A DNA stretch of 64,000 bases. It comes from an uncultured Pseudobdellovibrionaceae bacterium. Its GTDB lineage: Bacteria > Pseudomonadota > Alphaproteobacteria > Micavibrionales > Micavibrionaceae. Below, one piece after another: positions 1 through 64,000 of this stretch. Numbering within the stretch: position 1 is the stretch's first letter; the number at the start of each line of letters is the position of its first letter. The notes under the pieces are model-generated. The model was given only the letters and a program-made list of their open reading frames with translations, had not been told where the DNA came from and made no database searches. The DNA is taken from NCBI GenBank assembly GCA_964520985.1, contig CAZFPB010000002.1:150115-214114 (forward strand). Reading direction: 5' to 3'. The position numbers and the translations under genes were made by a program.

Positions 1-674
1 GAGATGATGGTATTATTGATGTTGATGGTTCAATTAACCACACGCTAGTGGAACGTTTATGGACACGTTTTCCGGTTAAATTTGGTACTGTGACTGGAAA
101 TTTTGATTGCAGGAGCACCATGTTAAAAACCTTACATGGTGCTCCTGATGTAGTTAAAGGTTCTTTCAATTGTACTGATAATGAGTTATCATCATTATTG
201 TGGTGTCCGCGAGAAGTTGGTGGATCATTTCTGTGTTCTAATAATTGGTTGACCTCTCTCCAACATGGTCCTAGTGAGGTTGGAGACATGTATACATGTT
301 CTTATAATAAACTAACTAATTTGATCGGCGCGCCTAATCAAGTTAGAGATTTTAATTGTCATATGAATCCTTTAACGTCATTGAAGGGAATGCCCAAAAA
401 AATATTAGATACGTTGATATGTTATATTGAACGAGGAACCGAAAAAGAAGCAAACCTCGATTATCGATTAATTCGTAATTATTTTGATCACTCACCCTCT
501 ACCGTGATCTGTAGTTTGAGTACTACCGTGTTAAATTGGTTGACTAACAATGGTATTCATACATTTCAAATTGTAGGAGAACCCGATGTTGGAAAACTAT
601 TTTGCACTACCGATATATTAACTGCTCAAGAGCAGATGATTGATCTTGGCTATAGTGAATTTGCAAAAATATAA
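1..674 (+). CDS. paralogous repeat-family protein (family A), 5' end off-window
   Basis: Reading frame stays open back to nt 3 (DDGIIDVDGSINHTLVERLW...), so the true start is upstream of the window. Has ~20-aa Cys-containing internal repeats (GxFxCxxNxLTSLxGAP) and the C-terminal ILTAQEQMIDLGYSEFAKI motif shared with 13 other ORFs here. Confidence 0.6.
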   Translation, partial: DDGIIDVDGSINHTLVERLWTRFPVKFGTVTGNFDCRSTMLKTLHGAPDVVKGSFNCTDNELSSLLWCPREVGGSFLCSNNWLTSLQHGPSEVGDMYTCSYNKLTNLIGAPNQVRDFNCHMNPLTSLKGMPKKILDTLICYIERGTEKEANLDYRLIRNYFDHSPSTVICSLSTTVLNWLTNNGIHTFQIVGEPDVGKLFCTTDILTAQEQMIDLGYSEFAKI

Positions 675-724
675 ATTATTTGTTGACGACAAATATTTTT
701 TTGGAAGACTATTACTCTGGCTGA

Positions 725-732
725 TATAAATA
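725..732 (+). promoter_or_regulatory. T4-type late promoter TATAAATA upstream of NAMPT
   Basis: Exact TATAAATA about 58 nt before the ATG at 790, with RBS GGAG at 778-781. Confidence 0.5.
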
Positions 733-789
733 ACTGTATCACGCTGATAGACGGTGTGGTAATTTCACAATAATAGAAAGGAGTTTTCT

Positions 790-2217
790 ATGACCTACGA
801 AAGCATTATTGACAATCCTCTTGTCCACAGTGATTCATACAAATATTCGCAATACCTGCAACTCCCTCCAAACAGTGAAGACAGCAGCACGTATGTTGAG
901 TCTCGTGGCGGTCGATATCCACAAACTGTAGTGTTTGGTAACCAAGCATTGGTCAAAAGTCGGTTTATGAAACCGATTACTCGTCAACATGTGGAAGAAG
1001 CACATGAGCTGCTTACAGAACATGGTGAACCTTTTAATTACGATGGATTCATGAAAATCGTACGCAAGTACGGTGGTTATATGCCGCTTCGAATTGAGGC
1101 GGTTGCAGAAGGATCTGTTGTTCCGACGGGCAATACGTTGCTTCGTGTTCGTCCGACTGACAGTGAGTTCGTGTGGCTTCCTGGTTTCTGGGAAACTGAA
1201 ATTCTACGTGGTACTTGGTATCCAACTACTGTTGCTACGTACAGCTGGCATATCAAAAAAATCATTAAACGGTATTTGGAAAAGACTGGTACACCAGAAC
1301 TGATTGATTTCAAACTGCACGATTTTGGTGCACGTGGAGTAAGTTCACGCGAATCTGCAGGTCTTGGTGGTCTTGCTCACTTGGTTAACTTCAAAGGAAC
1401 TGACACTGTTTCTGCACTTGCATATGGTCGTGCATTTTATAACTGTCGGATGGCTGGATATTCGATTCCTGCTTCTGAACACAGCACGATGACGAGCTGG
1501 GGTGGGCGCGAAGGTGAAGTTGCAGCAATGAATAACATGTTGCAACAATTTACAAAGCCAGGTCAATTGGTAGCATGTGTAAGTGACAGTTATGATATTA
1601 TGAATGCTTGCCTCAATATTTGGGGTGGTGTTCTGAAAGAAAAAGTACTGCAACTGCATGCCATCGGCGGTAAACTGGTTGTTCGTCCAGATAGTGGTGA
1701 TCCTGTTGAGATTACGCTTCAAGTAGTTGAGGCGCTGGCGAGCCGATTTGGTTTTACCACTAACAGCAAAGGATATAAAGTACTGCACCCAGCAGTTGGT
1801 ATTATCCAAGGGGATGGTATTGACGAAGCAATGGTTGAGAAAATTCTTGCAAATTATGAAAAACATGGTTGGTCGGCAGACAACATTACTTTTGGTTCTG
1901 GTGGTAAACTGCTGCAAGCCCACACTCGTGACGACCAAAAATTTGCAATGAAAATGTCGGCGATTAAAGTGGATAACGAATGGCGTGATGTGTTCAAAGA
2001 TCCGATCACTGATCCTGGCAAGAAATCGAAACGTGGTATTCTGACGTTGGAACGGAACATTCATTCTGGTAACTATCGTACGGTAAGTGATAGCCAGGAA
2101 ATCAAAGGTAGCGATGGTTGGTATAACGCAATGCTTCCTATCTATGATACTGGAGAGATGTTTAACGAAGTTGCATTTGACCAAGTACGTGCAAACGCGG
2201 AAGCAGGGGGCATATAA
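790..2217 (+). CDS. nadV: nicotinamide phosphoribosyltransferase (NAMPT)
   Basis: 475 aa. N-terminal HSDSYKYSQY resembles the NAMPT DSYK motif. DFGARGVSS and VRPDSGDP match the conserved NAMPT catalytic region. Good RBS. Confidence 0.85.
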   Translation: MTYESIIDNPLVHSDSYKYSQYLQLPPNSEDSSTYVESRGGRYPQTVVFGNQALVKSRFMKPITRQHVEEAHELLTEHGEPFNYDGFMKIVRKYGGYMPLRIEAVAEGSVVPTGNTLLRVRPTDSEFVWLPGFWETEILRGTWYPTTVATYSWHIKKIIKRYLEKTGTPELIDFKLHDFGARGVSSRESAGLGGLAHLVNFKGTDTVSALAYGRAFYNCRMAGYSIPASEHSTMTSWGGREGEVAAMNNMLQQFTKPGQLVACVSDSYDIMNACLNIWGGVLKEKVLQLHAIGGKLVVRPDSGDPVEITLQVVEALASRFGFTTNSKGYKVLHPAVGIIQGDGIDEAMVEKILANYEKHGWSADNITFGSGGKLLQAHTRDDQKFAMKMSAIKVDNEWRDVFKDPITDPGKKSKRGILTLERNIHSGNYRTVSDSQEIKGSDGWYNAMLPIYDTGEMFNEVAFDQVRANAEAGGI

Positions 2218-2230
2218 GCCCCCTTTTGTT
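2206..2230 (+). terminator. rho-independent terminator after NAMPT
   Basis: GGGGGC-ATATAA-GCCCCC hairpin followed by TTTTGTT; the stop codon lies in the loop. Confidence 0.7.
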
Positions 2231-2250
2231 GTTTATTAGGATAATAAAAA

Positions 2251-3009
2251 ATGGCTACTATTGTTAAATGTCCAAAAGAATTTGAACCACCTATCACTGT
2301 ATTTGTAGCAGGTGGTATTTCCAATACTGCAGATTGGCAAAAGAAATTTACTGATCTATTGTATCTTACGTTATCGGATCGTGTTCATCTTATTAATCCA
2401 CGTCGTGAAAGTTTTGACATTTCAGATCCAACTCAATCCGAGTATCAGATTGACTGGGAACATCGTCATCTAATGCATAGTGATCATGCAATCTTTTGGT
2501 TCTCACATGAAACGCTGTGTCCAATCACGTTGTTTGAATTGGGTAAATGGCTGGCGAGTAGGAAAGATGTTCATATTGGTGTGCATCCAGATTATGCACG
2601 TAGATTGGATGTAATCCATCAAACAGCTCATTTTAATCCTGAGATCAAGATTCATAGTACAATCGAAGATTTGGCTCGATCATTAGTTAATAAGTTGATT
2701 GAACAGTATGGTGAATCGATAACTCCATTCCGTACATATGGCATTATGAGACGGTACTATGAAACACCGCCAGCTAATGTGCCTGATGTGTGGAAAGTAA
2801 CAGTGCAATATCAACATAATAGACAATGGCCTGACACTTCTGCATTGTCACATTCATTGGTACGTTTGGTAGATGTTCTAGTAGATCTCACAACAGGCAA
2901 AGTTATAAAGCAGAGATTTGCTGAAGAAGATGCACCACCTATTAGTTTATTTGACAATTCTCCTTTAATGGATGAAAGGTTTTTAAGTCAACAACGTGAG
3001 CTGTTGTAA
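2251..3009 (+). CDS. nucleoside 2-deoxyribosyltransferase-like protein (SLOG superfamily)
   Basis: VFVAGGISNTADW ... DHAIFWF ... ITLFELGKW resembles the Nuc_deoxyri_tr2-like Rossmann family. Confidence 0.45.
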   Translation: MATIVKCPKEFEPPITVFVAGGISNTADWQKKFTDLLYLTLSDRVHLINPRRESFDISDPTQSEYQIDWEHRHLMHSDHAIFWFSHETLCPITLFELGKWLASRKDVHIGVHPDYARRLDVIHQTAHFNPEIKIHSTIEDLARSLVNKLIEQYGESITPFRTYGIMRRYYETPPANVPDVWKVTVQYQHNRQWPDTSALSHSLVRLVDVLVDLTTGKVIKQRFAEEDAPPISLFDNSPLMDERFLSQQRELL

Positions 3010-3014
3010 TATCT

Positions 3015-3554
3015 GTGTTGCTTAAATGTTATGCAGGAGTGGGATCTCGTTCCACTCCTAAACACATAATCGAACTGTTTGTAGAATTTGCTCATTACGC
3101 TGCTGAAAAACAGTGGACGTTATATTCAGGGGCCGCTGCTGGCGCTGATCAAGCCTTTGAAAAAGGATGCGATCTAGGCAACGGAAGCAAACAAATATTT
3201 TTGCCGTGGCCAAGATTCTGTAATAACCGATCACAACTGATTGAAATTGATCCACGTGCTTTTACTATTGTCCAATCGTTGCATCCTGTGTACAATGATC
3301 TCAGTGTAGGAGCTCGTAAGTTAGTTGCACGTGATGTTCTTCAGGTGTTGGGTTATGATTTATTCACTCCTGTTGACTTCGTATTATGTTATACTGCAGA
3401 TGGTTGCGAATCCGTAGAAGAATACAATAAAGATACGGGCGGAACTGGAATTGCAATATCAGTAGCTTCTAAATTTAGGATTCCTGTGTTTAACGTTGGG
3501 CGTGATATTTCACGAGCTGACGATGCACTTGCTCGTTTAGATATTAAATGGTGA
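3015..3554 (+). CDS. DprA/Smf-like Rossmann-fold protein (SLOG superfamily)
   Basis: AGVGSRSTP ... YSGAAAGADQAFEKG ... IFLPWP matches the DprA-type GSR...SGxAxGxDxxA nucleotide-binding signature. Confidence 0.5.
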   Translation: MLLKCYAGVGSRSTPKHIIELFVEFAHYAAEKQWTLYSGAAAGADQAFEKGCDLGNGSKQIFLPWPRFCNNRSQLIEIDPRAFTIVQSLHPVYNDLSVGARKLVARDVLQVLGYDLFTPVDFVLCYTADGCESVEEYNKDTGGTGIAISVASKFRIPVFNVGRDISRADDALARLDIKW

Positions 3555-3725
3555 TGGTATGGAACAATATAAATTGATTCGTGGTGGATATCAGGATCTT
3601 AGTGAAATTGAAAACACTGTAAACTTTTATATCAGCAAAGGATATAAACCAGTTGGACAACTATTAGTTGTTGAACCAACTGCATCAACACCTTTGTTCT
3701 TTCTTCAACAAATGGAATTGCAATA

Positions 3726-4193
3726 GTGACATTTCAAATAGTAGAACCGATTTTATCTTTTGATGGCCCATATCGTTTCCTGTCTAATTTTTACCCAGCA
3801 CCGATTAAGTGGCGAGGGTTAGAATGGACCACATCAGAGCACGCATATCAAGCATCAAAAACAAGTAATAAACTGCTACAACAGTTTATTTCGACGTTAC
3901 CTACTCCTAATGATGCTAAACAAGTTGGTAAGGCGTTAAGACTGCCATCTAATTGGGATGAAATTAAATTCACTTACATGCGTAGTGTTGTAAAAGCCAA
4001 ATTTACGCAAAATCCTAAATTGTTGGAAGCGTTAATTGAAACGTATCCAGCTCATTTAGAAGAGGGGAATTGGTGGAAGGATACGTGCTGGGGTGTTTGT
4101 CCTGTTGGTTCGGGAAATGGAGAAAACCATCTAGGAAAAATTCTGATGGAATTAAGATTGCATTACTGTACAGAAAATGCATTTGGATATTGA
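3726..4193 (+). CDS. NADAR (YbiA-like, DUF1768) domain protein
   Basis: YRFLSNFYPAPIKWRGLEWTTSEHAYQASK ... NHLGKILMELR closely parallels E. coli YbiA/NADAR motifs. Confidence 0.8.
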   Translation: MTFQIVEPILSFDGPYRFLSNFYPAPIKWRGLEWTTSEHAYQASKTSNKLLQQFISTLPTPNDAKQVGKALRLPSNWDEIKFTYMRSVVKAKFTQNPKLLEALIETYPAHLEEGNWWKDTCWGVCPVGSGNGENHLGKILMELRLHYCTENAFGY

Positions 4194-4200
4194 GGTTAGT

Positions 4201-4908
4201 ATGACCAAGAGTAAAAGATACATTTATTTAAGTGGTGGAATGCAGCACGCTGAGGAGCTGGGTGGTGTTTGGCGCGCTACGTGCAGTGAACGTCTGGACG
4301 AACTCGGATTCATTCCGGTCAATATTACTGCAATGGATATTGCATATAGTAAACAGTATGGAGTAGTTGAACCGTGCTTTGAATATAAAGATAATGAGCG
4401 TCATGTAGAAAAGAAATTGAACATTAGAAATCATTTTGTGTATGCTGATCTTGGTATCATTGAAGATTTCTGTTCAGCTCTTATTGTGTATTATGATGAG
4501 AGCGTACGTAAAGGTGCTGGAACATTATGCGAATGTCAGAAGGCATATGATCATAGAATTCCAGTGTTTCTTGTTAATGGATATGATTCGTTTGACCAAG
4601 TTCCAGGATGGTTGCAGGGGTTAACTACTAAGATGTTTAGTAGTTTTGAGCAGTTGTACCAATATTTGGAGCAGGTAACAGATAATGTAGCAATTCGCAA
4701 AGACATTCGTCAAGACAACATCGATAGCCATTTGTGTTTGGCATGCGGAACTATCGAAAATATTAGCAGCTCAAGATTAGTTGATCCTGAGTTCCTTCCG
4801 GAATATTGCACTAGCTGTAATCAGTTAGATACGCAATTAAACAAGCATACTAAGCAAGATAGATATCGATATTTTTGTAACTATCTGCTTGAATTAAATC
4901 GGCATTAA
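4201..4908 (+). CDS. nucleoside 2-deoxyribosyltransferase-like protein with C-terminal Cys-rich extension
   Basis: Start moved to ATG 4201 (GAGG upstream). YIYLSGGM ... IEDFCSALIVYYDESVRKGAGTLCECQKAYDHRIPVFLV is typical of the PF05014-type fold. C-terminal CLACG...CTSC is a zinc-ribbon-like cluster. Confidence 0.5.
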   Translation: MTKSKRYIYLSGGMQHAEELGGVWRATCSERLDELGFIPVNITAMDIAYSKQYGVVEPCFEYKDNERHVEKKLNIRNHFVYADLGIIEDFCSALIVYYDESVRKGAGTLCECQKAYDHRIPVFLVNGYDSFDQVPGWLQGLTTKMFSSFEQLYQYLEQVTDNVAIRKDIRQDNIDSHLCLACGTIENISSSRLVDPEFLPEYCTSCNQLDTQLNKHTKQDRYRYFCNYLLELNRH

Positions 4909-4924
4909 TAGAGAGGTAACTAAT

Positions 4925-5221
4925 ATGCCATATATCGTTGAAGATAAACGTCGTGTACTACAACAGTCTATTGATTCGTTGGTTAATGATCTGAGACAGC
5001 TGGAGTGTGACGATTCAAATAATTCCATGGCGGGTAATATTAATTATGTATTCACTACTGTATTGGCAAGAGTCTATAGCCCTGTTAACTATGATAACGT
5101 TAACGAAGTCTCTGGAATTCTTAGTTGCGTAGATAAAGAGTTTTATCGTCGCCTTGCAGCACCATACGAAGATCAGAAGTCGTTTGATAACGGTGATGTG
5201 TTTCCGTCTGATATTGGTTAA
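4925..5221 (+). CDS. hypothetical protein
   Basis: 98 aa ORF with RBS GAGAGG; no motif recognised. Confidence 0.4.
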   Translation: MPYIVEDKRRVLQQSIDSLVNDLRQLECDDSNNSMAGNINYVFTTVLARVYSPVNYDNVNEVSGILSCVDKEFYRRLAAPYEDQKSFDNGDVFPSDIG

Positions 5222-5287
5222 TTAGACGCCTTGGATATAATCGCCGTCAAATAATAATAGTAAATACCGGCGATTATATCTTTATAG

Positions 5288-5473
5288 GTGATTATTATGT
5301 TAAACGAATCAGATACATTATACGTTGTTCAAGTTAACGGCGTTAATATGGGACAACCTCAACCATCGTACAGATTAGCTGAAGCTACAATTGTACACCT
5401 TCCTCAAGATATGCAACGCGAAGCTCGCGTAGTTCCTATTTCAAGAACAGGCCAGCAATTGCTATTAGGTTAA
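5288..5473 (+). CDS. hypothetical small protein
   Basis: 61 aa ORF; no motif recognised. Confidence 0.35.
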   Translation: MIIMLNESDTLYVVQVNGVNMGQPQPSYRLAEATIVHLPQDMQREARVVPISRTGQQLLLG

Positions 5474-5486
5474 AAAGTTAGACGTA

Positions 5487-5678
5487 TTGCCCCCTTTTGT
5501 AGTAAATATAACGAATGTGCAAAGAGGGGAAAGTATGAACACGGATACACATGAAAGTTTATTGGAACTGATAGATCAGATCATTGAAGTTTTATCTGAT
5601 TATGAGGACAGATACATAGTTCCATTAGAACTTGCTGTTCAGTTGCGTGAAGTTGTTCAAATTATTCCAGAAGAATAA
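5487..5678 (+). CDS. hypothetical small acidic protein
   Basis: 63 aa ORF with RBS AGAGGGGAAAG upstream. Confidence 0.4.
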   Translation: MPPFVVNITNVQRGESMNTDTHESLLELIDQIIEVLSDYEDRYIVPLELAVQLREVVQIIPEE

Positions 5679-5720
5679 CGAATTAAAACTAAATAATAGA
5701 CTATTTCAAGGATTTTGTGT

Positions 5721-5886
5721 TGTGAAGTTGTCGCATGTTCTTTGTGAAAGCAAAGACAAGAGCCCCAAGAAGAAACGTAAGCGTTATTCTGATAATAATC
5801 ACCCGTTTCATTGGGAGACGCCTCAACAAGCACAAAAGAATTTGATTCAATATCTATGGTTTATGTCTAACGCAGATGCTACTTGA
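5721..5886 (+). CDS. possible small Lys/Arg-rich protein (GTG start)
   Basis: Fills the 5679-5882 gap. KKKRKR basic patch. Ends with an ATGA overlap into the next gene. Weak call. Confidence 0.25.
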
Positions 5887-5894
5887 GATTAATT

Positions 5895-6149
5895 ATGCCA
5901 GCTAAAAGTAAAGCTCAAACTAATTTTTTTAGAATGGTTCGCGCCTATCAAGATGGATCGTTAGATACATCTAAAATGACGGACCAACAAGTTAGTCGTC
6001 TCAGAAAGACAGCTAATTCGATATCAAAAACAGATGCATCTGTTTTTGCGAAAACTAAGGATAAGAAACTTCCAAAGCGTGTAGTTAATGAACAGATAAC
6101 TTTTTCTGATTTTTTATTTGTGGATAGTCTTACGGAAACACAACAATGA
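5895..6149 (+). CDS. hypothetical small basic protein
   Basis: ATG at 5895 preferred over the TTG at 5883; no motif recognised. Confidence 0.4.
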   Translation: MPAKSKAQTNFFRMVRAYQDGSLDTSKMTDQQVSRLRKTANSISKTDASVFAKTKDKKLPKRVVNEQITFSDFLFVDSLTETQQ

Positions 6150-6997
6150 GTATTTTAATTGAATTAATGAATTTGTCGGAAGTTTCGAAAGAAGCTGAGG
6201 CTGCTGTGTATCATGCTAACTACATGAAGACACGTAAGAAACCATATCGTAAGTATAATGCTAAGAAACATCGTCGGTTAAGTGAAAATCTTACAGTGAG
6301 TGATATTGATAAAGCTCATGCAATGTTACCTAAACAAGATAATGACAAAGATGTTCGTGACGATTTGTACTTACTTAAAACAATTGCAGATAAGTTAACA
6401 CCTGATAGCATTTTTGTTGAAAAGAATGACGATAGTGATACTGCTCCACATATCGCTCATTTCAAATATGCTATATCTGATAACCATAAAATGCTGCACA
6501 TTGTGCATACAATGAAAGAATTGTTTGGTAGCCCAGACCATAAAAATGCAAATGATACTGTTACAGTTGCATATTTCATTGATGATCATACTGGAAGAAC
6601 GATTGCGTTAATGCTAAACAAGCAAGAACATATTGCAAAAATTACGTTTGCTTTAAAGACAAAGAAACAAAAGGACGCTGAACCAGAACATGGTGATCAT
6701 CAAGTTTCCATATCTGAACGTGCTGGAGCACCAGCCGATTCGGCCGCCCCAACGGCTAATCACAGCCCCGATGATTCTACGGTCGATAAACTGTTGTACC
6801 TTCGCACGTCCGTGATTAATATGCTCAATAGTCATGACAAGATGAAAGACTACATTTACAATGCTCCGACGTTGTCAGATGCTAAAGAACGGTTAATCAA
6901 TGTAATTGCAGAAATGCCTGACAATCAATCGGTGTTGCCAAGTGATATTATTGAAGTTGCAGAACAAATTACAGCTACATATTGGGGTAAATCATGA
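6146..6997 (+). CDS. hypothetical protein
   Basis: 283 aa; ATGA overlap with the upstream gene; no motif recognised. Confidence 0.5.
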   Translation: MSILIELMNLSEVSKEAEAAVYHANYMKTRKKPYRKYNAKKHRRLSENLTVSDIDKAHAMLPKQDNDKDVRDDLYLLKTIADKLTPDSIFVEKNDDSDTAPHIAHFKYAISDNHKMLHIVHTMKELFGSPDHKNANDTVTVAYFIDDHTGRTIALMLNKQEHIAKITFALKTKKQKDAEPEHGDHQVSISERAGAPADSAAPTANHSPDDSTVDKLLYLRTSVINMLNSHDKMKDYIYNAPTLSDAKERLINVIAEMPDNQSVLPSDIIEVAEQITATYWGKS

Positions 6998-7197
6998 AAA
7001 CGAAAAAGTACAGAAACAAGGACCATGATCCTATTAAAAGTCCTGTCGCGAAAATGATGAATGATTTTAATCAAGCACAAACGCACCGCGACAAAAAGAA
7101 CGATTATAATCGCAAACCTAAACATAAGAAAATGTTAAACGATGATACAACCGAACGTTTAACATTTTCTCAATATCTGCTTGAATCTAGCAACTAA
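6994..7197 (+). CDS. hypothetical small basic protein
   Basis: 67 aa, Lys/His/Arg-rich; ATGA overlap. Confidence 0.4.
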   Translation: MKTKKYRNKDHDPIKSPVAKMMNDFNQAQTHRDKKNDYNRKPKHKKMLNDDTTERLTFSQYLLESSN

Positions 7198-7264
7198 TTT
7201 CCGGTTGACCCCCCATCCTAATTGTGGTACAATTGTTTATTGACAATTAGGAGACCTCTTTACT

Positions 7265-8353
7265 ATGAAAACCTACCTTGTTGGCGGCGCTGTCCGAGAC
7301 ATGCTCATGGGTTTAGAACCCAAAGACCAAGATTATGTTGTAGTAGGTGCAACTCCATCCCAAATGATCGAACTTGGTTATCATAAGGTTGGTTCTTCGT
7401 TCCCTGTTTTTCTGAAAAACAACTGCGAATATGCTCTTGCTCGAACTGAACGTAAGACGGGTGTTGGGTATAATGGGTTTGATGTAGATTACAATCCAAA
7501 CGTAACACTGGAACAAGATCTGCTGCGTCGTGATTTGACGATCAATAGTATTGCCCAAGATCCAGAAACTGGCGAATTGGTTGATCCGTATGGTGGGCTA
7601 CGGGACATCAAAAACAAAATGTTGCGTCACACAAGTGAAGCATTTGCAGAAGATCCAATTCGTGTTCTTCGAGTTGCTCGATTTGCAGCTCGCTATCCTG
7701 ATTTTTCTGTTGATCCACAAACATTAGATTTGATGGCTACGATTCTACCGGAGTTGCAATATGTTCCATATGAACGAATTTGGACGGAATTGGATAAAGG
7801 AATGCAAGAAAAGGCTCCATATCGCATGTTTGAAATATTGAACAATGTAGGTGCTTTTTCGAAACGCAAATCTGTGCTGTGGCCATATGGGGAAGCTACT
7901 ACATGGACGCCTCAACAATGGATTAATATGCAAGAAGCTGATGACCAATTAGCTGCATATGCATGTATTCTTAAAGGATTTGTTGAGAGTGCAGAACGCA
8001 ATTCGTTGTTCCAACAATATTGTGTTCCTGTCCATTATTACAAACCTGCGACTGCGTTGTGGAATAACCACACGCAGATTATGAAGTATTTGGAATTGAC
8101 GATTGATCAAAAACTGACGTTGTTCAATAACATACGTGCATTTACTGATGCAAGCACGTTGAAATGGGCAATCGGAATGTTAGCAAATTTGGATCAATCA
8201 TTCGATTATGTTGGTGTTTGGACGTACGTAACACGTGATCTCAATGCGTTGAGTCAGCTTGACCTTGAAACTGTGGCTACTAAGGCAACCGGTAACAAAG
8301 CGGTTGCTATATATCAAGCACGGTATCAATGTTTAGCGCAACTATATGAGTGA
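7265..8353 (+). CDS. cca: tRNA nucleotidyltransferase (CCA-adding enzyme)
   Basis: YLVGGAVRDMLMG head-domain motif and RRDLTINSIA (RRD motif) of class II CCA-adding enzymes / poly(A) polymerase family; 362 aa; RBS GGAGA. Confidence 0.85.
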   Translation: MKTYLVGGAVRDMLMGLEPKDQDYVVVGATPSQMIELGYHKVGSSFPVFLKNNCEYALARTERKTGVGYNGFDVDYNPNVTLEQDLLRRDLTINSIAQDPETGELVDPYGGLRDIKNKMLRHTSEAFAEDPIRVLRVARFAARYPDFSVDPQTLDLMATILPELQYVPYERIWTELDKGMQEKAPYRMFEILNNVGAFSKRKSVLWPYGEATTWTPQQWINMQEADDQLAAYACILKGFVESAERNSLFQQYCVPVHYYKPATALWNNHTQIMKYLELTIDQKLTLFNNIRAFTDASTLKWAIGMLANLDQSFDYVGVWTYVTRDLNALSQLDLETVATKATGNKAVAIYQARYQCLAQLYE

Positions 8354-9680
8354 TCAGGTTCAACCATTAATAATCAGTAATTCCCGTTTTGAGTTTATCG
8401 CATCGCAATGGTGCGATAAACTCATTTCCGCTTTCGACCATGATCATACTGTTTCCCTTGATAGTTTCAGATTCTTTGATGCAATTCAACATACAAAGAT
8501 TATGACATGTTTGAATCAGGTGGATACTGGTGAAACACCTGCTATTAAATGCAATGCTATTATCAATTTGTTATCGTTAGCTGATCCGACTGCACAATAC
8601 AAATACACACAATGGTTGGTTGCAAAGTATTGCAAAAAGGATTTTTCAATCCAAGATTTGGAACGAATAAAACTTGAACTAGAACGATTTGAGCAACATA
8701 AGAACAAATTAGCCTGTAAAGATATTAACCAATATAAATCGATTCGTGATGTGTATGTTGTAATTCAGCAACTTCTATCAGAACCGCGGTTAGTATCGTT
8801 GACGGAAATAGAACAGCAGTTCATCAATGATAACCAAGCAACAATTTTCTATCACGATGATAAGCTAAAAATCATTATTCCGTTAACCCAAATCGCATCT
8901 TGTTATTTTGGTCGTGGAACGCGTTGGTGCACTGCTGCAACGCAAACTACTAATCATTTTGATACTTATAACAGACAAGGGCCTTTATACGTTGTACAGT
9001 TCAAACATGATAAGTATCAATTTCACTTTGAAACTAATTCGTTCAGAGATGCGCTCGATGCCTCTGTTCCAATATCACGGTTAGTGCATAACATACCACA
9101 GTTGAAAAAAGCATTTGAACAACAAGCAGTTCAATTTGACATATTAGAATTATTGTCAGTTGTTACTTCTGAACATCTGTTTAAATTTTTGATTAACAAA
9201 CATGTTGATAATGATAGACTACAATCAATCTTAGAAATTCATCATAACGCAATAGACGATGATATTGTTGAACTGTTATTAACTAAACACCCACGTTTTA
9301 TAAACTATATTCAGCCTCATCAACAAAATATTTCGATTGCTGTTACTATGGTGGATGTATTAGGAGTTGATGTTGCTCAAAGATTAGTTCGTAAAGATTT
9401 ACAAGCGAATGATAAATTTAAAGAAGCATTGGTAGTTAAAAGACCGATGTTGTTAAAGTCCCCAAAAGTTACAGCTCATCAAACATCATCGATGGTGCAT
9501 AAAGTAATTGCAAAGTCTCCTATGATGTTGAGATATGTGCGTAAAGATTTGATAACACCTGAATTAGCTATGTTGGCAGTATCTGCACATCCTGCAAGTT
9601 TCTTTCAAGTTCCAAGACACATGCGTACAAAACAGTTAATTGATCTGTATACCCAATCCAAGAAATATAATAACCAATAA
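8346..9680 (+). CDS. hypothetical protein
   Basis: 444 aa; contains GRGTRWCTAAT; no confident family assignment. Confidence 0.5.
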   Translation: MSDQVQPLIISNSRFEFIASQWCDKLISAFDHDHTVSLDSFRFFDAIQHTKIMTCLNQVDTGETPAIKCNAIINLLSLADPTAQYKYTQWLVAKYCKKDFSIQDLERIKLELERFEQHKNKLACKDINQYKSIRDVYVVIQQLLSEPRLVSLTEIEQQFINDNQATIFYHDDKLKIIIPLTQIASCYFGRGTRWCTAATQTTNHFDTYNRQGPLYVVQFKHDKYQFHFETNSFRDALDASVPISRLVHNIPQLKKAFEQQAVQFDILELLSVVTSEHLFKFLINKHVDNDRLQSILEIHHNAIDDDIVELLLTKHPRFINYIQPHQQNISIAVTMVDVLGVDVAQRLVRKDLQANDKFKEALVVKRPMLLKSPKVTAHQTSSMVHKVIAKSPMMLRYVRKDLITPELAMLAVSAHPASFFQVPRHMRTKQLIDLYTQSKKYNNQ

Positions 9681-9717
9681 CGATAAATACAAAATACCTT
9701 ATTTGTGGAGCAGTAAG

Positions 9718-9966
9718 ATGCCATCTATTACATATTCATATGTTGTCAATCAATCCGTATGGACTATTGATGCAACGTATGGTGTTCGTTGTGGAATTGT
9801 GAAAACAGTAACATACAATGCTAATGTTGCTAATGTAGATCCAGACGTCGAATATCAGATTCAGTACACCGATTCTATGCATGGAAGCCAAACACTAAAA
9901 GAAGAATTTATCTTTGGTGATATTGATACCGCATTAGCTTCTTATAAAGATTTAATTACTTGCTGA
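9718..9966 (+). CDS. hypothetical small protein
   Basis: Start moved to ATG 9718 to avoid overlapping the upstream gene. Confidence 0.4.
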   Translation: MPSITYSYVVNQSVWTIDATYGVRCGIVKTVTYNANVANVDPDVEYQIQYTDSMHGSQTLKEEFIFGDIDTALASYKDLITC

Positions 9967-9975
9967 GATAAAATA

Positions 9976-10353
9976 ATGAAAACTTTTTTAGAATTTTTAG
10001 ATGAATCTGGTTATATGCCTGATATGGGCAGAGCTTGGACACAAACGTTTGGTGTAGGTTCACCTGAACCTGCTGAAGAACATCCTGACCCTAAATTAAA
10101 TCAAGCATTGAAGCGGCTTCATAGACAATCATATAACATGCGTCGCTCTGACAAAAAAGAAATGGATCGGATTGCTGATATTACTCGGCAACGCGATGAA
10201 GCAGGAATGCATGATTTAACTCCTAACAATTTCATGATCTGGAAAAATGAATACGAAAAACTTTCGAGTGATCCAGAGTTTGATCGTATGTCAGAACAAG
10301 AGAAAGATCAGTATATTCGCCAACGTTTACGTTTGCCGTCAGAGAATTATTAA
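9976..10353 (+). CDS. hypothetical protein
   Basis: 125 aa, charged. Confidence 0.45.
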   Translation: MKTFLEFLDESGYMPDMGRAWTQTFGVGSPEPAEEHPDPKLNQALKRLHRQSYNMRRSDKKEMDRIADITRQRDEAGMHDLTPNNFMIWKNEYEKLSSDPEFDRMSEQEKDQYIRQRLRLPSENY

Positions 10354-10356
10354 TCA

Positions 10357-11286
10357 ATGATTTTGATAAACGCTTCTCCGTACATTCCGCCACTTCCTCC
10401 AGGTCCTAATGGTGATGATTTTGAATCGGTTCATGTGTTCGGCGCCACAATGTTAGTTGGTGTTGGAATGCGAACTAGTGGTTTAAACATGATAGTTGCC
10501 GGAACAATAGGTGGGCAACGTAATTTGCTGTTTTCATCAGATGGTGGTGAGACCTGGAGTATTAATGCATTACCTCTTCCAACTGACGGAGTTAACCGTC
10601 AGCCATCAGCATTGGGGTTATCTGGAACGCGTACTTATATAGGACGAATTTCAACCACGGGAAATAACACCACTGGTAATGCTAACCTACAGTATGCATC
10701 TAACTACAATTCAATTTTTTCAAACGTTACGTACACGATGACGGGTGGAATTATTAGCATTGGGATGTCTGGAACGACAGCTGTGTTTTTGTCAGGGGCA
10801 GGACTGGTTAATGGTACAACTGATTTTAGTAGTTTTACAGGAACAAGTAACCTTTCACCTATTAGCCCAACCTCTATTATGTATGGAAACGGCATTTATT
10901 TAATGCTTGGAAGTAATGGTGTTTGTACTCTTAATGGTACAGCTGCGACTGGTTGGAATACGACTTCAATATCTGGATTAGATTTGACTGTTGCAGAATA
11001 TGCTGATGGAACGTGGTTGGGTGGCGGACTCAGTGGAAAGTTAGCGGTATCTACTACTGGTACTTCTTGGACTACAAAATCGTCACCATTGCCAGATAAC
11101 ATAAACAGTATTGCTTATGGAAATGGGGCGTGGGGTGTAATGACAAGTAACCAAATTGCATTCTCTGTAGATCTTAATTCGTGGCAGGTGTTTGATGTTA
11201 AAGGGTCTTCTGCTTATGGATTATGTTACAGTAATAATAGATTTATGTACGTGGCTAGCAATCAGCTATACGCGTTAAATTGGTAA
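10357..11286 (+). CDS. BNR/Asp-box repeat protein (paralog 1)
   Basis: SSDGGETWS matches the Asp-box SxDxGxTW exactly. Further degenerate copies STTGTSWTT and NLNSWQ. N-terminus MILINASPYIPP is shared with the downstream paralog. Confidence 0.55.
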   Translation: MILINASPYIPPLPPGPNGDDFESVHVFGATMLVGVGMRTSGLNMIVAGTIGGQRNLLFSSDGGETWSINALPLPTDGVNRQPSALGLSGTRTYIGRISTTGNNTTGNANLQYASNYNSIFSNVTYTMTGGIISIGMSGTTAVFLSGAGLVNGTTDFSSFTGTSNLSPISPTSIMYGNGIYLMLGSNGVCTLNGTAATGWNTTSISGLDLTVAEYADGTWLGGGLSGKLAVSTTGTSWTTKSSPLPDNINSIAYGNGAWGVMTSNQIAFSVDLNSWQVFDVKGSSAYGLCYSNNRFMYVASNQLYALNW

Positions 11287-11304
11287 ATTGAGGATTTTTT
11301 AAAA

Positions 11305-12240
11305 ATGATTTTAATTAATGCTACTCCGTATATTCCACCGGGTCCTCAGTTGCCAGATGCTGCTGACTTTGCTTCTCTTTTTGTGTTCCCTATCACTATG
11401 ACGTTACAGAATAATGGGTTATATCATGAACCTGGATCTAATACGTTATCAATCGGCGGCGCCAATTCTGGTCAAGGATCATTTAGTGTATCAACGGACG
11501 CTGGTGCCAGTTGGACAACGTATGGATTACCTGTTCCATCTGGTGGAAGCGCATCTAACGGTGCTACTGCGGTATTAACGAATGGTGCACAAGGGTATGT
11601 TAGTCGTAGTACAGGATCGAGCAGTGATGCTTCTAGAATTCAAACCTCCGCTAATTATACATCAACGTGGACTAACGTATCAACAAGCAATAACCTTGGA
11701 TCTGGTATCCGTTTCGCTGAAAACAGTGCTAACCAAATTGCATTGTTAACAAATAGTGGTCGAGTTAATAGTACAACGTCAAGAACGACGTGGTCGTCGA
11801 ATACTTCAGTTACTGCTATTGCTCCAAATAACTTGGTTGCTGGTAATGGAATATTTTTAGTGGTTGGTTCGGCTGGGGTTTCAACTTCTTCAAATGGTAC
11901 TAGTTGGACAAATACTACAATTGCGAGTTTAAATTTACTTACAGCTCGTTTTGATAATGGAATGTGGGTCGGTGGAGGAACTAATGGTAAGTTGATGACA
12001 AGTGCTACTGGTACTAGTTGGACAAACCAAACAACTCCATTGACCGATGATGTAGTAGGGATTGCATATGGAAATGGTGTTTGGGCTGCTTTGACGTCAA
12101 CGAAAATAGCGTTTTCGTTTGATGGAATTACATGGGTAGCACAAGATCCTCCAACGACTTCAGGTAATCATTCATTAGCGTATGTCAATGGCACATTCGT
12201 ATATATTAATGATAAAACTGTTTACTATTTAACATATTAA
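11305..12240 (+). CDS. BNR/Asp-box repeat protein (paralog 2)
   Basis: STDAGASWTT, SSNGTSWTN and SATGTSWTN are Asp-box-like repeats. Collinear with 10357-11286. Confidence 0.55.
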   Translation: MILINATPYIPPGPQLPDAADFASLFVFPITMTLQNNGLYHEPGSNTLSIGGANSGQGSFSVSTDAGASWTTYGLPVPSGGSASNGATAVLTNGAQGYVSRSTGSSSDASRIQTSANYTSTWTNVSTSNNLGSGIRFAENSANQIALLTNSGRVNSTTSRTTWSSNTSVTAIAPNNLVAGNGIFLVVGSAGVSTSSNGTSWTNTTIASLNLLTARFDNGMWVGGGTNGKLMTSATGTSWTNQTTPLTDDVVGIAYGNGVWAALTSTKIAFSFDGITWVAQDPPTTSGNHSLAYVNGTFVYINDKTVYYLTY

Positions 12241-12286
12241 ATTTATATAGGATAGTGTGTGATATTTCTTAAACAGAGAGTATCAC

Positions 12287-12517
12287 ATGCTGTCTAAATT
12301 TCCGGAAAAAATCGTTCAACCTAATCCCAATAAGAAAAAACCTCCTGTCAAATATGCGTCTTATCGTGAACAGGTATTGTTGCAACTTTTGCAATATATT
12401 ACTGAAGCACAAGCCGATCTGATTCTTGTTGATAATAAGCAGTCGATGTATGATATGCTTAGACTTCGTATGACACCAGAACAAGCAGCTCAATGGTTAT
12501 TAAATAATAAGGAATAA
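12287..12517 (+). CDS. hypothetical small protein
   Basis: 76 aa ORF with RBS; the antisense ORF 12269-12493 was rejected. Confidence 0.4.
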   Translation: MLSKFPEKIVQPNPNKKKPPVKYASYREQVLLQLLQYITEAQADLILVDNKQSMYDMLRLRMTPEQAAQWLLNNKE

Positions 12518-12518
12518 C

Positions 12519-13025
12519 ATGATTCAGATTAAAATATCGCTAGCAGGTAGGTTCAATAATTGTATTCCAACAATAGAATCTCACCAAGATAAGTACATGT
12601 GGAATCCAGAAACAATACGTGAAAATGAATTAAAATCTCATTTTAACCTTAATACGTTTTCCGATGTTTTGTCAAATTCTGGTCCTACCTTTTCACCTAT
12701 AACACTTCTTTCAAAAATGTTTATAAGAAATTCTAGTGACTTAAAAGGACTGGATTACAATACGCTACATATATCATTAGCAGGGTCTTTCGGGTTAGCT
12801 CATCAGTTAGTCGAGTTTGTTGATTATATGAATAACGATGAACAATCAAAGTATCAATATACCACATTTGAGAAATTATTAGACGTTGAAATATCATGCA
12901 CTAAATCATCAAAACGATACAAATTTCTTAATTGTTCATTAAAATCTGTTGAAATTCCAGTAATAACAGGAAACCTAACCAGCCACGTGTTTTTTAGATT
13001 TTTGCGGGTTGAAATTAACCAATAA
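12519..13025 (+). CDS. hypothetical protein
   Basis: 168 aa; TAACATG overlap with the upstream gene. Confidence 0.45.
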   Translation: MIQIKISLAGRFNNCIPTIESHQDKYMWNPETIRENELKSHFNLNTFSDVLSNSGPTFSPITLLSKMFIRNSSDLKGLDYNTLHISLAGSFGLAHQLVEFVDYMNNDEQSKYQYTTFEKLLDVEISCTKSSKRYKFLNCSLKSVEIPVITGNLTSHVFFRFLRVEINQ

Positions 13026-13070
13026 AATCAATGAGTTACAGAAAATAAACAAAAAATATGTAAAAAGTTG

Positions 13071-13099
13071 TTGACAAAGCACTAAATACAAAATAAGAT
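13071..13099 (+). promoter_or_regulatory. sigma70-like promoter (TTGACA-17-TAAGAT)
   Basis: TTGACA at 13071-76, a 17-nt spacer, then TAAGAT at 13094-99. Sits in an AT-rich gap ahead of a small ORF and the tRNA island. Confidence 0.45.
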
Positions 13100-13133
13100 G
13101 TGCAAACTTTTTACACAAACAGAGATTTTTGAA

Positions 13134-13232
13134 ATGAACGCAAACATAGCCATTATTAAGAACGCGAAGGCGGTGGTGAATAATACCACGAAGCGCGGGC
13201 AGGCTATGATTGGTGGTGGATGCAGCAACTAA
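13134..13232 (+). CDS. possible 32-aa peptide (MNANIAIIKNAKAVVNNTTKRGQAMIGGGCSN)
   Basis: Short ORF between the promoter at 13071 and the terminator at 13262. Below the 60-aa ORF-track cutoff, so found by reading. Confidence 0.25.
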   Translation: MNANIAIIKNAKAVVNNTTKRGQAMIGGGCSN

Positions 13233-13261
13233 AGCTGACAGAAACCGAAGAAAATCAAAAA

Positions 13262-13288
13262 CCTGGCCCTAAAAAGCCAGGTTTTTTC
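13262..13288 (+). terminator. rho-independent terminator
   Basis: CCTGGC-CCTAAAAA-GCCAGG hairpin followed by TTTTTTCG. Confidence 0.7.
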
Positions 13289-13541
13289 GTTTCTGGGATA
13301 TAAAAAATGAATAAAACAGAACAAGATCGACTGATAGCAGAAGCTAATATTCTTCTGGATCGAATAGAAGCAAATTTGCGTTTTATTGTTGAATCGATTC
13401 AGGAGCGTAAAAATGGATTTAGATGAAGTAGTTCGTAAAGCGATTGAGAAAATTGATAGCCTTACAGTTGACGAATTGGAACAAGCGTTAAACAAATACG
13501 GTTATTATCCTGAACGGAAGGATAACCAAGAATAAAGATTT

Positions 13542-13617
13542 GGGGCTAGGGACTGCAGGGGGTGGTCGTCTCACTTGCAATGAGAAAATCAGCGGGGTTC
13601 GATTCCCCGTAGCTCCA
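13542..13617 (+). tRNA. tRNA-Ala(TGC)-like
   Basis: Acceptor GGGGCTA/TAGCTCC with G3:U70 (Ala identity). Anticodon arm TCTCA-CTTGCAA-TGAGA. T-arm CGGGG-TTCGATT-CCCCG. D-loop atypical and variable region 7 nt, so moderate confidence. Confidence 0.5.
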
Positions 13618-13668
13618 CAAGTTAACCTTTAATGACGATAGTTGGTTATTAAAGGATAATGCATGTAT

Positions 13669-13757
13669 AGTAGAGTGGTGTAATGGTTGCACGCTAGGCT
13701 TATAACCTAGAAGCCCCAGATTAGGGCGTGGTGACGGGTTCGATTCCCTCCTCTACT
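13669..13757 (+). tRNA. tRNA-like element, degenerate (anticodon-arm-like CTAGG-CTTATAA-CCTAG, long extra arm)
   Basis: Acceptor-like AGTAGAG/CTCTACT, D-arm GTG-TAATGGTT-CAC, extra hairpin GCCC-CAGATTA-GGGC. The T-stem has only 3 clean bp. Possible pseudo-tRNA. Confidence 0.25.
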
Positions 13758-13767
13758 ACAGAACAAT

Positions 13768-13852
13768 AGTATTGTGGCCGAATGGGTAGGCAACAGCCTG
13801 ATAAGCTGTGTCAGTAATGACGAAGCTGGTTCGAGTCCAGTCAATACTACCA
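13768..13852 (+). tRNA. tRNA with Ile anticodon GAT and a long (type-II-like) variable arm; encoded CCA
   Basis: Acceptor AGTATTG/CAATACT + A + CCA. D GCC-GAATGGGTA-GGC. Anticodon arm ACAGC-CTGATAA-GCTGT. A 15-nt variable arm with hairpin GTCA-GTAA-TGAC. T GCTGG-TTCGAGT-CCAGT. 85 nt. Confidence 0.5.
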
Positions 13853-13865
13853 ATTAGATGGTAGA

Positions 13866-14192
13866 TTGTATATGTATGCACTACAGTACGCTGATTTTCG
13901 ACCCCGCCCATATAATGTGCGGGACATTATAGAAATAGTTATTGATTGGCCAGTGAAAGGATTTGGTTGGATAAGTGGCCAGTTAGATACCACATTAATG
14001 GAATTTTCTAGTGTTAGAGAGTTGTTTAACAAAATTGAAGATTTACCAGATCAATTTTGTTTTAACAGTGAACATTGTAGCGGATTTGTTCAAGGAAATA
14101 ATGTTACAATGCGATTAGGATTAAGCGCCAAAATATCTACGTCGAACGCATCATGGAAGGTAATGTTTGATGAAGTGTCACGACAAAAGTGA
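13866..14192 (+). CDS. hypothetical protein
   Basis: 108 aa ORF between tRNAs. Confidence 0.4.
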   Translation: MYMYALQYADFRPRPYNVRDIIEIVIDWPVKGFGWISGQLDTTLMEFSSVRELFNKIEDLPDQFCFNSEHCSGFVQGNNVTMRLGLSAKISTSNASWKVMFDEVSRQK

Positions 14193-14370
14193 TGAAGAAG
14201 TGATTGAGTTATCTCGTAGCTTGCAGTATGGTTGTCAACAGCAACGAGAGATGATAGCAGAAGCGAAGAGACGTGGAATATTTGATGGTGAACAACATTT
14301 GAGATTGAGTCCAATTGGACAGTTGCTTGAACATAATCCAAATATTGTTAATCGTAGAGTGTAGTTAAAT

Positions 14371-14445
14371 GGGGTGCTGGCGTAATGGCAGCGCACGAGA
14401 CTTTTAATCTCGCAGGTCTGGGTTCGAGTCCCAGGCGCCCCACCA
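14371..14445 (+). tRNA. tRNA-Lys(TTT), CCA encoded
   Basis: Acceptor GGGGTGC/GCGCCCC, D GCG-TAATGGCA-GCGC, anticodon arm CGAGA-CTTTTAA-TCTCG, T CTGGG-TTCGAGT-CCCAG, ACCA 3' end. Confidence 0.85.
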
Positions 14446-14462
14446 AATAGCTTGAGGTATGT

Positions 14463-14768
14463 ATGTTTATAGATATCCGTAAAGCTAATAAGATTGTTGT
14501 TACACAACATGCAAAGCAGCGTGCTTATCAACGTGCTAAGTTGTTTATGTTTCAACATGAATTAGCAAATATACATATCTTTTTGCAGAATGATTTTTTA
14601 TCGTCTTCTGTAGATATGAAATTTGTAGTGGTGCCGTTCTACAAGAACAAGTTGGAAACTAAGTACGGTAAAGGAAGTTTTATTAGCCATTCCAAGTTGT
14701 TTAAGTACATGGCAATGTGTGACAATGATAGGATAGTTATCCGTTCAGTTGCATACATAGGAAATTAG
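14463..14768 (+). CDS. hypothetical protein
   Basis: 101 aa ORF with RBS GAGG. Confidence 0.4.
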   Translation: MFIDIRKANKIVVTQHAKQRAYQRAKLFMFQHELANIHIFLQNDFLSSSVDMKFVVVPFYKNKLETKYGKGSFISHSKLFKYMAMCDNDRIVIRSVAYIGN

Positions 14769-14775
14769 TTACAAT

Positions 14776-14852
14776 GCTCGATTGAAGCCGAATGGGAAGG
14801 CACGATCCTTACAAGGTCGGACGCGGTGGTTCGATTCCACCATCGAGCACCA
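14776..14852 (+). tRNA. tRNA-Val(TAC), CCA encoded
   Basis: Acceptor GCTCGAT/ATCGAGC, anticodon arm CGATC-CTTACAA-GGTCG, T GGTGG-TTCGATT-CCACC, ACCA. Confidence 0.85.
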
Positions 14853-14869
14853 AGTTTTGAGATGGTTTC

Positions 14870-15133
14870 ATGACCCTTGATGAATTATTAGATACAGAAA
14901 TACGTGGTGGTAGATACTGGTTTAAGAATTCAGGGAATGGAACAGTTCGCAAGTTTTTAACCTTGCGATCGTTGCTAGACCGAAATGGAACGTACAACAT
15001 ACAATTTGATTGTACTAAGTATACGGGCACTGTTATTTGTAACGATGCTGAAAATGGTCTAGTTGTTGTACAAATGCTTCATAATGAACATATGAGGTAT
15101 GGGTTCAAGTGGCCATTTAATAAAGCTCAGTAA
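14870..15133 (+). CDS. hypothetical protein
   Basis: 87 aa; its stop codon lies inside the 5' end of the next tRNA. Confidence 0.4.
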   Translation: MTLDELLDTEIRGGRYWFKNSGNGTVRKFLTLRSLLDRNGTYNIQFDCTKYTGTVICNDAENGLVVVQMLHNEHMRYGFKWPFNKAQ

Positions 15134-15199
15134 ACTTTGACGGTGAAGCCTTGCCTTGTAAGCAAGCGGAAGACAGTTCGAATCTGTCACTGAGCTCCA
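15125..15199 (+). tRNA. tRNA-Thr(TGT), CCA encoded
   Basis: Acceptor GCTCAGT/ACTGAGC, anticodon arm CTTGC-CTTGTAA-GCAAG, T GACAG-TTCGAAT-CTGTC, TCCA end. Confidence 0.85.
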
Positions 15200-15215
15200 A
15201 ACAAGAGTTGATTGT

Positions 15216-15419
15216 ATGAAAAATATAAATGATGGTGAGTGGTATCCATGTGCATGTATGGGACCGACAGGTGATGATCCTTACTGTCGTTGTGAGATGA
15301 GACGCAGAGGATTAACTCCAACACCACTGTGGACACCTGAAGCAAGAGAAGAATTGAAAAAAGCACTTCAACGAGTGATGGAAATAGAAGATGAAATGTT
15401 AAATCAGTCAAAGGACTGA
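15216..15419 (+). CDS. hypothetical small Cys-containing protein
   Basis: 67 aa with CACMGPTGDDPYCRCE. Confidence 0.4.
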   Translation: MKNINDGEWYPCACMGPTGDDPYCRCEMRRRGLTPTPLWTPEAREELKKALQRVMEIEDEMLNQSKD

Positions 15420-15428
15420 TTTAACAAT

Positions 15429-15499
15429 AGGTCTGTCGTCTAATGGCAAGACACACCCCTGATTAGGGTGGAACTCAGGTTCGAGTCCTGACTGACCTA
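15429..15499 (+). tRNA. tRNA-Ile(GAT)-like variant (U at position 37, one acceptor mismatch)
   Basis: Anticodon arm CACCC-CTGATTA-GGGTG is nearly identical to the canonical Ile tRNA at 18021, except a T at position 37. D GTCT-AATGGCA-AGAC; T TCAGG-TTCGAGT-CCTGA. Confidence 0.5.
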
Positions 15500-15504
15500 C
15501 GAAG

Positions 15505-15580
15505 GTGAGACCATCGTTCAACGGAGAGGATACCGGTCGCGGAGATCGGAGATCTAGGTTCGAATCCTAGTGGAATTACC
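15505..15580 (+). other. tRNA-like fragment with a canonical T-arm and tandem GGAGATC GGAGATC, no acceptor pairing found
   Basis: CTAGG-TTCGAAT-CCTAG T-arm at 15554-15570; no complementary 5' acceptor partner within about 80 nt upstream. Confidence 0.25.
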
Positions 15581-15634
15581 TGTGGATAAATAAACAATTG
15601 TTGTGCTCTCCATAAATACTCTATTTGGAGTATT

Positions 15635-16192
15635 TTGAAGTTGTGGAAGTGCAAACATTGTAATATTGAGTTTAATTTTGATACCAAATCTGAAAAAGCA
15701 AACCATACCAGATGGTGTCATTTAAATCCAAAAAGAAGTCAATTTATAGAAGAGAATAAGCAAAGAGCTGTCGAACGCAACATTCAACGATTTGGGTTGT
15801 TTGTTGATATTGACGTTGAATGTTCTACTTGTGAATGTACATTCACAATAACAGAGCGATCCAAACTCTTTGACAGTAATAAAAAGTATTATTGTAGTAA
15901 AACGTGTTCTAATAGTGTTGGTGGTGCAGCAAACGCAGCTAGATTAGAAGCGAATGGTGAATTTAAAAGTTACACAGTAATATGTTTTAAACATCATAAA
16001 AGATGTTGTATACTGTGTGGCTTTGATAAAATAGTTGAAGTGCATCATTATGATTATAACCATCATAATAATGTACCTGAGAATTTAGTTCCTTTATGTC
16101 CAAATCATCATCAAATGGTGCATTCGAAATATAGGAGCGAGATAATTTCTGACGTCGATGCATATGTTAAGAAATTTAAAGATGGGCTGTAG
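15635..16192 (+). CDS. HNH endonuclease with N-terminal zinc-finger-like region
   Basis: C-terminal CILCGF...VEVHHYD...NLVPLCPNHHQMVH is an HNH motif. N-terminal CKHCN...HTRWCH. Embedded in the tRNA island. Confidence 0.65.
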   Translation: MKLWKCKHCNIEFNFDTKSEKANHTRWCHLNPKRSQFIEENKQRAVERNIQRFGLFVDIDVECSTCECTFTITERSKLFDSNKKYYCSKTCSNSVGGAANAARLEANGEFKSYTVICFKHHKRCCILCGFDKIVEVHHYDYNHHNNVPENLVPLCPNHHQMVHSKYRSEIISDVDAYVKKFKDGL

Positions 16193-16255
16193 GTGTTGAT
16201 GGGGGCACGCGAGCTTTGCACGCTTGAGGGAACGGTTCGATTCCGTTACGGTCCA
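16184..16255 (+). tRNA. tRNA-Ala(TGC)
   Basis: Acceptor GGGCTGT/ACGGTCC with G3:U70. D GTGT-TGATGGGG-GCAC. Anticodon arm CGAGC-TTTGCAC-GCTTG. T AACGG-TTCGATT-CCGTT. Overlaps the HNH stop codon. Confidence 0.65.
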
Positions 16256-16272
16256 CAAATAGAGGATTAAAC

Positions 16273-16509
16273 ATGCTTGTACGTGTGAAAGACCTTAAAA
16301 AGTTTGACGGTTATGTGTTTGGTGCTGATTGCTTCTTAAAGAATTGGCCTGAAATTAAAACAACTGGTATTGAAGTAAAACTGATTGGTGAGTTTTACTA
16401 TGTAATGGTAGATGGAAAACAAGCAGGTCTTTCTGCTTTTTTCAGTGAAGAAGAAATGCAATACCTCGAACAGGTTCCTCCTGATGTGTCGAGTCTAGTA
16501 AAGGATTAA
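16273..16509 (+). CDS. hypothetical small protein
   Basis: 78 aa with RBS GAGGA. Confidence 0.4.
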   Translation: MLVRVKDLKKFDGYVFGADCFLKNWPEIKTTGIEVKLIGEFYYVMVDGKQAGLSAFFSEEEMQYLEQVPPDVSSLVKD

Positions 16510-16511
16510 GT

Positions 16512-16835
16512 GTGAAGATATTGTTTGTGTGCAGACAGGGAAGAATGAGAAGTAGGACAGCTGCCCATGTCTTTAAAAGCTACACAGTTGACACGCAGTA
16601 TTGTGGTACAGATAGTGACAGTCATGTTCCATGTACACAGGATATGATTGATAAATGTGACATAATTGTGTGTATGGAAGATCAAAATTATTGGGAGATA
16701 GTTCAAAATTTTGATCTGAATGGAAGACCAATTAAGACGCTAGGTCTTCCAGACGAATATGATTACATGGATGATGGATTGATTCAGTTGTTAAAGATCG
16801 CTCTATCAAAGAATGGAATTTTAAATTTTTTGTAG
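16512..16835 (+). CDS. hypothetical protein
   Basis: 107 aa, Cys-rich. Confidence 0.4.
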   Translation: MKILFVCRQGRMRSRTAAHVFKSYTVDTQYCGTDSDSHVPCTQDMIDKCDIIVCMEDQNYWEIVQNFDLNGRPIKTLGLPDEYDYMDDGLIQLLKIALSKNGILNFL

Positions 16836-16839
16836 TAAT

Positions 16840-16912
16840 TATTAGTTGGTGTAGTGGGAGCACAATGACCCGCAGAGGGTTAGAGGGAATGGTTCGAATC
16901 CATTACTAATAG
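16840..16912 (+). tRNA. tRNA, anticodon unresolved (non-canonical anticodon loop)
   Basis: Acceptor TATTAGT/ACTAATA, D GTGT-AGTGGGA-GCAC, T AATGG-TTCGAAT-CCATT. Best anticodon stem is TGACC/GGTTA with loop CGCAGAG, which lacks U33. Confidence 0.45.
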
Positions 16913-16998
16913 CGTAAGCGACGTTGCTTAGTAGAATCTGTAATCCTCTCTTTGGACGGGACCAGGCGGGGGCGATCGCAAAGGTTTGGAGTTGTGTT

Positions 16999-17226
16999 AT
17001 GAAAATGTGGTATGTTCTTGTTGAAATGAAAAATTCTACAAGACCGTTGATTGATACTGTTGTGACTGATGATACTGTTGAACAATCACAATTAGAAGAG
17101 TACGTGAATGCGATGTACGCAAAATATAACATGGCTTCGCATTTTTTAAGTGTGAAAAGCGTGCATGATATTGGACCTTGCTATACAATTATGGGTACAG
17201 AAGTTACATTTATGGATGAAAATTAA
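16999..17226 (+). CDS. hypothetical small protein
   Basis: Start moved to ATG 16999 to clear the upstream tRNA. Confidence 0.35.
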   Translation: MKMWYVLVEMKNSTRPLIDTVVTDDTVEQSQLEEYVNAMYAKYNMASHFLSVKSVHDIGPCYTIMGTEVTFMDEN

Positions 17227-17234
17227 GAAATAAT

Positions 17235-17324
17235 TCCGCTCGGGCTGGCTAGGTGAAGGCTTTCGGCTGTTAACCGAATGACTCCTTAAATGGAGGCGAG
17301 GTTCGAATCCTCGGGGCGGAGCCA
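17235..17324 (+). tRNA. tRNA with Asn anticodon GTT and a long (type-II-like) variable arm; CCA encoded
   Basis: Acceptor TCCGCTC/GGGCGGA + G + CCA. Anticodon arm TTCGG-CTGTTAA-CCGAA. An 18-nt variable arm with hairpin CTCC-TTAAAT-GGAG. T CGAGG-TTCGAAT-CCTCG. 90 nt. Confidence 0.5.
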
Positions 17325-17343
17325 AATTAAAGAGAATAGAAGT

Positions 17344-17775
17344 ATGAGAGGTGATAGAACAAAACAGAAGGGAACGCTGGGTGAGCTTTGTGTTATGTTT
17401 GAAGCAGCGAAACGTGGATATAATGTTCTAGTGCCTTGTGGTGATTATTCTCAATACGATTTAGTGGTAGAACGTAACGGAAAGTTTGAACGAGTTCAGG
17501 TTAAATCTGTAACTCCAAAAGATGGAAAGTTGTGTGTTCATACTAAAAGTATGACTTTTGACAAAGAACAAAGTACAAATAATCGAAGTAAACAAGTAAA
17601 ATATTCTGCAGGTGATTTTGATTGGTTAGCTGCGTATGATTTAGAAAATGATGAAGTATATTTCATTCCGGCAAATTTAGTAGTTAATCGAACAAGTTTT
17701 GCATTGCGTTTATCTGATACAAAGAATGGTCAAATAGCAAATGTTCGATTTGCTAAAGACTTTCAAAATTGGTAA
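17344..17775 (+). CDS. PD-(D/E)XK-like nuclease family protein (putative)
   Basis: Start moved to ATG 17344 to clear the tRNA. GDYSQYDLVVERNGKFERVQVKS has a D...(D/E)xK arrangement typical of restriction-endonuclease-fold nucleases. Confidence 0.4.
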   Translation: MRGDRTKQKGTLGELCVMFEAAKRGYNVLVPCGDYSQYDLVVERNGKFERVQVKSVTPKDGKLCVHTKSMTFDKEQSTNNRSKQVKYSAGDFDWLAAYDLENDEVYFIPANLVVNRTSFALRLSDTKNGQIANVRFAKDFQNW

Positions 17776-17785
17776 ACATTAGTAT

Positions 17786-17927
17786 TGGCATGTAGCTCAG
17801 CGGTAGAGCTGGTGACTGTTTTGGTTGTAATTCAACCATTATCGTTTCTATGAGACGATAAGAATTGATGTATAAACATCACAGATTAATCACCCGGTCG
17901 TAGGTTCGATCCCTACCATGCCAGCCA
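17786..17927 (+). tRNA. interrupted tRNA gene: intact 5' and 3' halves separated by a 76-nt three-hairpin insert in the anticodon loop; CCA encoded
   Basis: 5' half is TGGCATG-TA-GCTC-AGCGGTA-GAGC-T-GGTGA. 3' half is TCACC-CGGTC-GTAGG-TTCGATC-CCTAC-CATGCCA-G-CCA. Acceptor pairs 7/7. Anticodon stem GGTGA/TCACC encloses an insert with hairpins TGGTTG/CAACCA, TTATCGT/ACGATAA and GATGT/ACATC. Confidence 0.55.
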
Positions 17928-18020
17928 TTGTGAATATTGGGCTCTTGACCCAATGTGGTAAGGTTGCTGAGATGGGGCAACTAGTGTCTAGCGAATTGGA
18001 AGGGGGCGAAGACACAAACT

Positions 18021-18092
18021 AGCGGATTAGCTCAGTGGTAGAGCACACCCCTGATAAGGGTGGGGCCATGGGATCGTAACCCATATCCGCTA
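18021..18092 (+). tRNA. tRNA-Ile(GAT)
   Basis: Acceptor AGCGGAT/ATCCGCT, D GCTC-AGTGGTA-GAGC, anticodon arm CACCC-CTGATAA-GGGTG, T ATGGG-ATCGTAA-CCCAT (A at position 54). Confidence 0.8.
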
Positions 18093-18094
18093 CA

Positions 18095-18198
18095 GAATCG
18101 TAAGTGGGCAGGACTAGGGTTCGATTCCCTTTAGGTATGGTACTGAACATGAGGCGCTGAAAGCCTCAGCCTTCAAGGTTCGATTTCTTGACGATTCT
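18095..18198 (+). ncRNA. elongated tRNA-like RNA (104 nt): terminal acceptor stem, two T-arm-like hairpins and an anticodon-arm-like hairpin
   Basis: Ends GAATCGT/ACGATTC pair 7/7. 3' proximal T-arm CAAGG-TTCGATT-TCTTG. Internal AGGG-TTCGATT-CCCT. Hairpin TGAGGC-GCTGAAA-GCCTCA. Confidence 0.4.
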
Positions 18199-18221
18199 TC
18201 AACTAACGTAGAATAAAAAAT

Positions 18222-18530
18222 ATGAATCGTCTGCAATGGTTATTATCCAAATTAGCTGAAGAAGCTAGTGAAGTCAGTCAAATCTCCCTTAAAACATCTC
18301 AATTTGGTCCGGATGAAGTCATGCCTGGCCAGCCGTTAACAAACTTTCAACGTACTCATGGTGAGTTGAATGATTTGTTGGCTATTGTTGAAGTGCTTAA
18401 TGATGAGTATAATTTTGATTTTAAATGTGATCTAAATTCATTAGATCGCAACGCTATTGAATTAAAGAAACAGAAGCTTGAAAAATACTATCGTTATTCT
18501 GTGAGCTTAGGATTGGTTAAAGATGAGTGA
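18222..18530 (+). CDS. hypothetical protein
   Basis: 102 aa ORF. Confidence 0.4.
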   Translation: MNRLQWLLSKLAEEASEVSQISLKTSQFGPDEVMPGQPLTNFQRTHGELNDLLAIVEVLNDEYNFDFKCDLNSLDRNAIELKKQKLEKYYRYSVSLGLVKDE

Positions 18531-19080
18531 CATCATTAAACTGTATGGTAAAGATATTGATATTTCCAATCTGAAACTGTCTGATATCACAAATGCATTT
18601 GTTGATAATATTTGGACAGAACAAGAATTAGAAAAAATGTGTCAAACTCATCGTAGCCAACAAAATACTTTTGTATATTTTGAAAGTGATGAATTATATC
18701 ATGCAATGTTCGAAATATTGGAAACGATGAACGTTGATATTCAGCATATTAAAAATAAGCTAATTGCTAAACTAGCGCCTCATATCTATCTTAACGATTG
18801 CGATTATTCGATACAAGATGTAACGGTGCCTGCATATTCGGATGGTGAATCGTGTTTAACAGCTACAATTGTAAGATATGTTGTAAAAGTGGATACGGTA
18901 AATGACGTGCGGGGCCAAATTAAATCGAAGCTCAAACAAGCTATTAAACGACGTGACCAAAAACAACGCGAAATAAAAGAAGACCTTGAAACATTGAATC
19001 GTCTGCAGCAAAAATATGGCGCTCAACTTGATACCCTTTTACAAAAGGAACAGTCAGATGAAGGCTATCCGTATTCATAA
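18523..19080 (+). CDS. hypothetical protein
   Basis: 185 aa; ATGA overlap with the upstream ORF. Confidence 0.45.
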   Translation: MSDIIKLYGKDIDISNLKLSDITNAFVDNIWTEQELEKMCQTHRSQQNTFVYFESDELYHAMFEILETMNVDIQHIKNKLIAKLAPHIYLNDCDYSIQDVTVPAYSDGESCLTATIVRYVVKVDTVNDVRGQIKSKLKQAIKRRDQKQREIKEDLETLNRLQQKYGAQLDTLLQKEQSDEGYPYS

Positions 19081-19085
19081 TATAA

Positions 19086-19161
19086 GCACAGTCGTATCGG
19101 GTGGTCCGAGACAACGAAGGCCAAGTTGGATAAATTGGTTCGATTCCAATACTGTGCGCCA
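19086..19161 (+). tRNA. tRNA, anticodon unresolved; CCA encoded
   Basis: Acceptor GCACAGT/ACTGTGC + G + CCA and T ATTGG-TTCGATT-CCAAT are canonical. The D/anticodon region GTATCGGGTGGTCCGAGACAACGAAGGCCAAG does not give a canonical 7-nt U33 anticodon loop. Confidence 0.5.
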
Positions 19162-19178
19162 ATAATAAAAGGTGTAAA

Positions 19179-19541
19179 ATGCAAGATCAATTCATCCGTG
19201 GATATACATGTGTATCTAAAACGTGGTACGGTTCATATGTTTTAGAAAATATGGGACCTGATATTTGTGAAATGTTTATCGTAGGTATGTACAACGCAAA
19301 CACAATTAAACCTTTAGGTGAATTCTCAATAATTTGGTTTAAGCACCAAGGTAAGGTAATACCAAAAGTAGAAATGATCGACAGCGGTTGGAAAGCATTT
19401 CATACGTCAGGTATATTAAGTGCATTAGTTCAAGCTGAACATGTTGGAAATACATCACCTGATGATATTGAACAGTTGTTATTGAATTTGAATTTCATTA
19501 ATGTGACTCAACAAGAACAATCATCAGACCTAGACTACTGA
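19179..19541 (+). CDS. hypothetical protein
   Basis: 120 aa ORF. Confidence 0.4.
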   Translation: MQDQFIRGYTCVSKTWYGSYVLENMGPDICEMFIVGMYNANTIKPLGEFSIIWFKHQGKVIPKVEMIDSGWKAFHTSGILSALVQAEHVGNTSPDDIEQLLLNLNFINVTQQEQSSDLDY

Positions 19542-19548
19542 GGACGCA

Positions 19549-20001
19549 ATGATGCATTTGGTTTATAAAAAAATTGTCATGAAAGTGGCACAAGCCTTGA
19601 TTAATGATTTTTCAATGGTGTCATTCGAAGATGCTCACAAATATTTGATTCCTGAAGATCAGATAGATGACATGAAATATGTTGTTACTGAAACGCAGAT
19701 TCAAAAATTTGTGGATGCAATAACAGAAACAGTTGTTAATATGTGTGCAACAGAATTGGATGAGATTCAGTGGCACGTGGATAACGGAACACAGAAACCG
19801 TATAAGAATGCAGTTGATCTTGCGCAACAGATACGTCGGAAATTCTTGGTGGATGATTGGATTTCTGTTGATGACCGGTTGCCCTCCGATGGTGATTTTA
19901 TCGAAGGCAAGTCAAAAGATGGTACATGGACTGAAACGTGGGATAGTGATGAACCTCTTGGGTTGATGACTCATTGGCGATTGGTCGAACAGGAACAATA
20001 A
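19549..20001 (+). CDS. hypothetical protein
   Basis: 150 aa. Confidence 0.4.
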   Translation: MMHLVYKKIVMKVAQALINDFSMVSFEDAHKYLIPEDQIDDMKYVVTETQIQKFVDAITETVVNMCATELDEIQWHVDNGTQKPYKNAVDLAQQIRRKFLVDDWISVDDRLPSDGDFIEGKSKDGTWTETWDSDEPLGLMTHWRLVEQEQ

Positions 20002-20372
20002 TGGGCTGTTTTGTCTACAATGTAATTGGCGTTACTGATGATTATGAATGTCGTGATCATGAAATAATTAAATCGTTTTTTAATGAACAGAAAGCAATTG
20101 ATTTTTGTAATGAATTACGAAAAGATTTGCCAATTCTTAGTGCTATTTCTAATGGATTTATAAGCTACATGGCGAATTGGTGGGAAGGTAATCCGTATTC
20201 ATCAGTTGTGAATAATGTAGATGATTTTGATGAAAAGTATCTTAAAACAGTAACCGACTACGCAAACCGATTTACAACTGATCAAGAGATAGTTGATTAT
20301 TTTGTGCAAAACGCCCATCAGGATTTTCACAGAAAATCGTACATAGTCAGATCAATATGGGTGGACGATTAA
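20001..20372 (+). CDS. hypothetical protein
   Basis: Start at the TAATG overlap at 20001. Confidence 0.4.
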   Translation: MGCFVYNVIGVTDDYECRDHEIIKSFFNEQKAIDFCNELRKDLPILSAISNGFISYMANWWEGNPYSSVVNNVDDFDEKYLKTVTDYANRFTTDQEIVDYFVQNAHQDFHRKSYIVRSIWVDD

Positions 20373-20651
20373 ATGATAAAACCAAAACCAGATTATCAAT
20401 ACCTGTACATTACGTGTAAGGGAAAAGGTGGTGTTTATAAACTGATTTGTGCAGCTGATGGTGCTGGAACAAGTCGTGGAACCACTAAAATAGTATATCA
20501 AGACGCATTCGATGACTTGCGCTTTTTCGTTCGTGATTCCGAAGATTTTTATGAGCGAATGGAACTTATTCCTCGAGAGCAAATAGAACAAGCAATTCAA
20601 ACAGAATTTGATAATAGAGAACAAGATGGACAATCGAATATTAAGTATTAA
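20373..20651 (+). CDS. hypothetical protein
   Basis: 92 aa. Confidence 0.4.
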   Translation: MIKPKPDYQYLYITCKGKGGVYKLICAADGAGTSRGTTKIVYQDAFDDLRFFVRDSEDFYERMELIPREQIEQAIQTEFDNREQDGQSNIKY

Positions 20652-21021
20652 CGGGAAAGGTGATCAGTTCCTACAAGAAGTATTGACCTTAGCCTTTAAG
20701 CAACAGGGCTACATTCAAAAATGTGATGGTTGGGCTGAAAATGAAGCAGGCCTAATTCTGCTGTGGAGTGCAGAAGATAAGGAAACTCATAAGTTTCCAG
20801 GTGGCGGACTAACGGCTGAACAAGTAACACCAATTGTTAGTGCTTGGTTGAAAAACAACGACCCCAATAAGTTTGACTTGGGCGATTGGGAACACGATCT
20901 TAGTCATGACGGCCACAACTCTGTTGGTTTTCGAGTGTATTGTGAAGATTGGGGTCATGCTGGTGGATTTCATTGCGCAATTTGTGCAGTGAAACCAGTT
21001 TATCTGTGGCATGGAAAATAA
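20608..21021 (+). CDS. hypothetical protein
   Basis: 137 aa with a C-terminal His/Cys cluster; overlaps the upstream ORF, so the true start may be an internal ATG. Confidence 0.35.
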   Translation: MIIENKMDNRILSINGKGDQFLQEVLTLAFKQQGYIQKCDGWAENEAGLILLWSAEDKETHKFPGGGLTAEQVTPIVSAWLKNNDPNKFDLGDWEHDLSHDGHNSVGFRVYCEDWGHAGGFHCAICAVKPVYLWHGK

Positions 21022-21023
21022 TT

Positions 21024-21344
21024 ATGAGCCAGTTATCTTTGTTGGAAAATCCACACATATCAATTGAAGACAGATTGGAAATTGCAAAAGGTGCTGTAGA
21101 GTACTTTGAACAACTGAGTACGTGTTGGAAGACAGCGTATGATAATTCTAAACAAGAGTTAGAAGACTATCAAACGTTTGTAATCGGCACATTAGCACAA
21201 CTTGGTGCTGTTACTAAAAAAGCTGATGGTTCTCCTCGTTTTCATTTGGATATTTTAATGGATCCGAAAGGACTATTAATGGTTGAACCGGGTGAACAGT
21301 TAATTGCTGCAAAAGATGTTGACGAATCATCAAACGATGAGTAA
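21024..21344 (+). CDS. hypothetical protein
   Basis: Start moved to ATG 21024. Confidence 0.4.
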   Translation: MSQLSLLENPHISIEDRLEIAKGAVEYFEQLSTCWKTAYDNSKQELEDYQTFVIGTLAQLGAVTKKADGSPRFHLDILMDPKGLLMVEPGEQLIAAKDVDESSNDE

Positions 21345-21377
21345 GATTACTAAATAACACTTCGGTGTTATTTAAAA

Positions 21378-21452
21378 GCTCAGTAAACTTTGATGGTGAA
21401 GCCTTGTCTTGTAAGCAAGCGGAAGGCGGTTCGAATCCGCCACTGAGCTCCA
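21378..21452 (+). tRNA. tRNA-Thr(TGT), second copy; CCA encoded
   Basis: Near-identical to 15125-15199 in acceptor, D and anticodon arms (CTTGT-CTTGTAA-GCAAG). T-arm differs (GGCGG-TTCGAAT-CCGCC). Confidence 0.85.
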
Positions 21453-21464
21453 GAGATTTAACCT

Positions 21465-21725
21465 ATGAAAATGCATAAAATAGAATTGTACGTTTTGGAT
21501 TTTGAAGATTATGGGATTGAAGAGTGTACTTCGATATTAGAACACATCGATCCTCACGGAGCTATAGTAAAAGTTAATCCAATTGGTTCTGTTGAGATCG
21601 GTGAATGGCATGATGGCCATGAATTAAATTTCCGTAGTACGGATTATAATAAGTATTTCGCAAAAGCAGATGATGATCGTCGAGTTCAATGGTATCATCG
21701 TTTTTGCAAAAATTCTGAACAATAG
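21465..21725 (+). CDS. hypothetical protein
   Basis: 86 aa. Confidence 0.4.
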   Translation: MKMHKIELYVLDFEDYGIEECTSILEHIDPHGAIVKVNPIGSVEIGEWHDGHELNFRSTDYNKYFAKADDDRRVQWYHRFCKNSEQ

Positions 21726-21726
21726 T

Positions 21727-21856
21727 AAGTGACGATAATCGGATCGTAAAAATAACAGATAGGTTGGTGGTAGGTTCCAATGAGCTTAGTGCTTACGTCC
21801 TCCATATAATGCCTGATGCACTGTTATCGGATAAGGTTCAATTCCTTACGCTTACT
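21727..21856 (+). ncRNA. elongated or interrupted tRNA-like locus (about 130 nt)
   Basis: 5' GTAAGTG pairs with 3' CGCTTAC (one GU) next to a canonical T-arm TAAGG-TTCAATT-CCTTA. D-arm-like CGAT-AATCGG-ATCG. A 6-bp helix TAACAG/CTGTTA encloses about 60 nt. Confidence 0.3.
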
Positions 21857-21993
21857 CGAAGATGTTGCGTAGTGAACGGTTACTTCGACTGTTAATCGAG
21901 AAGAGAAGGTTCGAATCCTTCCATCCCGTAGGGATGTAGTGTAATGGTAGCACTCTAAAATCTCCGTTTGCGTTTTTATCTCATCTTTTTTAT

Positions 21994-22077
21994 AAGTCAG
22001 TAGACTAGCAAGTGTCGCCCTAGTCAGATAGCTCGAAAGAGCTGGAGTTCCAGTAGGTTCGAATCCTACCTGGCTTG
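21994..22077 (+). tRNA. tRNA-like, type-II length (84 nt), anticodon unresolved
   Basis: Acceptor AAGTCAG/CTGGCTT (one GU), T GTAGG-TTCGAAT-CCTAC. Internal 6-bp GACTAG/CTAGTC helix and AGCTC-GAAA-GAGCT hairpin. Confidence 0.3.
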
Positions 22078-22079
22078 CT

Positions 22080-22199
22080 AACGTAATGGTCTAGCGGATA
22101 AGACACTCGTACGAGGGTTGGAAGCTGTTCGATTCAGCTGAATGCACGGTGACCGTAATTCCGCAACGAGAAAGGTACGTTCGAATCGTACTTACGTTT
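22080..22199 (+). ncRNA. elongated tRNA-like RNA (120 nt) with a terminal acceptor stem and two T-arm-like hairpins
   Basis: Ends AACGTAA/TTACGTT pair 7/7. 3' T-arm GTACG-TTCGAAT-CGTAC. Internal AGCTG-TTCGATT-CAGCT. D-loop-like TAGCGGATAA. Confidence 0.35.
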
Positions 22200-22219
22200 C
22201 ATTTATTAAGGATTACATA

Positions 22220-22807
22220 ATGACAGATGTAATTGTTCATAATGCTTATGGCAACATTGACGTATATCCAGCAACTTTAGAACACGCCCTCAAATTAGTT
22301 AATCTGCAAGTGTTTAGTGGTGATTATTCGAATGCTTGTGAATTCTTTGAAAATATAAAAAACAAAATAAACATTAGTGGAGATATGGTATGCAGAGCAA
22401 TACACGACGTGTGTATGTTACCTGTTGATACTCCATCAAAGTATCTAAATGCATTGACAGATGGTAAGTATCGTACCATTACAGCAGATATTAAGAATGA
22501 AACAATAATATATTTGTGGAATCATCAAATTACCATAAAACATCCAACATATAGTGGAATGTTTGGCAGGTTAACTATACTGCAACCTCAACGATCCTTA
22601 ACCTATTTGAAACAGTTTGATCAACAAACAGATTGTTATTTTTATTATCCAGATCAATTAGACCGATATTCGCAATTGCGGTGTATTATTGAAGGAAGAT
22701 GGAAAGAAACAGCTAGTGAAATTAGCAAAATTAAATACATTGTTGAATTTCTGAATGAACATTATTCAAACGATAGTAAATTTTACATTACATCAATACA
22801 GGAATAG
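22220..22807 (+). CDS. hypothetical protein
   Basis: Start moved to ATG 22220 (MTDVIVHNAYG), downstream of the tRNA-like element. Confidence 0.45.
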   Translation: MTDVIVHNAYGNIDVYPATLEHALKLVNLQVFSGDYSNACEFFENIKNKINISGDMVCRAIHDVCMLPVDTPSKYLNALTDGKYRTITADIKNETIIYLWNHQITIKHPTYSGMFGRLTILQPQRSLTYLKQFDQQTDCYFYYPDQLDRYSQLRCIIEGRWKETASEISKIKYIVEFLNEHYSNDSKFYITSIQE

Positions 22808-22809
22808 TT

Positions 22810-23034
22810 ATGTCTTTACAAGATAAATTAAACGAACTTGAACAATTCATTCGTGCTAAAGCTGAAACAGAAACATGGGACGATCAGTTTATTGATAAAG
22901 ATGGTAATTTCACAGATGTTTGTGTATTTGACTTATCGGGTGGTAATGTAGACGATGCATACGAAGGTGGAGCACGTGCAGGCGAATCACGCTTTGCATG
23001 TGAATTACTAGAACGTTTCTTCAAACCAGAGTAA
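22810..23034 (+). CDS. hypothetical small acidic protein
   Basis: 74 aa. Confidence 0.4.
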   Translation: MSLQDKLNELEQFIRAKAETETWDDQFIDKDGNFTDVCVFDLSGGNVDDAYEGGARAGESRFACELLERFFKPE

Positions 23035-23039
23035 CAGTT

Positions 23040-23222
23040 ATGGATATTAGTGTTCAACTAGTAGAAGCACTTGCACAAGAGGCAGGGCTTGACCAATTAT
23101 GTGGTTGGGATGATGATAACAATCCTAAAGATTACTACGAATGTTGGCCGGAAGATCTGCAGAGATTTGCAGTGCTATTGATTGAACATTATAAGCTAAA
23201 AACTGTTGACCTTCCTGCCTAA
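23040..23222 (+). CDS. hypothetical small acidic protein
   Basis: 60 aa. Confidence 0.35.
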   Translation: MDISVQLVEALAQEAGLDQLCGWDDDNNPKDYYECWPEDLQRFAVLLIEHYKLKTVDLPA

Positions 23223-23241
23223 ATAGGTTATAGTGTTATAA

Positions 23242-23496
23242 ATGGTAGTAACTGCAATGGGTTCTAACTGTATGAAAACACTGGATGAGTACAAGCGTCT
23301 TATTGGTTATACGGTTAGAAAGACTTCTCGTAAACCGTTTAAGTCTGGGACCAAGGTAAATACTGTTGCAGGAGTGGTGGTTCATCCGTTTCTGGGTGTA
23401 CCGAGTTTTACGTTTGTTGAGGATGATTCTTATGTCGAATGCCGCCGGTGTCGTTCAGTTGAACAGCAACCAAGAAAAATACTGGATTCCGAGTGA
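23242..23496 (+). CDS. hypothetical protein
   Basis: 84 aa. Confidence 0.35.
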   Translation: MVVTAMGSNCMKTLDEYKRLIGYTVRKTSRKPFKSGTKVNTVAGVVVHPFLGVPSFTFVEDDSYVECRRCRSVEQQPRKILDSE

Positions 23497-23650
23497 CGGT
23501 GATGCACCGCATGCTATTTGCTTTTCTGGATCGGAAGCATTTGGTTTTGGTGCAAATTACATCGACTCGTTTGACGAAAAAGGTAAACGACTGTGTACGT
23601 ACACGCTAAATAGTGATGGTGAGACGTATACCTGTCATCTCATCAACTAA
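23441..23650 (+). CDS. hypothetical protein
   Basis: Start at ATG 23441 with RBS GAGGA; overlaps the upstream ORF by 56 nt in another frame. Confidence 0.35.
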   Translation, partial: AAGVVQLNSNQEKYWIPSDGDAPHAICFSGSEAFGFGANYIDSFDEKGKRLCTYTLNSDGETYTCHLIN

Positions 23651-23656
23651 CTAGTT

Positions 23657-23729
23657 GCCGCACAAACTTTGATTGGTGAAGCCCTTCTTGGTAAGAAGGC
23701 AGAAGACAGTTCGAATCTGTCGTGTGGCA
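23657..23729 (+). tRNA. tRNA-Thr(GGT)
   Basis: Acceptor GCCGCAC/GTGTGGC, D-arm shared with the other Thr genes, anticodon arm CCTTC-TTGGTAA-GAAGG, T GACAG-TTCGAAT-CTGTC. Confidence 0.8.
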
Positions 23730-23734
23730 CAAAT

Positions 23735-23809
23735 GCTCAGTAAACTTTGCTGGTGAAGCCCGCTCTCGTAAAGCGGTTGAAGACAGTTCGAATCTGTCAC
23801 TGAGCTCCA
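23735..23809 (+). tRNA. tRNA-Thr(CGT), CCA encoded
   Basis: Acceptor GCTCAGT/ACTGAGC, anticodon arm CCGCT-CTCGTAA-AGCGG, T GACAG-TTCGAAT-CTGTC, TCCA. Confidence 0.8.
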
Positions 23810-23827
23810 ACTCATCGGAGAAATTGT

Positions 23828-24103
23828 ATGAGTTCCTTTCTTGAGCAATACTTTCAAAATCAAATGCAGGAAGTTCCTATCAATAGCCAAGTATTGAAGG
23901 AAATCAATTTCGTTCGTGAAAAACATGGATATCCAACTTACTCGTCTGATAAAGTTGGTAAACATCTGTTGTACTATTTTGTTGAAGCTAACAACAAACT
24001 TTCCTTGGCCAATGTGTGGGAAGATGATGTTGAATTGCGTTTAAGAAACGCAGAGTATGTGGAGTCACACGCAGACAAACCTGTATTCAAATACAACGAT
24101 TAA
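23828..24103 (+). CDS. hypothetical protein
   Basis: 91 aa. Confidence 0.4.
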   Translation: MSSFLEQYFQNQMQEVPINSQVLKEINFVREKHGYPTYSSDKVGKHLLYYFVEANNKLSLANVWEDDVELRLRNAEYVESHADKPVFKYND

Positions 24104-24113
24104 CGGGATACTT

Positions 24114-24536
24114 ATGAGTATCAACAAAGGTCGAGCAGCGAAACGAAGTTTCGCTAAACGTGCTGAGATAAAATTTCATCAGTACCCTCACATTCCAATG
24201 AAAAAGGAATCCAAGGTATTGAGGAGGTTGATGTCCGAAACAGGATTGACAGAGCAACAATTGCGTGAACATTCAACATACCGAAAACAATTGTCTGATG
24301 CTCAAGTTGTTCCGCATTATCGGTATGGTAACAATGAAAAGATAATTGAACGGTGTCTTCGTTCTGTTGTTAAACAGTTCATGGAGAAGCATGATGTAAC
24401 GTCTCCATGGGATGAACGAGTTCAACAAGATGTAATTGAACATCTTTCAAGACCTAACAGTATATTCAGCATTTATCGGTATCAGGAAGAAATGTTGGCG
24501 TTATTCAAACGAAAATATGTTCGAAAGTCGCATTAA
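24114..24536 (+). CDS. hypothetical protein
   Basis: Start moved to ATG 24114 (MSINKGRAAK). Confidence 0.4.
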   Translation: MSINKGRAAKRSFAKRAEIKFHQYPHIPMKKESKVLRRLMSETGLTEQQLREHSTYRKQLSDAQVVPHYRYGNNEKIIERCLRSVVKQFMEKHDVTSPWDERVQQDVIEHLSRPNSIFSIYRYQEEMLALFKRKYVRKSH

Positions 24537-24566
24537 GATAATTTACAATTATTAAGGAATAATAGC

Positions 24567-24881
24567 ATGCCACTTGAATATGATGACATTCCTGGCAGTT
24601 GGGGAGTTTACTCTAAAGACTGGCCTCATCTGACCTTTACGTCTGAACGAGATCTTGAAAGAGCATACGTTGCTTGCACCTTGGAACGAATTGTTCCATA
24701 TGGTAGTTATGTCAGATGTGATCCTGACTTGCGAGTTGAAACGAAAGAGCAACTTGAAACACTAAAGCAACATTTGAAAACATGCGAACCGTTTCCACCA
24801 GAACAACCTCATAGCAACAAAGAATTGTACGCATTCTATGCAAAGTTGCGCCAGCAAGGAGAGGAACGCGCTCCTCGTTGA
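24567..24881 (+). CDS. hypothetical protein
   Basis: 104 aa. Confidence 0.4.
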   Translation: MPLEYDDIPGSWGVYSKDWPHLTFTSERDLERAYVACTLERIVPYGSYVRCDPDLRVETKEQLETLKQHLKTCEPFPPEQPHSNKELYAFYAKLRQQGEERAPR

Positions 24882-24893
24882 GATTTTGCAGCT

Positions 24894-25451
24894 ATGCTAA
24901 CAAACAAAGAAGATATCCAACATTGGCTTAAAGATCATTATGTGTCTAATTATGTTATTAATGATGATTTAACTGTCGATGTCAAAAGTATAGGTGTCGA
25001 TCTCGATAGTCATCAATTGGAATCACTGCCAGTTCAATTCGGACGAGTTGAAGGATACTTTCTTTGTGGGAATAACAAGTTAAAGACGTTACAAGGTGCA
25101 CCTACGTACTGTTCAGTGATGAGATGTCACAACAATTTTCTGTCGACGTTGGAATACGTTCCTAAAACTATTTTAAGTGTACTTGAATGTAGTGGAAATC
25201 CTATTATTGAATATAGATCAGTGTATAAAAACATATCGTGGGTGCAAACTGTCATACTACCATCGTCACCATGTCCTGGGTTTTTATATTGGTTAACAAT
25301 TCCTGGGTTACAAGAAATTAGTCTTCCTTTAAACATGTTCAATGAATTATTCATAGGAATCGTTCAAACAAATTTGCATGATGGTCGTAATTTGTTGCGA
25401 TGTCAAGAGGAGTTAATTGATGCTGGGTTGTCTAAATGGGCGATATTGTGA
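24894..25451 (+). CDS. paralogous repeat-family protein (family A)
   Basis: N-terminal MLTNKEDIQHWLK...INDDLTVDV, internal GxFxCxxNxL(K/T)TLQGAP repeats, C-terminal LLRCQEELIDAGLSKWAIL. Confidence 0.6.
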   Translation: MLTNKEDIQHWLKDHYVSNYVINDDLTVDVKSIGVDLDSHQLESLPVQFGRVEGYFLCGNNKLKTLQGAPTYCSVMRCHNNFLSTLEYVPKTILSVLECSGNPIIEYRSVYKNISWVQTVILPSSPCPGFLYWLTIPGLQEISLPLNMFNELFIGIVQTNLHDGRNLLRCQEELIDAGLSKWAIL

Positions 25452-25462
25452 CAGAGCATCAA

Positions 25463-26092
25463 ATGTTGACTAATAAAAAAGATATCGCCAAATGGCTCAA
25501 AGCTCACAATGTATATAAATTTGCCATTAATGATGATCTAACAGTAGATACGTTCGAAAGTGTAGTTTTCCCACGGAAAAAAATATCATCGTTGCCTGTA
25601 AAGTTTAATGAAGTACATGGTAATTTTTTCTGTGTTGGTACTCAGTTAACTACATTATTTGGATGCCCAACTAAAGTCAGTAGCATATTTGATTGCAGTT
25701 TTAATTTTATAACTAATTTAGATTATGCTCCTATTTCATGTGATGCATTTGTATGCGACACAAATCCGATTACAGATTTAACACCGTTAAAACATTGTCG
25801 TTTTAATCATTTGCATTGTATAGATCTCTTAGTTAAGTCATATCGTAATATTTTAGATATTGTAAAGTACTGCAAGACAATTTCAGTTACTGGGTCTGTT
25901 CCAGGAATTCCTTGTATTGCAGAAATTCCTGGGATGATACAAATTGGTATTCATGATGGTACTTATAATTCTTCTTATAAACAGGATAGAGTACCTATAA
26001 TTCGTTGGTTTGATGTTTTGCAACACAATGACATTCTATCGTTTCAAGAATTGCTATTTGAAAGTGGATTTCCACAGTGGACTAAAATGTGA
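25463..26092 (+). CDS. paralogous repeat-family protein (family A)
   Basis: Start at ATG 25463 by analogy (MLTNKKDIAKWLK). C-terminal LLFESGFPQWTKM is a divergent copy of the motif. Confidence 0.55.
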   Translation: MLTNKKDIAKWLKAHNVYKFAINDDLTVDTFESVVFPRKKISSLPVKFNEVHGNFFCVGTQLTTLFGCPTKVSSIFDCSFNFITNLDYAPISCDAFVCDTNPITDLTPLKHCRFNHLHCIDLLVKSYRNILDIVKYCKTISVTGSVPGIPCIAEIPGMIQIGIHDGTYNSSYKQDRVPIIRWFDVLQHNDILSFQELLFESGFPQWTKM

Positions 26093-26493
26093 CAAAGCAG
26101 ATATTAACATCTAATTATGCCCGCCATAAACATGATCCAAATGCTTATGGGATAAGTGTTCCAGGGTTACCGAGATGGTACACAGGAAAGCGTCTCAAAT
26201 TCCTTGCTCCAACCTGGGAAATTGTTAAGCAATATAAAATCGACGACCATAATGTAGGTAGACACGAAGCAGAACAGTTATACATCAATCGGTATTTTGA
26301 TTTGTTATTAAACGAACGTGGTTTAACAGCTCAATCCATATACGATCAAATCCCAGATCAGGCAATTCTGTTGTGTTATGAGAAGCCAGAAGATTTTTGT
26401 CATCGTCGTTTACTTGCTGAGTTTTTGGAGTTAGAATTAGGTATTAACGTACCAGAAGTGGCACTAATACCACAGAGCGGATTTGAAGAATGA
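26089..26493 (+). CDS. DUF488-like protein
   Basis: C-terminal EDFCHRRLLAEFLE resembles the DUF488 CHRxxLA signature; 134 aa. Confidence 0.35.
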   Translation: MTKQILTSNYARHKHDPNAYGISVPGLPRWYTGKRLKFLAPTWEIVKQYKIDDHNVGRHEAEQLYINRYFDLLLNERGLTAQSIYDQIPDQAILLCYEKPEDFCHRRLLAEFLELELGINVPEVALIPQSGFEE

Positions 26494-26753
26494 TTCCAAT
26501 ACGATTGCGAAACAAGATAACTATATCATGCTATGCGATGGTTAGTGGATTATTTGCAGACATGCATAATCCAAAATGTCGTGGATCTAAGTTTAGTTGG
26601 GATAACTTTGCAGACATGGCTGGCTGTCATTGCGAAGCTAATATATTTGTCCACATACCAGTTCCTGACAAATACAAAACTGCTGTTCAACAAAACGCAA
26701 AAATTCTTGGTCTTACTATTGCTCAAACCCTTGTACAACGGATGACTGAATAA
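26490..26753 (+). CDS. hypothetical protein
   Basis: 87 aa, Cys/His-containing. Confidence 0.35.
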   Translation: MIPIRLRNKITISCYAMVSGLFADMHNPKCRGSKFSWDNFADMAGCHCEANIFVHIPVPDKYKTAVQQNAKILGLTIAQTLVQRMTE

Positions 26754-27385
26754 TGCACTTTGATCACATGTATGGCCGCCTCGAATATGCAATGCATAAC
26801 ATCACTAACCACAACGTCGGTGAAGTTATTGCTGTTGGTGTTCCAAATTACTTCAACGTATATCAAGTACAACAGCATCCTAAAACCAACGAAATGTATT
26901 TAAGTGATTGCAAAGGAACACATAACAATTGGGAACGTAAGATTTACGTTCCCCGTAACTTTTCTTGTATCAAATACGGTTTCGATCTACATGGTGTATT
27001 GGATACGTTTGATCACTATTGCACCATGGCTACCTTGATGAAACGTGCTGGGCATGAAGTTCATGTGATCACAGGGATGAAACAATCTCCTGAGGTTGAA
27101 CACCAACTGAAAAAATTAGGTGTGGAATATACACACTATTTTTCTATTGTTGATTATCTGGAACCGAGTGGAATCGTCACATGGGATAATGGGATGCCAT
27201 GGACTGATGACACCAAAGCGTGGAATGAAGCGAAAGCCCACTATTGCATTGAACACAAAATTGATGTATTGTTTGATGATTCAGAAATTTATCGTCAAGT
27301 GTTTAATGACCTTAATGTACCAACCACATTTTGTTTGGTAAACAATCCGAACAGAAAAATATATGCAACAAGACAACCAAAATAA
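26753..27385 (+). CDS. HAD-superfamily hydrolase-like (possible 5'-nucleotidase)
   Basis: FDLHGVLDTF resembles HAD motif I; VLFDDSE is a motif-IV-like DD. Confidence 0.35.
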   Translation: MHFDHMYGRLEYAMHNITNHNVGEVIAVGVPNYFNVYQVQQHPKTNEMYLSDCKGTHNNWERKIYVPRNFSCIKYGFDLHGVLDTFDHYCTMATLMKRAGHEVHVITGMKQSPEVEHQLKKLGVEYTHYFSIVDYLEPSGIVTWDNGMPWTDDTKAWNEAKAHYCIEHKIDVLFDDSEIYRQVFNDLNVPTTFCLVNNPNRKIYATRQPK

Positions 27386-27403
27386 CAAAAGGATAAAGAT
27401 GTT

Positions 27404-28465
27404 ATGGCAGGTTTACAGAAAAAAGTAATTCAGCGGTATATCAAAGACCGTACTAACTTTTGGGCGATGTCTATTAAGCGTCCTGATTGTTTGAAAGAGA
27501 TTCTCAAGCTGGATTGGGTTGAATCTGCAGATGAAACCAGCGAAGAAGATGAGAAGAAAATTCGTCAATTCCAACAAGACATTATCGACCATATTGTAGT
27601 AACTGGCGGTTGCCTTGTTTCGATGTTGCTTGGTGAAGAAGTCAATGATGTTGATATCTATTTTACCGACCGTGACATTGCTCGTAAGGTAGCTCAATAC
27701 TATCTTAATGTAATGGCAATGGAAGGTGATATTGCTAAAACTTTCCACGTAAGCGACATTGGTGTTAAAGATAGCGAAACTGGCATTGACATCATGATTC
27801 GCAGTCAAGGCGTTGCTGGTCAAGAAATTACTGAGAAGTCATCTCACGAATACCGTTATTTCGAAATGGAAGCGGATAACGTGGTTGAAGATTTCTTTAA
27901 AGCATATGCAAGACAGCGTTCAAAGAAAGACCTTCCTAAGCATTCTGTTGCCTACATGACGTCCAATGCAATTTCATTGGAAAACGGAATCCAACTGATT
28001 TTCCGTTTTGTTGGTAATGTTGACGAAATTCATAAGAATTTTGATTTTATTCACTGCACCAATTATTGGACAATTGGTACTGGGGTTGTTTATCGGGCGG
28101 AAGCACTGCAAGCAATCCTTGAAAAGCGTTTAGTGTATATTGGTTCTCTGTTTCCAGTATCGGCATTGTTCCGTGTTCGTAAATTTATTGGACGTGGTTA
28201 TCGGATTTCTGCAGGTGAGATTGTTAAAATAGCGTTTGATATTTCCAAACTTGACTTGGAAGACGTTACAACGTTACGCCAGCAATTGATTGGATGTGAT
28301 TCTGCGTACTTTAATGAAGTGATTTCTGTAATTAAAGACGGAGTCGCAGGCGGCCGCGCCCTGGATCGCACATATTTGATTGAAGTGTTGGATCGAGTAT
28401 TCAAAGATGAAATTGTTCAAATTGAAACTGATTCGATGCTGAATGACGAAAAAGATGGCGGTTAA
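27404..28465 (+). CDS. Pol-beta-superfamily nucleotidyltransferase (minimal NTase fold), specificity unknown
   Basis: VVTGGCLVSMLLGEEVNDVDIYF fits hG[GS]x9-13Dh[DE]h. A downstream acidic residue lies in TGIDIMIR. 353 aa. Confidence 0.5.
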   Translation: MAGLQKKVIQRYIKDRTNFWAMSIKRPDCLKEILKLDWVESADETSEEDEKKIRQFQQDIIDHIVVTGGCLVSMLLGEEVNDVDIYFTDRDIARKVAQYYLNVMAMEGDIAKTFHVSDIGVKDSETGIDIMIRSQGVAGQEITEKSSHEYRYFEMEADNVVEDFFKAYARQRSKKDLPKHSVAYMTSNAISLENGIQLIFRFVGNVDEIHKNFDFIHCTNYWTIGTGVVYRAEALQAILEKRLVYIGSLFPVSALFRVRKFIGRGYRISAGEIVKIAFDISKLDLEDVTTLRQQLIGCDSAYFNEVISVIKDGVAGGRALDRTYLIEVLDRVFKDEIVQIETDSMLNDEKDGG

Positions 28466-28467
28466 TC

Positions 28468-28848
28468 ATGGCTAACGGAGAACGTGAATTGTTGTTCTCC
28501 GTTACTGCTGCCGATTGTGATTGGTCTTACACGAAAGGTTCTGGTAACGGAGGGCAGAAGAAAAACAAAACCAGTTCTGCTGTCCACTGCAAACATAGAG
28601 CGAGCGGTGCTCGTGGTTATGCTGAAGATTCGAGAAGTCAACGTGAAAATAAACAGTTGGCTTTTGAACGTATGGTCAATACGCCAGAATTTAAAAAATG
28701 GCACCAACTGGAAGTGATGCGAATAACTGGTCAACAAGCTGCAATTGAAGATGCAGTTAATCGTGAAATGAAAAAAATCAAGGTTGAGGTTATTCAAGAT
28801 GGAAAATGGACCGAAGTCGATAGAGACGCTGTTCTTCCAGACGAGTGA
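28468..28848 (+). CDS. GGQ-motif peptidyl-tRNA hydrolase domain protein (RF-1 domain, ArfB/YaeJ-like)
   Basis: YTKGSGNGGQKKNKTSSAVHCKHRASG parallels the SGPGGQxVNKxxSAV catalytic loop of release factors / ArfB. 126 aa with a basic C-terminus. Confidence 0.6.
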   Translation: MANGERELLFSVTAADCDWSYTKGSGNGGQKKNKTSSAVHCKHRASGARGYAEDSRSQRENKQLAFERMVNTPEFKKWHQLEVMRITGQQAAIEDAVNREMKKIKVEVIQDGKWTEVDRDAVLPDE

Positions 28849-28852
28849 GGAC

Positions 28853-29059
28853 ATGTCGACACGTGCGAAAGTGCGTCGTCATCTTATGTATGACTATTTT
28901 GTTCATAAAGATTCCACCACATCTCAATTCTATCTTGATAAACTGGAACGAATGAGTGACGAAACGCTGGAACAGCTTTACGACAAACTGTTCCAGTTTA
29001 AAGGTTTTCAAGAGTGGGTTAAATTCTTACACCAACAATTGGATCAACAAGATGAGTAA
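28853..29059 (+). CDS. hypothetical small protein
   Basis: Start moved to ATG 28853 (RBS GAGGA). Confidence 0.35.
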   Translation: MSTRAKVRRHLMYDYFVHKDSTTSQFYLDKLERMSDETLEQLYDKLFQFKGFQEWVKFLHQQLDQQDE

Positions 29060-29507
29060 CGTCATTTTTCTGGATGTTGATGGTGTAATGGCACCTACCA
29101 AGATGGTATTTCATCCTTCTCATGTAAAAGGATCTGTCATTAATATTTTTGATCCAGTTGCTGTTGGAATGATTAATCAATTGCCGATGGATGTGGGACC
29201 GTGCAGTATTGTACTGACAAGTGTATGGCGTAAACAAGGATTCGATCGTTGTCAGGCTATGTTCTCAATGAACAAAGTAACAGTTCCGTTTCATGAACAA
29301 TGGTGTACAGATCCTACAATGTCAAATCGGACAAGGTCAATCACAGAATGGATTGATCAATATGGTGCTTCAGGTTATCGATATCTGGTAGTAGATGATG
29401 AAGCGTTGGATTGTACTATAGGTCATTTGTTTCTTCGTACTTGTACTGATAACGGATTTATGTTTTCCGATTATGAAGAAATGAGATTAATTTTGGAGAC
29501 ACAATAA
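29052..29507 (+). CDS. HAD-superfamily phosphatase-like protein
   Basis: N-terminal MSNVIFLDVDGVM is a DxDG(T/V) motif I. Confidence 0.5.
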   Translation: MSNVIFLDVDGVMAPTKMVFHPSHVKGSVINIFDPVAVGMINQLPMDVGPCSIVLTSVWRKQGFDRCQAMFSMNKVTVPFHEQWCTDPTMSNRTRSITEWIDQYGASGYRYLVVDDEALDCTIGHLFLRTCTDNGFMFSDYEEMRLILETQ

Positions 29508-30359
29508 ATGGGTTGTTGGAATGAAACTTGTGCCATCACAAATCTGCCAATTCTGTATGGTGAAGCTGTCTATGGGTTAATGTTATCTCAATGGCCTGCT
29601 GATGCGTATTCCAGTCGCGGGTGTCATGCTGGTGATTTTTGGCAATTGTTGCCTTGCATGGTTCAAGGCAATTATGACGATTATGGTCGTGTTGAAGACA
29701 TTGATGATCTTGATCTTGAATTAATCCGTAAACATCAAAGATTGTGTGATATTGATGGTGATAAACTTGAAGATATCACACAAGAATTATTATTCAAGTT
29801 AGAGAAAGATGGTAAATTATTTCATGCAAACATATACGGTTCCGCCCCCCGACTCGTTCAATTTATTATGATCAAGAAGACAGTAATTGATGATATCAAA
29901 TCAAATTTCAAATTGAAGTATCACTATCCGGTCAGAGAGTATACGTACCAACAAATAGTTGATACGATGATTGAGTATTGCAATAACTATGCTCAATCGT
30001 TAAAAGTAGATGATTATAGCGATACATTGTTGAACTATGACCCAAGTATTGGAAGAAAAGTAGATCCATTTGCAAAATCTATTTTACAAAATTGTAGAAG
30101 TAGTGTGATAGATTGGCATCGTGTTGCTAACCAAGATCAAAAGTCTATTGAACGGAATTGTGAATATATCACTTTGAAAGTGTTGTTGGATAATTTACTG
30201 GACGGTAGTCGTCAATTGTGGAGTCCAACAGCAGGTAAAGGCTCGCAGGATACAGAAACTGACATTCACAGATATATTGCTAATTTGGTGTTGAGCCAAG
30301 CTGATATCGTTGATAAACAATCGTGTTATGACGACGAAATGGACGAAGATGATGAGTGA
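29508..30359 (+). CDS. hypothetical protein with acidic C-terminus
   Basis: 283 aa; TAAATG overlap. Confidence 0.45.
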   Translation: MGCWNETCAITNLPILYGEAVYGLMLSQWPADAYSSRGCHAGDFWQLLPCMVQGNYDDYGRVEDIDDLDLELIRKHQRLCDIDGDKLEDITQELLFKLEKDGKLFHANIYGSAPRLVQFIMIKKTVIDDIKSNFKLKYHYPVREYTYQQIVDTMIEYCNNYAQSLKVDDYSDTLLNYDPSIGRKVDPFAKSILQNCRSSVIDWHRVANQDQKSIERNCEYITLKVLLDNLLDGSRQLWSPTAGKGSQDTETDIHRYIANLVLSQADIVDKQSCYDDEMDEDDE

Positions 30360-30681
30360 CAATGATGATTTTGTACAACAAGTGAATCAAGTAATTCACG
30401 ATTCGACTCAACACCTGCGTGATTTATTGACTAAAGTCAATTATCTAACGGCTGAACAAAACATTGACTATTTAAACAAAGTTGGTAATGTATTAACGAA
30501 TATTTGTACAGTTCAACAATCGCTCATTAATCATTTAAATGAGCGAGTAACCAACAAAGATAGAATATTCGAAGAAATCGTTTCTACACTTCGCGTGATG
30601 GCAGATAAGATGAACGACACGGATGACACAGCATCTCGTGCGTTACACATGATTCAAAAATATACAGGAAAACTACCATGA
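30349..30681 (+). CDS. hypothetical protein
   Basis: Start at ATG 30349 (MMSDNDD). Confidence 0.4.
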   Translation: MMSDNDDFVQQVNQVIHDSTQHLRDLLTKVNYLTAEQNIDYLNKVGNVLTNICTVQQSLINHLNERVTNKDRIFEEIVSTLRVMADKMNDTDDTASRALHMIQKYTGKLP

Positions 30682-31070
30682 ACTATCCAAAACAAATTAT
30701 TGTGATTCGAAAGGATCTCAATATGAGAAAAGGTAAAATGGTTTCTCAAGGTGCACATGCATCTATGGGAGCCGTGTTATCTGTAATGCAAAAAGAATAT
30801 CCGGATATGTGGCATTTGGCCATGGATAAACATCCAGCTCTTCAAGAATGGTTGAATGGACCATTCACTAAAATTACTGTGTCAGTTGACAGTGAACAAG
30901 AACTATTGGATCTGCAGGAAAAAGCAAAAGAAGCAGGTTTTATTAATTGTCTGATTACTGACAATGGCACTACTGAGTTCGGTGGCGTTCCGACTAACAC
31001 TGCACTTGCGATTGGACCTGCATACAGTGATGAACTTGCTCCACTGACTGGACATTTGAAACTGCTATGA
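30678..31070 (+). CDS. peptidyl-tRNA hydrolase, PTH2 family
   Basis: QIIVIRKDLNMRKGKMVSQGAHAS matches the PTH2 signature (vvRxDLxMxxGKxaAQxxHA). 130 aa. Confidence 0.6.
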   Translation: MNYPKQIIVIRKDLNMRKGKMVSQGAHASMGAVLSVMQKEYPDMWHLAMDKHPALQEWLNGPFTKITVSVDSEQELLDLQEKAKEAGFINCLITDNGTTEFGGVPTNTALAIGPAYSDELAPLTGHLKLL

Positions 31071-31279
31071 CAATTCCTTCTGATGTATGGATCGAATTCG
31101 ATCATCTTATTTGGCATAGTGGTGAAGTAATTCCCGTTCGAGCGCAAGTTCTGTTAATTGCGCTCGAACGTCGAACGATGCGGGTACGTATGTTTCGAAA
31201 AGATAATGGTGAATATTTCACGACAGTTGATCGTGATGCGGATGTATTTTTTGAAAACTATAGTATAGTGCCCAAGTAA
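31067..31279 (+). CDS. hypothetical small protein
   Basis: 70 aa. Confidence 0.35.
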   Translation: MTIPSDVWIEFDHLIWHSGEVIPVRAQVLLIALERRTMRVRMFRKDNGEYFTTVDRDADVFFENYSIVPK

Positions 31280-31337
31280 CACAACTATAACAGATGTGTT
31301 TTAACCTTTCTAAAAAATCTTTTGGAGAACAAAAACA

Positions 31338-32663
31338 ATGTTCGTTACCACAGTAACTGTTGCACTCATTGGCTTCTTGGTTTGGATGTTGGTGGCATTT
31401 GCACTTCGTAAAGTCGTACCGACTAATGAAGTTCATATTGTCCAATCTGCTAAACAAACAATTTCTTATGGTAAAGACCATGCTGCAGGAAACACTTATT
31501 ACAAGGTTCCAAGTTGGATTCCTCGTTATGGTGTAACCACAATTATGCTTCCTGTTTCCAACTTCGACCAAGACTTGCCTGCGTACGATGCGTATGACCG
31601 TGGGCGCGTTCCGTTCGTCGTTGATATCAAAGCATTCTTCCGAATCGACAATCCAGAAATGGCTGCGCAGCGGGTGTCGTCTTTCAATGAACTATTGGAA
31701 CAACTGCGTGCAATTCTTCAAGGTGCTATTCGTAGTATTCTGGCATCTAAGGATATTGAAGAAATCCTTCAAGGTCGCAGTGAAATTGGTACAATGTTTA
31801 CTGAGGAAGTTGATGAACAACTGAAACAGTGGGGTGTTAGCACTGTCAAAAACATTGAACTAATGGACATTCGTGACTCAGCGGGTTCGCAAGTTATTGC
31901 GAATATCATGGAGAAGAAAAAGTCTCTGATTGAAAAAGAAAGCCGTATTGAAGTGGCAAATAACAAAAAAGAAGCAAGCATTGCTGAAATTAGTGCAGCT
32001 CGCGACACCGAAATTCAACGACAAGCTGCCGCTCAGCAAATCGGTGAACGTACTGCTCAGAAAGACCAAGCAATTGGTATTGCAAATGAGCAGGCTCAGC
32101 AGAACATTAAAGAGCAGCAGAAAGTAACTACCGAAAAAGAAATTGCAGTTGTTAAAGTTGCTGAAACTGGTCGTGCTCAGGTTCAACGTGAAGTGCAAGT
32201 TATTGCTGCTAATCAACAACGCGAAACCGAAGTTATTAAAGCTGAAGGTCAGAAGCAAACTACCGTTCTGGTTGCTGAAGGTAATCTGCAAAGCACTCGA
32301 CTGGAAGCTGAAGGTATTCAAGCAGAAGGTGTGGCTCGTGCTGATGCTGAGAAAGCAATGCAACTGGCACCTGTTGAAGCGCAGATCGTTCTTGCGAAAG
32401 AAATTGGTGAAAACCAAGGTTACCAGCAATATCTGATTAGCGTCCGCACGATCGAAAAAGATCAAGTTGTTGGTATCGAACAAGCCAAAGCTCTGTCTGA
32501 TGCAGACATCAAAGTTATCGCAAACAGCGGTGATGTTAACAGCGGCATGAACAGCGTGATGGATCTGCTGTCTGCCAAAGGTGGAACTGCTCTGGGTGCT
32601 GCTGTGGAAGCATTCAAACAGACTCCTGCTGGTGAAGCCTTGCTTAACAACATCGGTAAATAA
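31338..32663 (+). CDS. SPFH/band-7 (flotillin/YqiK-like) membrane protein
   Basis: N-terminal TM helix (VTVALIGFLVWMLVAFAL). SPFH-like core (RVPFVVDIKAFFRIDNPEMAAQRV). A long Ala/Gln/Glu coiled-coil and a C-terminal Gly/Ala tail. 441 aa. Confidence 0.55.
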   Translation: MFVTTVTVALIGFLVWMLVAFALRKVVPTNEVHIVQSAKQTISYGKDHAAGNTYYKVPSWIPRYGVTTIMLPVSNFDQDLPAYDAYDRGRVPFVVDIKAFFRIDNPEMAAQRVSSFNELLEQLRAILQGAIRSILASKDIEEILQGRSEIGTMFTEEVDEQLKQWGVSTVKNIELMDIRDSAGSQVIANIMEKKKSLIEKESRIEVANNKKEASIAEISAARDTEIQRQAAAQQIGERTAQKDQAIGIANEQAQQNIKEQQKVTTEKEIAVVKVAETGRAQVQREVQVIAANQQRETEVIKAEGQKQTTVLVAEGNLQSTRLEAEGIQAEGVARADAEKAMQLAPVEAQIVLAKEIGENQGYQQYLISVRTIEKDQVVGIEQAKALSDADIKVIANSGDVNSGMNSVMDLLSAKGGTALGAAVEAFKQTPAGEALLNNIGK

Positions 32664-32693
32664 CTCTCCTGGTTGACCTGTAGTTAAAAAGAA

Positions 32694-32718
32694 GGGACAG
32701 TAAAATGTCCCTTTTTTC
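32694..32718 (+). terminator. rho-independent terminator
   Basis: GGGACA-GTAAAA-TGTCCC followed by TTTTTTCG. Confidence 0.7.
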
Positions 32719-32755
32719 GTTTTAACGACATTATAGTTTCGATAAGGTGCTCTAA

Positions 32756-33142
32756 ATGACAATCACTGTACCTATTTTGCCGGTTGATACTCCTACGATT
32801 AACAATCGGATTTATACAACTGAAGCTGTGGAACAAGCATTACAGAAAGTGAAAGAGCCAGTATTTGGTGGATTTGTTAATGATTATGAAGGCATTGATA
32901 TCGCTATAGAAAATTATGCATTTCGTGCATCAAATCTTAGAATTCACGATGGAAATGTTATTGCTGAAATTGAAATTCTTAACACACCGAAAGGTTTGGT
33001 ATTAGAAGATTTGCTGAATAGTGTTTGTCCAATGAGATTTGCAGCAGCAGGTACATGTAGAATTGAGAATCAACAGATAACCGAATACGAAATCCGTACT
33101 GTACAATTAGTTGCTGAGGGCGTATTTGAAGAAGGAAATTAA
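32756..33142 (+). CDS. hypothetical protein
   Basis: 128 aa. Confidence 0.4.
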   Translation: MTITVPILPVDTPTINNRIYTTEAVEQALQKVKEPVFGGFVNDYEGIDIAIENYAFRASNLRIHDGNVIAEIEILNTPKGLVLEDLLNSVCPMRFAAAGTCRIENQQITEYEIRTVQLVAEGVFEEGN

Positions 33143-33143
33143 T

Positions 33144-34166
33144 ATGGATAAGTTATTAACACGTGATCAGTTTCGAACTCAGGTATTCGAAAGGGATAAA
33201 CATAAGTGCGTGTTTTGTGACAACCCTGCAGTAGATGCGCATCACATTATGGAACGTAGATTATGGCCTGATGGTGGTTATTATCTATCTAATGGTGCAA
33301 GTGTTTGTCAAACACATCACATTATGTGTGAGACGACGGAAATTTCACTAGATGACGTTCGTGAAGCGTGTGGAATTCTTAAACCAATCATTCCGCCACA
33401 TTTGTATGGTGATCAGCCATATGACAAATGGGGCAATCCTATTCTTGCAAATGGGCAACGAGTAATTGGTGAATTGTTCTTTGACGAAAGCGTTCAAAAA
33501 ATTCTCGGTCAAGGTAAAGTTCTTGATCTGTTTACCCATTATGTCAAATATCCAAGAACCCATCATTTGCACTGGTCGGAAAATGTTAATGACGATGATC
33601 GTGTAATTGAATCGTTAAAACATTTTGAAGGAGAACGAGTTATTGTCACCACTAAGATGGATGGTGAAAGTACTACGATGTACACCGACTATATACATGC
33701 TCGCAGTGTTGACGGTCGTTCTCACCCATCACGAGATTATGTCAAACAACTGTGGAGCAGGTTTGCACACGATATTCCTGAACGGTGGCGAATTTGTGGT
33801 GAGAATCTGTATGCTCGTCACTCAATTACATATGATGACCTTCCAAGCTATTTGATGGGTTTTTCTGTATGGAATGAACGAAACGTTGCGTTGTCGTGGG
33901 ATGACACTGTCGAATGGTTTGAGTTACTTGGAATTGAATGTGTTCCTGTATTGTATGATGGTATCTGGAATGAAACTACTATTAAGCAGTTGTGGAATTC
34001 ATCGATGTGGGACAATTGCGAAGGATATGTAGTTCGAGTAGCTGATGAGATTACATACGGGGACTTTCGTCATAAAGTCGGCAAGTTTGTAAGGAAAGAT
34101 CACATTCAAACGATTAAACATTGGATGTATGGACAACCTATTGTTCCTAATAAATTGAGGAAGTAG
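33144..34166 (+). CDS. HNH-nuclease-domain / RNA-ligase (nucleotidyltransferase KxDG) fusion protein
   Basis: Start at ATG 33144 (RBS AAGGAA). N-terminal CVFCDNPAVDAHHIMERRLWPDGGYYLSNGASVCQTHH is an HNH motif. Central VIVTTKMDGEST is the ligase motif I (KxDG). 341 aa. Confidence 0.5.
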   Translation: MDKLLTRDQFRTQVFERDKHKCVFCDNPAVDAHHIMERRLWPDGGYYLSNGASVCQTHHIMCETTEISLDDVREACGILKPIIPPHLYGDQPYDKWGNPILANGQRVIGELFFDESVQKILGQGKVLDLFTHYVKYPRTHHLHWSENVNDDDRVIESLKHFEGERVIVTTKMDGESTTMYTDYIHARSVDGRSHPSRDYVKQLWSRFAHDIPERWRICGENLYARHSITYDDLPSYLMGFSVWNERNVALSWDDTVEWFELLGIECVPVLYDGIWNETTIKQLWNSSMWDNCEGYVVRVADEITYGDFRHKVGKFVRKDHIQTIKHWMYGQPIVPNKLRK

Positions 34167-34168
34167 TA

Positions 34169-34597
34169 ATGCTGTGTATAAACTGTGGCGGAACTCTCTG
34201 TACAACTGTAGACAGTGTTAAACAGACATCACTGTTACTTGGCTGTTTGTTAACTGATCCTGTTGAAGTCGAAAAGTGCATGAACTGTGACAAAATTGTA
34301 TTTCCGTACTATTCAGCAAAACAGGTGGGTGAATTCGTACGACACGCGGAACAAAAAGCAATTGAACAACTGCCAATTGGCGAATTTATTACGATTAAAC
34401 AGGTTAGTGAAATTCTTGAAATTTCTATCGAGAAAATTCGAGATGATAAACGAATTTCACGTGGATTTATCATTCAGCATAAAGTTGGACCAGTAACACT
34501 TTATTTCCGACCATCAGTTGAACGATATAAACAAATTGGTGATGGTAGGATCCTTTTACGGAAGACATCAATCAATGAACGTGGGTATCTACCATAA
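34169..34597 (+). CDS. hypothetical protein with N-terminal Cys4 zinc ribbon
   Basis: CINCGG...CMNCDK; 142 aa. Confidence 0.4.
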   Translation: MLCINCGGTLCTTVDSVKQTSLLLGCLLTDPVEVEKCMNCDKIVFPYYSAKQVGEFVRHAEQKAIEQLPIGEFITIKQVSEILEISIEKIRDDKRISRGFIIQHKVGPVTLYFRPSVERYKQIGDGRILLRKTSINERGYLP

Positions 34598-34784
34598 TAA
34601 TTTAGGATCTGGGGATTGGATCAAGGTTATTGCAACTAAAAACGGCAAACAAACAATTCTGTTTGAAGGCCATCGTTTAATTGCAGGTGATCTACGTTGG
34701 ATCCTCACTTCAGTAATGAGTATGGGTCCAATTGAAACAGTAATGAATTTTCAAATGACTGACGAAGAAATCAATAACATATAA
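34575..34784 (+). CDS. possible small protein (start uncertain)
   Basis: ORF 34518-34784 overlaps the upstream gene; an internal ATG at 34575 reduces the overlap. Confidence 0.25.
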   Translation: MNVGIYHNNLGSGDWIKVIATKNGKQTILFEGHRLIAGDLRWILTSVMSMGPIETVMNFQMTDEEINNI

Positions 34785-34794
34785 GGAAAACAAA

Positions 34795-36312
34795 ATGGCA
34801 AATAAAAAACTCAACCCAAAAGGTAAAGATATTAAAGGTAATATCGTTGCGGTTGCTGCGAAACATGATCGCCAGTTGGCTCGTTCTGGTAATGGAAATC
34901 TTCAGTTTGTAAAAACTGCTCGTTCCGATTTGTATGCTATCATTACGTCTACGCTGTATGGACGTGATACGTATTATAATTCTGGTGACCAAATCGTCGC
35001 TCGACTGAAACAACAGATCGACGCTGTGGTTAATGAAGAAGATGGGCCAGACTTTATTGCAAACTTGATTATTCATGCTCGTACAGAAATGCACATTCGA
35101 ACGATTCCGATCGTTGCAACTGTGCATCTTGCAAAGTCATTGCGTGATCAAGGTAAGACGTTTGAATCAATGCGTCGTCTTGTATGTGATGTTATTACTC
35201 GTGCAGATCAGATTACTGATATGTATGCGTATTCGCTAACCGTATTCGGCGACAAGAAAAAAGTGCCAATGGCAATTAAGCGTGGTGTTGCTGACGCATT
35301 TAACAAATTTGATGAATATCAATTTGCTAAGTACAACCGCAGCAATGAATTGAAAATGCGTGACGTATTACGAATTGTTCACCCTGTTGCTGCAAACGTG
35401 GCACAAGGTGAGATTTTTAGTCGTATTATGTCTGATACGTTAGCTACTCCATATACGTGGGAAACTCAGTTGAGCGAAAATGGTCAGCGTGATCCCAAAG
35501 AACGTAAATCGCTTGACGAATTATGGACAGAGCTGTTCACGTCTGGAAAGATGGGTTATATGGCTCAGTTGCGTAATCTGCGTAACTTGGAACAGAATGT
35601 ATCTCATCAACCGACATTGAAAGCAGTTGCAAGTGTGATTGCAGATCCAGATCGTGTTGAAAAATCGAAACAATTGCCTTTTGATTTTACAGAGGCATAT
35701 AAAGCAGTAAGTAATTCGACCTTGAAGACTGCTGTTTCACGTGCGATCGATCACAGTGTTGGTAATATTCCAGCACTTGGTAAAAACGTATGGATCATCG
35801 TTGATGCGTCTGGATCGATGAGTGGATTTCCACGTGAAATGTCAACGATGTTCGCCGCCGCGATTTACAAGAATGCGACGTTCAATCCTGAAGTTGAGAA
35901 TCATGCGCTAACGGTTTTTGGATCGAAAGCACATATGGTTACTGATTTGGATTGCAACCAATCCATTTTTCATATTGCACAGAAGTTTCAGAAAAACTTG
36001 GGAGCAACAGATTTTGACGAAGCGTTACAATTAAAATCAAAACTTGGTTTTAATCCTGACACAGTAATTGTGTTCACGGACAATGAAATTGATGATATGC
36101 CATATGGCAATCTTGCTTATGCATTTGATGATAAATGTGTCAAAATTGCTGTTAACTTGGAAGCGTCGGTAACGACTCCTTTCATTCGTGAAAATGGATG
36201 GTACGAATTGGCAGGTTGGTCTACTAACATGTTTAAGTTCGTTCGAGCTATTCGTGACAAACGAACAGCAGTTGATGTTCTAAGTGTTCCATACGGAACA
36301 GTGCAATATTAA
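34795..36312 (+). CDS. rsr: Ro60/Rsr ortholog (TROVE domain + von Willebrand factor A domain)
   Basis: C-terminal vWA MIDAS motifs: WIIVDASGSMSG (DxSxS), LGATDFDEAL, VIVFTDNEIDD (FTDNE identical to human Ro60). N-terminal helical region with LYGRDTYY (compare GSEGGTYY) and LRIVHPVAA (compare RIHPFHIL). 505 aa. Confidence 0.75.
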   Translation: MANKKLNPKGKDIKGNIVAVAAKHDRQLARSGNGNLQFVKTARSDLYAIITSTLYGRDTYYNSGDQIVARLKQQIDAVVNEEDGPDFIANLIIHARTEMHIRTIPIVATVHLAKSLRDQGKTFESMRRLVCDVITRADQITDMYAYSLTVFGDKKKVPMAIKRGVADAFNKFDEYQFAKYNRSNELKMRDVLRIVHPVAANVAQGEIFSRIMSDTLATPYTWETQLSENGQRDPKERKSLDELWTELFTSGKMGYMAQLRNLRNLEQNVSHQPTLKAVASVIADPDRVEKSKQLPFDFTEAYKAVSNSTLKTAVSRAIDHSVGNIPALGKNVWIIVDASGSMSGFPREMSTMFAAAIYKNATFNPEVENHALTVFGSKAHMVTDLDCNQSIFHIAQKFQKNLGATDFDEALQLKSKLGFNPDTVIVFTDNEIDDMPYGNLAYAFDDKCVKIAVNLEASVTTPFIRENGWYELAGWSTNMFKFVRAIRDKRTAVDVLSVPYGTVQY

Positions 36313-36337
36313 AAAAGGGGCTTAAGCCCCTTTTTTA
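36311..36337 (+). terminator. rho-independent terminator (bidirectional: A-run / GGGGC-TTAA-GCCCC / T-run)
   Basis: AAAAAAGGGGCTTAAGCCCCTTTTTT sits between convergent genes. Confidence 0.75.
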
Positions 36338-36669
36338 TTGTCTATTGGTTTTGGTGCTGTTACGTCATGAATCCAAATTGCCCATTTATATAATCGCACA
36401 TAAGCAAGCAATTGCATAATTGGATGTGCAATCAAGTTGTGGATAGACCATACGTGTTTCCGCCACATTAATCGTTTGCCTTCTAGGGCTGATGGTTTAA
36501 TAGCCCACAGCAATTCAATGGCAAAGAAACCTGATACTGTGTCAACTCCATGTGTGTGATAAACAGTAAGTTGCAGGTGTTCAATATTTGTGTCATCAAC
36601 ATACTGAATGGTTGATTTTTCTACAACACCATTATCTGTTTTGAAAAATTGGTTCATAATGTAATCCAA
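36322..36669 (-). CDS. hypothetical protein
   Basis: 115 aa on the - strand, abutting the family A tandem array. Confidence 0.4.
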   Translation of the reverse strand: MDYIMNQFFKTDNGVVEKSTIQYVDDTNIEHLQLTVYHTHGVDTVSGFFAIELLWAIKPSALEGKRLMWRKHVWSIHNLIAHPIMQLLAYVRLYKWAIWIHDVTAPKPIDNKKGA

Positions 36670-37322
36670 TTGTCGTTGTAGCCAGCATCAATCATTTCTT
36701 CTTGGCACAAGAGAATATCTTTTGTACTGGAATGCTGATTTAGTATTCGTGAAACTTCTTCGCATGTTACAGTATCAAGTTCAATCCAAAATTCATGGTA
36801 TCCATCAACCAATAACCAATACAAAAGACCTGGAATTAGAGTATTAGACATAACACCGATCGTAGATGGATTATCTACTGACAACATAATAGCAGGTTTG
36901 CCATAATGCTTTCCATATGCACTACCAACATACTTAATATAATGATGGATGTTTTTATAGGTAACAATCGGATTTTGTTTACAATTAAATGAACCACCAA
37001 CAAAACTTGGAGCTCCATATAACGATTTTATTTTGTTGCGACTACAGTCAAATGATCCTTTCACTGATTTAGGAGCGCCTATCAGAGTAACCAATTCACA
37101 CTCATCGCAATAAAAGTTACCATTAACAGTATCAAATGTGATGGGTATTTTGCCGCCTTCTATTGACTCTTTACTTAATACGACATCACAATCTGTTGAA
37201 ACTGAATAATCGTCATTAATTGTATATGCAGAAACGTTCCACCAAGTCAAATAAAGTTGGATCATTTTAAGTTTTTGTTGATGAAGATATTCATCACGTG
37301 CTGTTCTTAGAGCGTAGCCCAT
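36654..37322 (-). CDS. paralogous repeat-family protein (family A)
   Basis: C-terminal LLCQEEMIDAGYNDNWITL; internal GNFYCDECELVTLIGAPKSVKGSFDCSRNKIKSLYGAP repeats. Confidence 0.6.
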   Translation of the reverse strand: MGYALRTARDEYLHQQKLKMIQLYLTWWNVSAYTINDDYSVSTDCDVVLSKESIEGGKIPITFDTVNGNFYCDECELVTLIGAPKSVKGSFDCSRNKIKSLYGAPSFVGGSFNCKQNPIVTYKNIHHYIKYVGSAYGKHYGKPAIMLSVDNPSTIGVMSNTLIPGLLYWLLVDGYHEFWIELDTVTCEEVSRILNQHSSTKDILLCQEEMIDAGYNDNWITL

Positions 37323-37987
37323 TGATGTAATCCGCGATCCATTAATTGTTCTTGAGCACTTAGAATATCATTAGTCAGAGCATTTTGCGTAAGAATATCA
37401 GACATAACAGAGTATTCATTATTCTTAACTAAGATACACCGAAACGTATGAAGTCCCTTTATTAGGGTCCAATACAACAATCCATCGATTGGAATTAATG
37501 ACGATTCACTGACCATTTGATCAATGAATGCGTTTGTGGTTAAAGGAATGTAGATAGGAGTCAGTTTAGAATTGATAGACCCTCCTATTTGGTCACACAT
37601 TTTATGAATATTTTTATATGTAACGATTGGGTTGTCTGTACAACTAAAAGCCCCAACTATCTTTTTAGGCATATGTTCTAACGTCGTCAGATCGTTAGTG
37701 TTACAGTCAAAATATCCATTGACATATTCTGGACCATTTATTAATGATTTAAGTCCTGTATGTGTGCAATCAAAGTTACCATCTATGTGTCTAATCTTAA
37801 ACGGAAAATATTTGAAATGTCCAAGAGTTTTACAAGATTGATGTATATCTACGATGTATTGATATGTGTTTACATTAGTGTGTATTTCGTATTGTGAGAC
37901 GTTCCACCTATTCAAAAAGTATTCTATTTCAGATTTTTGAATATTCTCAGGCGTAACACTATCACCATCTGGAAATTTAAAGTTCAT
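37307..37987 (-). CDS. paralogous repeat-family protein (family A)
   Basis: C-terminal ILSAQEQLMDRGLHQWATL. Confidence 0.6.
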   Translation of the reverse strand: MNFKFPDGDSVTPENIQKSEIEYFLNRWNVSQYEIHTNVNTYQYIVDIHQSCKTLGHFKYFPFKIRHIDGNFDCTHTGLKSLINGPEYVNGYFDCNTNDLTTLEHMPKKIVGAFSCTDNPIVTYKNIHKMCDQIGGSINSKLTPIYIPLTTNAFIDQMVSESSLIPIDGLLYWTLIKGLHTFRCILVKNNEYSVMSDILTQNALTNDILSAQEQLMDRGLHQWATL

Positions 37988-38640
37988 AACTTTGCCCAGT
38001 CACTATATCCAGCGTCAATTAATGCTTCCTGACACCCAAGAAGATCTTGTGATTTTAAGTATTTGTTGAAAATTTGATATATGGGTCCTATATTATCGGT
38101 CAGCGCGGGTAAGTTAATATAATTCATTCCAGGAATTAACATCCAATATAGTATTCCTTTAGCTGGTCCTTCTTCAATAATTACGGAACTACAAAACTTT
38201 AATGATTTTATAATATGTTTGTGTGTTGTAATGCGATTGCCACCAATCATACATGTACTTTCTACATGTTCTGGAAAGTATTTCCAATCTGTTATATGGT
38301 TATTTGCACACATAAAATTATTATTAATAGAACGTGGAGCATATTGTAACGATTTTAACTCATTGTAATTGCAATTAAACGTTCCTTCCACGTGAGTTGG
38401 TGATCCTTTGAGTGATGTTAATTTATTACTCGCAATGTTAAACTCACCATGAACTACACCAAATTGAATCGGAAGGTATGTTAAACCGTTATCCAAAAGA
38501 TTTACTGAGTCGTCAACATCTACAGTAAAATCATCATTGACAGTATACTTTTCAATACCATATCTTCTTAACCAAGATCGTATTTTTTGTTTATCGACGT
38601 ACATGTTATCAGTTTTAGTATATTTGGTCATGGTTGTCAC
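37984..38640 (-). CDS. paralogous repeat-family protein (family A)
   Basis: C-terminal LLGCQEALIDAGYSDWAKL. Confidence 0.6.
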   Translation of the reverse strand: MTTMTKYTKTDNMYVDKQKIRSWLRRYGIEKYTVNDDFTVDVDDSVNLLDNGLTYLPIQFGVVHGEFNIASNKLTSLKGSPTHVEGTFNCNYNELKSLQYAPRSINNNFMCANNHITDWKYFPEHVESTCMIGGNRITTHKHIIKSLKFCSSVIIEEGPAKGILYWMLIPGMNYINLPALTDNIGPIYQIFNKYLKSQDLLGCQEALIDAGYSDWAKL

Positions 38641-39227
38641 ATCATTGCAAAATTAGCATACCCAGCATCAATCAATGCTTCTTGACATTTGAGAATGTCA
38701 CCGTCGAGTTGAGCATAGTGGTTTATGATATCTGATACATGTATCGCTTCATTATCGTCGAATATATCACTACTCAAGTGTATTTTACAGGTTTTATATC
38801 TTAACCAATTTAAAATTCCTGGGACTGGATAAATTGGTATTGCAATTACAGCGTTTAAATGACTTGAACCGACTGAAGTAATATGTTGTCGAAGGTCACA
38901 AAAACTACTAATTTTATTATCAGAACAATCAAAGTGTAAATGTATCCATTTGGGCGCCCCTTGTAAAGAAACCAGTTGGTTTCTACCGCAGAAAAATGAT
39001 CCATATACAACATCCGGACTATTAGTCAACGACGTCAACTGATTATGGGCGCAATCAAAATCTCCATTAATGAAACCGAATTTAAATGGAAGAACACGTT
39101 GTTTAACCCGAAACGAGATATCAACATTCTGAGACACATCAACTACAAGGTTATCATGAATCTTGTAGTTGACGATGTTCCATTCATCTAATTGATGTTC
39201 AATTTGAGTTTTGGTAAAGGTTGTCAC
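38637..39227 (-). CDS. paralogous repeat-family protein (family A)
   Basis: C-terminal ILKCQEALIDAGYANFAMM. Confidence 0.6.
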   Translation of the reverse strand: MTTFTKTQIEHQLDEWNIVNYKIHDNLVVDVSQNVDISFRVKQRVLPFKFGFINGDFDCAHNQLTSLTNSPDVVYGSFFCGRNQLVSLQGAPKWIHLHFDCSDNKISSFCDLRQHITSVGSSHLNAVIAIPIYPVPGILNWLRYKTCKIHLSSDIFDDNEAIHVSDIINHYAQLDGDILKCQEALIDAGYANFAMM

Positions 39228-39230
39228 GAT

Positions 39231-40493
39231 TTACCCAATACGTTGTAGATCAACTCGTCCACCCGTTTTCTGTGACAAATCGAAATAATATTCAATAAAT
39301 CCAATCACTCGTTCAGGATCAATGTTACGATTAAACACAATGTTAGGACCATGATTTTCAAGATATACAGCTTTAATTCCTGGCCATACTTCTTCAAGAC
39401 CTGTACTGGTATTAAGCCCACATTCATGACTACCACATTCAAAATTGCGTTGGGCACGAGTTGGGAAGTTAATAACACCAGCCCGAAGCGGACAGTGGAA
39501 ATGAACAATACAATCAACGTCTTGATGTTGTTCGAAAATAATTCGTTGTGATTGACCGCCCACAGATGGTTTAGCACCAATAGCTACCACGTTATCACTA
39601 TCGTATGCAGTAACGTGAACTAATCCGATACTATTGAGATTATTAAAGTTGGTTTTACGTTTTGACGTCAGAAATGTTTTGTTATCAACCTTGACGGCAA
39701 AGTGTCCTGCAGTAACACCGTTAAATGTTTTATATGCGTCATTGACGATGCAATAATTAACTACCTCACGAAGAGAATTTGGAATCATTTCTGATTTCCA
39801 ATCAATAGAATCGCCAGGAATAACAGTTGAACGAGTGTACGTTAACTCGCAGCGTTTCATGGTCATCTCAACCAAATGATTCAGAACATACGCTCTATCT
39901 GTAGAAACATGATAACGAGCTTCTTCTGGGACAACAATCATGTTAAGCCCAGTTTTAGTATCATTAGCCAATACTAAATTACAGCTATTTTGTTTTAACA
40001 AATTGAGACCAGCGATGTATTGTTCGTCTTCAGTTGCACCACACGTCGTTTTAAATGCAACTAAGAAGATATCTTTACGATGTCGTCGAATTCGTCCAAT
40101 CAATTTATCAGCAACAGTCAAATCAATAGAATATGGACCGTTGCGAGATAGCAGGCGATCAGATATTTTTCCAGATGGAACATCACCAACCTGCCCATCA
40201 AAATCGCACAGTGCTGCATTAAAAATTACAACTTTAGTGTTAAGGTCATTAACTACATTATCAACCCATTGGCTAACGTCTTGGTTTGTAATAATGGGAG
40301 AAACCGAATCAGCCATTTTGGTAAGAGTGGTATTAATGCGGTAACTATGCAATGTGTCATGTTTAAACAAATAATTGAGGAATGCTTTATCGAGATGGAT
40401 TGCAGTGGATCCAAATGCAGGCGCTGCTAATGCTAGATGATTACGAACGTAACTGAATGTACCACCACCAATGATTTGAATTGTCCGAAACAT
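39231..40493 (-). CDS. two-domain protein: CoaB/DFP-like Rossmann domain fused to a class-II-aldolase/adducin-like domain (putative)
   Basis: N-terminal IIGGGTFSYVRNHLALAAPAFGSTA resembles the PPC-synthetase (CoaB) P-loop region. C-terminal NGVTAGHFAVKVD ... CIVHFHCP resembles a class II aldolase metal-binding His cluster. 420 aa. Confidence 0.35.
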   Translation of the reverse strand: MFRTIQIIGGGTFSYVRNHLALAAPAFGSTAIHLDKAFLNYLFKHDTLHSYRINTTLTKMADSVSPIITNQDVSQWVDNVVNDLNTKVVIFNAALCDFDGQVGDVPSGKISDRLLSRNGPYSIDLTVADKLIGRIRRHRKDIFLVAFKTTCGATEDEQYIAGLNLLKQNSCNLVLANDTKTGLNMIVVPEEARYHVSTDRAYVLNHLVEMTMKRCELTYTRSTVIPGDSIDWKSEMIPNSLREVVNYCIVNDAYKTFNGVTAGHFAVKVDNKTFLTSKRKTNFNNLNSIGLVHVTAYDSDNVVAIGAKPSVGGQSQRIIFEQHQDVDCIVHFHCPLRAGVINFPTRAQRNFECGSHECGLNTSTGLEEVWPGIKAVYLENHGPNIVFNRNIDPERVIGFIEYYFDLSQKTGGRVDLQRIG

Positions 40494-40570
40494 TTTGTTT
40501 TACCCTCAAACAGGAAAATTGAATTGAAAATATGTTAGTAGAACATAGTGAATATTTCAACAAAAATAAT

Positions 40571-40597
40571 GTTGACAAAATGATTCGATGTGTATAA
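40571..40597 (+). promoter_or_regulatory. sigma70-like promoter (TTGACA ... TATAAT)
   Basis: TTGACA at 40571-76 and a perfect TATAAT at 40592-97; the 15-nt spacer is short. Confidence 0.4.
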
Positions 40598-40657
40598 TGT
40601 GCAGCCTGTTGATGAGATCAACATCAAAAAATAATAACAATATTCAGGAGAAGAGAA

Positions 40658-40852
40658 ATGACTAAGAATAAAAATTATGTAGGGAAAGAAGTTGTAATTG
40701 ATGCAGGCACCAAAGTACGCACTCAAGGCATTGTTGAAAAACAACAAATGCGCACTGTTGTTCGCGTTCGTTCGCAAGAGCCAACCCGTAGCGGCAAAGT
40801 TCGCATCAGCTGGAAACGTAACGGCTACGCTGCAAGCACCATTATCGGCTAA
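40658..40852 (+). CDS. hypothetical small basic protein (64 aa) with own promoter, strong RBS and terminator
   Basis: RBS CAGGAGAAGAGAAATG; the only + strand gene in a - strand block. Confidence 0.5.
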   Translation: MTKNKNYVGKEVVIDAGTKVRTQGIVEKQQMRTVVRVRSQEPTRSGKVRISWKRNGYAASTIIG

Positions 40853-40878
40853 GAAATAAGCCTATTAGGCCGAAAGTG

Positions 40879-40912
40879 ATAGAGAAGGTCAAGCCTTCTC
40901 TATCTTTTGTTG
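40879..40912 (+). terminator. rho-independent terminator (probably bidirectional)
   Basis: ATAGAGAAGG-TCAAG-CCTTCTCTAT followed by CTTTTGTTGTT. Confidence 0.65.
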
Positions 40913-41524
40913 TTCACTCCAGGTATAGATGTAATCCCCAGCAAAATCTCGTACCAGTAAAAATGACTGTTGTTCTATGTCAAACAATTTAACTTCTGCA
41001 ATATAATCATCTAAGTATTTGTCAAAAACCATTTCTCCATCAATTCTACGTTGACCATTCATTATCGCGTAATGTGCAACTGCATTCATTTCTAACAATT
41101 GATTCGGACCTTGACCTTGCAAGTTGGCCAAGACGGCAATCTGTTCTAATGGAATGTTGGTCAGTGCTGCAAATACTTGACTACCGAGATATCGAATTGA
41201 CTGTTGCATGTATCCTGGCAGATTGCTAATCAAATGCCACTGAGGATTAACGTTGCCACCAGCTAACGGTAATGTCGTTATTACTGCGGGCAACGTTGTG
41301 TGTTGTGGCTGAGTAGGTATGAATCCTTGACCTGCGTAAGCAGGTATTTTTTGATTAAGTTGGTTGAGCAATCTTGTTGCGTGATGTGGTAATTTAATAT
41401 TGGCTACAGATTGGGAGGTCTGTAGTTGATTGACCAGCTGACCAAACGGAATTGAAAAATATTGTGTGCTATCTTGATAAAAATCAATTCGACTGTTGCT
41501 TGGTTTATTTTTTGTTGGTATCAT
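40889..41524 (-). CDS. hypothetical protein
   Basis: 211 aa, - strand. Confidence 0.45.
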   Translation of the reverse strand: MIPTKNKPSNSRIDFYQDSTQYFSIPFGQLVNQLQTSQSVANIKLPHHATRLLNQLNQKIPAYAGQGFIPTQPQHTTLPAVITTLPLAGGNVNPQWHLISNLPGYMQQSIRYLGSQVFAALTNIPLEQIAVLANLQGQGPNQLLEMNAVAHYAIMNGQRRIDGEMVFDKYLDDYIAEVKLFDIEQQSFLLVRDFAGDYIYTWSEQQKIEKA

Positions 41525-41574
41525 GATGTCTATTATATTTGATTAGTTGTGTATTTACTTGACGGAGTTGTGGT

Positions 41575-42396
41575 ATGCCCAAGACGTTTCTGATGTGTGA
41601 GCCCGAATTCTTTGGTGTGGAATACGTAATTAATCCGCACATGAGTGGTAATGTCGGAACTGTGAATCGCCATCTGGCATTTAGCCAATGGGAAAATCTG
41701 GTTGCTGTAATTCAGGATTATGCTGACGTATGTCAAATTGCTCCTGAACCTGACCTTCCCGACATGGTATTCACTGCAAACGCAGGGCTGGTTGATCGGT
41801 ATGAAGGCCGGTTTATTCCAAGTTCATTCAAGTTTGCTCAACGTCAACGTGAATCAAAAATGTTTGAGCAGTGGTTCGCCGATCGTGGTTGGGAAATTCT
41901 TAATCTTTCAAATGAAAGCACGTTGTTTGAAGGGGCTGGCGACTGTTTAGTTGATGCACGTGGTCAATATTGGATGGGACATGGTCATCGTTCTAATGAA
42001 CAAGCTGCAGATGATATCAAAAGCCTATTCGAACTTGAAGGAGAGGTCATTACTCTTAAACTGACCAATCCAAATTATTATCATCTTGATATCGTGTTCT
42101 GTCCGTTGGATACTGGCGCGATTCTGTGGCATAGTGATGCTTTTGATGCGCTTTCTCGACAAACTGTAGAGTTCTATGCACTGATTCATGATATTGAGCT
42201 AATTGATATTTCTGAAGACGATGCCAAACGATTTGCTTGTAATTCAGTATCAATTGGTAATAATCTGATTATGCCTTACTGCAGTATTGATCTTGAAAAG
42301 AAGTTGTCGAAAATTGACGTTAAGCCTATTGTGGTTAACGTTAGTGAGTTTATCAAGGCTGGTGGTGCCGTTAAGTGTTTGACACTACAATTCTAA
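41575..42396 (+). CDS. amidinotransferase-superfamily enzyme (DDAH / arginine-deiminase-like)
   Basis: HLDIVFCPL and C-terminal KAGGAVKCLTLQF (GGG-x-x-C catalytic Cys motif) are typical of dimethylarginine dimethylaminohydrolase / amidinotransferase folds. 273 aa. Confidence 0.55.
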   Translation: MPKTFLMCEPEFFGVEYVINPHMSGNVGTVNRHLAFSQWENLVAVIQDYADVCQIAPEPDLPDMVFTANAGLVDRYEGRFIPSSFKFAQRQRESKMFEQWFADRGWEILNLSNESTLFEGAGDCLVDARGQYWMGHGHRSNEQAADDIKSLFELEGEVITLKLTNPNYYHLDIVFCPLDTGAILWHSDAFDALSRQTVEFYALIHDIELIDISEDDAKRFACNSVSIGNNLIMPYCSIDLEKKLSKIDVKPIVVNVSEFIKAGGAVKCLTLQF

Positions 42397-42408
42397 AATA
42401 GATAGGTT

Positions 42409-42480
42409 GACTGATTAGTATAATGGCATTACACAGGTCTCTAAAGCCGTGAGACGAGGGTTCGAATCCCTCATCAGTCA
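42409..42480 (+). tRNA. tRNA-like, atypical (9-nt anticodon-type loop), identity unresolved
   Basis: Acceptor GACTGAT/ATCAGTC, D GTA-TAATGGCAT-TAC, T GAGGG-TTCGAAT-CCCTC. The only helix available for the anticodon arm is GTCTC/GAGAC around TAAAGCCGT. Confidence 0.35.
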
Positions 42481-42634
42481 CAGTTATAAATAAAACATAA
42501 CTACCCAAAGGAGAAACAAAAATGAAAGTAACATCTTGCTAGATTTTTAATACACGTGCTCCACCCCATAATTATAAAAATATAGGTCAATACAATAAAC
42601 TTAACGATTTTTATATTTTATTAGGAGCAGTACA

Positions 42635-43081
42635 ATGAACCGTTTTAAATCCAAATCTGAATACCTGAACTTTCGCCAAGCGTGGCGTGAATCTTTTAAC
42701 AAAATCAAAACAGGTGATAGTCGTAAATTCACTTGTACTGATATGATATTGTTTAACCTGATGCGTGGCAGTTGTATATCAACAGGTTTTGCTAAAATTA
42801 CGAATTCAAATAAGTTGATGAATGGTCATGCACCATATTTGTCGCTCAGTCAAGCACATTACTGCCTGAAAGGCGTTTGTCTTACAGCAAAATTGTATCT
42901 CGACAAATCTGATAAAGAAGATCGTTGGCGTGAACGTCGTAAAGCACAATTGGATGCTTTTCTGCAACCGTATCATGGCACAATTACGATTGAAATGCTT
43001 GCTGAGTTGCATAATGAGCTGCTTAGCAATGTTCCAAACGTATATCGCGGTGTAGAACCTCAAGTTCAACAAGCCGCATAA
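42635..43081 (+). CDS. hypothetical protein
   Basis: 148 aa. Confidence 0.4.
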   Translation: MNRFKSKSEYLNFRQAWRESFNKIKTGDSRKFTCTDMILFNLMRGSCISTGFAKITNSNKLMNGHAPYLSLSQAHYCLKGVCLTAKLYLDKSDKEDRWRERRKAQLDAFLQPYHGTITIEMLAELHNELLSNVPNVYRGVEPQVQQAA

Positions 43082-43160
43082 CCATCAGTTGATCTAGACA
43101 AGAATGCACAGTATCATTTTTTGATATTGTGCATTTTTTATAACAACAATGGAGTAGTTA

Positions 43161-44348
43161 ATGTCTACGTTCAAAGTTCCTGTTACTCAAATCCTCGACA
43201 TTAAACCGATCGACGGCGCCGATAAAATCGAACTGGCAACAATCAAAGGCTATCAAGTTGTTGTTCAGAAAGGTGCGTTTGTGGTTGGCGATTATGTCGT
43301 GTACATTCCTGAAGATTCAATTGTTCCAGCCAACATTCTTCACACTCTAAATTTGACTGGAAAATTGGCTGGTCCTGATAAGAATCGTGTCAAAGCAATT
43401 AAATTGAAAGGCGTTGTGAGTCAAGGTATTGTTCTTCCGACACAATCCTTAGATAACGAAACGTTAATTGTTACGGTTCACCAAAATGATGAAGTTGGAC
43501 AAATCGCCTTGTGTGATCAATTCAACGATGGAGTTAAGACGTCTTATTGTGTACAACCAGACGAAGATGTCGCAACAATATTGCGAATTACCAAATATGA
43601 TCCGCCTATTCCTGTAGCAATGGCTGGTGAAGTGTATAATGCAGGAAAAGATGTGACTGTTCACTTTGACGTTGAGAACCTTAAATCGTATCCTGATGTC
43701 CTTGTGGAAGGTGAACCTGTTATTTTCACCGAAAAAGGTCACGGTACATTTACTGGTATTGGTATTTTGCCACCCTCGCATCGTGGTGGACAGCACATTG
43801 AAGGTAAATTTGTAATCTTCTCCAAAGGATTAGGAGCAGATGGATTGTGCTTTAAAGATAACGAAGCCAATAAAAATAACGTTTACCTTAAAACATTACG
43901 TGAGGCTGGCGTATTGCAAGCACTTAGTGATTATTGGGAAACGATGGTTAATAATGATGAACCAATGTTTATTCTTGGTGAAACGTATGGTGGTAGTGTT
44001 CAAAAAGGAATGAATTACGGAACGAACGTGCCCCAATTTAGAGCATTTAAAATTGTGGTTGGCTTTAGAGGTAATCAACGGTTCCTTGATTACTCAACAT
44101 ATTGGCAAATTATCGCGAAAATGGGGCTTCAAAAAATGCCGGTTTTGTATAGCGGACCATTTACTCAAGAAGCTGTTAAAATGTTCACGTCTGGACTCGA
44201 AACGCTTAGTGGTACTCAGTCCCACATTCGTGAGGGAATTGTAATTGAGCCAGAAATTCCGCGATATGATAACCAGATTGGTCATGTATTGCTCAAATCT
44301 GTTAGTGATGAATACCTGACTATGAAAGGTGTTTCTGATTATCGATGA
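43161..44348 (+). CDS. RNA ligase, Rnl2/Rnl5-like nucleotidyltransferase with N-terminal OB-like domain
   Basis: Motif I VIFTEKGHGTF (KxHGT), motif III FILGETYGGSVQKG, motif IV IREGIVIEPE, motif V VLLKSVSDEYLTMKG. The N-terminal approx. 90 aa resemble an OB/tRNA-binding-like fold. Confidence 0.6.
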   Translation: MSTFKVPVTQILDIKPIDGADKIELATIKGYQVVVQKGAFVVGDYVVYIPEDSIVPANILHTLNLTGKLAGPDKNRVKAIKLKGVVSQGIVLPTQSLDNETLIVTVHQNDEVGQIALCDQFNDGVKTSYCVQPDEDVATILRITKYDPPIPVAMAGEVYNAGKDVTVHFDVENLKSYPDVLVEGEPVIFTEKGHGTFTGIGILPPSHRGGQHIEGKFVIFSKGLGADGLCFKDNEANKNNVYLKTLREAGVLQALSDYWETMVNNDEPMFILGETYGGSVQKGMNYGTNVPQFRAFKIVVGFRGNQRFLDYSTYWQIIAKMGLQKMPVLYSGPFTQEAVKMFTSGLETLSGTQSHIREGIVIEPEIPRYDNQIGHVLLKSVSDEYLTMKGVSDYR

Positions 44349-44557
44349 AGAAATTAAAAGCAAATCAGCGACATGGATGTTATTACTGTAAACAGCAGGG
44401 GGTAAAAACTCCTGCTGTTTATAGAGGAGATGGAATTACTGGGGCATCGTATACTGCTTGTGAACAACATAAGCCAGATTTAGACAAATACGAACGAAAA
44501 CAATATGAACGCGATCAGCATTTAACAGAAGCTGATTATCAAACGTGGTATAGATAA
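44345..44557 (+). CDS. hypothetical small Cys-containing protein
   Basis: 70 aa; CYYCK...CEQH. Confidence 0.4.
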   Translation: MKKLKANQRHGCYYCKQQGVKTPAVYRGDGITGASYTACEQHKPDLDKYERKQYERDQHLTEADYQTWYR

Positions 44558-44558
44558 T

Positions 44559-44981
44559 ATGTCGTCTAGTCAACCCATTCACAATTTGATTCGTACAATC
44601 ACCAATCCATATTCATTGCTGTTTGGATCAGCAACGGCAACAGTTCTTCGTCATAACAATGTTGAAATGTTTGGGATATATTTCTCTTCTATCATTGTAA
44701 CGTTAATGTGGATTCTTTACATACTGATCATGATCGGCGTGTTCAGTGTATTGAGTATGTCTCCAGAAAACCTAAAAATGGTTAAAAGTGAGATGAAGTT
44801 GGAGAAATCTAATGTATGGAGACGTCATATTGGAATGTTGGCGTTTGCCATTGCTTATATGATGTTGGTATCTGTTGGATATGTCATTTCTGGAGTTGTA
44901 TTTTTCGTGTGTGCATACTTCATATATTCAATTGGGATTAAATGGACTAAAGAAGCCCAACAAAAAACATCAACCAGTTGA
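44559..44981 (+). CDS. hypothetical membrane protein
   Basis: Three to four hydrophobic helices. Confidence 0.45.
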   Translation: MSSSQPIHNLIRTITNPYSLLFGSATATVLRHNNVEMFGIYFSSIIVTLMWILYILIMIGVFSVLSMSPENLKMVKSEMKLEKSNVWRRHIGMLAFAIAYMMLVSVGYVISGVVFFVCAYFIYSIGIKWTKEAQQKTSTS

Positions 44982-45025
44982 CCTGTTGGTCAAAATAGTG
45001 TACCCTATAGTAAACATGTCAGAGG

Positions 45026-45277
45026 ATGTTCGTCATGGGTATTGGTACTGTTCAACTTGTCAAAAAAGTGGACTTTGATCCGCAAAATCCTGAACATATG
45101 GAAGCATTTGAGATGCTTTGCATTGGGACTAAAGACGAAGACGGCATAATTCGTTTTCGTCAACATCCCACACTACGATTCAATGTCAAATGGCCGTATA
45201 CGGATCTGAGAACGTTGATGTTTCATGCCGTAGGACGTGCATATGTGGAAACAAACAAGAAAGTAGCCAATGGGTAA
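45026..45277 (+). CDS. hypothetical protein
   Basis: 83 aa. Confidence 0.4.
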   Translation: MFVMGIGTVQLVKKVDFDPQNPEHMEAFEMLCIGTKDEDGIIRFRQHPTLRFNVKWPYTDLRTLMFHAVGRAYVETNKKVANG

Positions 45278-45566
45278 GTGTCCAATCTGTAAGCGCAAAC
45301 TAGGTGATGTTCTCGTCAATGGACACCATCTAATTCCTAAAGAAATGGGGGGCAAAGAAGTAATTGCCCTCCATAAAATTTGTCATGACAAAATTCATCA
45401 CACGTTTGCTAACCACGAATTGGCAAGCGTGTATAACACTGTTGAAATGATTGTTTCCCATCCGGAAATCATCAAATTCATCAAGTGGATTAAAAACAAA
45501 GAGCCTAGTTTTTACGATAAAAGCAAAGATACTGCTCACCGTCGTAGCAAACGACGAAAACGATAA
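45270..45566 (+). CDS. HNH endonuclease (small)
   Basis: CPICKRK...NGHHLIPKEMGGKE...LHKICHDKIHH is an HNH motif; basic C-terminal tail. Confidence 0.65.
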   Translation: MGKCPICKRKLGDVLVNGHHLIPKEMGGKEVIALHKICHDKIHHTFANHELASVYNTVEMIVSHPEIIKFIKWIKNKEPSFYDKSKDTAHRRSKRRKR

Positions 45567-45746
45567 TAAATAGCTTGATGAACGATAATAAATCTGATAC
45601 CAAAAACGCATCCGACATTAAAAGACTGCAACAGGCTGTTGTAACCTTACAACGGCAAGTTAACCATTTGTCTAAAGAAAACCGTCGCATTAAAGCTGAC
45701 TATGAACGGTTGCAAAACAACATTAACATAATACTAAGAAAATTAA

Positions 45747-46163
45747 ATGGTTAATTTCATTATTCCTATACTTAAATTTGTAAAAGACAACTGGAAAGTA
45801 ACTATAGTTAGTATACTCGCTGTAAGTCTGTTCTTTTACGTAGACGGATTACGTGATGACGTCACACAACTAACTAACGAACTGAAACTAGCCAACCAAC
45901 AAATTGAAATGAATCAATTTCAAATTGAATTGTGTGCTGACGCAAATAAAGTATTGCGAGATCAAATTAGTGGGTTTAATAATGTTATTTCTGATTGGTC
46001 TAAAGTATCACAGCAACACATTGCTAAAATGGAAGGACTAACTGTAATAATTAATAAACAGCATCAATCTGTCACTGCTCAAATATCAAAAATATTAGCA
46101 GGTGAACAACCACAAACGTGTGAAGATGCAATCCAATATCTGATCTACGAGGCTAACAAATGA
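45747..46163 (+). CDS. i-spanin-like protein (N-terminal TM + coiled coil)
   Basis: N-terminal TM helix and a coiled-coil periplasmic part. ATGA overlap with the downstream lipoprotein gene. Confidence 0.5.
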   Translation: MVNFIIPILKFVKDNWKVTIVSILAVSLFFYVDGLRDDVTQLTNELKLANQQIEMNQFQIELCADANKVLRDQISGFNNVISDWSKVSQQHIAKMEGLTVIINKQHQSVTAQISKILAGEQPQTCEDAIQYLIYEANK

Positions 46164-46495
46164 AAAAGTTAGCATTGATTGCAATGTGTGTTGTTTTAGT
46201 GGCATGTCAAAAAACTTTTGTTAAACCTGAAATCGTTTACGTTGATAAACCAGTATTCACTTGTCCAGCTCCTCCTGCCGTTCCACAATATCAACTGTTA
46301 ACTTCCACATTAACGAGAGATGATGCGAAGAATCCTGGAAAAGTTGCACAATATTACAATGCTGATATTGTTCAATTAAAGGGAACGATTGAGATATATG
46401 AAATGATTTTGCAACAATACAAAGCAGGCGCCATTGATACACAACAATTACAGCAACGTGTTGATGCTCTTTATAATGAGTTAAAACAGAAATAA
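46160..46495 (+). CDS. o-spanin-like lipoprotein
   Basis: Signal peptide MKKLALIAMCVVLVAC with lipobox LVAC; 111 aa. Confidence 0.5.
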   Translation: MKKLALIAMCVVLVACQKTFVKPEIVYVDKPVFTCPAPPAVPQYQLLTSTLTRDDAKNPGKVAQYYNADIVQLKGTIEIYEMILQQYKAGAIDTQQLQQRVDALYNELKQK

Positions 46496-46530
46496 TAACA
46501 TAAATATTGCCATCTACCGATGGATAATAT

Positions 46531-46809
46531 ATGAAACTTGATCAAGTGCTTCTCGAAAAGAAATCTCATTTTCAAATTCTAAAGCAGAATGAGATTCCTT
46601 TAACATCACAAGAACGTGAAGAAGCAATTAAGCGGAAAGCTGTGTGGGATTTTAGCCACGTAAAAACACCAACTTCAGCCATTTGGAAAGGTAAGAATTC
46701 CAAAGGTGATATTGAGTACGTCACTAATACACATCGCGCATATAACACTGCACCTACATTAAAAGGTGCTATTCGTCGCTTCCACGATTTTATTAAAGGT
46801 ACTGCATAA
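46531..46809 (+). CDS. hypothetical protein
   Basis: 92 aa. Confidence 0.4.
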   Translation: MKLDQVLLEKKSHFQILKQNEIPLTSQEREEAIKRKAVWDFSHVKTPTSAIWKGKNSKGDIEYVTNTHRAYNTAPTLKGAIRRFHDFIKGTA

Positions 46810-46810
46810 A

Positions 46811-47557
46811 ATGTATCCAGGACAGGAAAACGAATTATCAAAAGTTGCTAAGAAAATGAAAACCCGTAAACAGCTGTCAAAGACAGATTACGGTGGTTCA
46901 AAGAACGTTTCGATTGAAAAGGTAAACCTATGTGCAACTGATGGATCTGGTAAGTGCTACGGATCGCGCGCCATTGCTGTTAAATCAGAAGACCAAGACA
47001 TGTCAGTTCTGCAAATGCTTCACACATTAAATGAAGCAGATGACATTTCTGCATTGCCTGACATGGTGATTAAAGAAATTCAAGGTAAAGTTCGCGAAGG
47101 TGCAAAAGACTTAGATCAGAAATGGGCTAATGCTCTTGAACTTGCTCATAAAGCATATCAAGTTTGCAACGTTCGATTGCCTACTCCAGCACAAACAGGA
47201 GCATGGAAACAATACGAAGACATGATCACATATGCTGTCAAGCAATTAGCAGCAACTCGTGGTTTGGATGGTGATTGGAGAATGACTTCGGCTGTTGTAG
47301 TTGAGAATGAGAACGGTAAGCCACAACATATTGGAACTCGTCGTTTCTTTGTTGAAATCCCTGGTGCTGAAACCAAAGAGGTCGCCGCTAAAGACCTTGA
47401 TGAAATCATTGATAAGATCACAAATAAAGTTCGCTCTAGTAGACACGTTCACAATACAAAAGTAACTGTTGACCATCGTACAGAACATGGTGCCATTTTG
47501 TATGTGTGGGTGGATAATGTTAAGAGGGAGAAGGTTGTAATTAAACAACACGCATAA
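46811..47557 (+). CDS. hypothetical protein
   Basis: Start at ATG 46811. A 9-bp hairpin (47561-47582) follows. Confidence 0.45.
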   Translation: MYPGQENELSKVAKKMKTRKQLSKTDYGGSKNVSIEKVNLCATDGSGKCYGSRAIAVKSEDQDMSVLQMLHTLNEADDISALPDMVIKEIQGKVREGAKDLDQKWANALELAHKAYQVCNVRLPTPAQTGAWKQYEDMITYAVKQLAATRGLDGDWRMTSAVVVENENGKPQHIGTRRFFVEIPGAETKEVAAKDLDEIIDKITNKVRSSRHVHNTKVTVDHRTEHGAILYVWVDNVKREKVVIKQHA

Positions 47558-47583
47558 CCATATTCTCCCAGTCTTGGGAGAAT

Positions 47584-48102
47584 ATGATGCAACAATTGAC
47601 GAGTCGCAATCAAATATTGGATTGGTTGTTTGCTCATGATAAGGCTATACGTAGCAGACGCAAATATTTGATACGGTACGATGACACTGATAATACGTGG
47701 TATGTTTCAGTTAATGGTGATTTATCTCTTGTATATGCAGATATAACTTGTATTCCCTTCCGTCTGGATTTCATCCATGGCAGCTTTAATGCACAGCATA
47801 CAAAAATATCAAATGTGTCAGATCTCCCAGCTCATGTTTTTGGAAGTCTTGGCATTAGTCATACCAAAATAACTTCGTTACATAACATTCATCATTTTGT
47901 ACAATCATGTCACACGTTTGTATCCGGATCTGATCATGTCACTCATCTTCTTGGGTTGTTTTCAATTGAAAGATTGAATCGTGTAATAACAATTGAAAAT
48001 GATACTATGGAAATCATAAACAGACATTTACCCTCACGCAATATGTTAGCTTGTCAGGAAGAACTAATTGATGCTGGTTACGTCGAGTGTGCGAAACTAT
48101 GA
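47584..48102 (+). CDS. paralogous repeat-family protein (family A)
   Basis: C-terminal MLACQEELIDAGYVECAKL. Confidence 0.6.
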   Translation: MMQQLTSRNQILDWLFAHDKAIRSRRKYLIRYDDTDNTWYVSVNGDLSLVYADITCIPFRLDFIHGSFNAQHTKISNVSDLPAHVFGSLGISHTKITSLHNIHHFVQSCHTFVSGSDHVTHLLGLFSIERLNRVITIENDTMEIINRHLPSRNMLACQEELIDAGYVECAKL

Positions 48103-48833
48103 GTAAAAATGCGTGGTCTAAATTTCAAGATATGTTTATTGCTCGTACGTTGCCTCCTGAAGAAATTGAACGAAGGAAGCGAGCACATGAAGAGTACCTA
48201 TTTCAAGAATTAGTTCATAAAAGTATTTACGATTTACGGCTATCGTTTACCGGGTTTCATATTGACCATGCCCGCCGGTGTGTTGATTTCAAAGATCCAG
48301 TGAATGTTCGTGGGTATAACGGCTCAGAGCTACCATTTCAATTTGGAACCGTTCGTAGCATGTGTCAATTTGAATCTTGCGAACTTCGAACGATCAAACA
48401 TCTTCCAACGATGACATCACATGGCTCCCTATATGTCCATCGATGTAAACTAAACACGCTTGACTATGACATCATTAATTACAAGCATGATGTTACATAT
48501 CAATTTTCAGATAATGGAATAACACATTTTACCAATAAGATTGTGTTGCCATATGGAAAACTGACTTTAATGGAACCTGGCATTAAATCGTTAAAGAATA
48601 TTCATCATTTTATTAACGTGAGATCGTTAACATTATCATGTCCAATTGACAGTAATGTTCTCGGATTGTTGTTAATACCTTCTTTAGAGGCTTTATCTTT
48701 TGTTTTTTCGAAAGAGTACGCTCATTTAAATCAAGTAATGGATATTGTGTGTCGACATTTAGACACAAGAAACATTTTAGCCTGCCAAGAAGAGTTAATT
48801 GATGCAGGTTTTGGAGATTATGCGAAGTTATGA
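48099..48833 (+). CDS. paralogous repeat-family protein (family A)
   Basis: C-terminal ILACQEELIDAGFGDYAKL; start at ATG 48099. Confidence 0.55.
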   Translation: MSKNAWSKFQDMFIARTLPPEEIERRKRAHEEYLFQELVHKSIYDLRLSFTGFHIDHARRCVDFKDPVNVRGYNGSELPFQFGTVRSMCQFESCELRTIKHLPTMTSHGSLYVHRCKLNTLDYDIINYKHDVTYQFSDNGITHFTNKIVLPYGKLTLMEPGIKSLKNIHHFINVRSLTLSCPIDSNVLGLLLIPSLEALSFVFSKEYAHLNQVMDIVCRHLDTRNILACQEELIDAGFGDYAKL

Positions 48834-49498
48834 CAGAAGATGATAAACTATCTCAATTTGTTGAAAATGCTACAAAAGGAATTGAAGAACTTAATTTGGG
48901 TGATCATTATTACGTAATGAACGCTAAGATGTTAACCGTTGATTTCAGGCAATCAGTTGAGATTAAAGAGTACCACAAAGAAGAATTACCATTTCAGTTT
49001 GGACCGGTTGAAGGATCTTTTTCTATTGCAAATAGTAATATTAGAAATCTTAAAGGCATTCCTCCACATTGTTATGGGAGTGGAATTAGTATATTGGGTT
49101 GTGAGTTACAATCATTACAACATCACAGTTTTGATCCCAATTTTTCTACAGAAATAGTGATTGAAGGTGGGCATCTTACTAAAATAGATGTTCCGATTAA
49201 CTTACCTAAAGGTTATATTCGCATAACTCACACTGACATAACTAATTTGAAAGATATTCATAAAGTTCTGCGGGTTAGAGCATTAAGAATGTTTTCAAAT
49301 CCAATAAAATCTCATGTGCTTGGACTTCTGTTAATTCCTGAATTAACAAGTTTCACATTAGATGCATATTCTATAAATTTTGATGAAAGTCTTAGAGCAG
49401 CGAGTAAAATTTTACAAAAACATCTCGACACACGAAATATTCTTGCTTGTCAAGAAGATTTAATAGATGCTGGCTTATGCGAATTCGCTAAACTTTAA
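48830..49498 (+). CDS. paralogous repeat-family protein (family A)
   Basis: C-terminal ILACQEDLIDAGLCEFAKL. Confidence 0.6.
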   Translation: MTEDDKLSQFVENATKGIEELNLGDHYYVMNAKMLTVDFRQSVEIKEYHKEELPFQFGPVEGSFSIANSNIRNLKGIPPHCYGSGISILGCELQSLQHHSFDPNFSTEIVIEGGHLTKIDVPINLPKGYIRITHTDITNLKDIHKVLRVRALRMFSNPIKSHVLGLLLIPELTSFTLDAYSINFDESLRAASKILQKHLDTRNILACQEDLIDAGLCEFAKL

Positions 49499-49518
49499 TA
49501 ACAACGGAGAAAAATAAT

Positions 49519-50229
49519 ATGACCGAAGATCAAAACATTTCATGTTCTATGATGGGTGAAGCAAACGTACCAGTTGTACCAGTTGTACACAAGCATATTG
49601 ATTATGGATGTGGAGAAACAAAAGCTGTTAGTGAAACAAGGTTAAATCGATTGCAACAAGCTGAATCTGACTTGGTCTATAGTTTGTGGGAGGTTTATAA
49701 AATAAGTCAACTAACTACATACACTTTATATCCAGTAGAACTGGGTTTAACTTATAAACTTTCTCCCTTAGGTGTGTTCTTTTGGACGATTACTGCTCAC
49801 GGATACGATAATAAATCTGCTAGTGAACATTTTGTGGCTGACATGCAAGATCCAACTAAAACTCTTGAGAGTATTAAAAGAGTTGTAGATTCCGTTACTG
49901 ATCAAGTACAACCAAAAATTACCATTGCAAAAAATAATTGGGATATGATGATCGATTATTCTCATGTAGTAAAAGTACCAAAAGAATATTTAATCCAACC
50001 TATGGAAAGCGTTAGTTTAACGCGCCTTAGAGAACAACTCGGATTACAACAGTCAGGATTAATCACATCTGAAGAACCAGTTCAACTTCAAGTTGATTTT
50101 GAAGCGTTCAATTTGTGGAACTGTGGTGCTGGAATTGGTATTGCAGGCGACGAACCTAACCAAGTAGAACAAGACAAAGAAGTATCAGCTATTAGCGACT
50201 ATGATCGTGCAATGAAGATTGTTCGTTGA
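49519..50229 (+). CDS. hypothetical protein
   Basis: 236 aa. Confidence 0.45.
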   Translation: MTEDQNISCSMMGEANVPVVPVVHKHIDYGCGETKAVSETRLNRLQQAESDLVYSLWEVYKISQLTTYTLYPVELGLTYKLSPLGVFFWTITAHGYDNKSASEHFVADMQDPTKTLESIKRVVDSVTDQVQPKITIAKNNWDMMIDYSHVVKVPKEYLIQPMESVSLTRLREQLGLQQSGLITSEEPVQLQVDFEAFNLWNCGAGIGIAGDEPNQVEQDKEVSAISDYDRAMKIVR

Positions 50230-50288
50230 TATAATCGATTGAATAGTGTAGCATCTCCACAAATAATTATAACAAATGGAGATGCTAC

Positions 50289-51140
50289 ATGCACATCAAA
50301 GGGTATTCACCAAGTTTCTGTTTTATTGCTCCAACCGATTACTTACACTACGTTACTGGAGCCACTAACACCCATCTTGTCCTTGCACATTTAGTAGATA
50401 AAGATCCTGTTTACGCTGAATTTTATAAAAATCGTAGTGAACAAGGTGATCTTGTTATTTGTGATAACGGTGCATATGAACTTGGACACAGCTACGATCC
50501 TAATAAACTAATCGAACTTGGACGTAAATGTGGTGCTGAAGTATTAGTTCTTCCCGATTATCCATTTGAACAAGCCTCTAAAACGATAGCTGCAGCCGTT
50601 GAATACATTCCTTTGTTTAAACAAGCAGGTTTCAAAACGTTCTTTGTTCCTCAATCACAGAGAGGCGACTTAGAAGATTGGATTGCTGGATATACATGGG
50701 CTGCTCGTCATCCTGATATTGATTGCATTGGATATTCTATTCTTGGAATTCCAAATGCTTTGCCTGAAATTGAACCATCTTATGCTCGTGTAGTAATGGC
50801 ACAAATTCTTAACACTCGTAAAATCTATGCATATGATAAACACAGTCATTACTTAGGTCTTAATGCAGGTCCTGGATTAGAGATTCCATCGCTGTTGCGA
50901 ATGGGCGTACTTGATACTGTGGATTCATCTGGTCCAGTTTGGGCTGCAATTCTTGGTCACCAATACAGCGATGATTACGATAGCTTACAAGCTGGTCGTA
51001 AAATCAAAATGCCTGTGCAATTTGATCTCAAGTTAACGAAAGACTTGGATACGATGAAACGTATTCAAAATAATATAGCTAAAACCCTTGCTTTGTTTAA
51101 CGATGATGACAAACAATCTATTTGGTACGCACAAGAATAA
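50289..51140 (+). CDS. tRNA-guanine-transglycosylase-like protein (DpdA-like, putative 7-deazaguanine DNA transglycosylase)
   Basis: HYLGLNAGPGLEIPSLLRMGVLDTVDSSGPVWAAILGH parallels the TGT signature hLfGvGxPxDxxxxVxxGvDmFDcVxPTRxARxG. Confidence 0.5.
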   Translation: MHIKGYSPSFCFIAPTDYLHYVTGATNTHLVLAHLVDKDPVYAEFYKNRSEQGDLVICDNGAYELGHSYDPNKLIELGRKCGAEVLVLPDYPFEQASKTIAAAVEYIPLFKQAGFKTFFVPQSQRGDLEDWIAGYTWAARHPDIDCIGYSILGIPNALPEIEPSYARVVMAQILNTRKIYAYDKHSHYLGLNAGPGLEIPSLLRMGVLDTVDSSGPVWAAILGHQYSDDYDSLQAGRKIKMPVQFDLKLTKDLDTMKRIQNNIAKTLALFNDDDKQSIWYAQE

Positions 51141-51154
51141 TAAGGAAAGATGCC

Positions 51155-51727
51155 ATGGTTATAATGGAACATTTATGGAACCACCCAGCAGGTGGTTCTG
51201 CACACTTTGAGTATTCAAAACTAAAAGAACTTGAGTTGTTAACGTTAGTTGCTGACATGATGAAATGGCCGTCCGCTCGGGGGGATCGGCAAGGATACAA
51301 TCCTGGATACGACGGTTGGATTGGTGAAAAAACGTTCGAAGTTAAATTCCAATCCAGTGCAGAAATGATAATTGAATACGCTCGTTACGATGGAACTCCA
51401 TCTGGAATATCGTTATCGACAGCTGATTACTGGTTATTAGTAAACAGAAGTTCAATTAAAGCTAAACCAGCAGGCAAAGTTCGTTGTTTGCCAACCGCGA
51501 CTCTTCGGGATTATGTTGATCAATCCATTATTATGAATAACGTGCGAGTATATGAGCCATCAGCATCAGGCCCGGGTAGTCGTAATGTTACATTGGATCC
51601 GTGGAAATTAGGTGATGATGGTTGGATGTTCGATGTTCCAGCCATTCTTGAATTTGACAAAGTAATTGGATACAATTTGAATTTACATTCAATTAATCAA
51701 AACTATAAAAGACAACATACACTATAA
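51155..51727 (+). CDS. hypothetical protein
   Basis: Start at ATG 51155 (RBS AAGGAAAGA). Confidence 0.45.
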   Translation: MVIMEHLWNHPAGGSAHFEYSKLKELELLTLVADMMKWPSARGDRQGYNPGYDGWIGEKTFEVKFQSSAEMIIEYARYDGTPSGISLSTADYWLLVNRSSIKAKPAGKVRCLPTATLRDYVDQSIIMNNVRVYEPSASGPGSRNVTLDPWKLGDDGWMFDVPAILEFDKVIGYNLNLHSINQNYKRQHTL

Positions 51728-51737
51728 GGAAAATACC

Positions 51738-51971
51738 ATGTCTAAATATCAAATCAATGACGAAGAACAACAAAATATTAACAACTGGTTTGTGTATCAT
51801 GCACCTAAGAGTGATCAACTTAATCGTTATCAAGAACTGCGTGACGCAGGTAAACAACTTGCAGAAACTATTCTGAAAAACTGCCCGCCAAGTCCTGATC
51901 GTACTGTAGCTATTCGTAAGATTCGTGAAGCGATCATGGTTGCAAATGCTTCTATTGCTTGCTACGAATAA
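51738..51971 (+). CDS. hypothetical small protein
   Basis: 77 aa. Confidence 0.4.
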   Translation: MSKYQINDEEQQNINNWFVYHAPKSDQLNRYQELRDAGKQLAETILKNCPPSPDRTVAIRKIREAIMVANASIACYE

Positions 51972-51977
51972 GGAACT

Positions 51978-52298
51978 GTGATGGCAAATGTATTAACTAT
52001 GGAACGTGTTTTCGAGTTAATCCGTGAAGAGCGTGCTTATCAAGATAGCAAGTATGGTGTTGATAAAGAGCAATCGCTTGCTGGTTTTATTGCTGTTCTT
52101 CGTGCTGAACTTGTTGAAGCGGAAGAAGGATGGATTAAAAACAAAGTGGGGAGAAATTCCCCACTTCACGAGATTTTACAAGTTGCAGCAACTGCTGTTG
52201 CATGTCTTGAAAAATATGGAGCTACAGGTACAACGATTTCAACAGATGATCGTCAACCTTCATGGCCTTACGAAATTCTAAATCAAGATACTCCATGA
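51978..52298 (+). CDS. hypothetical protein
   Basis: 106 aa. Confidence 0.4.
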   Translation: MMANVLTMERVFELIREERAYQDSKYGVDKEQSLAGFIAVLRAELVEAEEGWIKNKVGRNSPLHEILQVAATAVACLEKYGATGTTISTDDRQPSWPYEILNQDTP

Positions 52299-52462
52299 GT
52301 AAATTACACGCTGAGTTGGTTTGGTTGCAAAATTATGAATTTTCGTTACTAACACAAGTTCGAATCGGTACATTATTCAAACAAGTGAAACGTAAATTCG
52401 AACTTGAATTAGACAACTCAGTTAAATTGAAATGGGTAAAAATAGATGGACTCAACGATTGA
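52262..52462 (+). CDS. small paralog (ELxWLxxYE N-terminal motif family), copy 1
   Basis: MSKLHAELVWLQNYEF; one of four tandem 66-82 aa ORFs sharing this N-terminus. Confidence 0.4.
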   Translation: MALRNSKSRYSMSKLHAELVWLQNYEFSLLTQVRIGTLFKQVKRKFELELDNSVKLKWVKIDGLND

Positions 52463-52643
52463 AACTTTGGCTGATGCCTTAACATATCTCAAGCAACATC
52501 ATGAACAACAGATGACGGAAGCAATTGCAACTGCTATTAAAGATGAAATAGATAGAGAACTGTTGAGAACACTAGTTGGAAAAGCCAATGATGCACAAAC
52601 GCGTACAACTGTGAGTCAGATATTGAATGACATCATTGAATGA
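52446..52643 (+). CDS. hypothetical small protein
   Basis: 65 aa. Confidence 0.35.
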   Translation: MDSTIETLADALTYLKQHHEQQMTEAIATAIKDEIDRELLRTLVGKANDAQTRTTVSQILNDIIE

Positions 52644-52842
52644 AGAATTGAGATGGGTACAATCGTACGATCTAAGAAAAACCATGGTAGATTTGTTTGG
52701 CGAAAAGTTTGATCAAATTACGCACGTATCATATGATGAAGATCAAGAGTGGATTAATGTTATGATTAAGCCTATCACGCCCGTCAGTCACATTATAATA
52801 AAAACCATAATATCTGGTGAGTCTAATGACATCAATCTTTAA
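52627..52842 (+). CDS. small paralog (ELxWLxxYE family), copy 2
   Basis: MTSLNEELRWVQSYDL. Confidence 0.4.
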   Translation: MTSLNEELRWVQSYDLRKTMVDLFGEKFDQITHVSYDEDQEWINVMIKPITPVSHIIIKTIISGESNDINL

Positions 52843-53017
52843 TGAGCTTGAATGGTTAGCAATATATGAGACGGGTAATAAGTCTTACCACCAACTAGCA
52901 ACAGAATGTATTGAAACCATTGTTGAAATGCGTGAATTAGTAACTGAACTAGAATCGTTGTTGGAAGAAATTACACCGACCTTAGCTGCCATGGAACAAT
53001 GGAGATTTGATATATGA
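52817..53017 (+). CDS. small paralog (ELxWLxxYE family), copy 3
   Basis: MSLMTSIFNELEWLAIYE. Confidence 0.4.
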   Translation: MSLMTSIFNELEWLAIYETGNKSYHQLATECIETIVEMRELVTELESLLEEITPTLAAMEQWRFDI

Positions 53018-53262
53018 GTACAATGGATGACGAATTAAAATGGTTAAATAACCGTGAATTCGAACAAAATTTAAAAAAGATACTGGAAACTGTACCGAAT
53101 ATAAAAATTGGCACATATAATCCATACCGATCGCAATTCATGTTAGATTACATTGAACCACCAAAAAATCAAAATCAAATGAATACACAATTGATTACAT
53201 ATACACATAAAATAAGAATAAATAAGGAACCATATGTTTATTTCCCCAAAGACTGCAATTGA
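53014..53262 (+). CDS. small paralog (ELxWLxxYE family), copy 4
   Basis: MSTMDDELKWLNNREF. Confidence 0.4.
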   Translation: MSTMDDELKWLNNREFEQNLKKILETVPNIKIGTYNPYRSQFMLDYIEPPKNQNQMNTQLITYTHKIRINKEPYVYFPKDCN

Positions 53263-53788
53263 AAATGGATGGATTACTCATCCAAAATGTAATTCAATCC
53301 AAGACTGGACAGATAATAAGTTTATAAGTCCAAATGCAATCGACTTCACTGCTGATGTATTGCATCGAGTAGTACATACAGATGTTGCTATCCTATCTGA
53401 AAAACGCAAAACGATGCGGTTACATTCCGAAGTTGAAATGATGATTGAAAAACGACCTAATGGAGAAAAATATTGGGTTATCGGTGCAGACACTGTACAC
53501 GATTTCACATCAGACATGTATGTCAAAGTTCCAAATGGCGTTGCTTGTTTGTTGATAGCTCGATCGACGTTGACACGTAACGGTGTGTTCATAACTTCTG
53601 GATTGTATGATCAAGGATTTGAAGGGCACATTGGTGGCACTATATATACGCCAGGTGGATCATTATGGCTTGCGCAGAATACACGAATTGGTCAAATTAT
53701 CTTCGTAGCATCTGAGGATAGTGGTGTGTTGTATGCTGGCGGTTGGAATCATGCTACTGGAACACATTATACCGGTGAAAAACTATAA
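53234..53788 (+). CDS. dCTP deaminase / dUTPase-fold protein
   Basis: LIARSTLTRNGVFITSGLYDQGFEGHIGGTIYTPGG...IGQIIF matches the dCTP-deaminase-family pattern (GxxDxGFxGxIxLExxN...xQ). Confidence 0.5.
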   Translation: MFISPKTAIENGWITHPKCNSIQDWTDNKFISPNAIDFTADVLHRVVHTDVAILSEKRKTMRLHSEVEMMIEKRPNGEKYWVIGADTVHDFTSDMYVKVPNGVACLLIARSTLTRNGVFITSGLYDQGFEGHIGGTIYTPGGSLWLAQNTRIGQIIFVASEDSGVLYAGGWNHATGTHYTGEKL

Positions 53789-53801
53789 TTAGGAGAAAAC
53801 C

Positions 53802-54041
53802 ATGGACAAACAAGTTATGATTAGTGCAAGTTTGTTAGGATTGATGATGGACTTGTTAGTTCGTCATTCTCAATTCAATCCAGCAAAAACAGAAGAAGAA
53901 CAAGATCTGCAACGTGCAACTAGTATTGCAATTTCAAAAGCAGAAGCTTCATTGACACAAGGTGTTGCCAATCCACGTTCATTCTCTGGTAGTGAAATTG
54001 GATCTTCATCTATAGATCCAACTAAAAGTAACTATCTGTGA
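53802..54041 (+). CDS. hypothetical small protein
   Basis: 79 aa. Confidence 0.35.
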   Translation: MDKQVMISASLLGLMMDLLVRHSQFNPAKTEEEQDLQRATSIAISKAEASLTQGVANPRSFSGSEIGSSSIDPTKSNYL

Positions 54042-54045
54042 GGTA

Positions 54046-54672
54046 ATGATGGGCAAGCCTCGCGGATATTCACAATACATGTTGGTTGCGGATTGCGAAA
54101 CGACTGGGATTGCATATGGATGTGATGATCCTAGCTTTGATCCGTCAACCAATCAGTACTATCAATCAGTTTCTTGGGGGTTGATTGTAGCTGAAACAGA
54201 AACCTTTGAACCAATTGATCAGTTGTACGTTGAAATCAAATGGGATGGAAAAAGCGTATGGGATAAAGAAGCTGAACAAGTTCATGGATTAACTAAGAAC
54301 TACCTTGACTTCTATGGTATCAATTCGCAGGAAGCCGTAATTGAAATTGGTAATCTAGTTTACAAATATTGGGGAGCCGATAAACCAATAATGTTGCTTG
54401 GTCATAACGTAGTATCGTTTGACAAACCTTTCTTGCAACGTTTAATGCGTAGTGAAGGGATTGATCTTCGATTTGGCAATCGTCACATTGATACATGTTC
54501 AATCGGTCTGGCAACGTTTGGTACATACAATTCCGACGACCTGTTTGAAGCAGCAGGACTTCCAAAACGTGATCCGTCACACCATAACGCATTGGAAGAT
54601 GCTAATTATTCATTATCGGCTGCGCGAACGGTAAAACAGTTATGGCAAGGATTGGTGGCTCCAGAACTATGA
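54046..54672 (+). CDS. DEDDh 3'-5' exonuclease (DnaQ-like)
   Basis: Exo I MLVADCETTG, Exo II LLGHNVVSFDKPFL, Exo III HHNALEDANYS. Confidence 0.75.
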   Translation: MMGKPRGYSQYMLVADCETTGIAYGCDDPSFDPSTNQYYQSVSWGLIVAETETFEPIDQLYVEIKWDGKSVWDKEAEQVHGLTKNYLDFYGINSQEAVIEIGNLVYKYWGADKPIMLLGHNVVSFDKPFLQRLMRSEGIDLRFGNRHIDTCSIGLATFGTYNSDDLFEAAGLPKRDPSHHNALEDANYSLSAARTVKQLWQGLVAPEL

Positions 54673-55130
54673 ACTACTTTGAACCAACATACAAAGAAAT
54701 TCATCAAGCATGTTTAGACATGGCAAATGAAATCGAACAACGCAATCTTGATTTGGATTATGTTGTTGCATTATGTCGAGGTGGCGCCATTCCTGGCGTT
54801 ATCTTGTCACACATGCTCAATCTTCCATTAATCATGCTTGATTATTCATCCACTGACGGAAAAGGTGATGATAAAAATCATAGCAATGACTTAATTGATA
54901 TTGCAAGTGGTTCGTCGTTTTTGTTAGTTGACGATATTGCTGATTCGGGAAAAACGATCAAAGAAATTACCGAACATTATGGTAATCCAGCTTGGGGTTG
55001 TCAGATTTATACTGCAGTGTTGTATTATAAATCTCCAAGCGAGATTGTTCGTCCCCATTTTGTTTGGCGCAATATAACACCATCTAGTCCATGGGTTGTA
55101 TTTCCTTGGGAGATTACAATTGGGTTATAA
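54669..55130 (+). CDS. phosphoribosyltransferase (type I PRT fold)
   Basis: Start at ATG 54669. FLLVDDIADSGKTIKEI is the PRPP-binding motif. Confidence 0.6.
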   Translation: MNYFEPTYKEIHQACLDMANEIEQRNLDLDYVVALCRGGAIPGVILSHMLNLPLIMLDYSSTDGKGDDKNHSNDLIDIASGSSFLLVDDIADSGKTIKEITEHYGNPAWGCQIYTAVLYYKSPSEIVRPHFVWRNITPSSPWVVFPWEITIGL

Positions 55131-55335
55131 TATCGTTGATGCTGCTAAAGACCTTATCACTACTGGTAAAGTCGAAATAGCGGATGATGAAACAATTCTC
55201 GAACGAATTAACACATGTGGGTCGTGTGAAATCCGTAATGCATTAACTAACATTTGTACTGCATGTGGATGTTTCATTCCAGCGAAAGCTAGATTGAAAA
55301 AATCAGAATGTCCGTTAGACTTGTGGGAAAAATAG
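55096..55335 (+). CDS. hypothetical Cys-rich small protein
   Basis: CGSCE...CTACGC; followed by hairpin GACTGGC-AGT-GCCAGTC (55339-55355). Confidence 0.4.
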   Translation: MYFLGRLQLGYNIVDAAKDLITTGKVEIADDETILERINTCGSCEIRNALTNICTACGCFIPAKARLKKSECPLDLWEK

Positions 55336-55353
55336 ACTGGCAGTGCCAGTCTA

Positions 55354-55980
55354 TTAACTGATATCCTTAATAGGATTGATTTCGCAAGTGAATCCTTTAT
55401 ATTTTCTGAAATCGTTTTCTCCAGAATAATCTACAGAATTGTCACCCAGTTTAAATTTGAATCCGAATTGCAACACCAAAGCGCGATTGCTTTGTCCCCA
55501 ACGATATACTACATAAAAGTGATAGAAACTACGTTTTGGAGTTGTGGCTTTTAATAATTGCCATCCAGTACTATTGAAATCATCACGAACATAATCTTGT
55601 CCATATAACTTTTCTATAGAAGTCGCTGTAGAAATATCACACGTTAGTTTGAACCGTTTGAAATTATTAGCTGGATTGCGAATAGCCGCCCACCACCACA
55701 TCGCTAGATACTTATTCCAGTTTCGCGATTTGTTCGCCCAATATCCACGCGTATCGCCTACTAATCCATCAATAGGATTGTCCCAGAGACTTAACCATGA
55801 CGGTAAACGAACTAACACCCAAGAACCATGTTGTGGGTACTGAGTGAATGGAATAGCTGGACCAGACGTTTTACGAAATGGAATTCCCACTGCTACTGCA
55901 AACAATCCAATAATCATCATTGGTAATTGAATAACTGTGCATATTAGAATTTGAATTGCTGCTTTCAAAATGTTTTTCAT
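55354..55980 (-). CDS. hypothetical membrane protein
   Basis: N-terminal hydrophobic segments; - strand, in the tail-fibre block. Confidence 0.45.
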   Translation of the reverse strand: MKNILKAAIQILICTVIQLPMMIIGLFAVAVGIPFRKTSGPAIPFTQYPQHGSWVLVRLPSWLSLWDNPIDGLVGDTRGYWANKSRNWNKYLAMWWWAAIRNPANNFKRFKLTCDISTATSIEKLYGQDYVRDDFNSTGWQLLKATTPKRSFYHFYVVYRWGQSNRALVLQFGFKFKLGDNSVDYSGENDFRKYKGFTCEINPIKDIS

Positions 55981-55989
55981 GATGTTCCC

Positions 55990-56619
55990 TTATTTTAATA
56001 ACTGTAATTGATGTTGTAGTTCGTCATTAAAGTCAAACGTTTTAAAAATGTTATACCGTTCAAGGTCGGATGTAGCATTTTTCATTTTTCGTTTAATGCT
56101 TGTTCTTACTGCAGCCGCCGCGATTAAATGTTCCTGACTTTTAATCTTAGCATTAAGTACTACTTGAGCAGCTTCAATTAATGTTAATCCATTAATGGCA
56201 ACTTCTGTCGCCGCTAACATTGGAAAATCTGTAATGATCGCTGTATTTGGATTAGCAATAACTCGTAATGCTTCTTCTAATTTTTGTTGGTATTCTAATA
56301 TTTGTCCAGGCGATGATGTGATTTCTTTTTCGCGAAGATGTTCAATTTGACGTTCAATTTGAATATCAATCAATTCAAGTGCTTTAGGGGATAAAGTAGC
56401 AACATATTCATCAAGTACAGCAGTTGGAGATATTCTTCTAAAATGCTGCAAGTAGAAATATTGTTCATCCTCGATTTTATCACGTCGTTGCATATATGGA
56501 ACTGCATTGTTAGGCAATGTTGTTCCGCCACCTGGCTGTACACTTTGTCCATCCCAATATACTAACTGTTGTACTTCATCATTGTCGACGATTGCATATG
56601 TTCCAATATCATGTTTCAT
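55990..56619 (-). CDS. hypothetical protein (possible tail-fibre accessory protein)
   Basis: Immediately downstream of the tail-fibre gene on the - strand; ATGA-type coupling. Confidence 0.35.
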   Translation of the reverse strand: MKHDIGTYAIVDNDEVQQLVYWDGQSVQPGGGTTLPNNAVPYMQRRDKIEDEQYFYLQHFRRISPTAVLDEYVATLSPKALELIDIQIERQIEHLREKEITSSPGQILEYQQKLEEALRVIANPNTAIITDFPMLAATEVAINGLTLIEAAQVVLNAKIKSQEHLIAAAAVRTSIKRKMKNATSDLERYNIFKTFDFNDELQHQLQLLK

Positions 56620-57971
56620 AATACATACCCTATAAGTTCAACTGTTGCCGAATCAAAACTGCCAGTAAAGCTAGAATTACCAACATACAGATCAAACACT
56701 TGTCCAGGAGCCAATTGACACAGTACTTGAGCTGCACTTGAGTTAGCGTCTCTCGATCCCCACGATCCGCCTTGATCCGCTGTATATCGTGGCCAGCCAG
56801 CGCTTCCACGCATCCAAATGTAACAAACTACATCTCCACCATCCGGTTGTGTTACCACATACGTTGTTTGCAATATTGCGTACTTAGCATTTACAGAACC
56901 AATATATGGTGTTATGTTAAATGTTGTCCAGTTAAGACCGTGAGCAAATCCCGGACTGCTCCAAAGCATGACAGGACTAATGAAAATTGGAGCTGATGAT
57001 GATGTTGCAATAGCACTATCAACATATTGTTTCGTTGCAGCATGCAATGGGTTAACAGGGTTTGCAGCTAACGTTAAATATCCGGTCATTGAATCGCCAG
57101 CTCTACTAACTTTATTCGCATTTACTACGTTAATAGTGCTATTAACAGCAGCAATTTGTCCGTCAACGTATGCTTTGTTAGTTAAATGAGCAGGTACAGT
57201 AGGAGCAAGTGGTGACGATACAGTTTGATAAAACGTAGCAGCACCCGTACTTCTTATTATTGTAAATGGTACATCTATAGTAACGCCGGCATCGTTAACA
57301 CGTCCTATTCCAAAATTACTTCCAGTGTTGCCACCTGATTCAACATCAGACATTGCGCCTACAGACCATCGAGATACGTTATTAGTTGTAAACGTTAATG
57401 GTCTATTAGTTCCGTTAGCGCCGTTTACAGTCAATCTAGGAGCAACTAACGGACCAGTCATCGTGTCACCAGCTTTCAATACAAAACGGGCATCTGATTG
57501 AGCTTTAGTGTAATAGTTTGTACCGACTAAAGCAGACGTAGTTAAATCTTGCCATACAGTTCCATCCCAATATGAGAACAGACCAGTAGTTGTGTTATAG
57601 TACATATCACCTACTGCGTCAGCAGGTGCTACTGGAGCACTCGAACCAAAACGTGTAGCAATTAATGATGCCCATCCAGGGTATACAGGATCGCTACTAA
57701 ACTTCTCGTCATATACACGAAGTCTCGACTGACCTTTGTTAAACCATAATTGACCGTTGATCGGTAACGATGGTGGAACGTTTCGACTAAAATTTTCCAA
57801 CATGTTAAGAATGTTTTGGTCCATGAATTGACCATAGTCAATTTTACCAGCACCTGGAAGAAGTATAGAAGTCGAATTGTCGACTTGCCCTGGCTGAATA
57901 ATGATTTGATGACCTGGATTCTCAGCAGCATCCGAAAATAAAACGTGGTAAATTGATGGTGTGATGGCCAT
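56616..57971 (-). CDS. tail fibre protein
   Basis: TNYYTKAQSDARFVLKAGDTMTGPL and NKAYVDGQIAAVN are characteristic tail-fibre motifs. Gly/Ser/Thr-rich C-terminal beta region. 451 aa. Confidence 0.65.
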   Translation of the reverse strand: MAITPSIYHVLFSDAAENPGHQIIIQPGQVDNSTSILLPGAGKIDYGQFMDQNILNMLENFSRNVPPSLPINGQLWFNKGQSRLRVYDEKFSSDPVYPGWASLIATRFGSSAPVAPADAVGDMYYNTTTGLFSYWDGTVWQDLTTSALVGTNYYTKAQSDARFVLKAGDTMTGPLVAPRLTVNGANGTNRPLTFTTNNVSRWSVGAMSDVESGGNTGSNFGIGRVNDAGVTIDVPFTIIRSTGAATFYQTVSSPLAPTVPAHLTNKAYVDGQIAAVNSTINVVNANKVSRAGDSMTGYLTLAANPVNPLHAATKQYVDSAIATSSSAPIFISPVMLWSSPGFAHGLNWTTFNITPYIGSVNAKYAILQTTYVVTQPDGGDVVCYIWMRGSAGWPRYTADQGGSWGSRDANSSAAQVLCQLAPGQVFDLYVGNSSFTGSFDSATVELIGYVL

Positions 57972-58133
57972 AAATATTTTTTCTCCAAATTATTACTTAT
58001 TTATCTAGTAATGCTGCCTCGATTTGATCAAACAGCATCCGGGTCATAATTTGTTATGACCTGCGTTGATTTGGAGTAACTACATGTCGTACTGTTATCT
58101 TTTTACCCAATAAATGTGACACGGGAGATCGCA

Positions 58134-58451
58134 ATGGGTCAAGATTTATCAGCCATCGACTTACAAAACTTACCACCTGAAACAGCGACAAAAAGAACGA
58201 AAGTGACCAAGAAAAGAGGCCGTAAAGGAAATAAAATCGTAACGGCTCTTAATGCCATACCAGAAATTCCTGTCGACTTTGATGATTTTGTTGCTCAACA
58301 TAAAGTGTCAGTTAATGTAATGAAACAACCGACTCGTTGGATCCATAAAATGGATGCCAAGGATGCTGAACGTATTGGTAAAGTTCACATCCAAAAAGAT
58401 AAAACCACTGGCAAAACAATGATCTGGCGTAGTAAGTCTGTAACAGCTTAA
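58134..58451 (+). CDS. hypothetical basic protein
   Basis: Start at ATG 58134 (RBS GGGAGA). Confidence 0.4.
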   Translation: MGQDLSAIDLQNLPPETATKRTKVTKKRGRKGNKIVTALNAIPEIPVDFDDFVAQHKVSVNVMKQPTRWIHKMDAKDAERIGKVHIQKDKTTGKTMIWRSKSVTA

Positions 58452-58488
58452 CTATAATTACATACTAACAATAATAAAGGATAACAAC

Positions 58489-59382
58489 ATGTCTAAATTT
58501 AAATGGGTGGAAACATTTCTTTCTGCTGAAGGTGAGGCCCAATATACTGGAAAAAATACAGTATACGTTCGCTTAACCAACTGCAACTTCAGTTGTAACG
58601 GATTCAACAATAAAGAAAATCTGATTGCAACTGATATTGACGTGTTAGGATTTAATCCTAGCGAATACGAAAACATCTATCACATGCCAGCAATTACTCG
58701 TGGATGTGATTCTGCATATGCATGGGATCCAAAGTTCTCACATATGTGGAAATCTGGCAATGAAGATGAACTTGCTCGTGAATTAGTTGACTTGATTCCT
58801 CACAAAAAATGGATCCATCCATACACTGGAATGGATTATGCGTTAAGTATTACTGGGGGTGAACCAAGCCTTCATGCAAAACAACTACCAGCATTACTTC
58901 ATCATCCGCTGCTTGATGACTGTCTGCATGTCATCTTTGAAACTAACTGTTCAGTTCCATTGACCATTAATTTCATTTCACAAATCAATGCATGGCTGTG
59001 CAAGAATCCACGTCGTCGTTGGACATGGTCTAATAGTCCAAAACTGTCGTCGAGTGGTGAGCCTCGTGATAAAGCGATTCGTCCTGACATCGCATTGCGA
59101 CAAGCAATGACTGCTGGTAAAACAGGTTTGAACCAAGTGGATCAATACTTTAAATTTGTTGTACATGATGAAGCGGACGTTGATGAAGTAGAATCTGTGA
59201 TGCAACAATATTATGCGGCAGGTGTAAATCGACTGGCCCCTGTATGGTTGATGCCTGCAAGTTGCACACACGAACAACAGCAACAAATTGCTCAGAACAT
59301 TGCAACTTTATGCATGGAACGTGGTTACTTGTTCTCATATCGTTTGCAAAATGCGTTATGGGAAAATGCTGTTGGTCGTTAA
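58489..59382 (+). CDS. QueE-like 7-carboxy-7-deazaguanine synthase (putative)
   Basis: N-terminal FLSAEGEAQYTGKNTVYVRLTNCNFSCNGF parallels QueE (F.S.QGEG...G.P..FIRL.GC...C). Confidence 0.45.
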   Translation: MSKFKWVETFLSAEGEAQYTGKNTVYVRLTNCNFSCNGFNNKENLIATDIDVLGFNPSEYENIYHMPAITRGCDSAYAWDPKFSHMWKSGNEDELARELVDLIPHKKWIHPYTGMDYALSITGGEPSLHAKQLPALLHHPLLDDCLHVIFETNCSVPLTINFISQINAWLCKNPRRRWTWSNSPKLSSSGEPRDKAIRPDIALRQAMTAGKTGLNQVDQYFKFVVHDEADVDEVESVMQQYYAAGVNRLAPVWLMPASCTHEQQQQIAQNIATLCMERGYLFSYRLQNALWENAVGR

Positions 59383-59395
59383 TAAATGATATTAA

Positions 59396-59417
59396 AGAGG
59401 GAGAAAAACCTCCCTCT
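59396..59417 (+). other. hairpin AGAGGGAG-AAAAAC-CTCCCTCT (weak terminator)
   Basis: 8-bp stem after the QueE-like gene; no clear T-run. Confidence 0.3.
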
Positions 59418-59442
59418 TGTACTAATAAGGAAAAGAACCAAA

Positions 59443-59876
59443 TGACATACTATAATGATAAACCAATTTATAGAGCTGCCATGGTTCCGTATGTTGTTGA
59501 AGATGGACAAATCTGGATGTTATTTCAGAAACCAAGTGATCCAACTTATGGTGGTGACAGTTATCAGTTAGCAAAAGGTAAAGTTGAAGAAGGTGAAACT
59601 GCTGAGGAAGCAGCAGTACGTGAAGCACAAGAAGAAGTAGGGTTATTTCGTGGAAACGTTGTCAAGGGACCTGAACATGTTGGATTATTTCTTGGGCGTA
59701 CTGATGTATATGTGTGCAAAGTGAAAGATCGTGATCTATTTGGTTTGCCAAGTGACGAAACTGAAAGCACGAAATGGATGACGTTAGAAGATTTTCTCAA
59801 TGAAGGTCGTTTGTTGCACAAACCAGTAGTTCAAGCATGCATACGAGCAATTGAACGGTTAGAAACTCAAGACTGA
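59443..59876 (+). CDS. Nudix hydrolase
   Basis: Start at ATG 59443 (RBS AAGGAAAAG). GKVEEGETAEEAAVREAQEEVG is a Nudix box (GX5EX7REUXEEXGU). Confidence 0.7.
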
Positions 59877-59889
59877 AAGAAGTGATGGA

Positions 59890-60531
59890 ATGACACACAG
59901 ATCAGGGCACCGTCGAAGCAAAATTAATGGTTGGTGTCATTCCATACAATTAAAGGACTTCTGTATTCTGTATAACACACACTTACAAGATTTTGTAATT
60001 AATGTGCATGAGTCTGTGGACTTACCGAAAGAGGTTGATCAACTTCCGTATCGATTTGGTGTAATCAAAGGCGGATTTAATTGTAGTTATTCTAAAATAA
60101 AATCATTCGAAAACTTTCCTACAATAATTTCCGGTAAATTGACTTTAAATCATACGCATATTAATCCAACAACATTAACTCACATGATTCATGCTGATCG
60201 TATTATTTGGCGCGCTGGATTCAATAGAGCAACTGAAACATTTGCATATCCTGACGGTATTGATCATTGTTTTCAGTATTTTGATACACGATATTTCGAA
60301 TGTAATGTTCACCCACATTTGTTAAAAATGATGTTGATCAAAAATCTGGTTAAGGTTTATGTATTAGATATTGCTTCAATCAATATAGACAATACAAAGA
60401 AAGTGTTTGATAACGTATTGTCTGAAAGTACATGTACAAAAATTATTAACGACCATATTGAAACTAAAGATATTCTGGTAGCTCAAGAACAGTTAATTGA
60501 TGCAGGTTTTGTAAAATTTGCAAAGTGGTGA
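59890..60531 (+). CDS. paralogous repeat-family protein (family A)
   Basis: C-terminal ILVAQEQLIDAGFVKFAKW. Confidence 0.55.
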   Translation: MTHRSGHRRSKINGWCHSIQLKDFCILYNTHLQDFVINVHESVDLPKEVDQLPYRFGVIKGGFNCSYSKIKSFENFPTIISGKLTLNHTHINPTTLTHMIHADRIIWRAGFNRATETFAYPDGIDHCFQYFDTRYFECNVHPHLLKMMLIKNLVKVYVLDIASINIDNTKKVFDNVLSESTCTKIINDHIETKDILVAQEQLIDAGFVKFAKW

Positions 60532-60534
60532 TAT

Positions 60535-61089
60535 ATGACATCCAAATTTATAACTGACTATAGCAAAATAAGTCAGTGGTTAATGGACAATAATATTCCT
60601 GGTGATAAATGTATCATCAACATCGACGGAACTGTTGATGTATCAACAGACGTTGACATTAGTGGCCGTAATCTTGAGCGAATTCCTATTAAATTTGGAA
60701 TAGTTTGGGGAAAGTTTTTATGCCATGGAAATAAATTAAAGTCGTTGGCAGGAGCACCAGATAAAGCAACGGTTCTGTTCTGTCAAAATAATGCACTAAC
60801 AACGTTAAATGATATTGTTATTGAGTGTAATTTAATGTTGTGTCATAACAACCCAATTACTTCATATAAAGATGTTATCAAACACATCAAATCAATACAT
60901 GGAGTGATGTTACCAAATAATAATATTCCGATACTGCAATGGTTTTTAATTGATTCGTTAAAAGAAATTGAGGTTGAACATAACACTGTTGTAAATGAAA
61001 TACTTAAAAGACATATTATTTCGAAAGACATATTAGCGTGTCAAGACGAATTAATCGATTCAGGTTTTACAGATTGGGCTAGATTGTGA
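60535..61089 (+). CDS. paralogous repeat-family protein (family A)
   Basis: C-terminal ILACQDELIDSGFTDWARL. Confidence 0.6.
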   Translation: MTSKFITDYSKISQWLMDNNIPGDKCIINIDGTVDVSTDVDISGRNLERIPIKFGIVWGKFLCHGNKLKSLAGAPDKATVLFCQNNALTTLNDIVIECNLMLCHNNPITSYKDVIKHIKSIHGVMLPNNNIPILQWFLIDSLKEIEVEHNTVVNEILKRHIISKDILACQDELIDSGFTDWARL

Positions 61090-61802
61090 GGTACCGGGAT
61101 CATTTTATTGCAAGCAGTTGGGTATACCAACTTATTGACGGTTGGATTACTAAAAATAAATTAAACGATACAATGTATGCAGTTTTAAAAGAACCATTTA
61201 GAGATTTATTATTTCATGATATTCGTATAGATGATTTTGAAATAGTTCTTACGAAACAAGATATTTGGTTAACCAATAATCCTGATGAGCTTTATGGAAT
61301 TCCTTTTAAATTACCTAACGTTCCTGGAGCATTTATAGCTGTAGATTCTCGAATGGAAAGTTTATGCAATTGTCCTGATGAAGTACAAGGTGCATTCGTG
61401 TGCGGATCTTTATACTTACGGTCACTGTTTGGAATCCCTAAAGTTATGCAAAACTGTGAAATTTTAGAGATTAATCGCGAGTTAACATATAGAAATATTC
61501 ATAAACAAGTTAATGTAGCGGATAGTGTAACTCTTCCTCATCATCCACGTCCGGGAATATTAAATTGGTTGCTAATACCATCAATACAAAGCATACATTT
61601 CCATGATTATTCGTTGGAACCAAACCCTGATCCTAAGATATATGGATGGCGCTCAGGTGATAAAGATCCTCGTCAAATATTCACTGATGGTGACCGCCAT
61701 TTAATTGAAAGTATATTGAATCGACACATTCATACAAAAGATATACTAACTGCTCAAGAAGAATTAATTGATGCTGGATTTGCTAGATGGGCTAGATTGT
61801 AA
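61086..61802 (+). CDS. paralogous repeat-family protein (family A)
   Basis: C-terminal ILTAQEELIDAGFARWARL. Confidence 0.6.
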   Translation: MRYRDHFIASSWVYQLIDGWITKNKLNDTMYAVLKEPFRDLLFHDIRIDDFEIVLTKQDIWLTNNPDELYGIPFKLPNVPGAFIAVDSRMESLCNCPDEVQGAFVCGSLYLRSLFGIPKVMQNCEILEINRELTYRNIHKQVNVADSVTLPHHPRPGILNWLLIPSIQSIHFHDYSLEPNPDPKIYGWRSGDKDPRQIFTDGDRHLIESILNRHIHTKDILTAQEELIDAGFARWARL

Positions 61803-62440
61803 TGGGCCGCGATGTTTCTTATCTATTCAGCACACCATTAAATAAATGGCTTCGGGATAATGGATGTAAGGAGCGCGTTGCATGTTGGTTAACTGATGAC
61901 AACACATATCATGTTACAACAGGTCCCGAGGGTATTTGTTTAAACGAGATTGATATTAATTCAATACCATTTATCATTGATGCAGTTCATGGTGATTTTG
62001 TTTGTCTTCATAGTCCCTCATCTACTCTAGTAGGTTGTCCACGAATAGTAAATGGTAACTTTCGTTTTGGGTCTAATGAATTAATTTCGCTAAGAGGATT
62101 GCCTCAAGTTGTTCGTGGAGGAGAATGTGATATTCGTGCAGTTGGCCCAGGAGTATCGTACTTAGACATCCATCATTATATTACAGTTGAAGGTGGGGCT
62201 TCACTTCCTGTTCGAGAGGATACTTCAGGGTTATTATATTGGTTATTGGTGCCTAATATTACTCAATTTTGCTTTTATACCCCACGGTCTCACATAATAT
62301 TAGGAGACCGATTACAAGAATCGTTTGAGATTTGTCTTAAACTTGAAACAATCTTTAATGCCCATGTAAAAACAAAAGATATTCTAGCAGCTCAAGATGA
62401 ATTAATTGATGCTGGACTTGGTGTGTATGCAACAATGTAG
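61802..62440 (+). CDS. paralogous repeat-family protein (family A)
   Basis: C-terminal ILAAQDELIDAGLGVYATM. Confidence 0.6.
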   Translation: MGRDVSYLFSTPLNKWLRDNGCKERVACWLTDDNTYHVTTGPEGICLNEIDINSIPFIIDAVHGDFVCLHSPSSTLVGCPRIVNGNFRFGSNELISLRGLPQVVRGGECDIRAVGPGVSYLDIHHYITVEGGASLPVREDTSGLLYWLLVPNITQFCFYTPRSHIILGDRLQESFEICLKLETIFNAHVKTKDILAAQDELIDAGLGVYATM

Positions 62441-62500
62441 GAAACTGCATTAAATATAATAAAATCATAAATACATCACCAAGTTATGTGGAGAATAATA

Positions 62501-63181
62501 ATGGATCTCAACCGAATCAGAAAATTGGCTGGACTTACCGAATCGTACGATGATGACACAATGACACGTTCTGAACGTGAGCTTGCCGACATGGCAGATC
62601 GTGATCTTAAAAAGAAAGGAATCAATGTTAAGGTTGATCCTGATAAAGACATGGAAAGATTAGCCAAAAAAGTAAAGAAGAAAGAAGAAAAAGAATTGGA
62701 TGACGATGCTGAAGAAGCTAAACCAGAAGAAAAGAAAGACAATGCTGAAGAAGCTAAAGCAAAAAGTGACACTAAACCAGAAGAAAAGAAAGATGATAGT
62801 GGTAAACCAGCTCGTGGTGAACATCGTGCACAAGCTCGTGAATACATGAAAGATCATGCTGGTAAAGGTCGTGCTGCATTTATGGCATTTGCTAAATCAA
62901 TCGGGATGGGTGTTGGCAATGCAACTCATTTCTGGCAACACAATCGCCCAGCGAGCCCTGTTAAAGGCGTATCTGAATGGTTTGTGTTAGTTCATCCATC
63001 ACTACCACACTATCAGCTTGCTGAAAACTGTGAAATGGGAACATATCAATGGGTTGATGCATATAGCAATATTGAACCTTTAGCATTTACTAAGTTAGAA
63101 GAAGCTACCAAATTAGCTGATCACTTACTGCAATGGAAATCTTGTGTTGCTGATATTCAAAAAGTTGTTGATGAAGAGTAA
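62501..63181 (+). CDS. hypothetical protein with Lys/Glu-rich low-complexity segment
   Basis: Start at ATG 62501 (RBS GGAGA). Contains KKKEEKELDDDAEEAKPEEKKD repeats. Confidence 0.45.
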   Translation: MDLNRIRKLAGLTESYDDDTMTRSERELADMADRDLKKKGINVKVDPDKDMERLAKKVKKKEEKELDDDAEEAKPEEKKDNAEEAKAKSDTKPEEKKDDSGKPARGEHRAQAREYMKDHAGKGRAAFMAFAKSIGMGVGNATHFWQHNRPASPVKGVSEWFVLVHPSLPHYQLAENCEMGTYQWVDAYSNIEPLAFTKLEEATKLADHLLQWKSCVADIQKVVDEE

Positions 63182-63220
63182 TACCAAGATTGACAAATAT
63201 GTAAAATGTAATACAATAAA

Positions 63221-63247
63221 GGGAGACGAAAGTCTCCCTTTCTTTTT
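63221..63247 (+). terminator. rho-independent terminator
   Basis: GGGAGAC-GAAA-GTCTCCC followed by TTTCTTTTT. Confidence 0.7.
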
Positions 63248-63263
63248 ATAGGATAATAACAAT

Positions 63264-63830
63264 ATGATTCTTAAATCAACCAAATCATTTCATAAACTAC
63301 CATGTGCTCATGCTCAATTTCAAGATTTCAACGGTCCTTGTAAATCATTCCACGGATACGATCGTTCAGTGACATTTGAATTTTCTGGTGAACCAGATCA
63401 ATATGGATGGATTGTCGGTTTTGGCCATCTTAAACCAGTTCGTGCATTTCTCGAATATTATTTTGATCATACAGCAGTAGCTCCAGCTAACGATCCTCGT
63501 CTTGATTCTATCAAACAAGCTGCAGAATCAGGATTATTTGATTTGCGTGTTCTTCCATATGGTGTGTCAATGGAAATGTCATCCGTATTCATTTGGGAAC
63601 AAGTAAACCCATATATCCATGGTATTTCTGATGGTAGAGCATGGATTTCCAAAGTTGAATGTCGCGAACACGATTCTAACAGTGCGTTTATTGAAGTGCC
63701 ACACCGTACTCTATCAATGTGTGCAAAAGCTGCTCAGGCATGGGATTCAAAACAATATTTGATTCAAAAATCTGAGTGGGATTACGTCCCTGTTCACAAA
63801 CTCGGAATTCAATCTGGCCTCGTCAAATAA
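63264..63830 (+). CDS. 6-pyruvoyl-tetrahydropterin-synthase / QueD-family protein (putative)
   Basis: PCAHAQF, CKSFHGYD (compare CxxLHGHxY), GWIVGFGHLK and FDHTAV (compare LDHxxLN) follow the PTPS/QueD pattern. Confidence 0.5.
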   Translation: MILKSTKSFHKLPCAHAQFQDFNGPCKSFHGYDRSVTFEFSGEPDQYGWIVGFGHLKPVRAFLEYYFDHTAVAPANDPRLDSIKQAAESGLFDLRVLPYGVSMEMSSVFIWEQVNPYIHGISDGRAWISKVECREHDSNSAFIEVPHRTLSMCAKAAQAWDSKQYLIQKSEWDYVPVHKLGIQSGLVK

Positions 63831-63838
63831 TATAAATA
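63831..63838 (+). promoter_or_regulatory. T4-type late promoter TATAAATA
   Basis: Exact TATAAATA about 32 nt upstream of the ATG at 63870. Confidence 0.45.
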
Positions 63839-63869
63839 CTTGATCATAAATCATGGAGAAAATAGTACA

Positions 63870-64000
63870 TGTCGACGTACGAAACACTGGCTGAGGCATT
63901 AATGGCACATCAATTTGGAACACAGTATCCGTTACTGAGACAGGTGCAACTTGGGTTGAAACAAAAATATCAGATCACCACTCGTGTGGATGATATTGCT
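63870..64000 (+). CDS. hypothetical protein, 3' end off-window
   Basis: ORF MSTYETLAEALMAHQFG... runs to the window end; RBS GGAGAAAA. Confidence 0.4.

Follow-up and report, generated by a model that had tools for sequence, protein, structure and literature searches.

A loosened DpdA3-type 7-deazaguanine module as a probable DNA hypermodification system of a jumbo phage

Introduction

Do a transglycosylase-like, a QueE-like and a QueD-like gene that lie kilobases apart on a jumbo phage genome of roughly 330 kb make up one system, and which nucleic acid would that system modify? The known gene set puts a 7-deazaguanine base in the place of guanine in phage DNA and allows escape from restriction enzymes. 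A first-pass annotation of the window (the whole stretch of 64,000 nucleotides analysed here) had drawn attention to the three genes and left both DNA and tRNA as conceivable targets. Its coordinates proved exact: all three ORFs lie on the forward strand and encode 283, 297 and 188 amino acids, and they are dispersed as had been claimed, since the QueE and QueD genes start 8.2 kb and 13 kb downstream of the start of the transglycosylase-like ORF (ORF1). All three could be assigned to the 7-deazaguanine pathway, as genes of the type used by phages for DNA modification. The examined DNA comprised the window plus 10 kb on each side, the flanks being taken from Logan contigs, i.e., 84 kb of the phage genome.

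Results

The transglycosylase

ORF1 had been reported to carry the C-terminal signature of tRNA-guanine transglycosylases (TGT). The motif is there (Y-L189-G-L-N-A-G-P195 ... G-V-L-D-T-V-D212-S-S-G-P216-V-W-A-A-I-L-G223), but none of the curated TGT and DpdA models of Pfam and NCBIfam gave a passing match, so that the assignment of ORF1 rests on structure and on DpdA3 homology. All of the top 46 Foldseek matches of its AF2 model (pLDDT 92.5) are TGT. Its best structural match is a DNA transglycosylase, and ORF1 is 25% identical to CGPG_00065, the DpdA3 of phage phiST. An HMM built only from close relatives of the window scores this phiST protein at 56 bits and gives no score for E. coli Tgt or Moby DpdA; TGT-clan models match the ORF1 family weakly and in just 5 of its 127 members. 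The family-invariant residues D59, D90, H187, G190 and D212, all kept in ORF1, are placed by the AF2 model at the C-terminal ends of barrel strands 3, 4, 7 and 8, and a low-probability hhalign run aligned D90 with the Asp of TGT 'FDEC' and D212 with the nucleophile Asp of 'DMFDCV'. With only 4 Cys, the sequence has no CxCxxC...H zinc site, nor does it have the C-terminal extensions of TGT or arcTGT. The earlier label of "DpdA-like" agrees with both fold and DpdA3 homology; we reject a canonical DpdA or TGT, and ORF1 is instead a member of the DpdA3 family described by Cui et al. 2023 (PMC10516641). Its closest homologs in cultured phages (36-41% identity) are found in Aeromonas phage Ahp1_CNU-2021, Vibrio phage D479 and Rhizobium phage RHph_I1_18.

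QueE and QueD

The second ORF encodes a QueE of phage type. Five NCBIfam QueE models cover residues 4-37 with their N-terminus, in line with the first reading, and the body of the B. subtilis model covers residues 73-244, 'GCDSAYAWD' aligning with 'WCDSAFTWD' of B. subtilis QueE. The third Cys of the radical-SAM cluster, which had been thought absent, is present as C73; it seemed missing because an insertion of about 34 residues displaces it, and C32, C36 and C73 are all invariant across five phage QueE proteins. The protein shares 50% identity with its counterpart in Stenotrophomonas phage Moby, where the QueE gene is accompanied by FolE, QueC and DpdA. The third ORF bears the PTPS/QueD motifs previously recognised in it (54 bits for Pfam PTPS against a cutoff of 22.4) and represents QueD of the phiST subtype, with a Tyr replacing its second zinc-binding His; it is 54% identical to the PTPS of RHph_I1_18 and 31% to phiST QueD, both of which carry C-x3-H-G-Y. 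We also considered this ORF as DpdL and rejected it because the HRHxF motif is absent. Both QueE and QueD fall well short of the NCBIfam equivalog cutoffs.

Table 1. Features of the module and its surroundings in the window (related loci carry L numbers)
Position	Strand	Feature	Evidence
50289..51140	+	DpdA3-family guanine transglycosylase-like protein, TGT/DpdA TIM-barrel fold, 283 aa
51122..51727	+	201-aa protein directly 3' of transglycosylase; module membership uncertain	Weakly conserved at same position in relative L009 (3e-05); no Pfam match
51978..52298	+	106-aa conserved protein	PHROG 2831; same relative position in L009, L012, L013, L015 (E 1e-26 to 1e-28)
53234..53788	+	dCTP-deaminase (DCD)/dUTPase-fold dNTP pyrophosphatase-like protein	Pfam DCD 2.2e-11, dUTPase 1.4e-06; NCBIfam dUTPase PRK02253 3.5e-12, below cutoff; homolog of Ahp1 AHP1_701
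54046..54672	+	DEDD (RNase T/DNA polymerase exonuclease-like) 3'-5' exonuclease	PHROG 192 8.8e-17; Pfam RNase_T 4.5e-4, below cutoff
54642..55130	+	6-oxopurine (guanine/xanthine-type) phosphoribosyltransferase (PRT); start 54669 in Logan gene call	Pfam Pribosyltran 4.8e-13; NCBIfam XPRT 8.5e-13, below cutoff; nearest solved homologs Sulfolobus GpT-2 (5e-14) and E. coli XGPRT
55096..55335	+	DUF6171 small Cys-rich protein	Pfam DUF6171 3.3e-08; PHROG 13558
55354..57971	-	Three genes between PRT/DUF6171 and QueE: DUF7338 membrane protein, 209-aa protein, 451-aa fibre-like protein
58116..58451	+	111-aa conserved protein preceding QueE in relatives	Just upstream of QueE in L009, L012, L014, L015, L016, L024; no PHROG match
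58489..59382	+	QueE-like radical-SAM 7-carboxy-7-deazaguanine synthase, split cluster motif C32-x3-C36-x36-C73	PHROG 2076 'QueE-like radical SAM' 2.9e-53
59442..59876	+	NUDIX hydrolase conserved 3' of QueE	Pfam NUDIX 9.2e-16
59890..62440	+	Four tandem copies of a multi-copy paralog family (C-terminal '..CQEELIDAG..AKL') between NUDIX and QueD
63264..63830	+	QueD-like 6-carboxytetrahydropterin synthase, phage subtype with CxxxHGY	Pfam PTPS 2e-14; PHROG 2389 'QueD-like' 2e-30

An operon that has come apart

In other viral contigs the genes form a compact operon, QueE-[PRT]-QueD-FolE-DpdL-DpdA3-DCD, which recurs with an optional kinase as QueE-[PRT]-QueD-FolE-DpdL-DpdA3-[dNMP kinase]-DCD; PRT lies within the compact QueE-PRT-QueD-FolE-DpdL-DpdA3 operons of L030, L032, L053 and L054. 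The dispersal seen in the window is a secondary loosening of this arrangement, the genes being pushed apart because paralog arrays and a minus-strand block were inserted. The minus-strand trio is an insert outside the pathway; L009, L012, L015 and L022 have nothing corresponding to it between PRT and QueE, and the two genes are more closely spaced there. The paralog array is also outside the pathway, and L016 and L024 have QueD directly 3' of the NUDIX gene without the array between (order QueE-NUDIX-QueD, with QueE-NUDIX in L012, L022 and L028). Gene order is conserved on relatives' contigs of 110 to 362 kb; the 362-kb contig, from a 60%-identical relative, retains the order DpdA3-like, DCD, exonuclease, PRT, DUF6171, QueE, NUDIX. 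The list of the first-pass annotation lacked these conserved partners of the three genes, namely the DCD/dUTPase-like protein, the PRT, the DEDD exonuclease, DUF6171 and the NUDIX hydrolase.

DpdL is the CDG (7-carboxy-7-deazaguanine) decarboxylase, with 7-deazaguanine as its proposed product, and QueC leads to preQ0-type bases. The absence of QueC and FolE from the window, already suspected, was borne out by a Pfam scan of all window ORFs of at least 75 aa and by phmmer/HMM searches with five phage FolE sequences, the QueC of E. coli and Moby and a DpdL profile. Neither the window nor the 10 kb on either side contains FolE, QueC or DpdL by these searches, so the pathway as seen in the 84 kb is incomplete at both ends. 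Among 60 surveyed loci with a DpdA3-family gene, FolE occurs in 35, QueD in 32, QueE in 34, DpdL in 44, QueC in 9 and PRT in 21; a DCD-like homolog lies at most 6 kb from the DpdA3-family gene in 42 and at most 1.5 kb downstream in 28. No locus has DpdL and QueC together. Seven have neither, of which one is a truncated contig and the others are the window and the five relatives closest to it. DpdL adjoins the DpdA3-like gene in nine jumbo relatives and in the cultured Ahp1, D479 and RHph_I1_18. The DEDD exonuclease is kept in 14 of 16 loci of jumbo-phage relatives, and DUF6171 is confined to DpdL-less, window-type relatives (L009, L012, L013, L015, L018, L022; none of the nine DpdL-containing jumbo relatives).

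Discussion

The module is probably a DpdA3-type 7-deazaguanine DNA hypermodification system of the phage, present as a loosened copy of the compact operon. GTP would be converted to dihydroneopterin triphosphate by a GTP cyclohydrolase I, either that of the host or one encoded elsewhere in the phage genome; QueD would form 6-carboxytetrahydropterin from it, and QueE the free base CDG. The DpdA3-family enzyme would then put CDG, or a base derived from it, in the place of guanine in phage DNA; like TGT it would use an aspartate nucleophile, for which D212 is the candidate, and the modified DNA would resist guanine-dependent restriction enzymes. The PRT probably recycles the released guanine to GMP, and nucleotide pools or DNA ends are the likely substrates of the dUTPase-fold protein, the DEDD exonuclease and the NUDIX hydrolase. 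As to the installed base, dDG, with DpdL encoded elsewhere, is our tentative choice; dCDG, or the product of an unrecognised enzyme acting with neither DpdL nor QueC, is somewhat more doubtful, and a preQ0-derived base, with QueC encoded elsewhere, seems unlikely.

Against this reading count the failed curated models for ORF1, the low probability of its residue-level alignment to TGT, the low QueE and QueD scores with the Tyr in QueD, and the pathway's incompleteness in the 84 kb. In addition, the attempts of Cui et al. to reconstitute DpdA3 failed and its activity was never reconstituted (PMC10516641). Hutinet 2019 explicitly left open a modified-dGTP route. The 7-deazaguanine base could be turned into a modified dNTP before replication and incorporated by the phage polymerase, either because PRT and PRPP make the nucleotide or because the DpdA3-like enzyme swaps the base on dGMP or dGTP, while the dUTPase-fold enzyme and NUDIX remove competing dGTP. 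It is tempting to read the PRT of guanine/xanthine type, the dUTPase-fold dNTPase and the occasional dNMP kinase in or beside compact DpdA3 operons along these lines, all the more as the phiST cluster has a MazG/dUTPase-like gene too, replacement reaches about 100% in DpdA3 phages against 30% or less for other DpdA classes, and the ADG nucleoside occurs in the cytoplasm of CP220-infected cells (PMC10516641). We nevertheless judge this route quite improbable: a TGT/DpdA fold most like that of a DNA transglycosylase fits base exchange in DNA most simply, salvage of released guanine accounts for the PRT equally well, T4-like phages ordinarily carry dUTPase and dNMP kinase, 39 of the 60 loci have no PRT, and no reductase or kinase dedicated to the modified nucleotide has been identified.

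tRNA is an unlikely target. The scenario in which QueD and QueE boost the queuosine precursor and tRNAs of host or phage receive a 7-deazaguanine from the TGT-like protein draws on the tRNA richness of the window, which holds up (16 tRNAs by ARAGORN, 12 by Rfam) and includes tRNA-Asn(GTT), a queuosine substrate class, on its many tRNA-maintenance genes and on the fact that the first known TGT-fold enzymes act on tRNA. No positive evidence was found for it, and we give it very little weight: the 283-aa protein has neither zinc site nor TGT/arcTGT extensions and belongs to a family whose profile scores phiST DpdA3 and not E. coli Tgt; DpdL, whose proposed product 7-deazaguanine is known in DNA and not in tRNA, adjoins the family in 44 of 60 loci; and QueA, QueG, QueH, QueF and QueC are absent from the window. 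The least probable reading, which we find barely credible, is a remnant that has lost DpdL, FolE and QueC and whose remaining genes are decaying or serve unrelated nucleotide metabolism. The window lineage is the sole group in the 60-locus sample that lacks DpdL as well as QueC next to the DpdA3-family gene, and insertions break up the module, yet the three ORFs are intact and their catalytic or cluster residues are conserved in five or more relatives of about 60% identity, which indicates purifying selection; ORF1 keeps every family-invariant residue, and gene order persists on the long contigs.

Comparison with known systems

Bacterial TGT and the bacterial DpdA (PDB 7ui4) that belongs to the Dpd restriction-modification system are among the closest known counterparts. 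Aspartates stand at equivalent motif positions in the low-probability alignment, but identity is about 16%, ORF1 is shorter by 130 residues and has no zinc site, and Pfam DpdA and TGT models do not detect it; bacterial DpdA, moreover, has the partner DpdB and inserts preQ0 at low frequency. QueC-bearing DpdA3 loci share with the window a DpdA3-family gene with QueE and QueD and the lack of DpdL, and they have FolE; in them, however, QueC lies about 3 kb or less from the transglycosylase, whereas the 84 kb has no QueC, and their transglycosylases form a separate branch, nearer phiST.

Campylobacter phage CP220 (Firehammervirus) has fully dADG-substituted DNA and, as described, a DpdA3-type pathway with QueD and QueE and without QueC that stops at CDG (PMC10516641). 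Since its DpdA3 was not located in the 24 kb of CP220 sequence examined, this likeness rests on the description; its genes are likewise scattered, in a T4-like genome, and its QueE is a distant homolog of that of the window (about 27% identity). In CP220, the CDG is amidated. Ahp1_CNU-2021, D479 and RHph_I1_18, whose genes are annotated as hypothetical and for which no reported DNA chemistry was found, share the DCD/dUTPase-like gene 3' of the transglycosylase and differ in that DpdL and FolE adjoin it in all three; scattering occurs in D479 too, where about 140 kb separate QueE from the transglycosylase.

The 79-kb Cellulophaga phage phiST, in which dG is fully replaced by dDG, has a cluster of FolE, QueD, QueE, DpdL and DpdA3, no QueC and a MazG/dUTPase-like gene (Cui et al. 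2023, PMC10516641). Unlike phiST, the window lacks DpdL and FolE in 84 kb, spreads its genes over 13.5 kb rather than about 4 kb, in a far larger genome, has a dNTPase of trimeric dUTPase/DCD fold in place of a MazG/all-alpha one and a 36-residue spacer in QueE, and adds PRT, DEDD exonuclease, DUF6171 and NUDIX. It may represent a variant without DpdL or QueC. The two nevertheless share the transglycosylase family, the QueD subtype CxxxHGY, a QueE with a displaced third cluster Cys (Cx3Cx7C in phiST), the lack of QueC and a dNTP pyrophosphatase-type gene, and the system is a member of the already known DpdA3-type DNA modification systems.

Pathway genes and their genomic setting

The three pathway genes that the first-pass annotation had read in this stretch, encoding the transglycosylase-like ORF1, the QueE-like ORF2 and the QueD-like ORF3, were recovered by ORF calling on the plus strand with unchanged boundaries (see the table). 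Its 7-deazaguanine interpretation proved largely right and can now be narrowed to the DpdA3 class of transglycosylases. The three proteins are recorded on one 330,120-bp contig, from NCBI and Logan, and the window therefore covers roughly a fifth of the genome of a jumbo phage. It is AT-rich (33-41% GC) and transcribed almost wholly rightward. Megablast of 14 kb against GenBank phages gave zero matches at the DNA level, indicating that this phage has no annotated close relative.

The richness in tRNA genes reported earlier was confirmed (16 by ARAGORN, 12 by Rfam), and an Rfam search for riboswitches, preQ1 or other, returned tRNAs alone. One tRNA whose anticodon CTA reads amber, called tRNA-Pyl by ARAGORN (Rfam tRNA, 56.9 bits), is a possible suppressor tRNA. 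Unusually long calls in the dense tRNA cluster include a tRNA-Ile of 91 nt and a tRNA-Asn of 90 nt, and one 139-nt Rfam match has no ARAGORN counterpart; such calls may represent intron-containing or otherwise interrupted tRNA genes. The window also carries a large gene set for NAD salvage (NAMPT, a nucleoside 2-deoxyribosyltransferase-like protein, NADAR) and RNA maintenance (CCA-adding enzyme, HAD-SAK2, PTH2, two RNA ligases and a Ro60/TROVE protein with a VWA domain).

Features of the window, with positions in nucleotides
Feature	Position	Strand	Remark
Paralog family	48-674
NAD-salvage and RNA-maintenance genes	790-4193, 7265-8353, 28956-36312, 43161-44348
Dense tRNA cluster	13542-23809
139-nt Rfam tRNA match	17786-17924
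Paralog family	24894-26092
Paralog family	36654-39227	minus
tRNA with anticodon CTA	42409-42481
263-aa protein	46766-47557		no family match
Paralog family, three members	47584-49498		adds spacing; just upstream of the module
ORF1, transglycosylase	50289-51140	plus	283 aa
Four small tandem ORFs	52262-53262		66-82 aa
dCTP-deaminase/dUTPase-fold protein	53234-53788
DEDD exonuclease	54046-54672
6-oxopurine phosphoribosyltransferase (PRT)	54642-55130		nearest solved homologs: archaeal 6-oxopurine PRTs and E. coli XGPRT
DUF6171	55096-55335
Three-gene block	55354-57971	minus	adds spacing
ORF2, QueE-like	58489-59382	plus	297 aa
NUDIX hydrolase	59442-59876
Paralog family, four tandem members	59890-62440		adds spacing
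Promoter-like element and hairpin	63190-63241		just 5' of QueD
ORF3, QueD-like	63264-63830	plus	188 aa

ORF1 is a DpdA3-family enzyme with a TGT fold

ORF1 had been credited with a tRNA-guanine transglycosylase (TGT) signature, and this reading was correct. We conclude that ORF1 is a DpdA3-family enzyme with a TGT fold. It gave no match at E<=0.1 in Pfam and NCBIfam, including the canonical TGT and DpdA families (PF01702, PF23859), and its weak PHROG matches all fall on groups without known function. Among 127 members of the ORF1 family, one matches TGT (0.0054), two match DpdA (0.0073) and two match DUF6610 (0.027). By tblastn, homologs were found in Rhizobium phage RHph_I1_18 (41% identity), Vibrio phage D479 (38%) and Aeromonas phage Ahp1 (36%), and the search also reached the phiST group of Cellulophaga phages (25%, E 7e-6), where the phiST match is CGPG_00065; homology of ORF1 to the founding member of the class is thus detectable. 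CGPG_00065 was named DpdA3 by Cui et al. 2023 (PMC10516641), and dG in phiST DNA is fully replaced by 7-deaza-dG (PMC10516641). An HMM built from the close relatives of the window alone scores phiST DpdA3 at 56 bits and, with filters off, gives no score to E. coli Tgt or to the canonical DpdA of Stenotrophomonas phage Moby. The family is very large, with 683 matches at 90% clustering, and a profile search returned 2980 representatives at 50% clustering.

A profile search of the PDB with the ORF1 sequence returned no TGT, and structure comparison was used instead. The AlphaFold model, computed with 26 relatives (pLDDT 92.5, pTM 0.90), predicts an alpha/beta barrel of eight strands whose best 46 PDB matches in Foldseek are all Z. 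mobilis TGT (E ~2e-8), which gives ORF1 the TIM-barrel fold of TGT and DpdA. Y42, D59, R167, H187 and D212 are invariant across the 127 diverse family members, and N60, E64, D90, L189, G190 and E198 nearly so (D90 is conserved in at least 90%). In the model, strands 3, 4, 7 and 8 carry D59, D90, H187/G190 and D212 at their C-terminal ends, where a barrel usually has its catalytic face. The catalytic aspartates of TGT are D102, D156 and D280 in Z. mobilis numbering. In an hhalign alignment of the family profile with E. coli Tgt, of low probability (2.8%), D90 falls on the Asp of FDEC and D212 on the nucleophile Asp of DMFDCV (FDCV); this alignment and that with Moby DpdA (33%, likewise low), both against single sequences, served for motif register alone. 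The isoelectric point, considered as a test of DNA binding, does not discriminate. It is worth mentioning that DUF3310 is fused C-terminally to EVB91_073 of RHph_I1_18 (L004, 8019-9287) and to 5 of the 127 family members.

QueE-like and QueD-like proteins

The QueE N-terminus attributed to ORF2 stands, as it is matched by five QueE models, but the suspected lack of a third radical-SAM cysteine does not. C32, C36 and C73 are invariant among five phage QueE proteins (ORF2, its 49% identical counterpart in Moby, and those of Ahp1, D479 and phiST), from which it follows that the third cluster cysteine is present in ORF2 as C73 and displaced by an insertion, with a spacing of Cx3Cx36C versus Cx3Cx7C in phiST. 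The same insertion splits the match to NCBIfam QueE models into residues 4-37 and 73-244. The best NCBIfam score lies below the equivalog cutoff (46.7 bits against 260, TIGR03963), while PHROG 2076, "QueE-like radical SAM", covers the full length (2.9e-53). Furthermore, GCDSAYAWD of ORF2 aligns with WCDSAFTWD of B. subtilis QueE (motif CD(S/T).(Y/F)(A/T)W), so that ORF2 carries the three-cysteine [4Fe-4S] cluster motif together with the N-terminal motifs of QueE (E.F.S.(Q/E)GEG...G among them). More than 20 viral contigs have a homolog of ORF2 (E 1e-66 to 1e-104) as the immediate neighbor of QueD and FolE, QueE being the sole radical-SAM gene of the cluster, and the Moby homolog adjoins FolE, QueC and DpdA.

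The PTPS/QueD motifs proposed for ORF3 are likewise supported by Pfam PTPS (54 bits, gathering cutoff 22.4) and by PHROG 2389, "QueD-like" (2e-30), although the second zinc-binding His is replaced by Tyr; the NCBIfam QueD model scores ORF3 at 27.5 bits, below its cutoff of 89. The QueD signature CxxxHGH comprises the catalytic Cys plus two zinc-binding His, and ORF3 reads C26-KSF-H30-G-Y32, thereby keeping the Cys and the first His. This HGY variant is common to ORF3, phiST QueD and a Rhizobium phage PTPS protein 54% identical to ORF3. We also considered ORF3 as a candidate for DpdL, the predicted decarboxylase of 7-carboxy-7-deazaguanine (CDG), and rejected it, given that the catalytic Cys is kept and LxxxHRHxF (HRHxF) is absent.

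A loosened operon

Dispersion of the pathway genes had been noted at the outset, and the comparison with related loci indicates that this scatter is a loosened operon in which a minus-strand block and paralog arrays add spacing. A 362-kb JGI contig whose transglycosylase is 60% identical to ORF1 shows the order DpdA3-like, dCTP-deaminase/dUTPase-fold protein (DCD), exonuclease, PRT, DUF6171, radical SAM and NUDIX; the same backbone occurs in fifteen IMG/VR loci, and in two loci (L016 and L024) QueD directly follows NUDIX. Loci seeded by the QueD of the window were used to define a recurrent compact operon, QueE-[PRT]-QueD-FolE-DpdL-DpdA3-like-[dNMP kinase]-DCD-like, which spans ~5 kb in the locus L051.

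The paralog family numbers at least 13 members in the window (~170-250 aa), without a Pfam family, which share a near-identical C-terminal ..(D/N)IL.CQEELIDAG....AKL and repeated G.F.C..N.L.SL.G.P-like units, and two of its tandem arrays lie beside and within the deazaguanine module. The four small tandem ORFs between the transglycosylase and dUTPase-fold genes share an N-terminal EL.W(L/V)..YE. Just 5' of QueD, a sigma-70-like, near-consensus TTGACA-16-TACAAT directly precedes a GC-rich hairpin of 10 bp and its T-rich tail, in a region where promoter and terminator counts are not above chance.

DpdL and QueC as alternative partners of DpdA3

In nine jumbo relatives, DpdL homologs with HRHxF are encoded immediately upstream of the DpdA3-like gene, and DpdL adjoins it in Ahp1, D479 and RHph_I1_18 as well. 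We counted partner genes within 6 kb of the DpdA3 gene in 60 roughly non-redundant loci, a sample biased by seeding. DpdL was found in 44 of them and QueC in 9, the latter count resting on E. coli QueC queries (the divergent Moby QueC as sole reference gives 0/60, and phmmer with E. coli QueC does not detect the Moby protein). No locus has both, so that in this set DpdA3 is accompanied by DpdL or by QueC but never by the two together. The other genes recur as follows: DCD-like, 42/60; FolE, 35/60; QueE, 34/60; QueD, 32/60; PRT, 21/60. Seven loci have neither DpdL nor QueC, namely the window, its five closest relatives (L009, L012, L015, L018 and L022, for which roughly 8-10 kb per side were looked at) and one contig ending 1.5 kb past the gene.

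The DpdL family (HRHxF...SCE...EDGENG) is very abundant in metagenomes, with at least 8000 scored candidates per search, many of them from Tara ocean samples. A DpdA3-family gene lies within 6 kb in only 18 of 80 DpdL loci (L056-L135), which implies that the partner of DpdL is often another transglycosylase or one that escaped detection. In a QueC-containing cluster (L033, 6548-8231; also L034), two tandem DpdA3-family paralogs follow FolE (3e-54 and 3e-33 against the family HMM), which suggests that the transglycosylase of that lineage is heteromeric or has been duplicated.

The missing enzymes and the presumed installed base

The window encodes QueD and QueE, whereas FolE, QueC, QueF, DpdL and a second TGT were found neither in the window, as already noted for QueC and FolE, nor in the 10-kb flanks, that is, in 84 kb of ~330 kb. 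These checks comprised a Pfam scan of every window ORF from 75 aa upward, gene calling across both 10-kb flanks, and phmmer or HMM searches whose queries were five FolE sequences, the QueC proteins of E. coli and Moby (also combined as a two-sequence HMM) and a DpdL profile. The DpdL HMM found nothing in the window or in the loci L002 and L005, and a DpdL-specific DNA pattern that matches every DpdL locus examined, among them all nine DpdL-containing jumbo relatives, gave no match in the window even when 1 mismatch was allowed. Two neighboring ORFs were examined as the missing enzyme, one of 359 aa after QueD and one of 236 aa before ORF1, and were set aside, neither having a family match.

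Has the transglycosylase itself changed in the loci devoid of DpdL? No residues separate DpdL-associated from DpdL-less transglycosylases, and both kinds of DpdA3-like protein interleave in a neighbor-joining distance tree; hence the sequences give no hint of an altered substrate pocket. This slightly favors a DpdL or equivalent enzyme encoded elsewhere in the genome. Alternatively, it is tempting, if rather speculative, to hypothesize that the window-type lineage (this phage and at least five contigs of 28-362 kb) dispenses with both DpdL and QueC and installs CDG or a derivative by an enzyme not yet recognized. The 263-aa protein is present in 6/6 window-type loci and in 0/9 DpdL-containing jumbo relatives, and DUF6171 has the same pattern, which may reflect lineage only or may point to genes associated with the missing step. 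These two proteins and a 106-aa protein, all lineage-specific, may be candidates for such an enzyme. If the hypothesis is true, it would add a third branch of DpdA3 chemistry beside DpdL (leading to dDG, the DNA nucleoside of 7-deazaguanine) and QueC (preQ0-type). If the absence extends genome-wide, dCDG or a new base would be expected in the DNA, and the search for the missing enzyme could focus on this module.

Proposed pathway and alternative targets

On the basis of the established preQ0 pathway and of Cui et al. 2023, we infer that GTP would be converted to H2NTP by a FolE of the host or encoded elsewhere, H2NTP to CPH4 by QueD and CPH4 to CDG by QueE, after which the DpdA3-family enzyme would put CDG or a derivative in the place of guanine in phage DNA. 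The guanine-type PRT is consistent with this scheme, in which it would salvage the released guanine to GMP. The accessory set as a whole (PRT, dUTPase-fold protein, dNMP kinase, NUDIX) also fits a route in which DpdA3 systems act on nucleotides before replication, a possibility put forward in earlier work on Campylobacter phages and retained by Hutinet 2019; we regard this pre-replicative route as improbable. Less probable still is a tRNA target for ORF1, which the first-pass annotation had raised in view of the many tRNA genes. ORF1 has 4 Cys and lacks both the zinc-binding CxCxxC...H subdomain and the tRNA-binding C-terminal region of TGT, the profile of its family does not score Tgt, and the family occurs together with DpdL, for which the proposed product is known from DNA only; taken together, these features make modification of tRNA unlikely. 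Exchange of guanine in DNA is the preferred reading. 7-Deazaguanine in DNA gives phages resistance to many restriction enzymes, and it is relevant to phage therapy, to the sequencing and cloning of phage DNA and to enzyme discovery. The recurring guanine-type PRT and dUTPase-fold enzyme provide a handle on whether full replacement by DpdA3 takes place after or before replication.

Comparison with known systems

In the literature searched, nothing on DpdA3 or DpdL was found beyond Cui et al. 2023 (PMC10516641). Besides phiST, DpdA3 has precedents in Campylobacter phage CP220, which has dADG and no QueC, and in Flavobacterium phage immuto_2-6A, where it occurs with QueC and QueF. The window is unusual in its loosened arrangement, in the 36-residue spacer of the QueE cluster motif and in the absence nearby of both "decision" enzymes. 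The closest described system is the dDG cluster of phiST, and the module of the window belongs to the same known DpdA3 class, in which a large uncultured clade of roughly 300-360-kb jumbo phages can now be placed.
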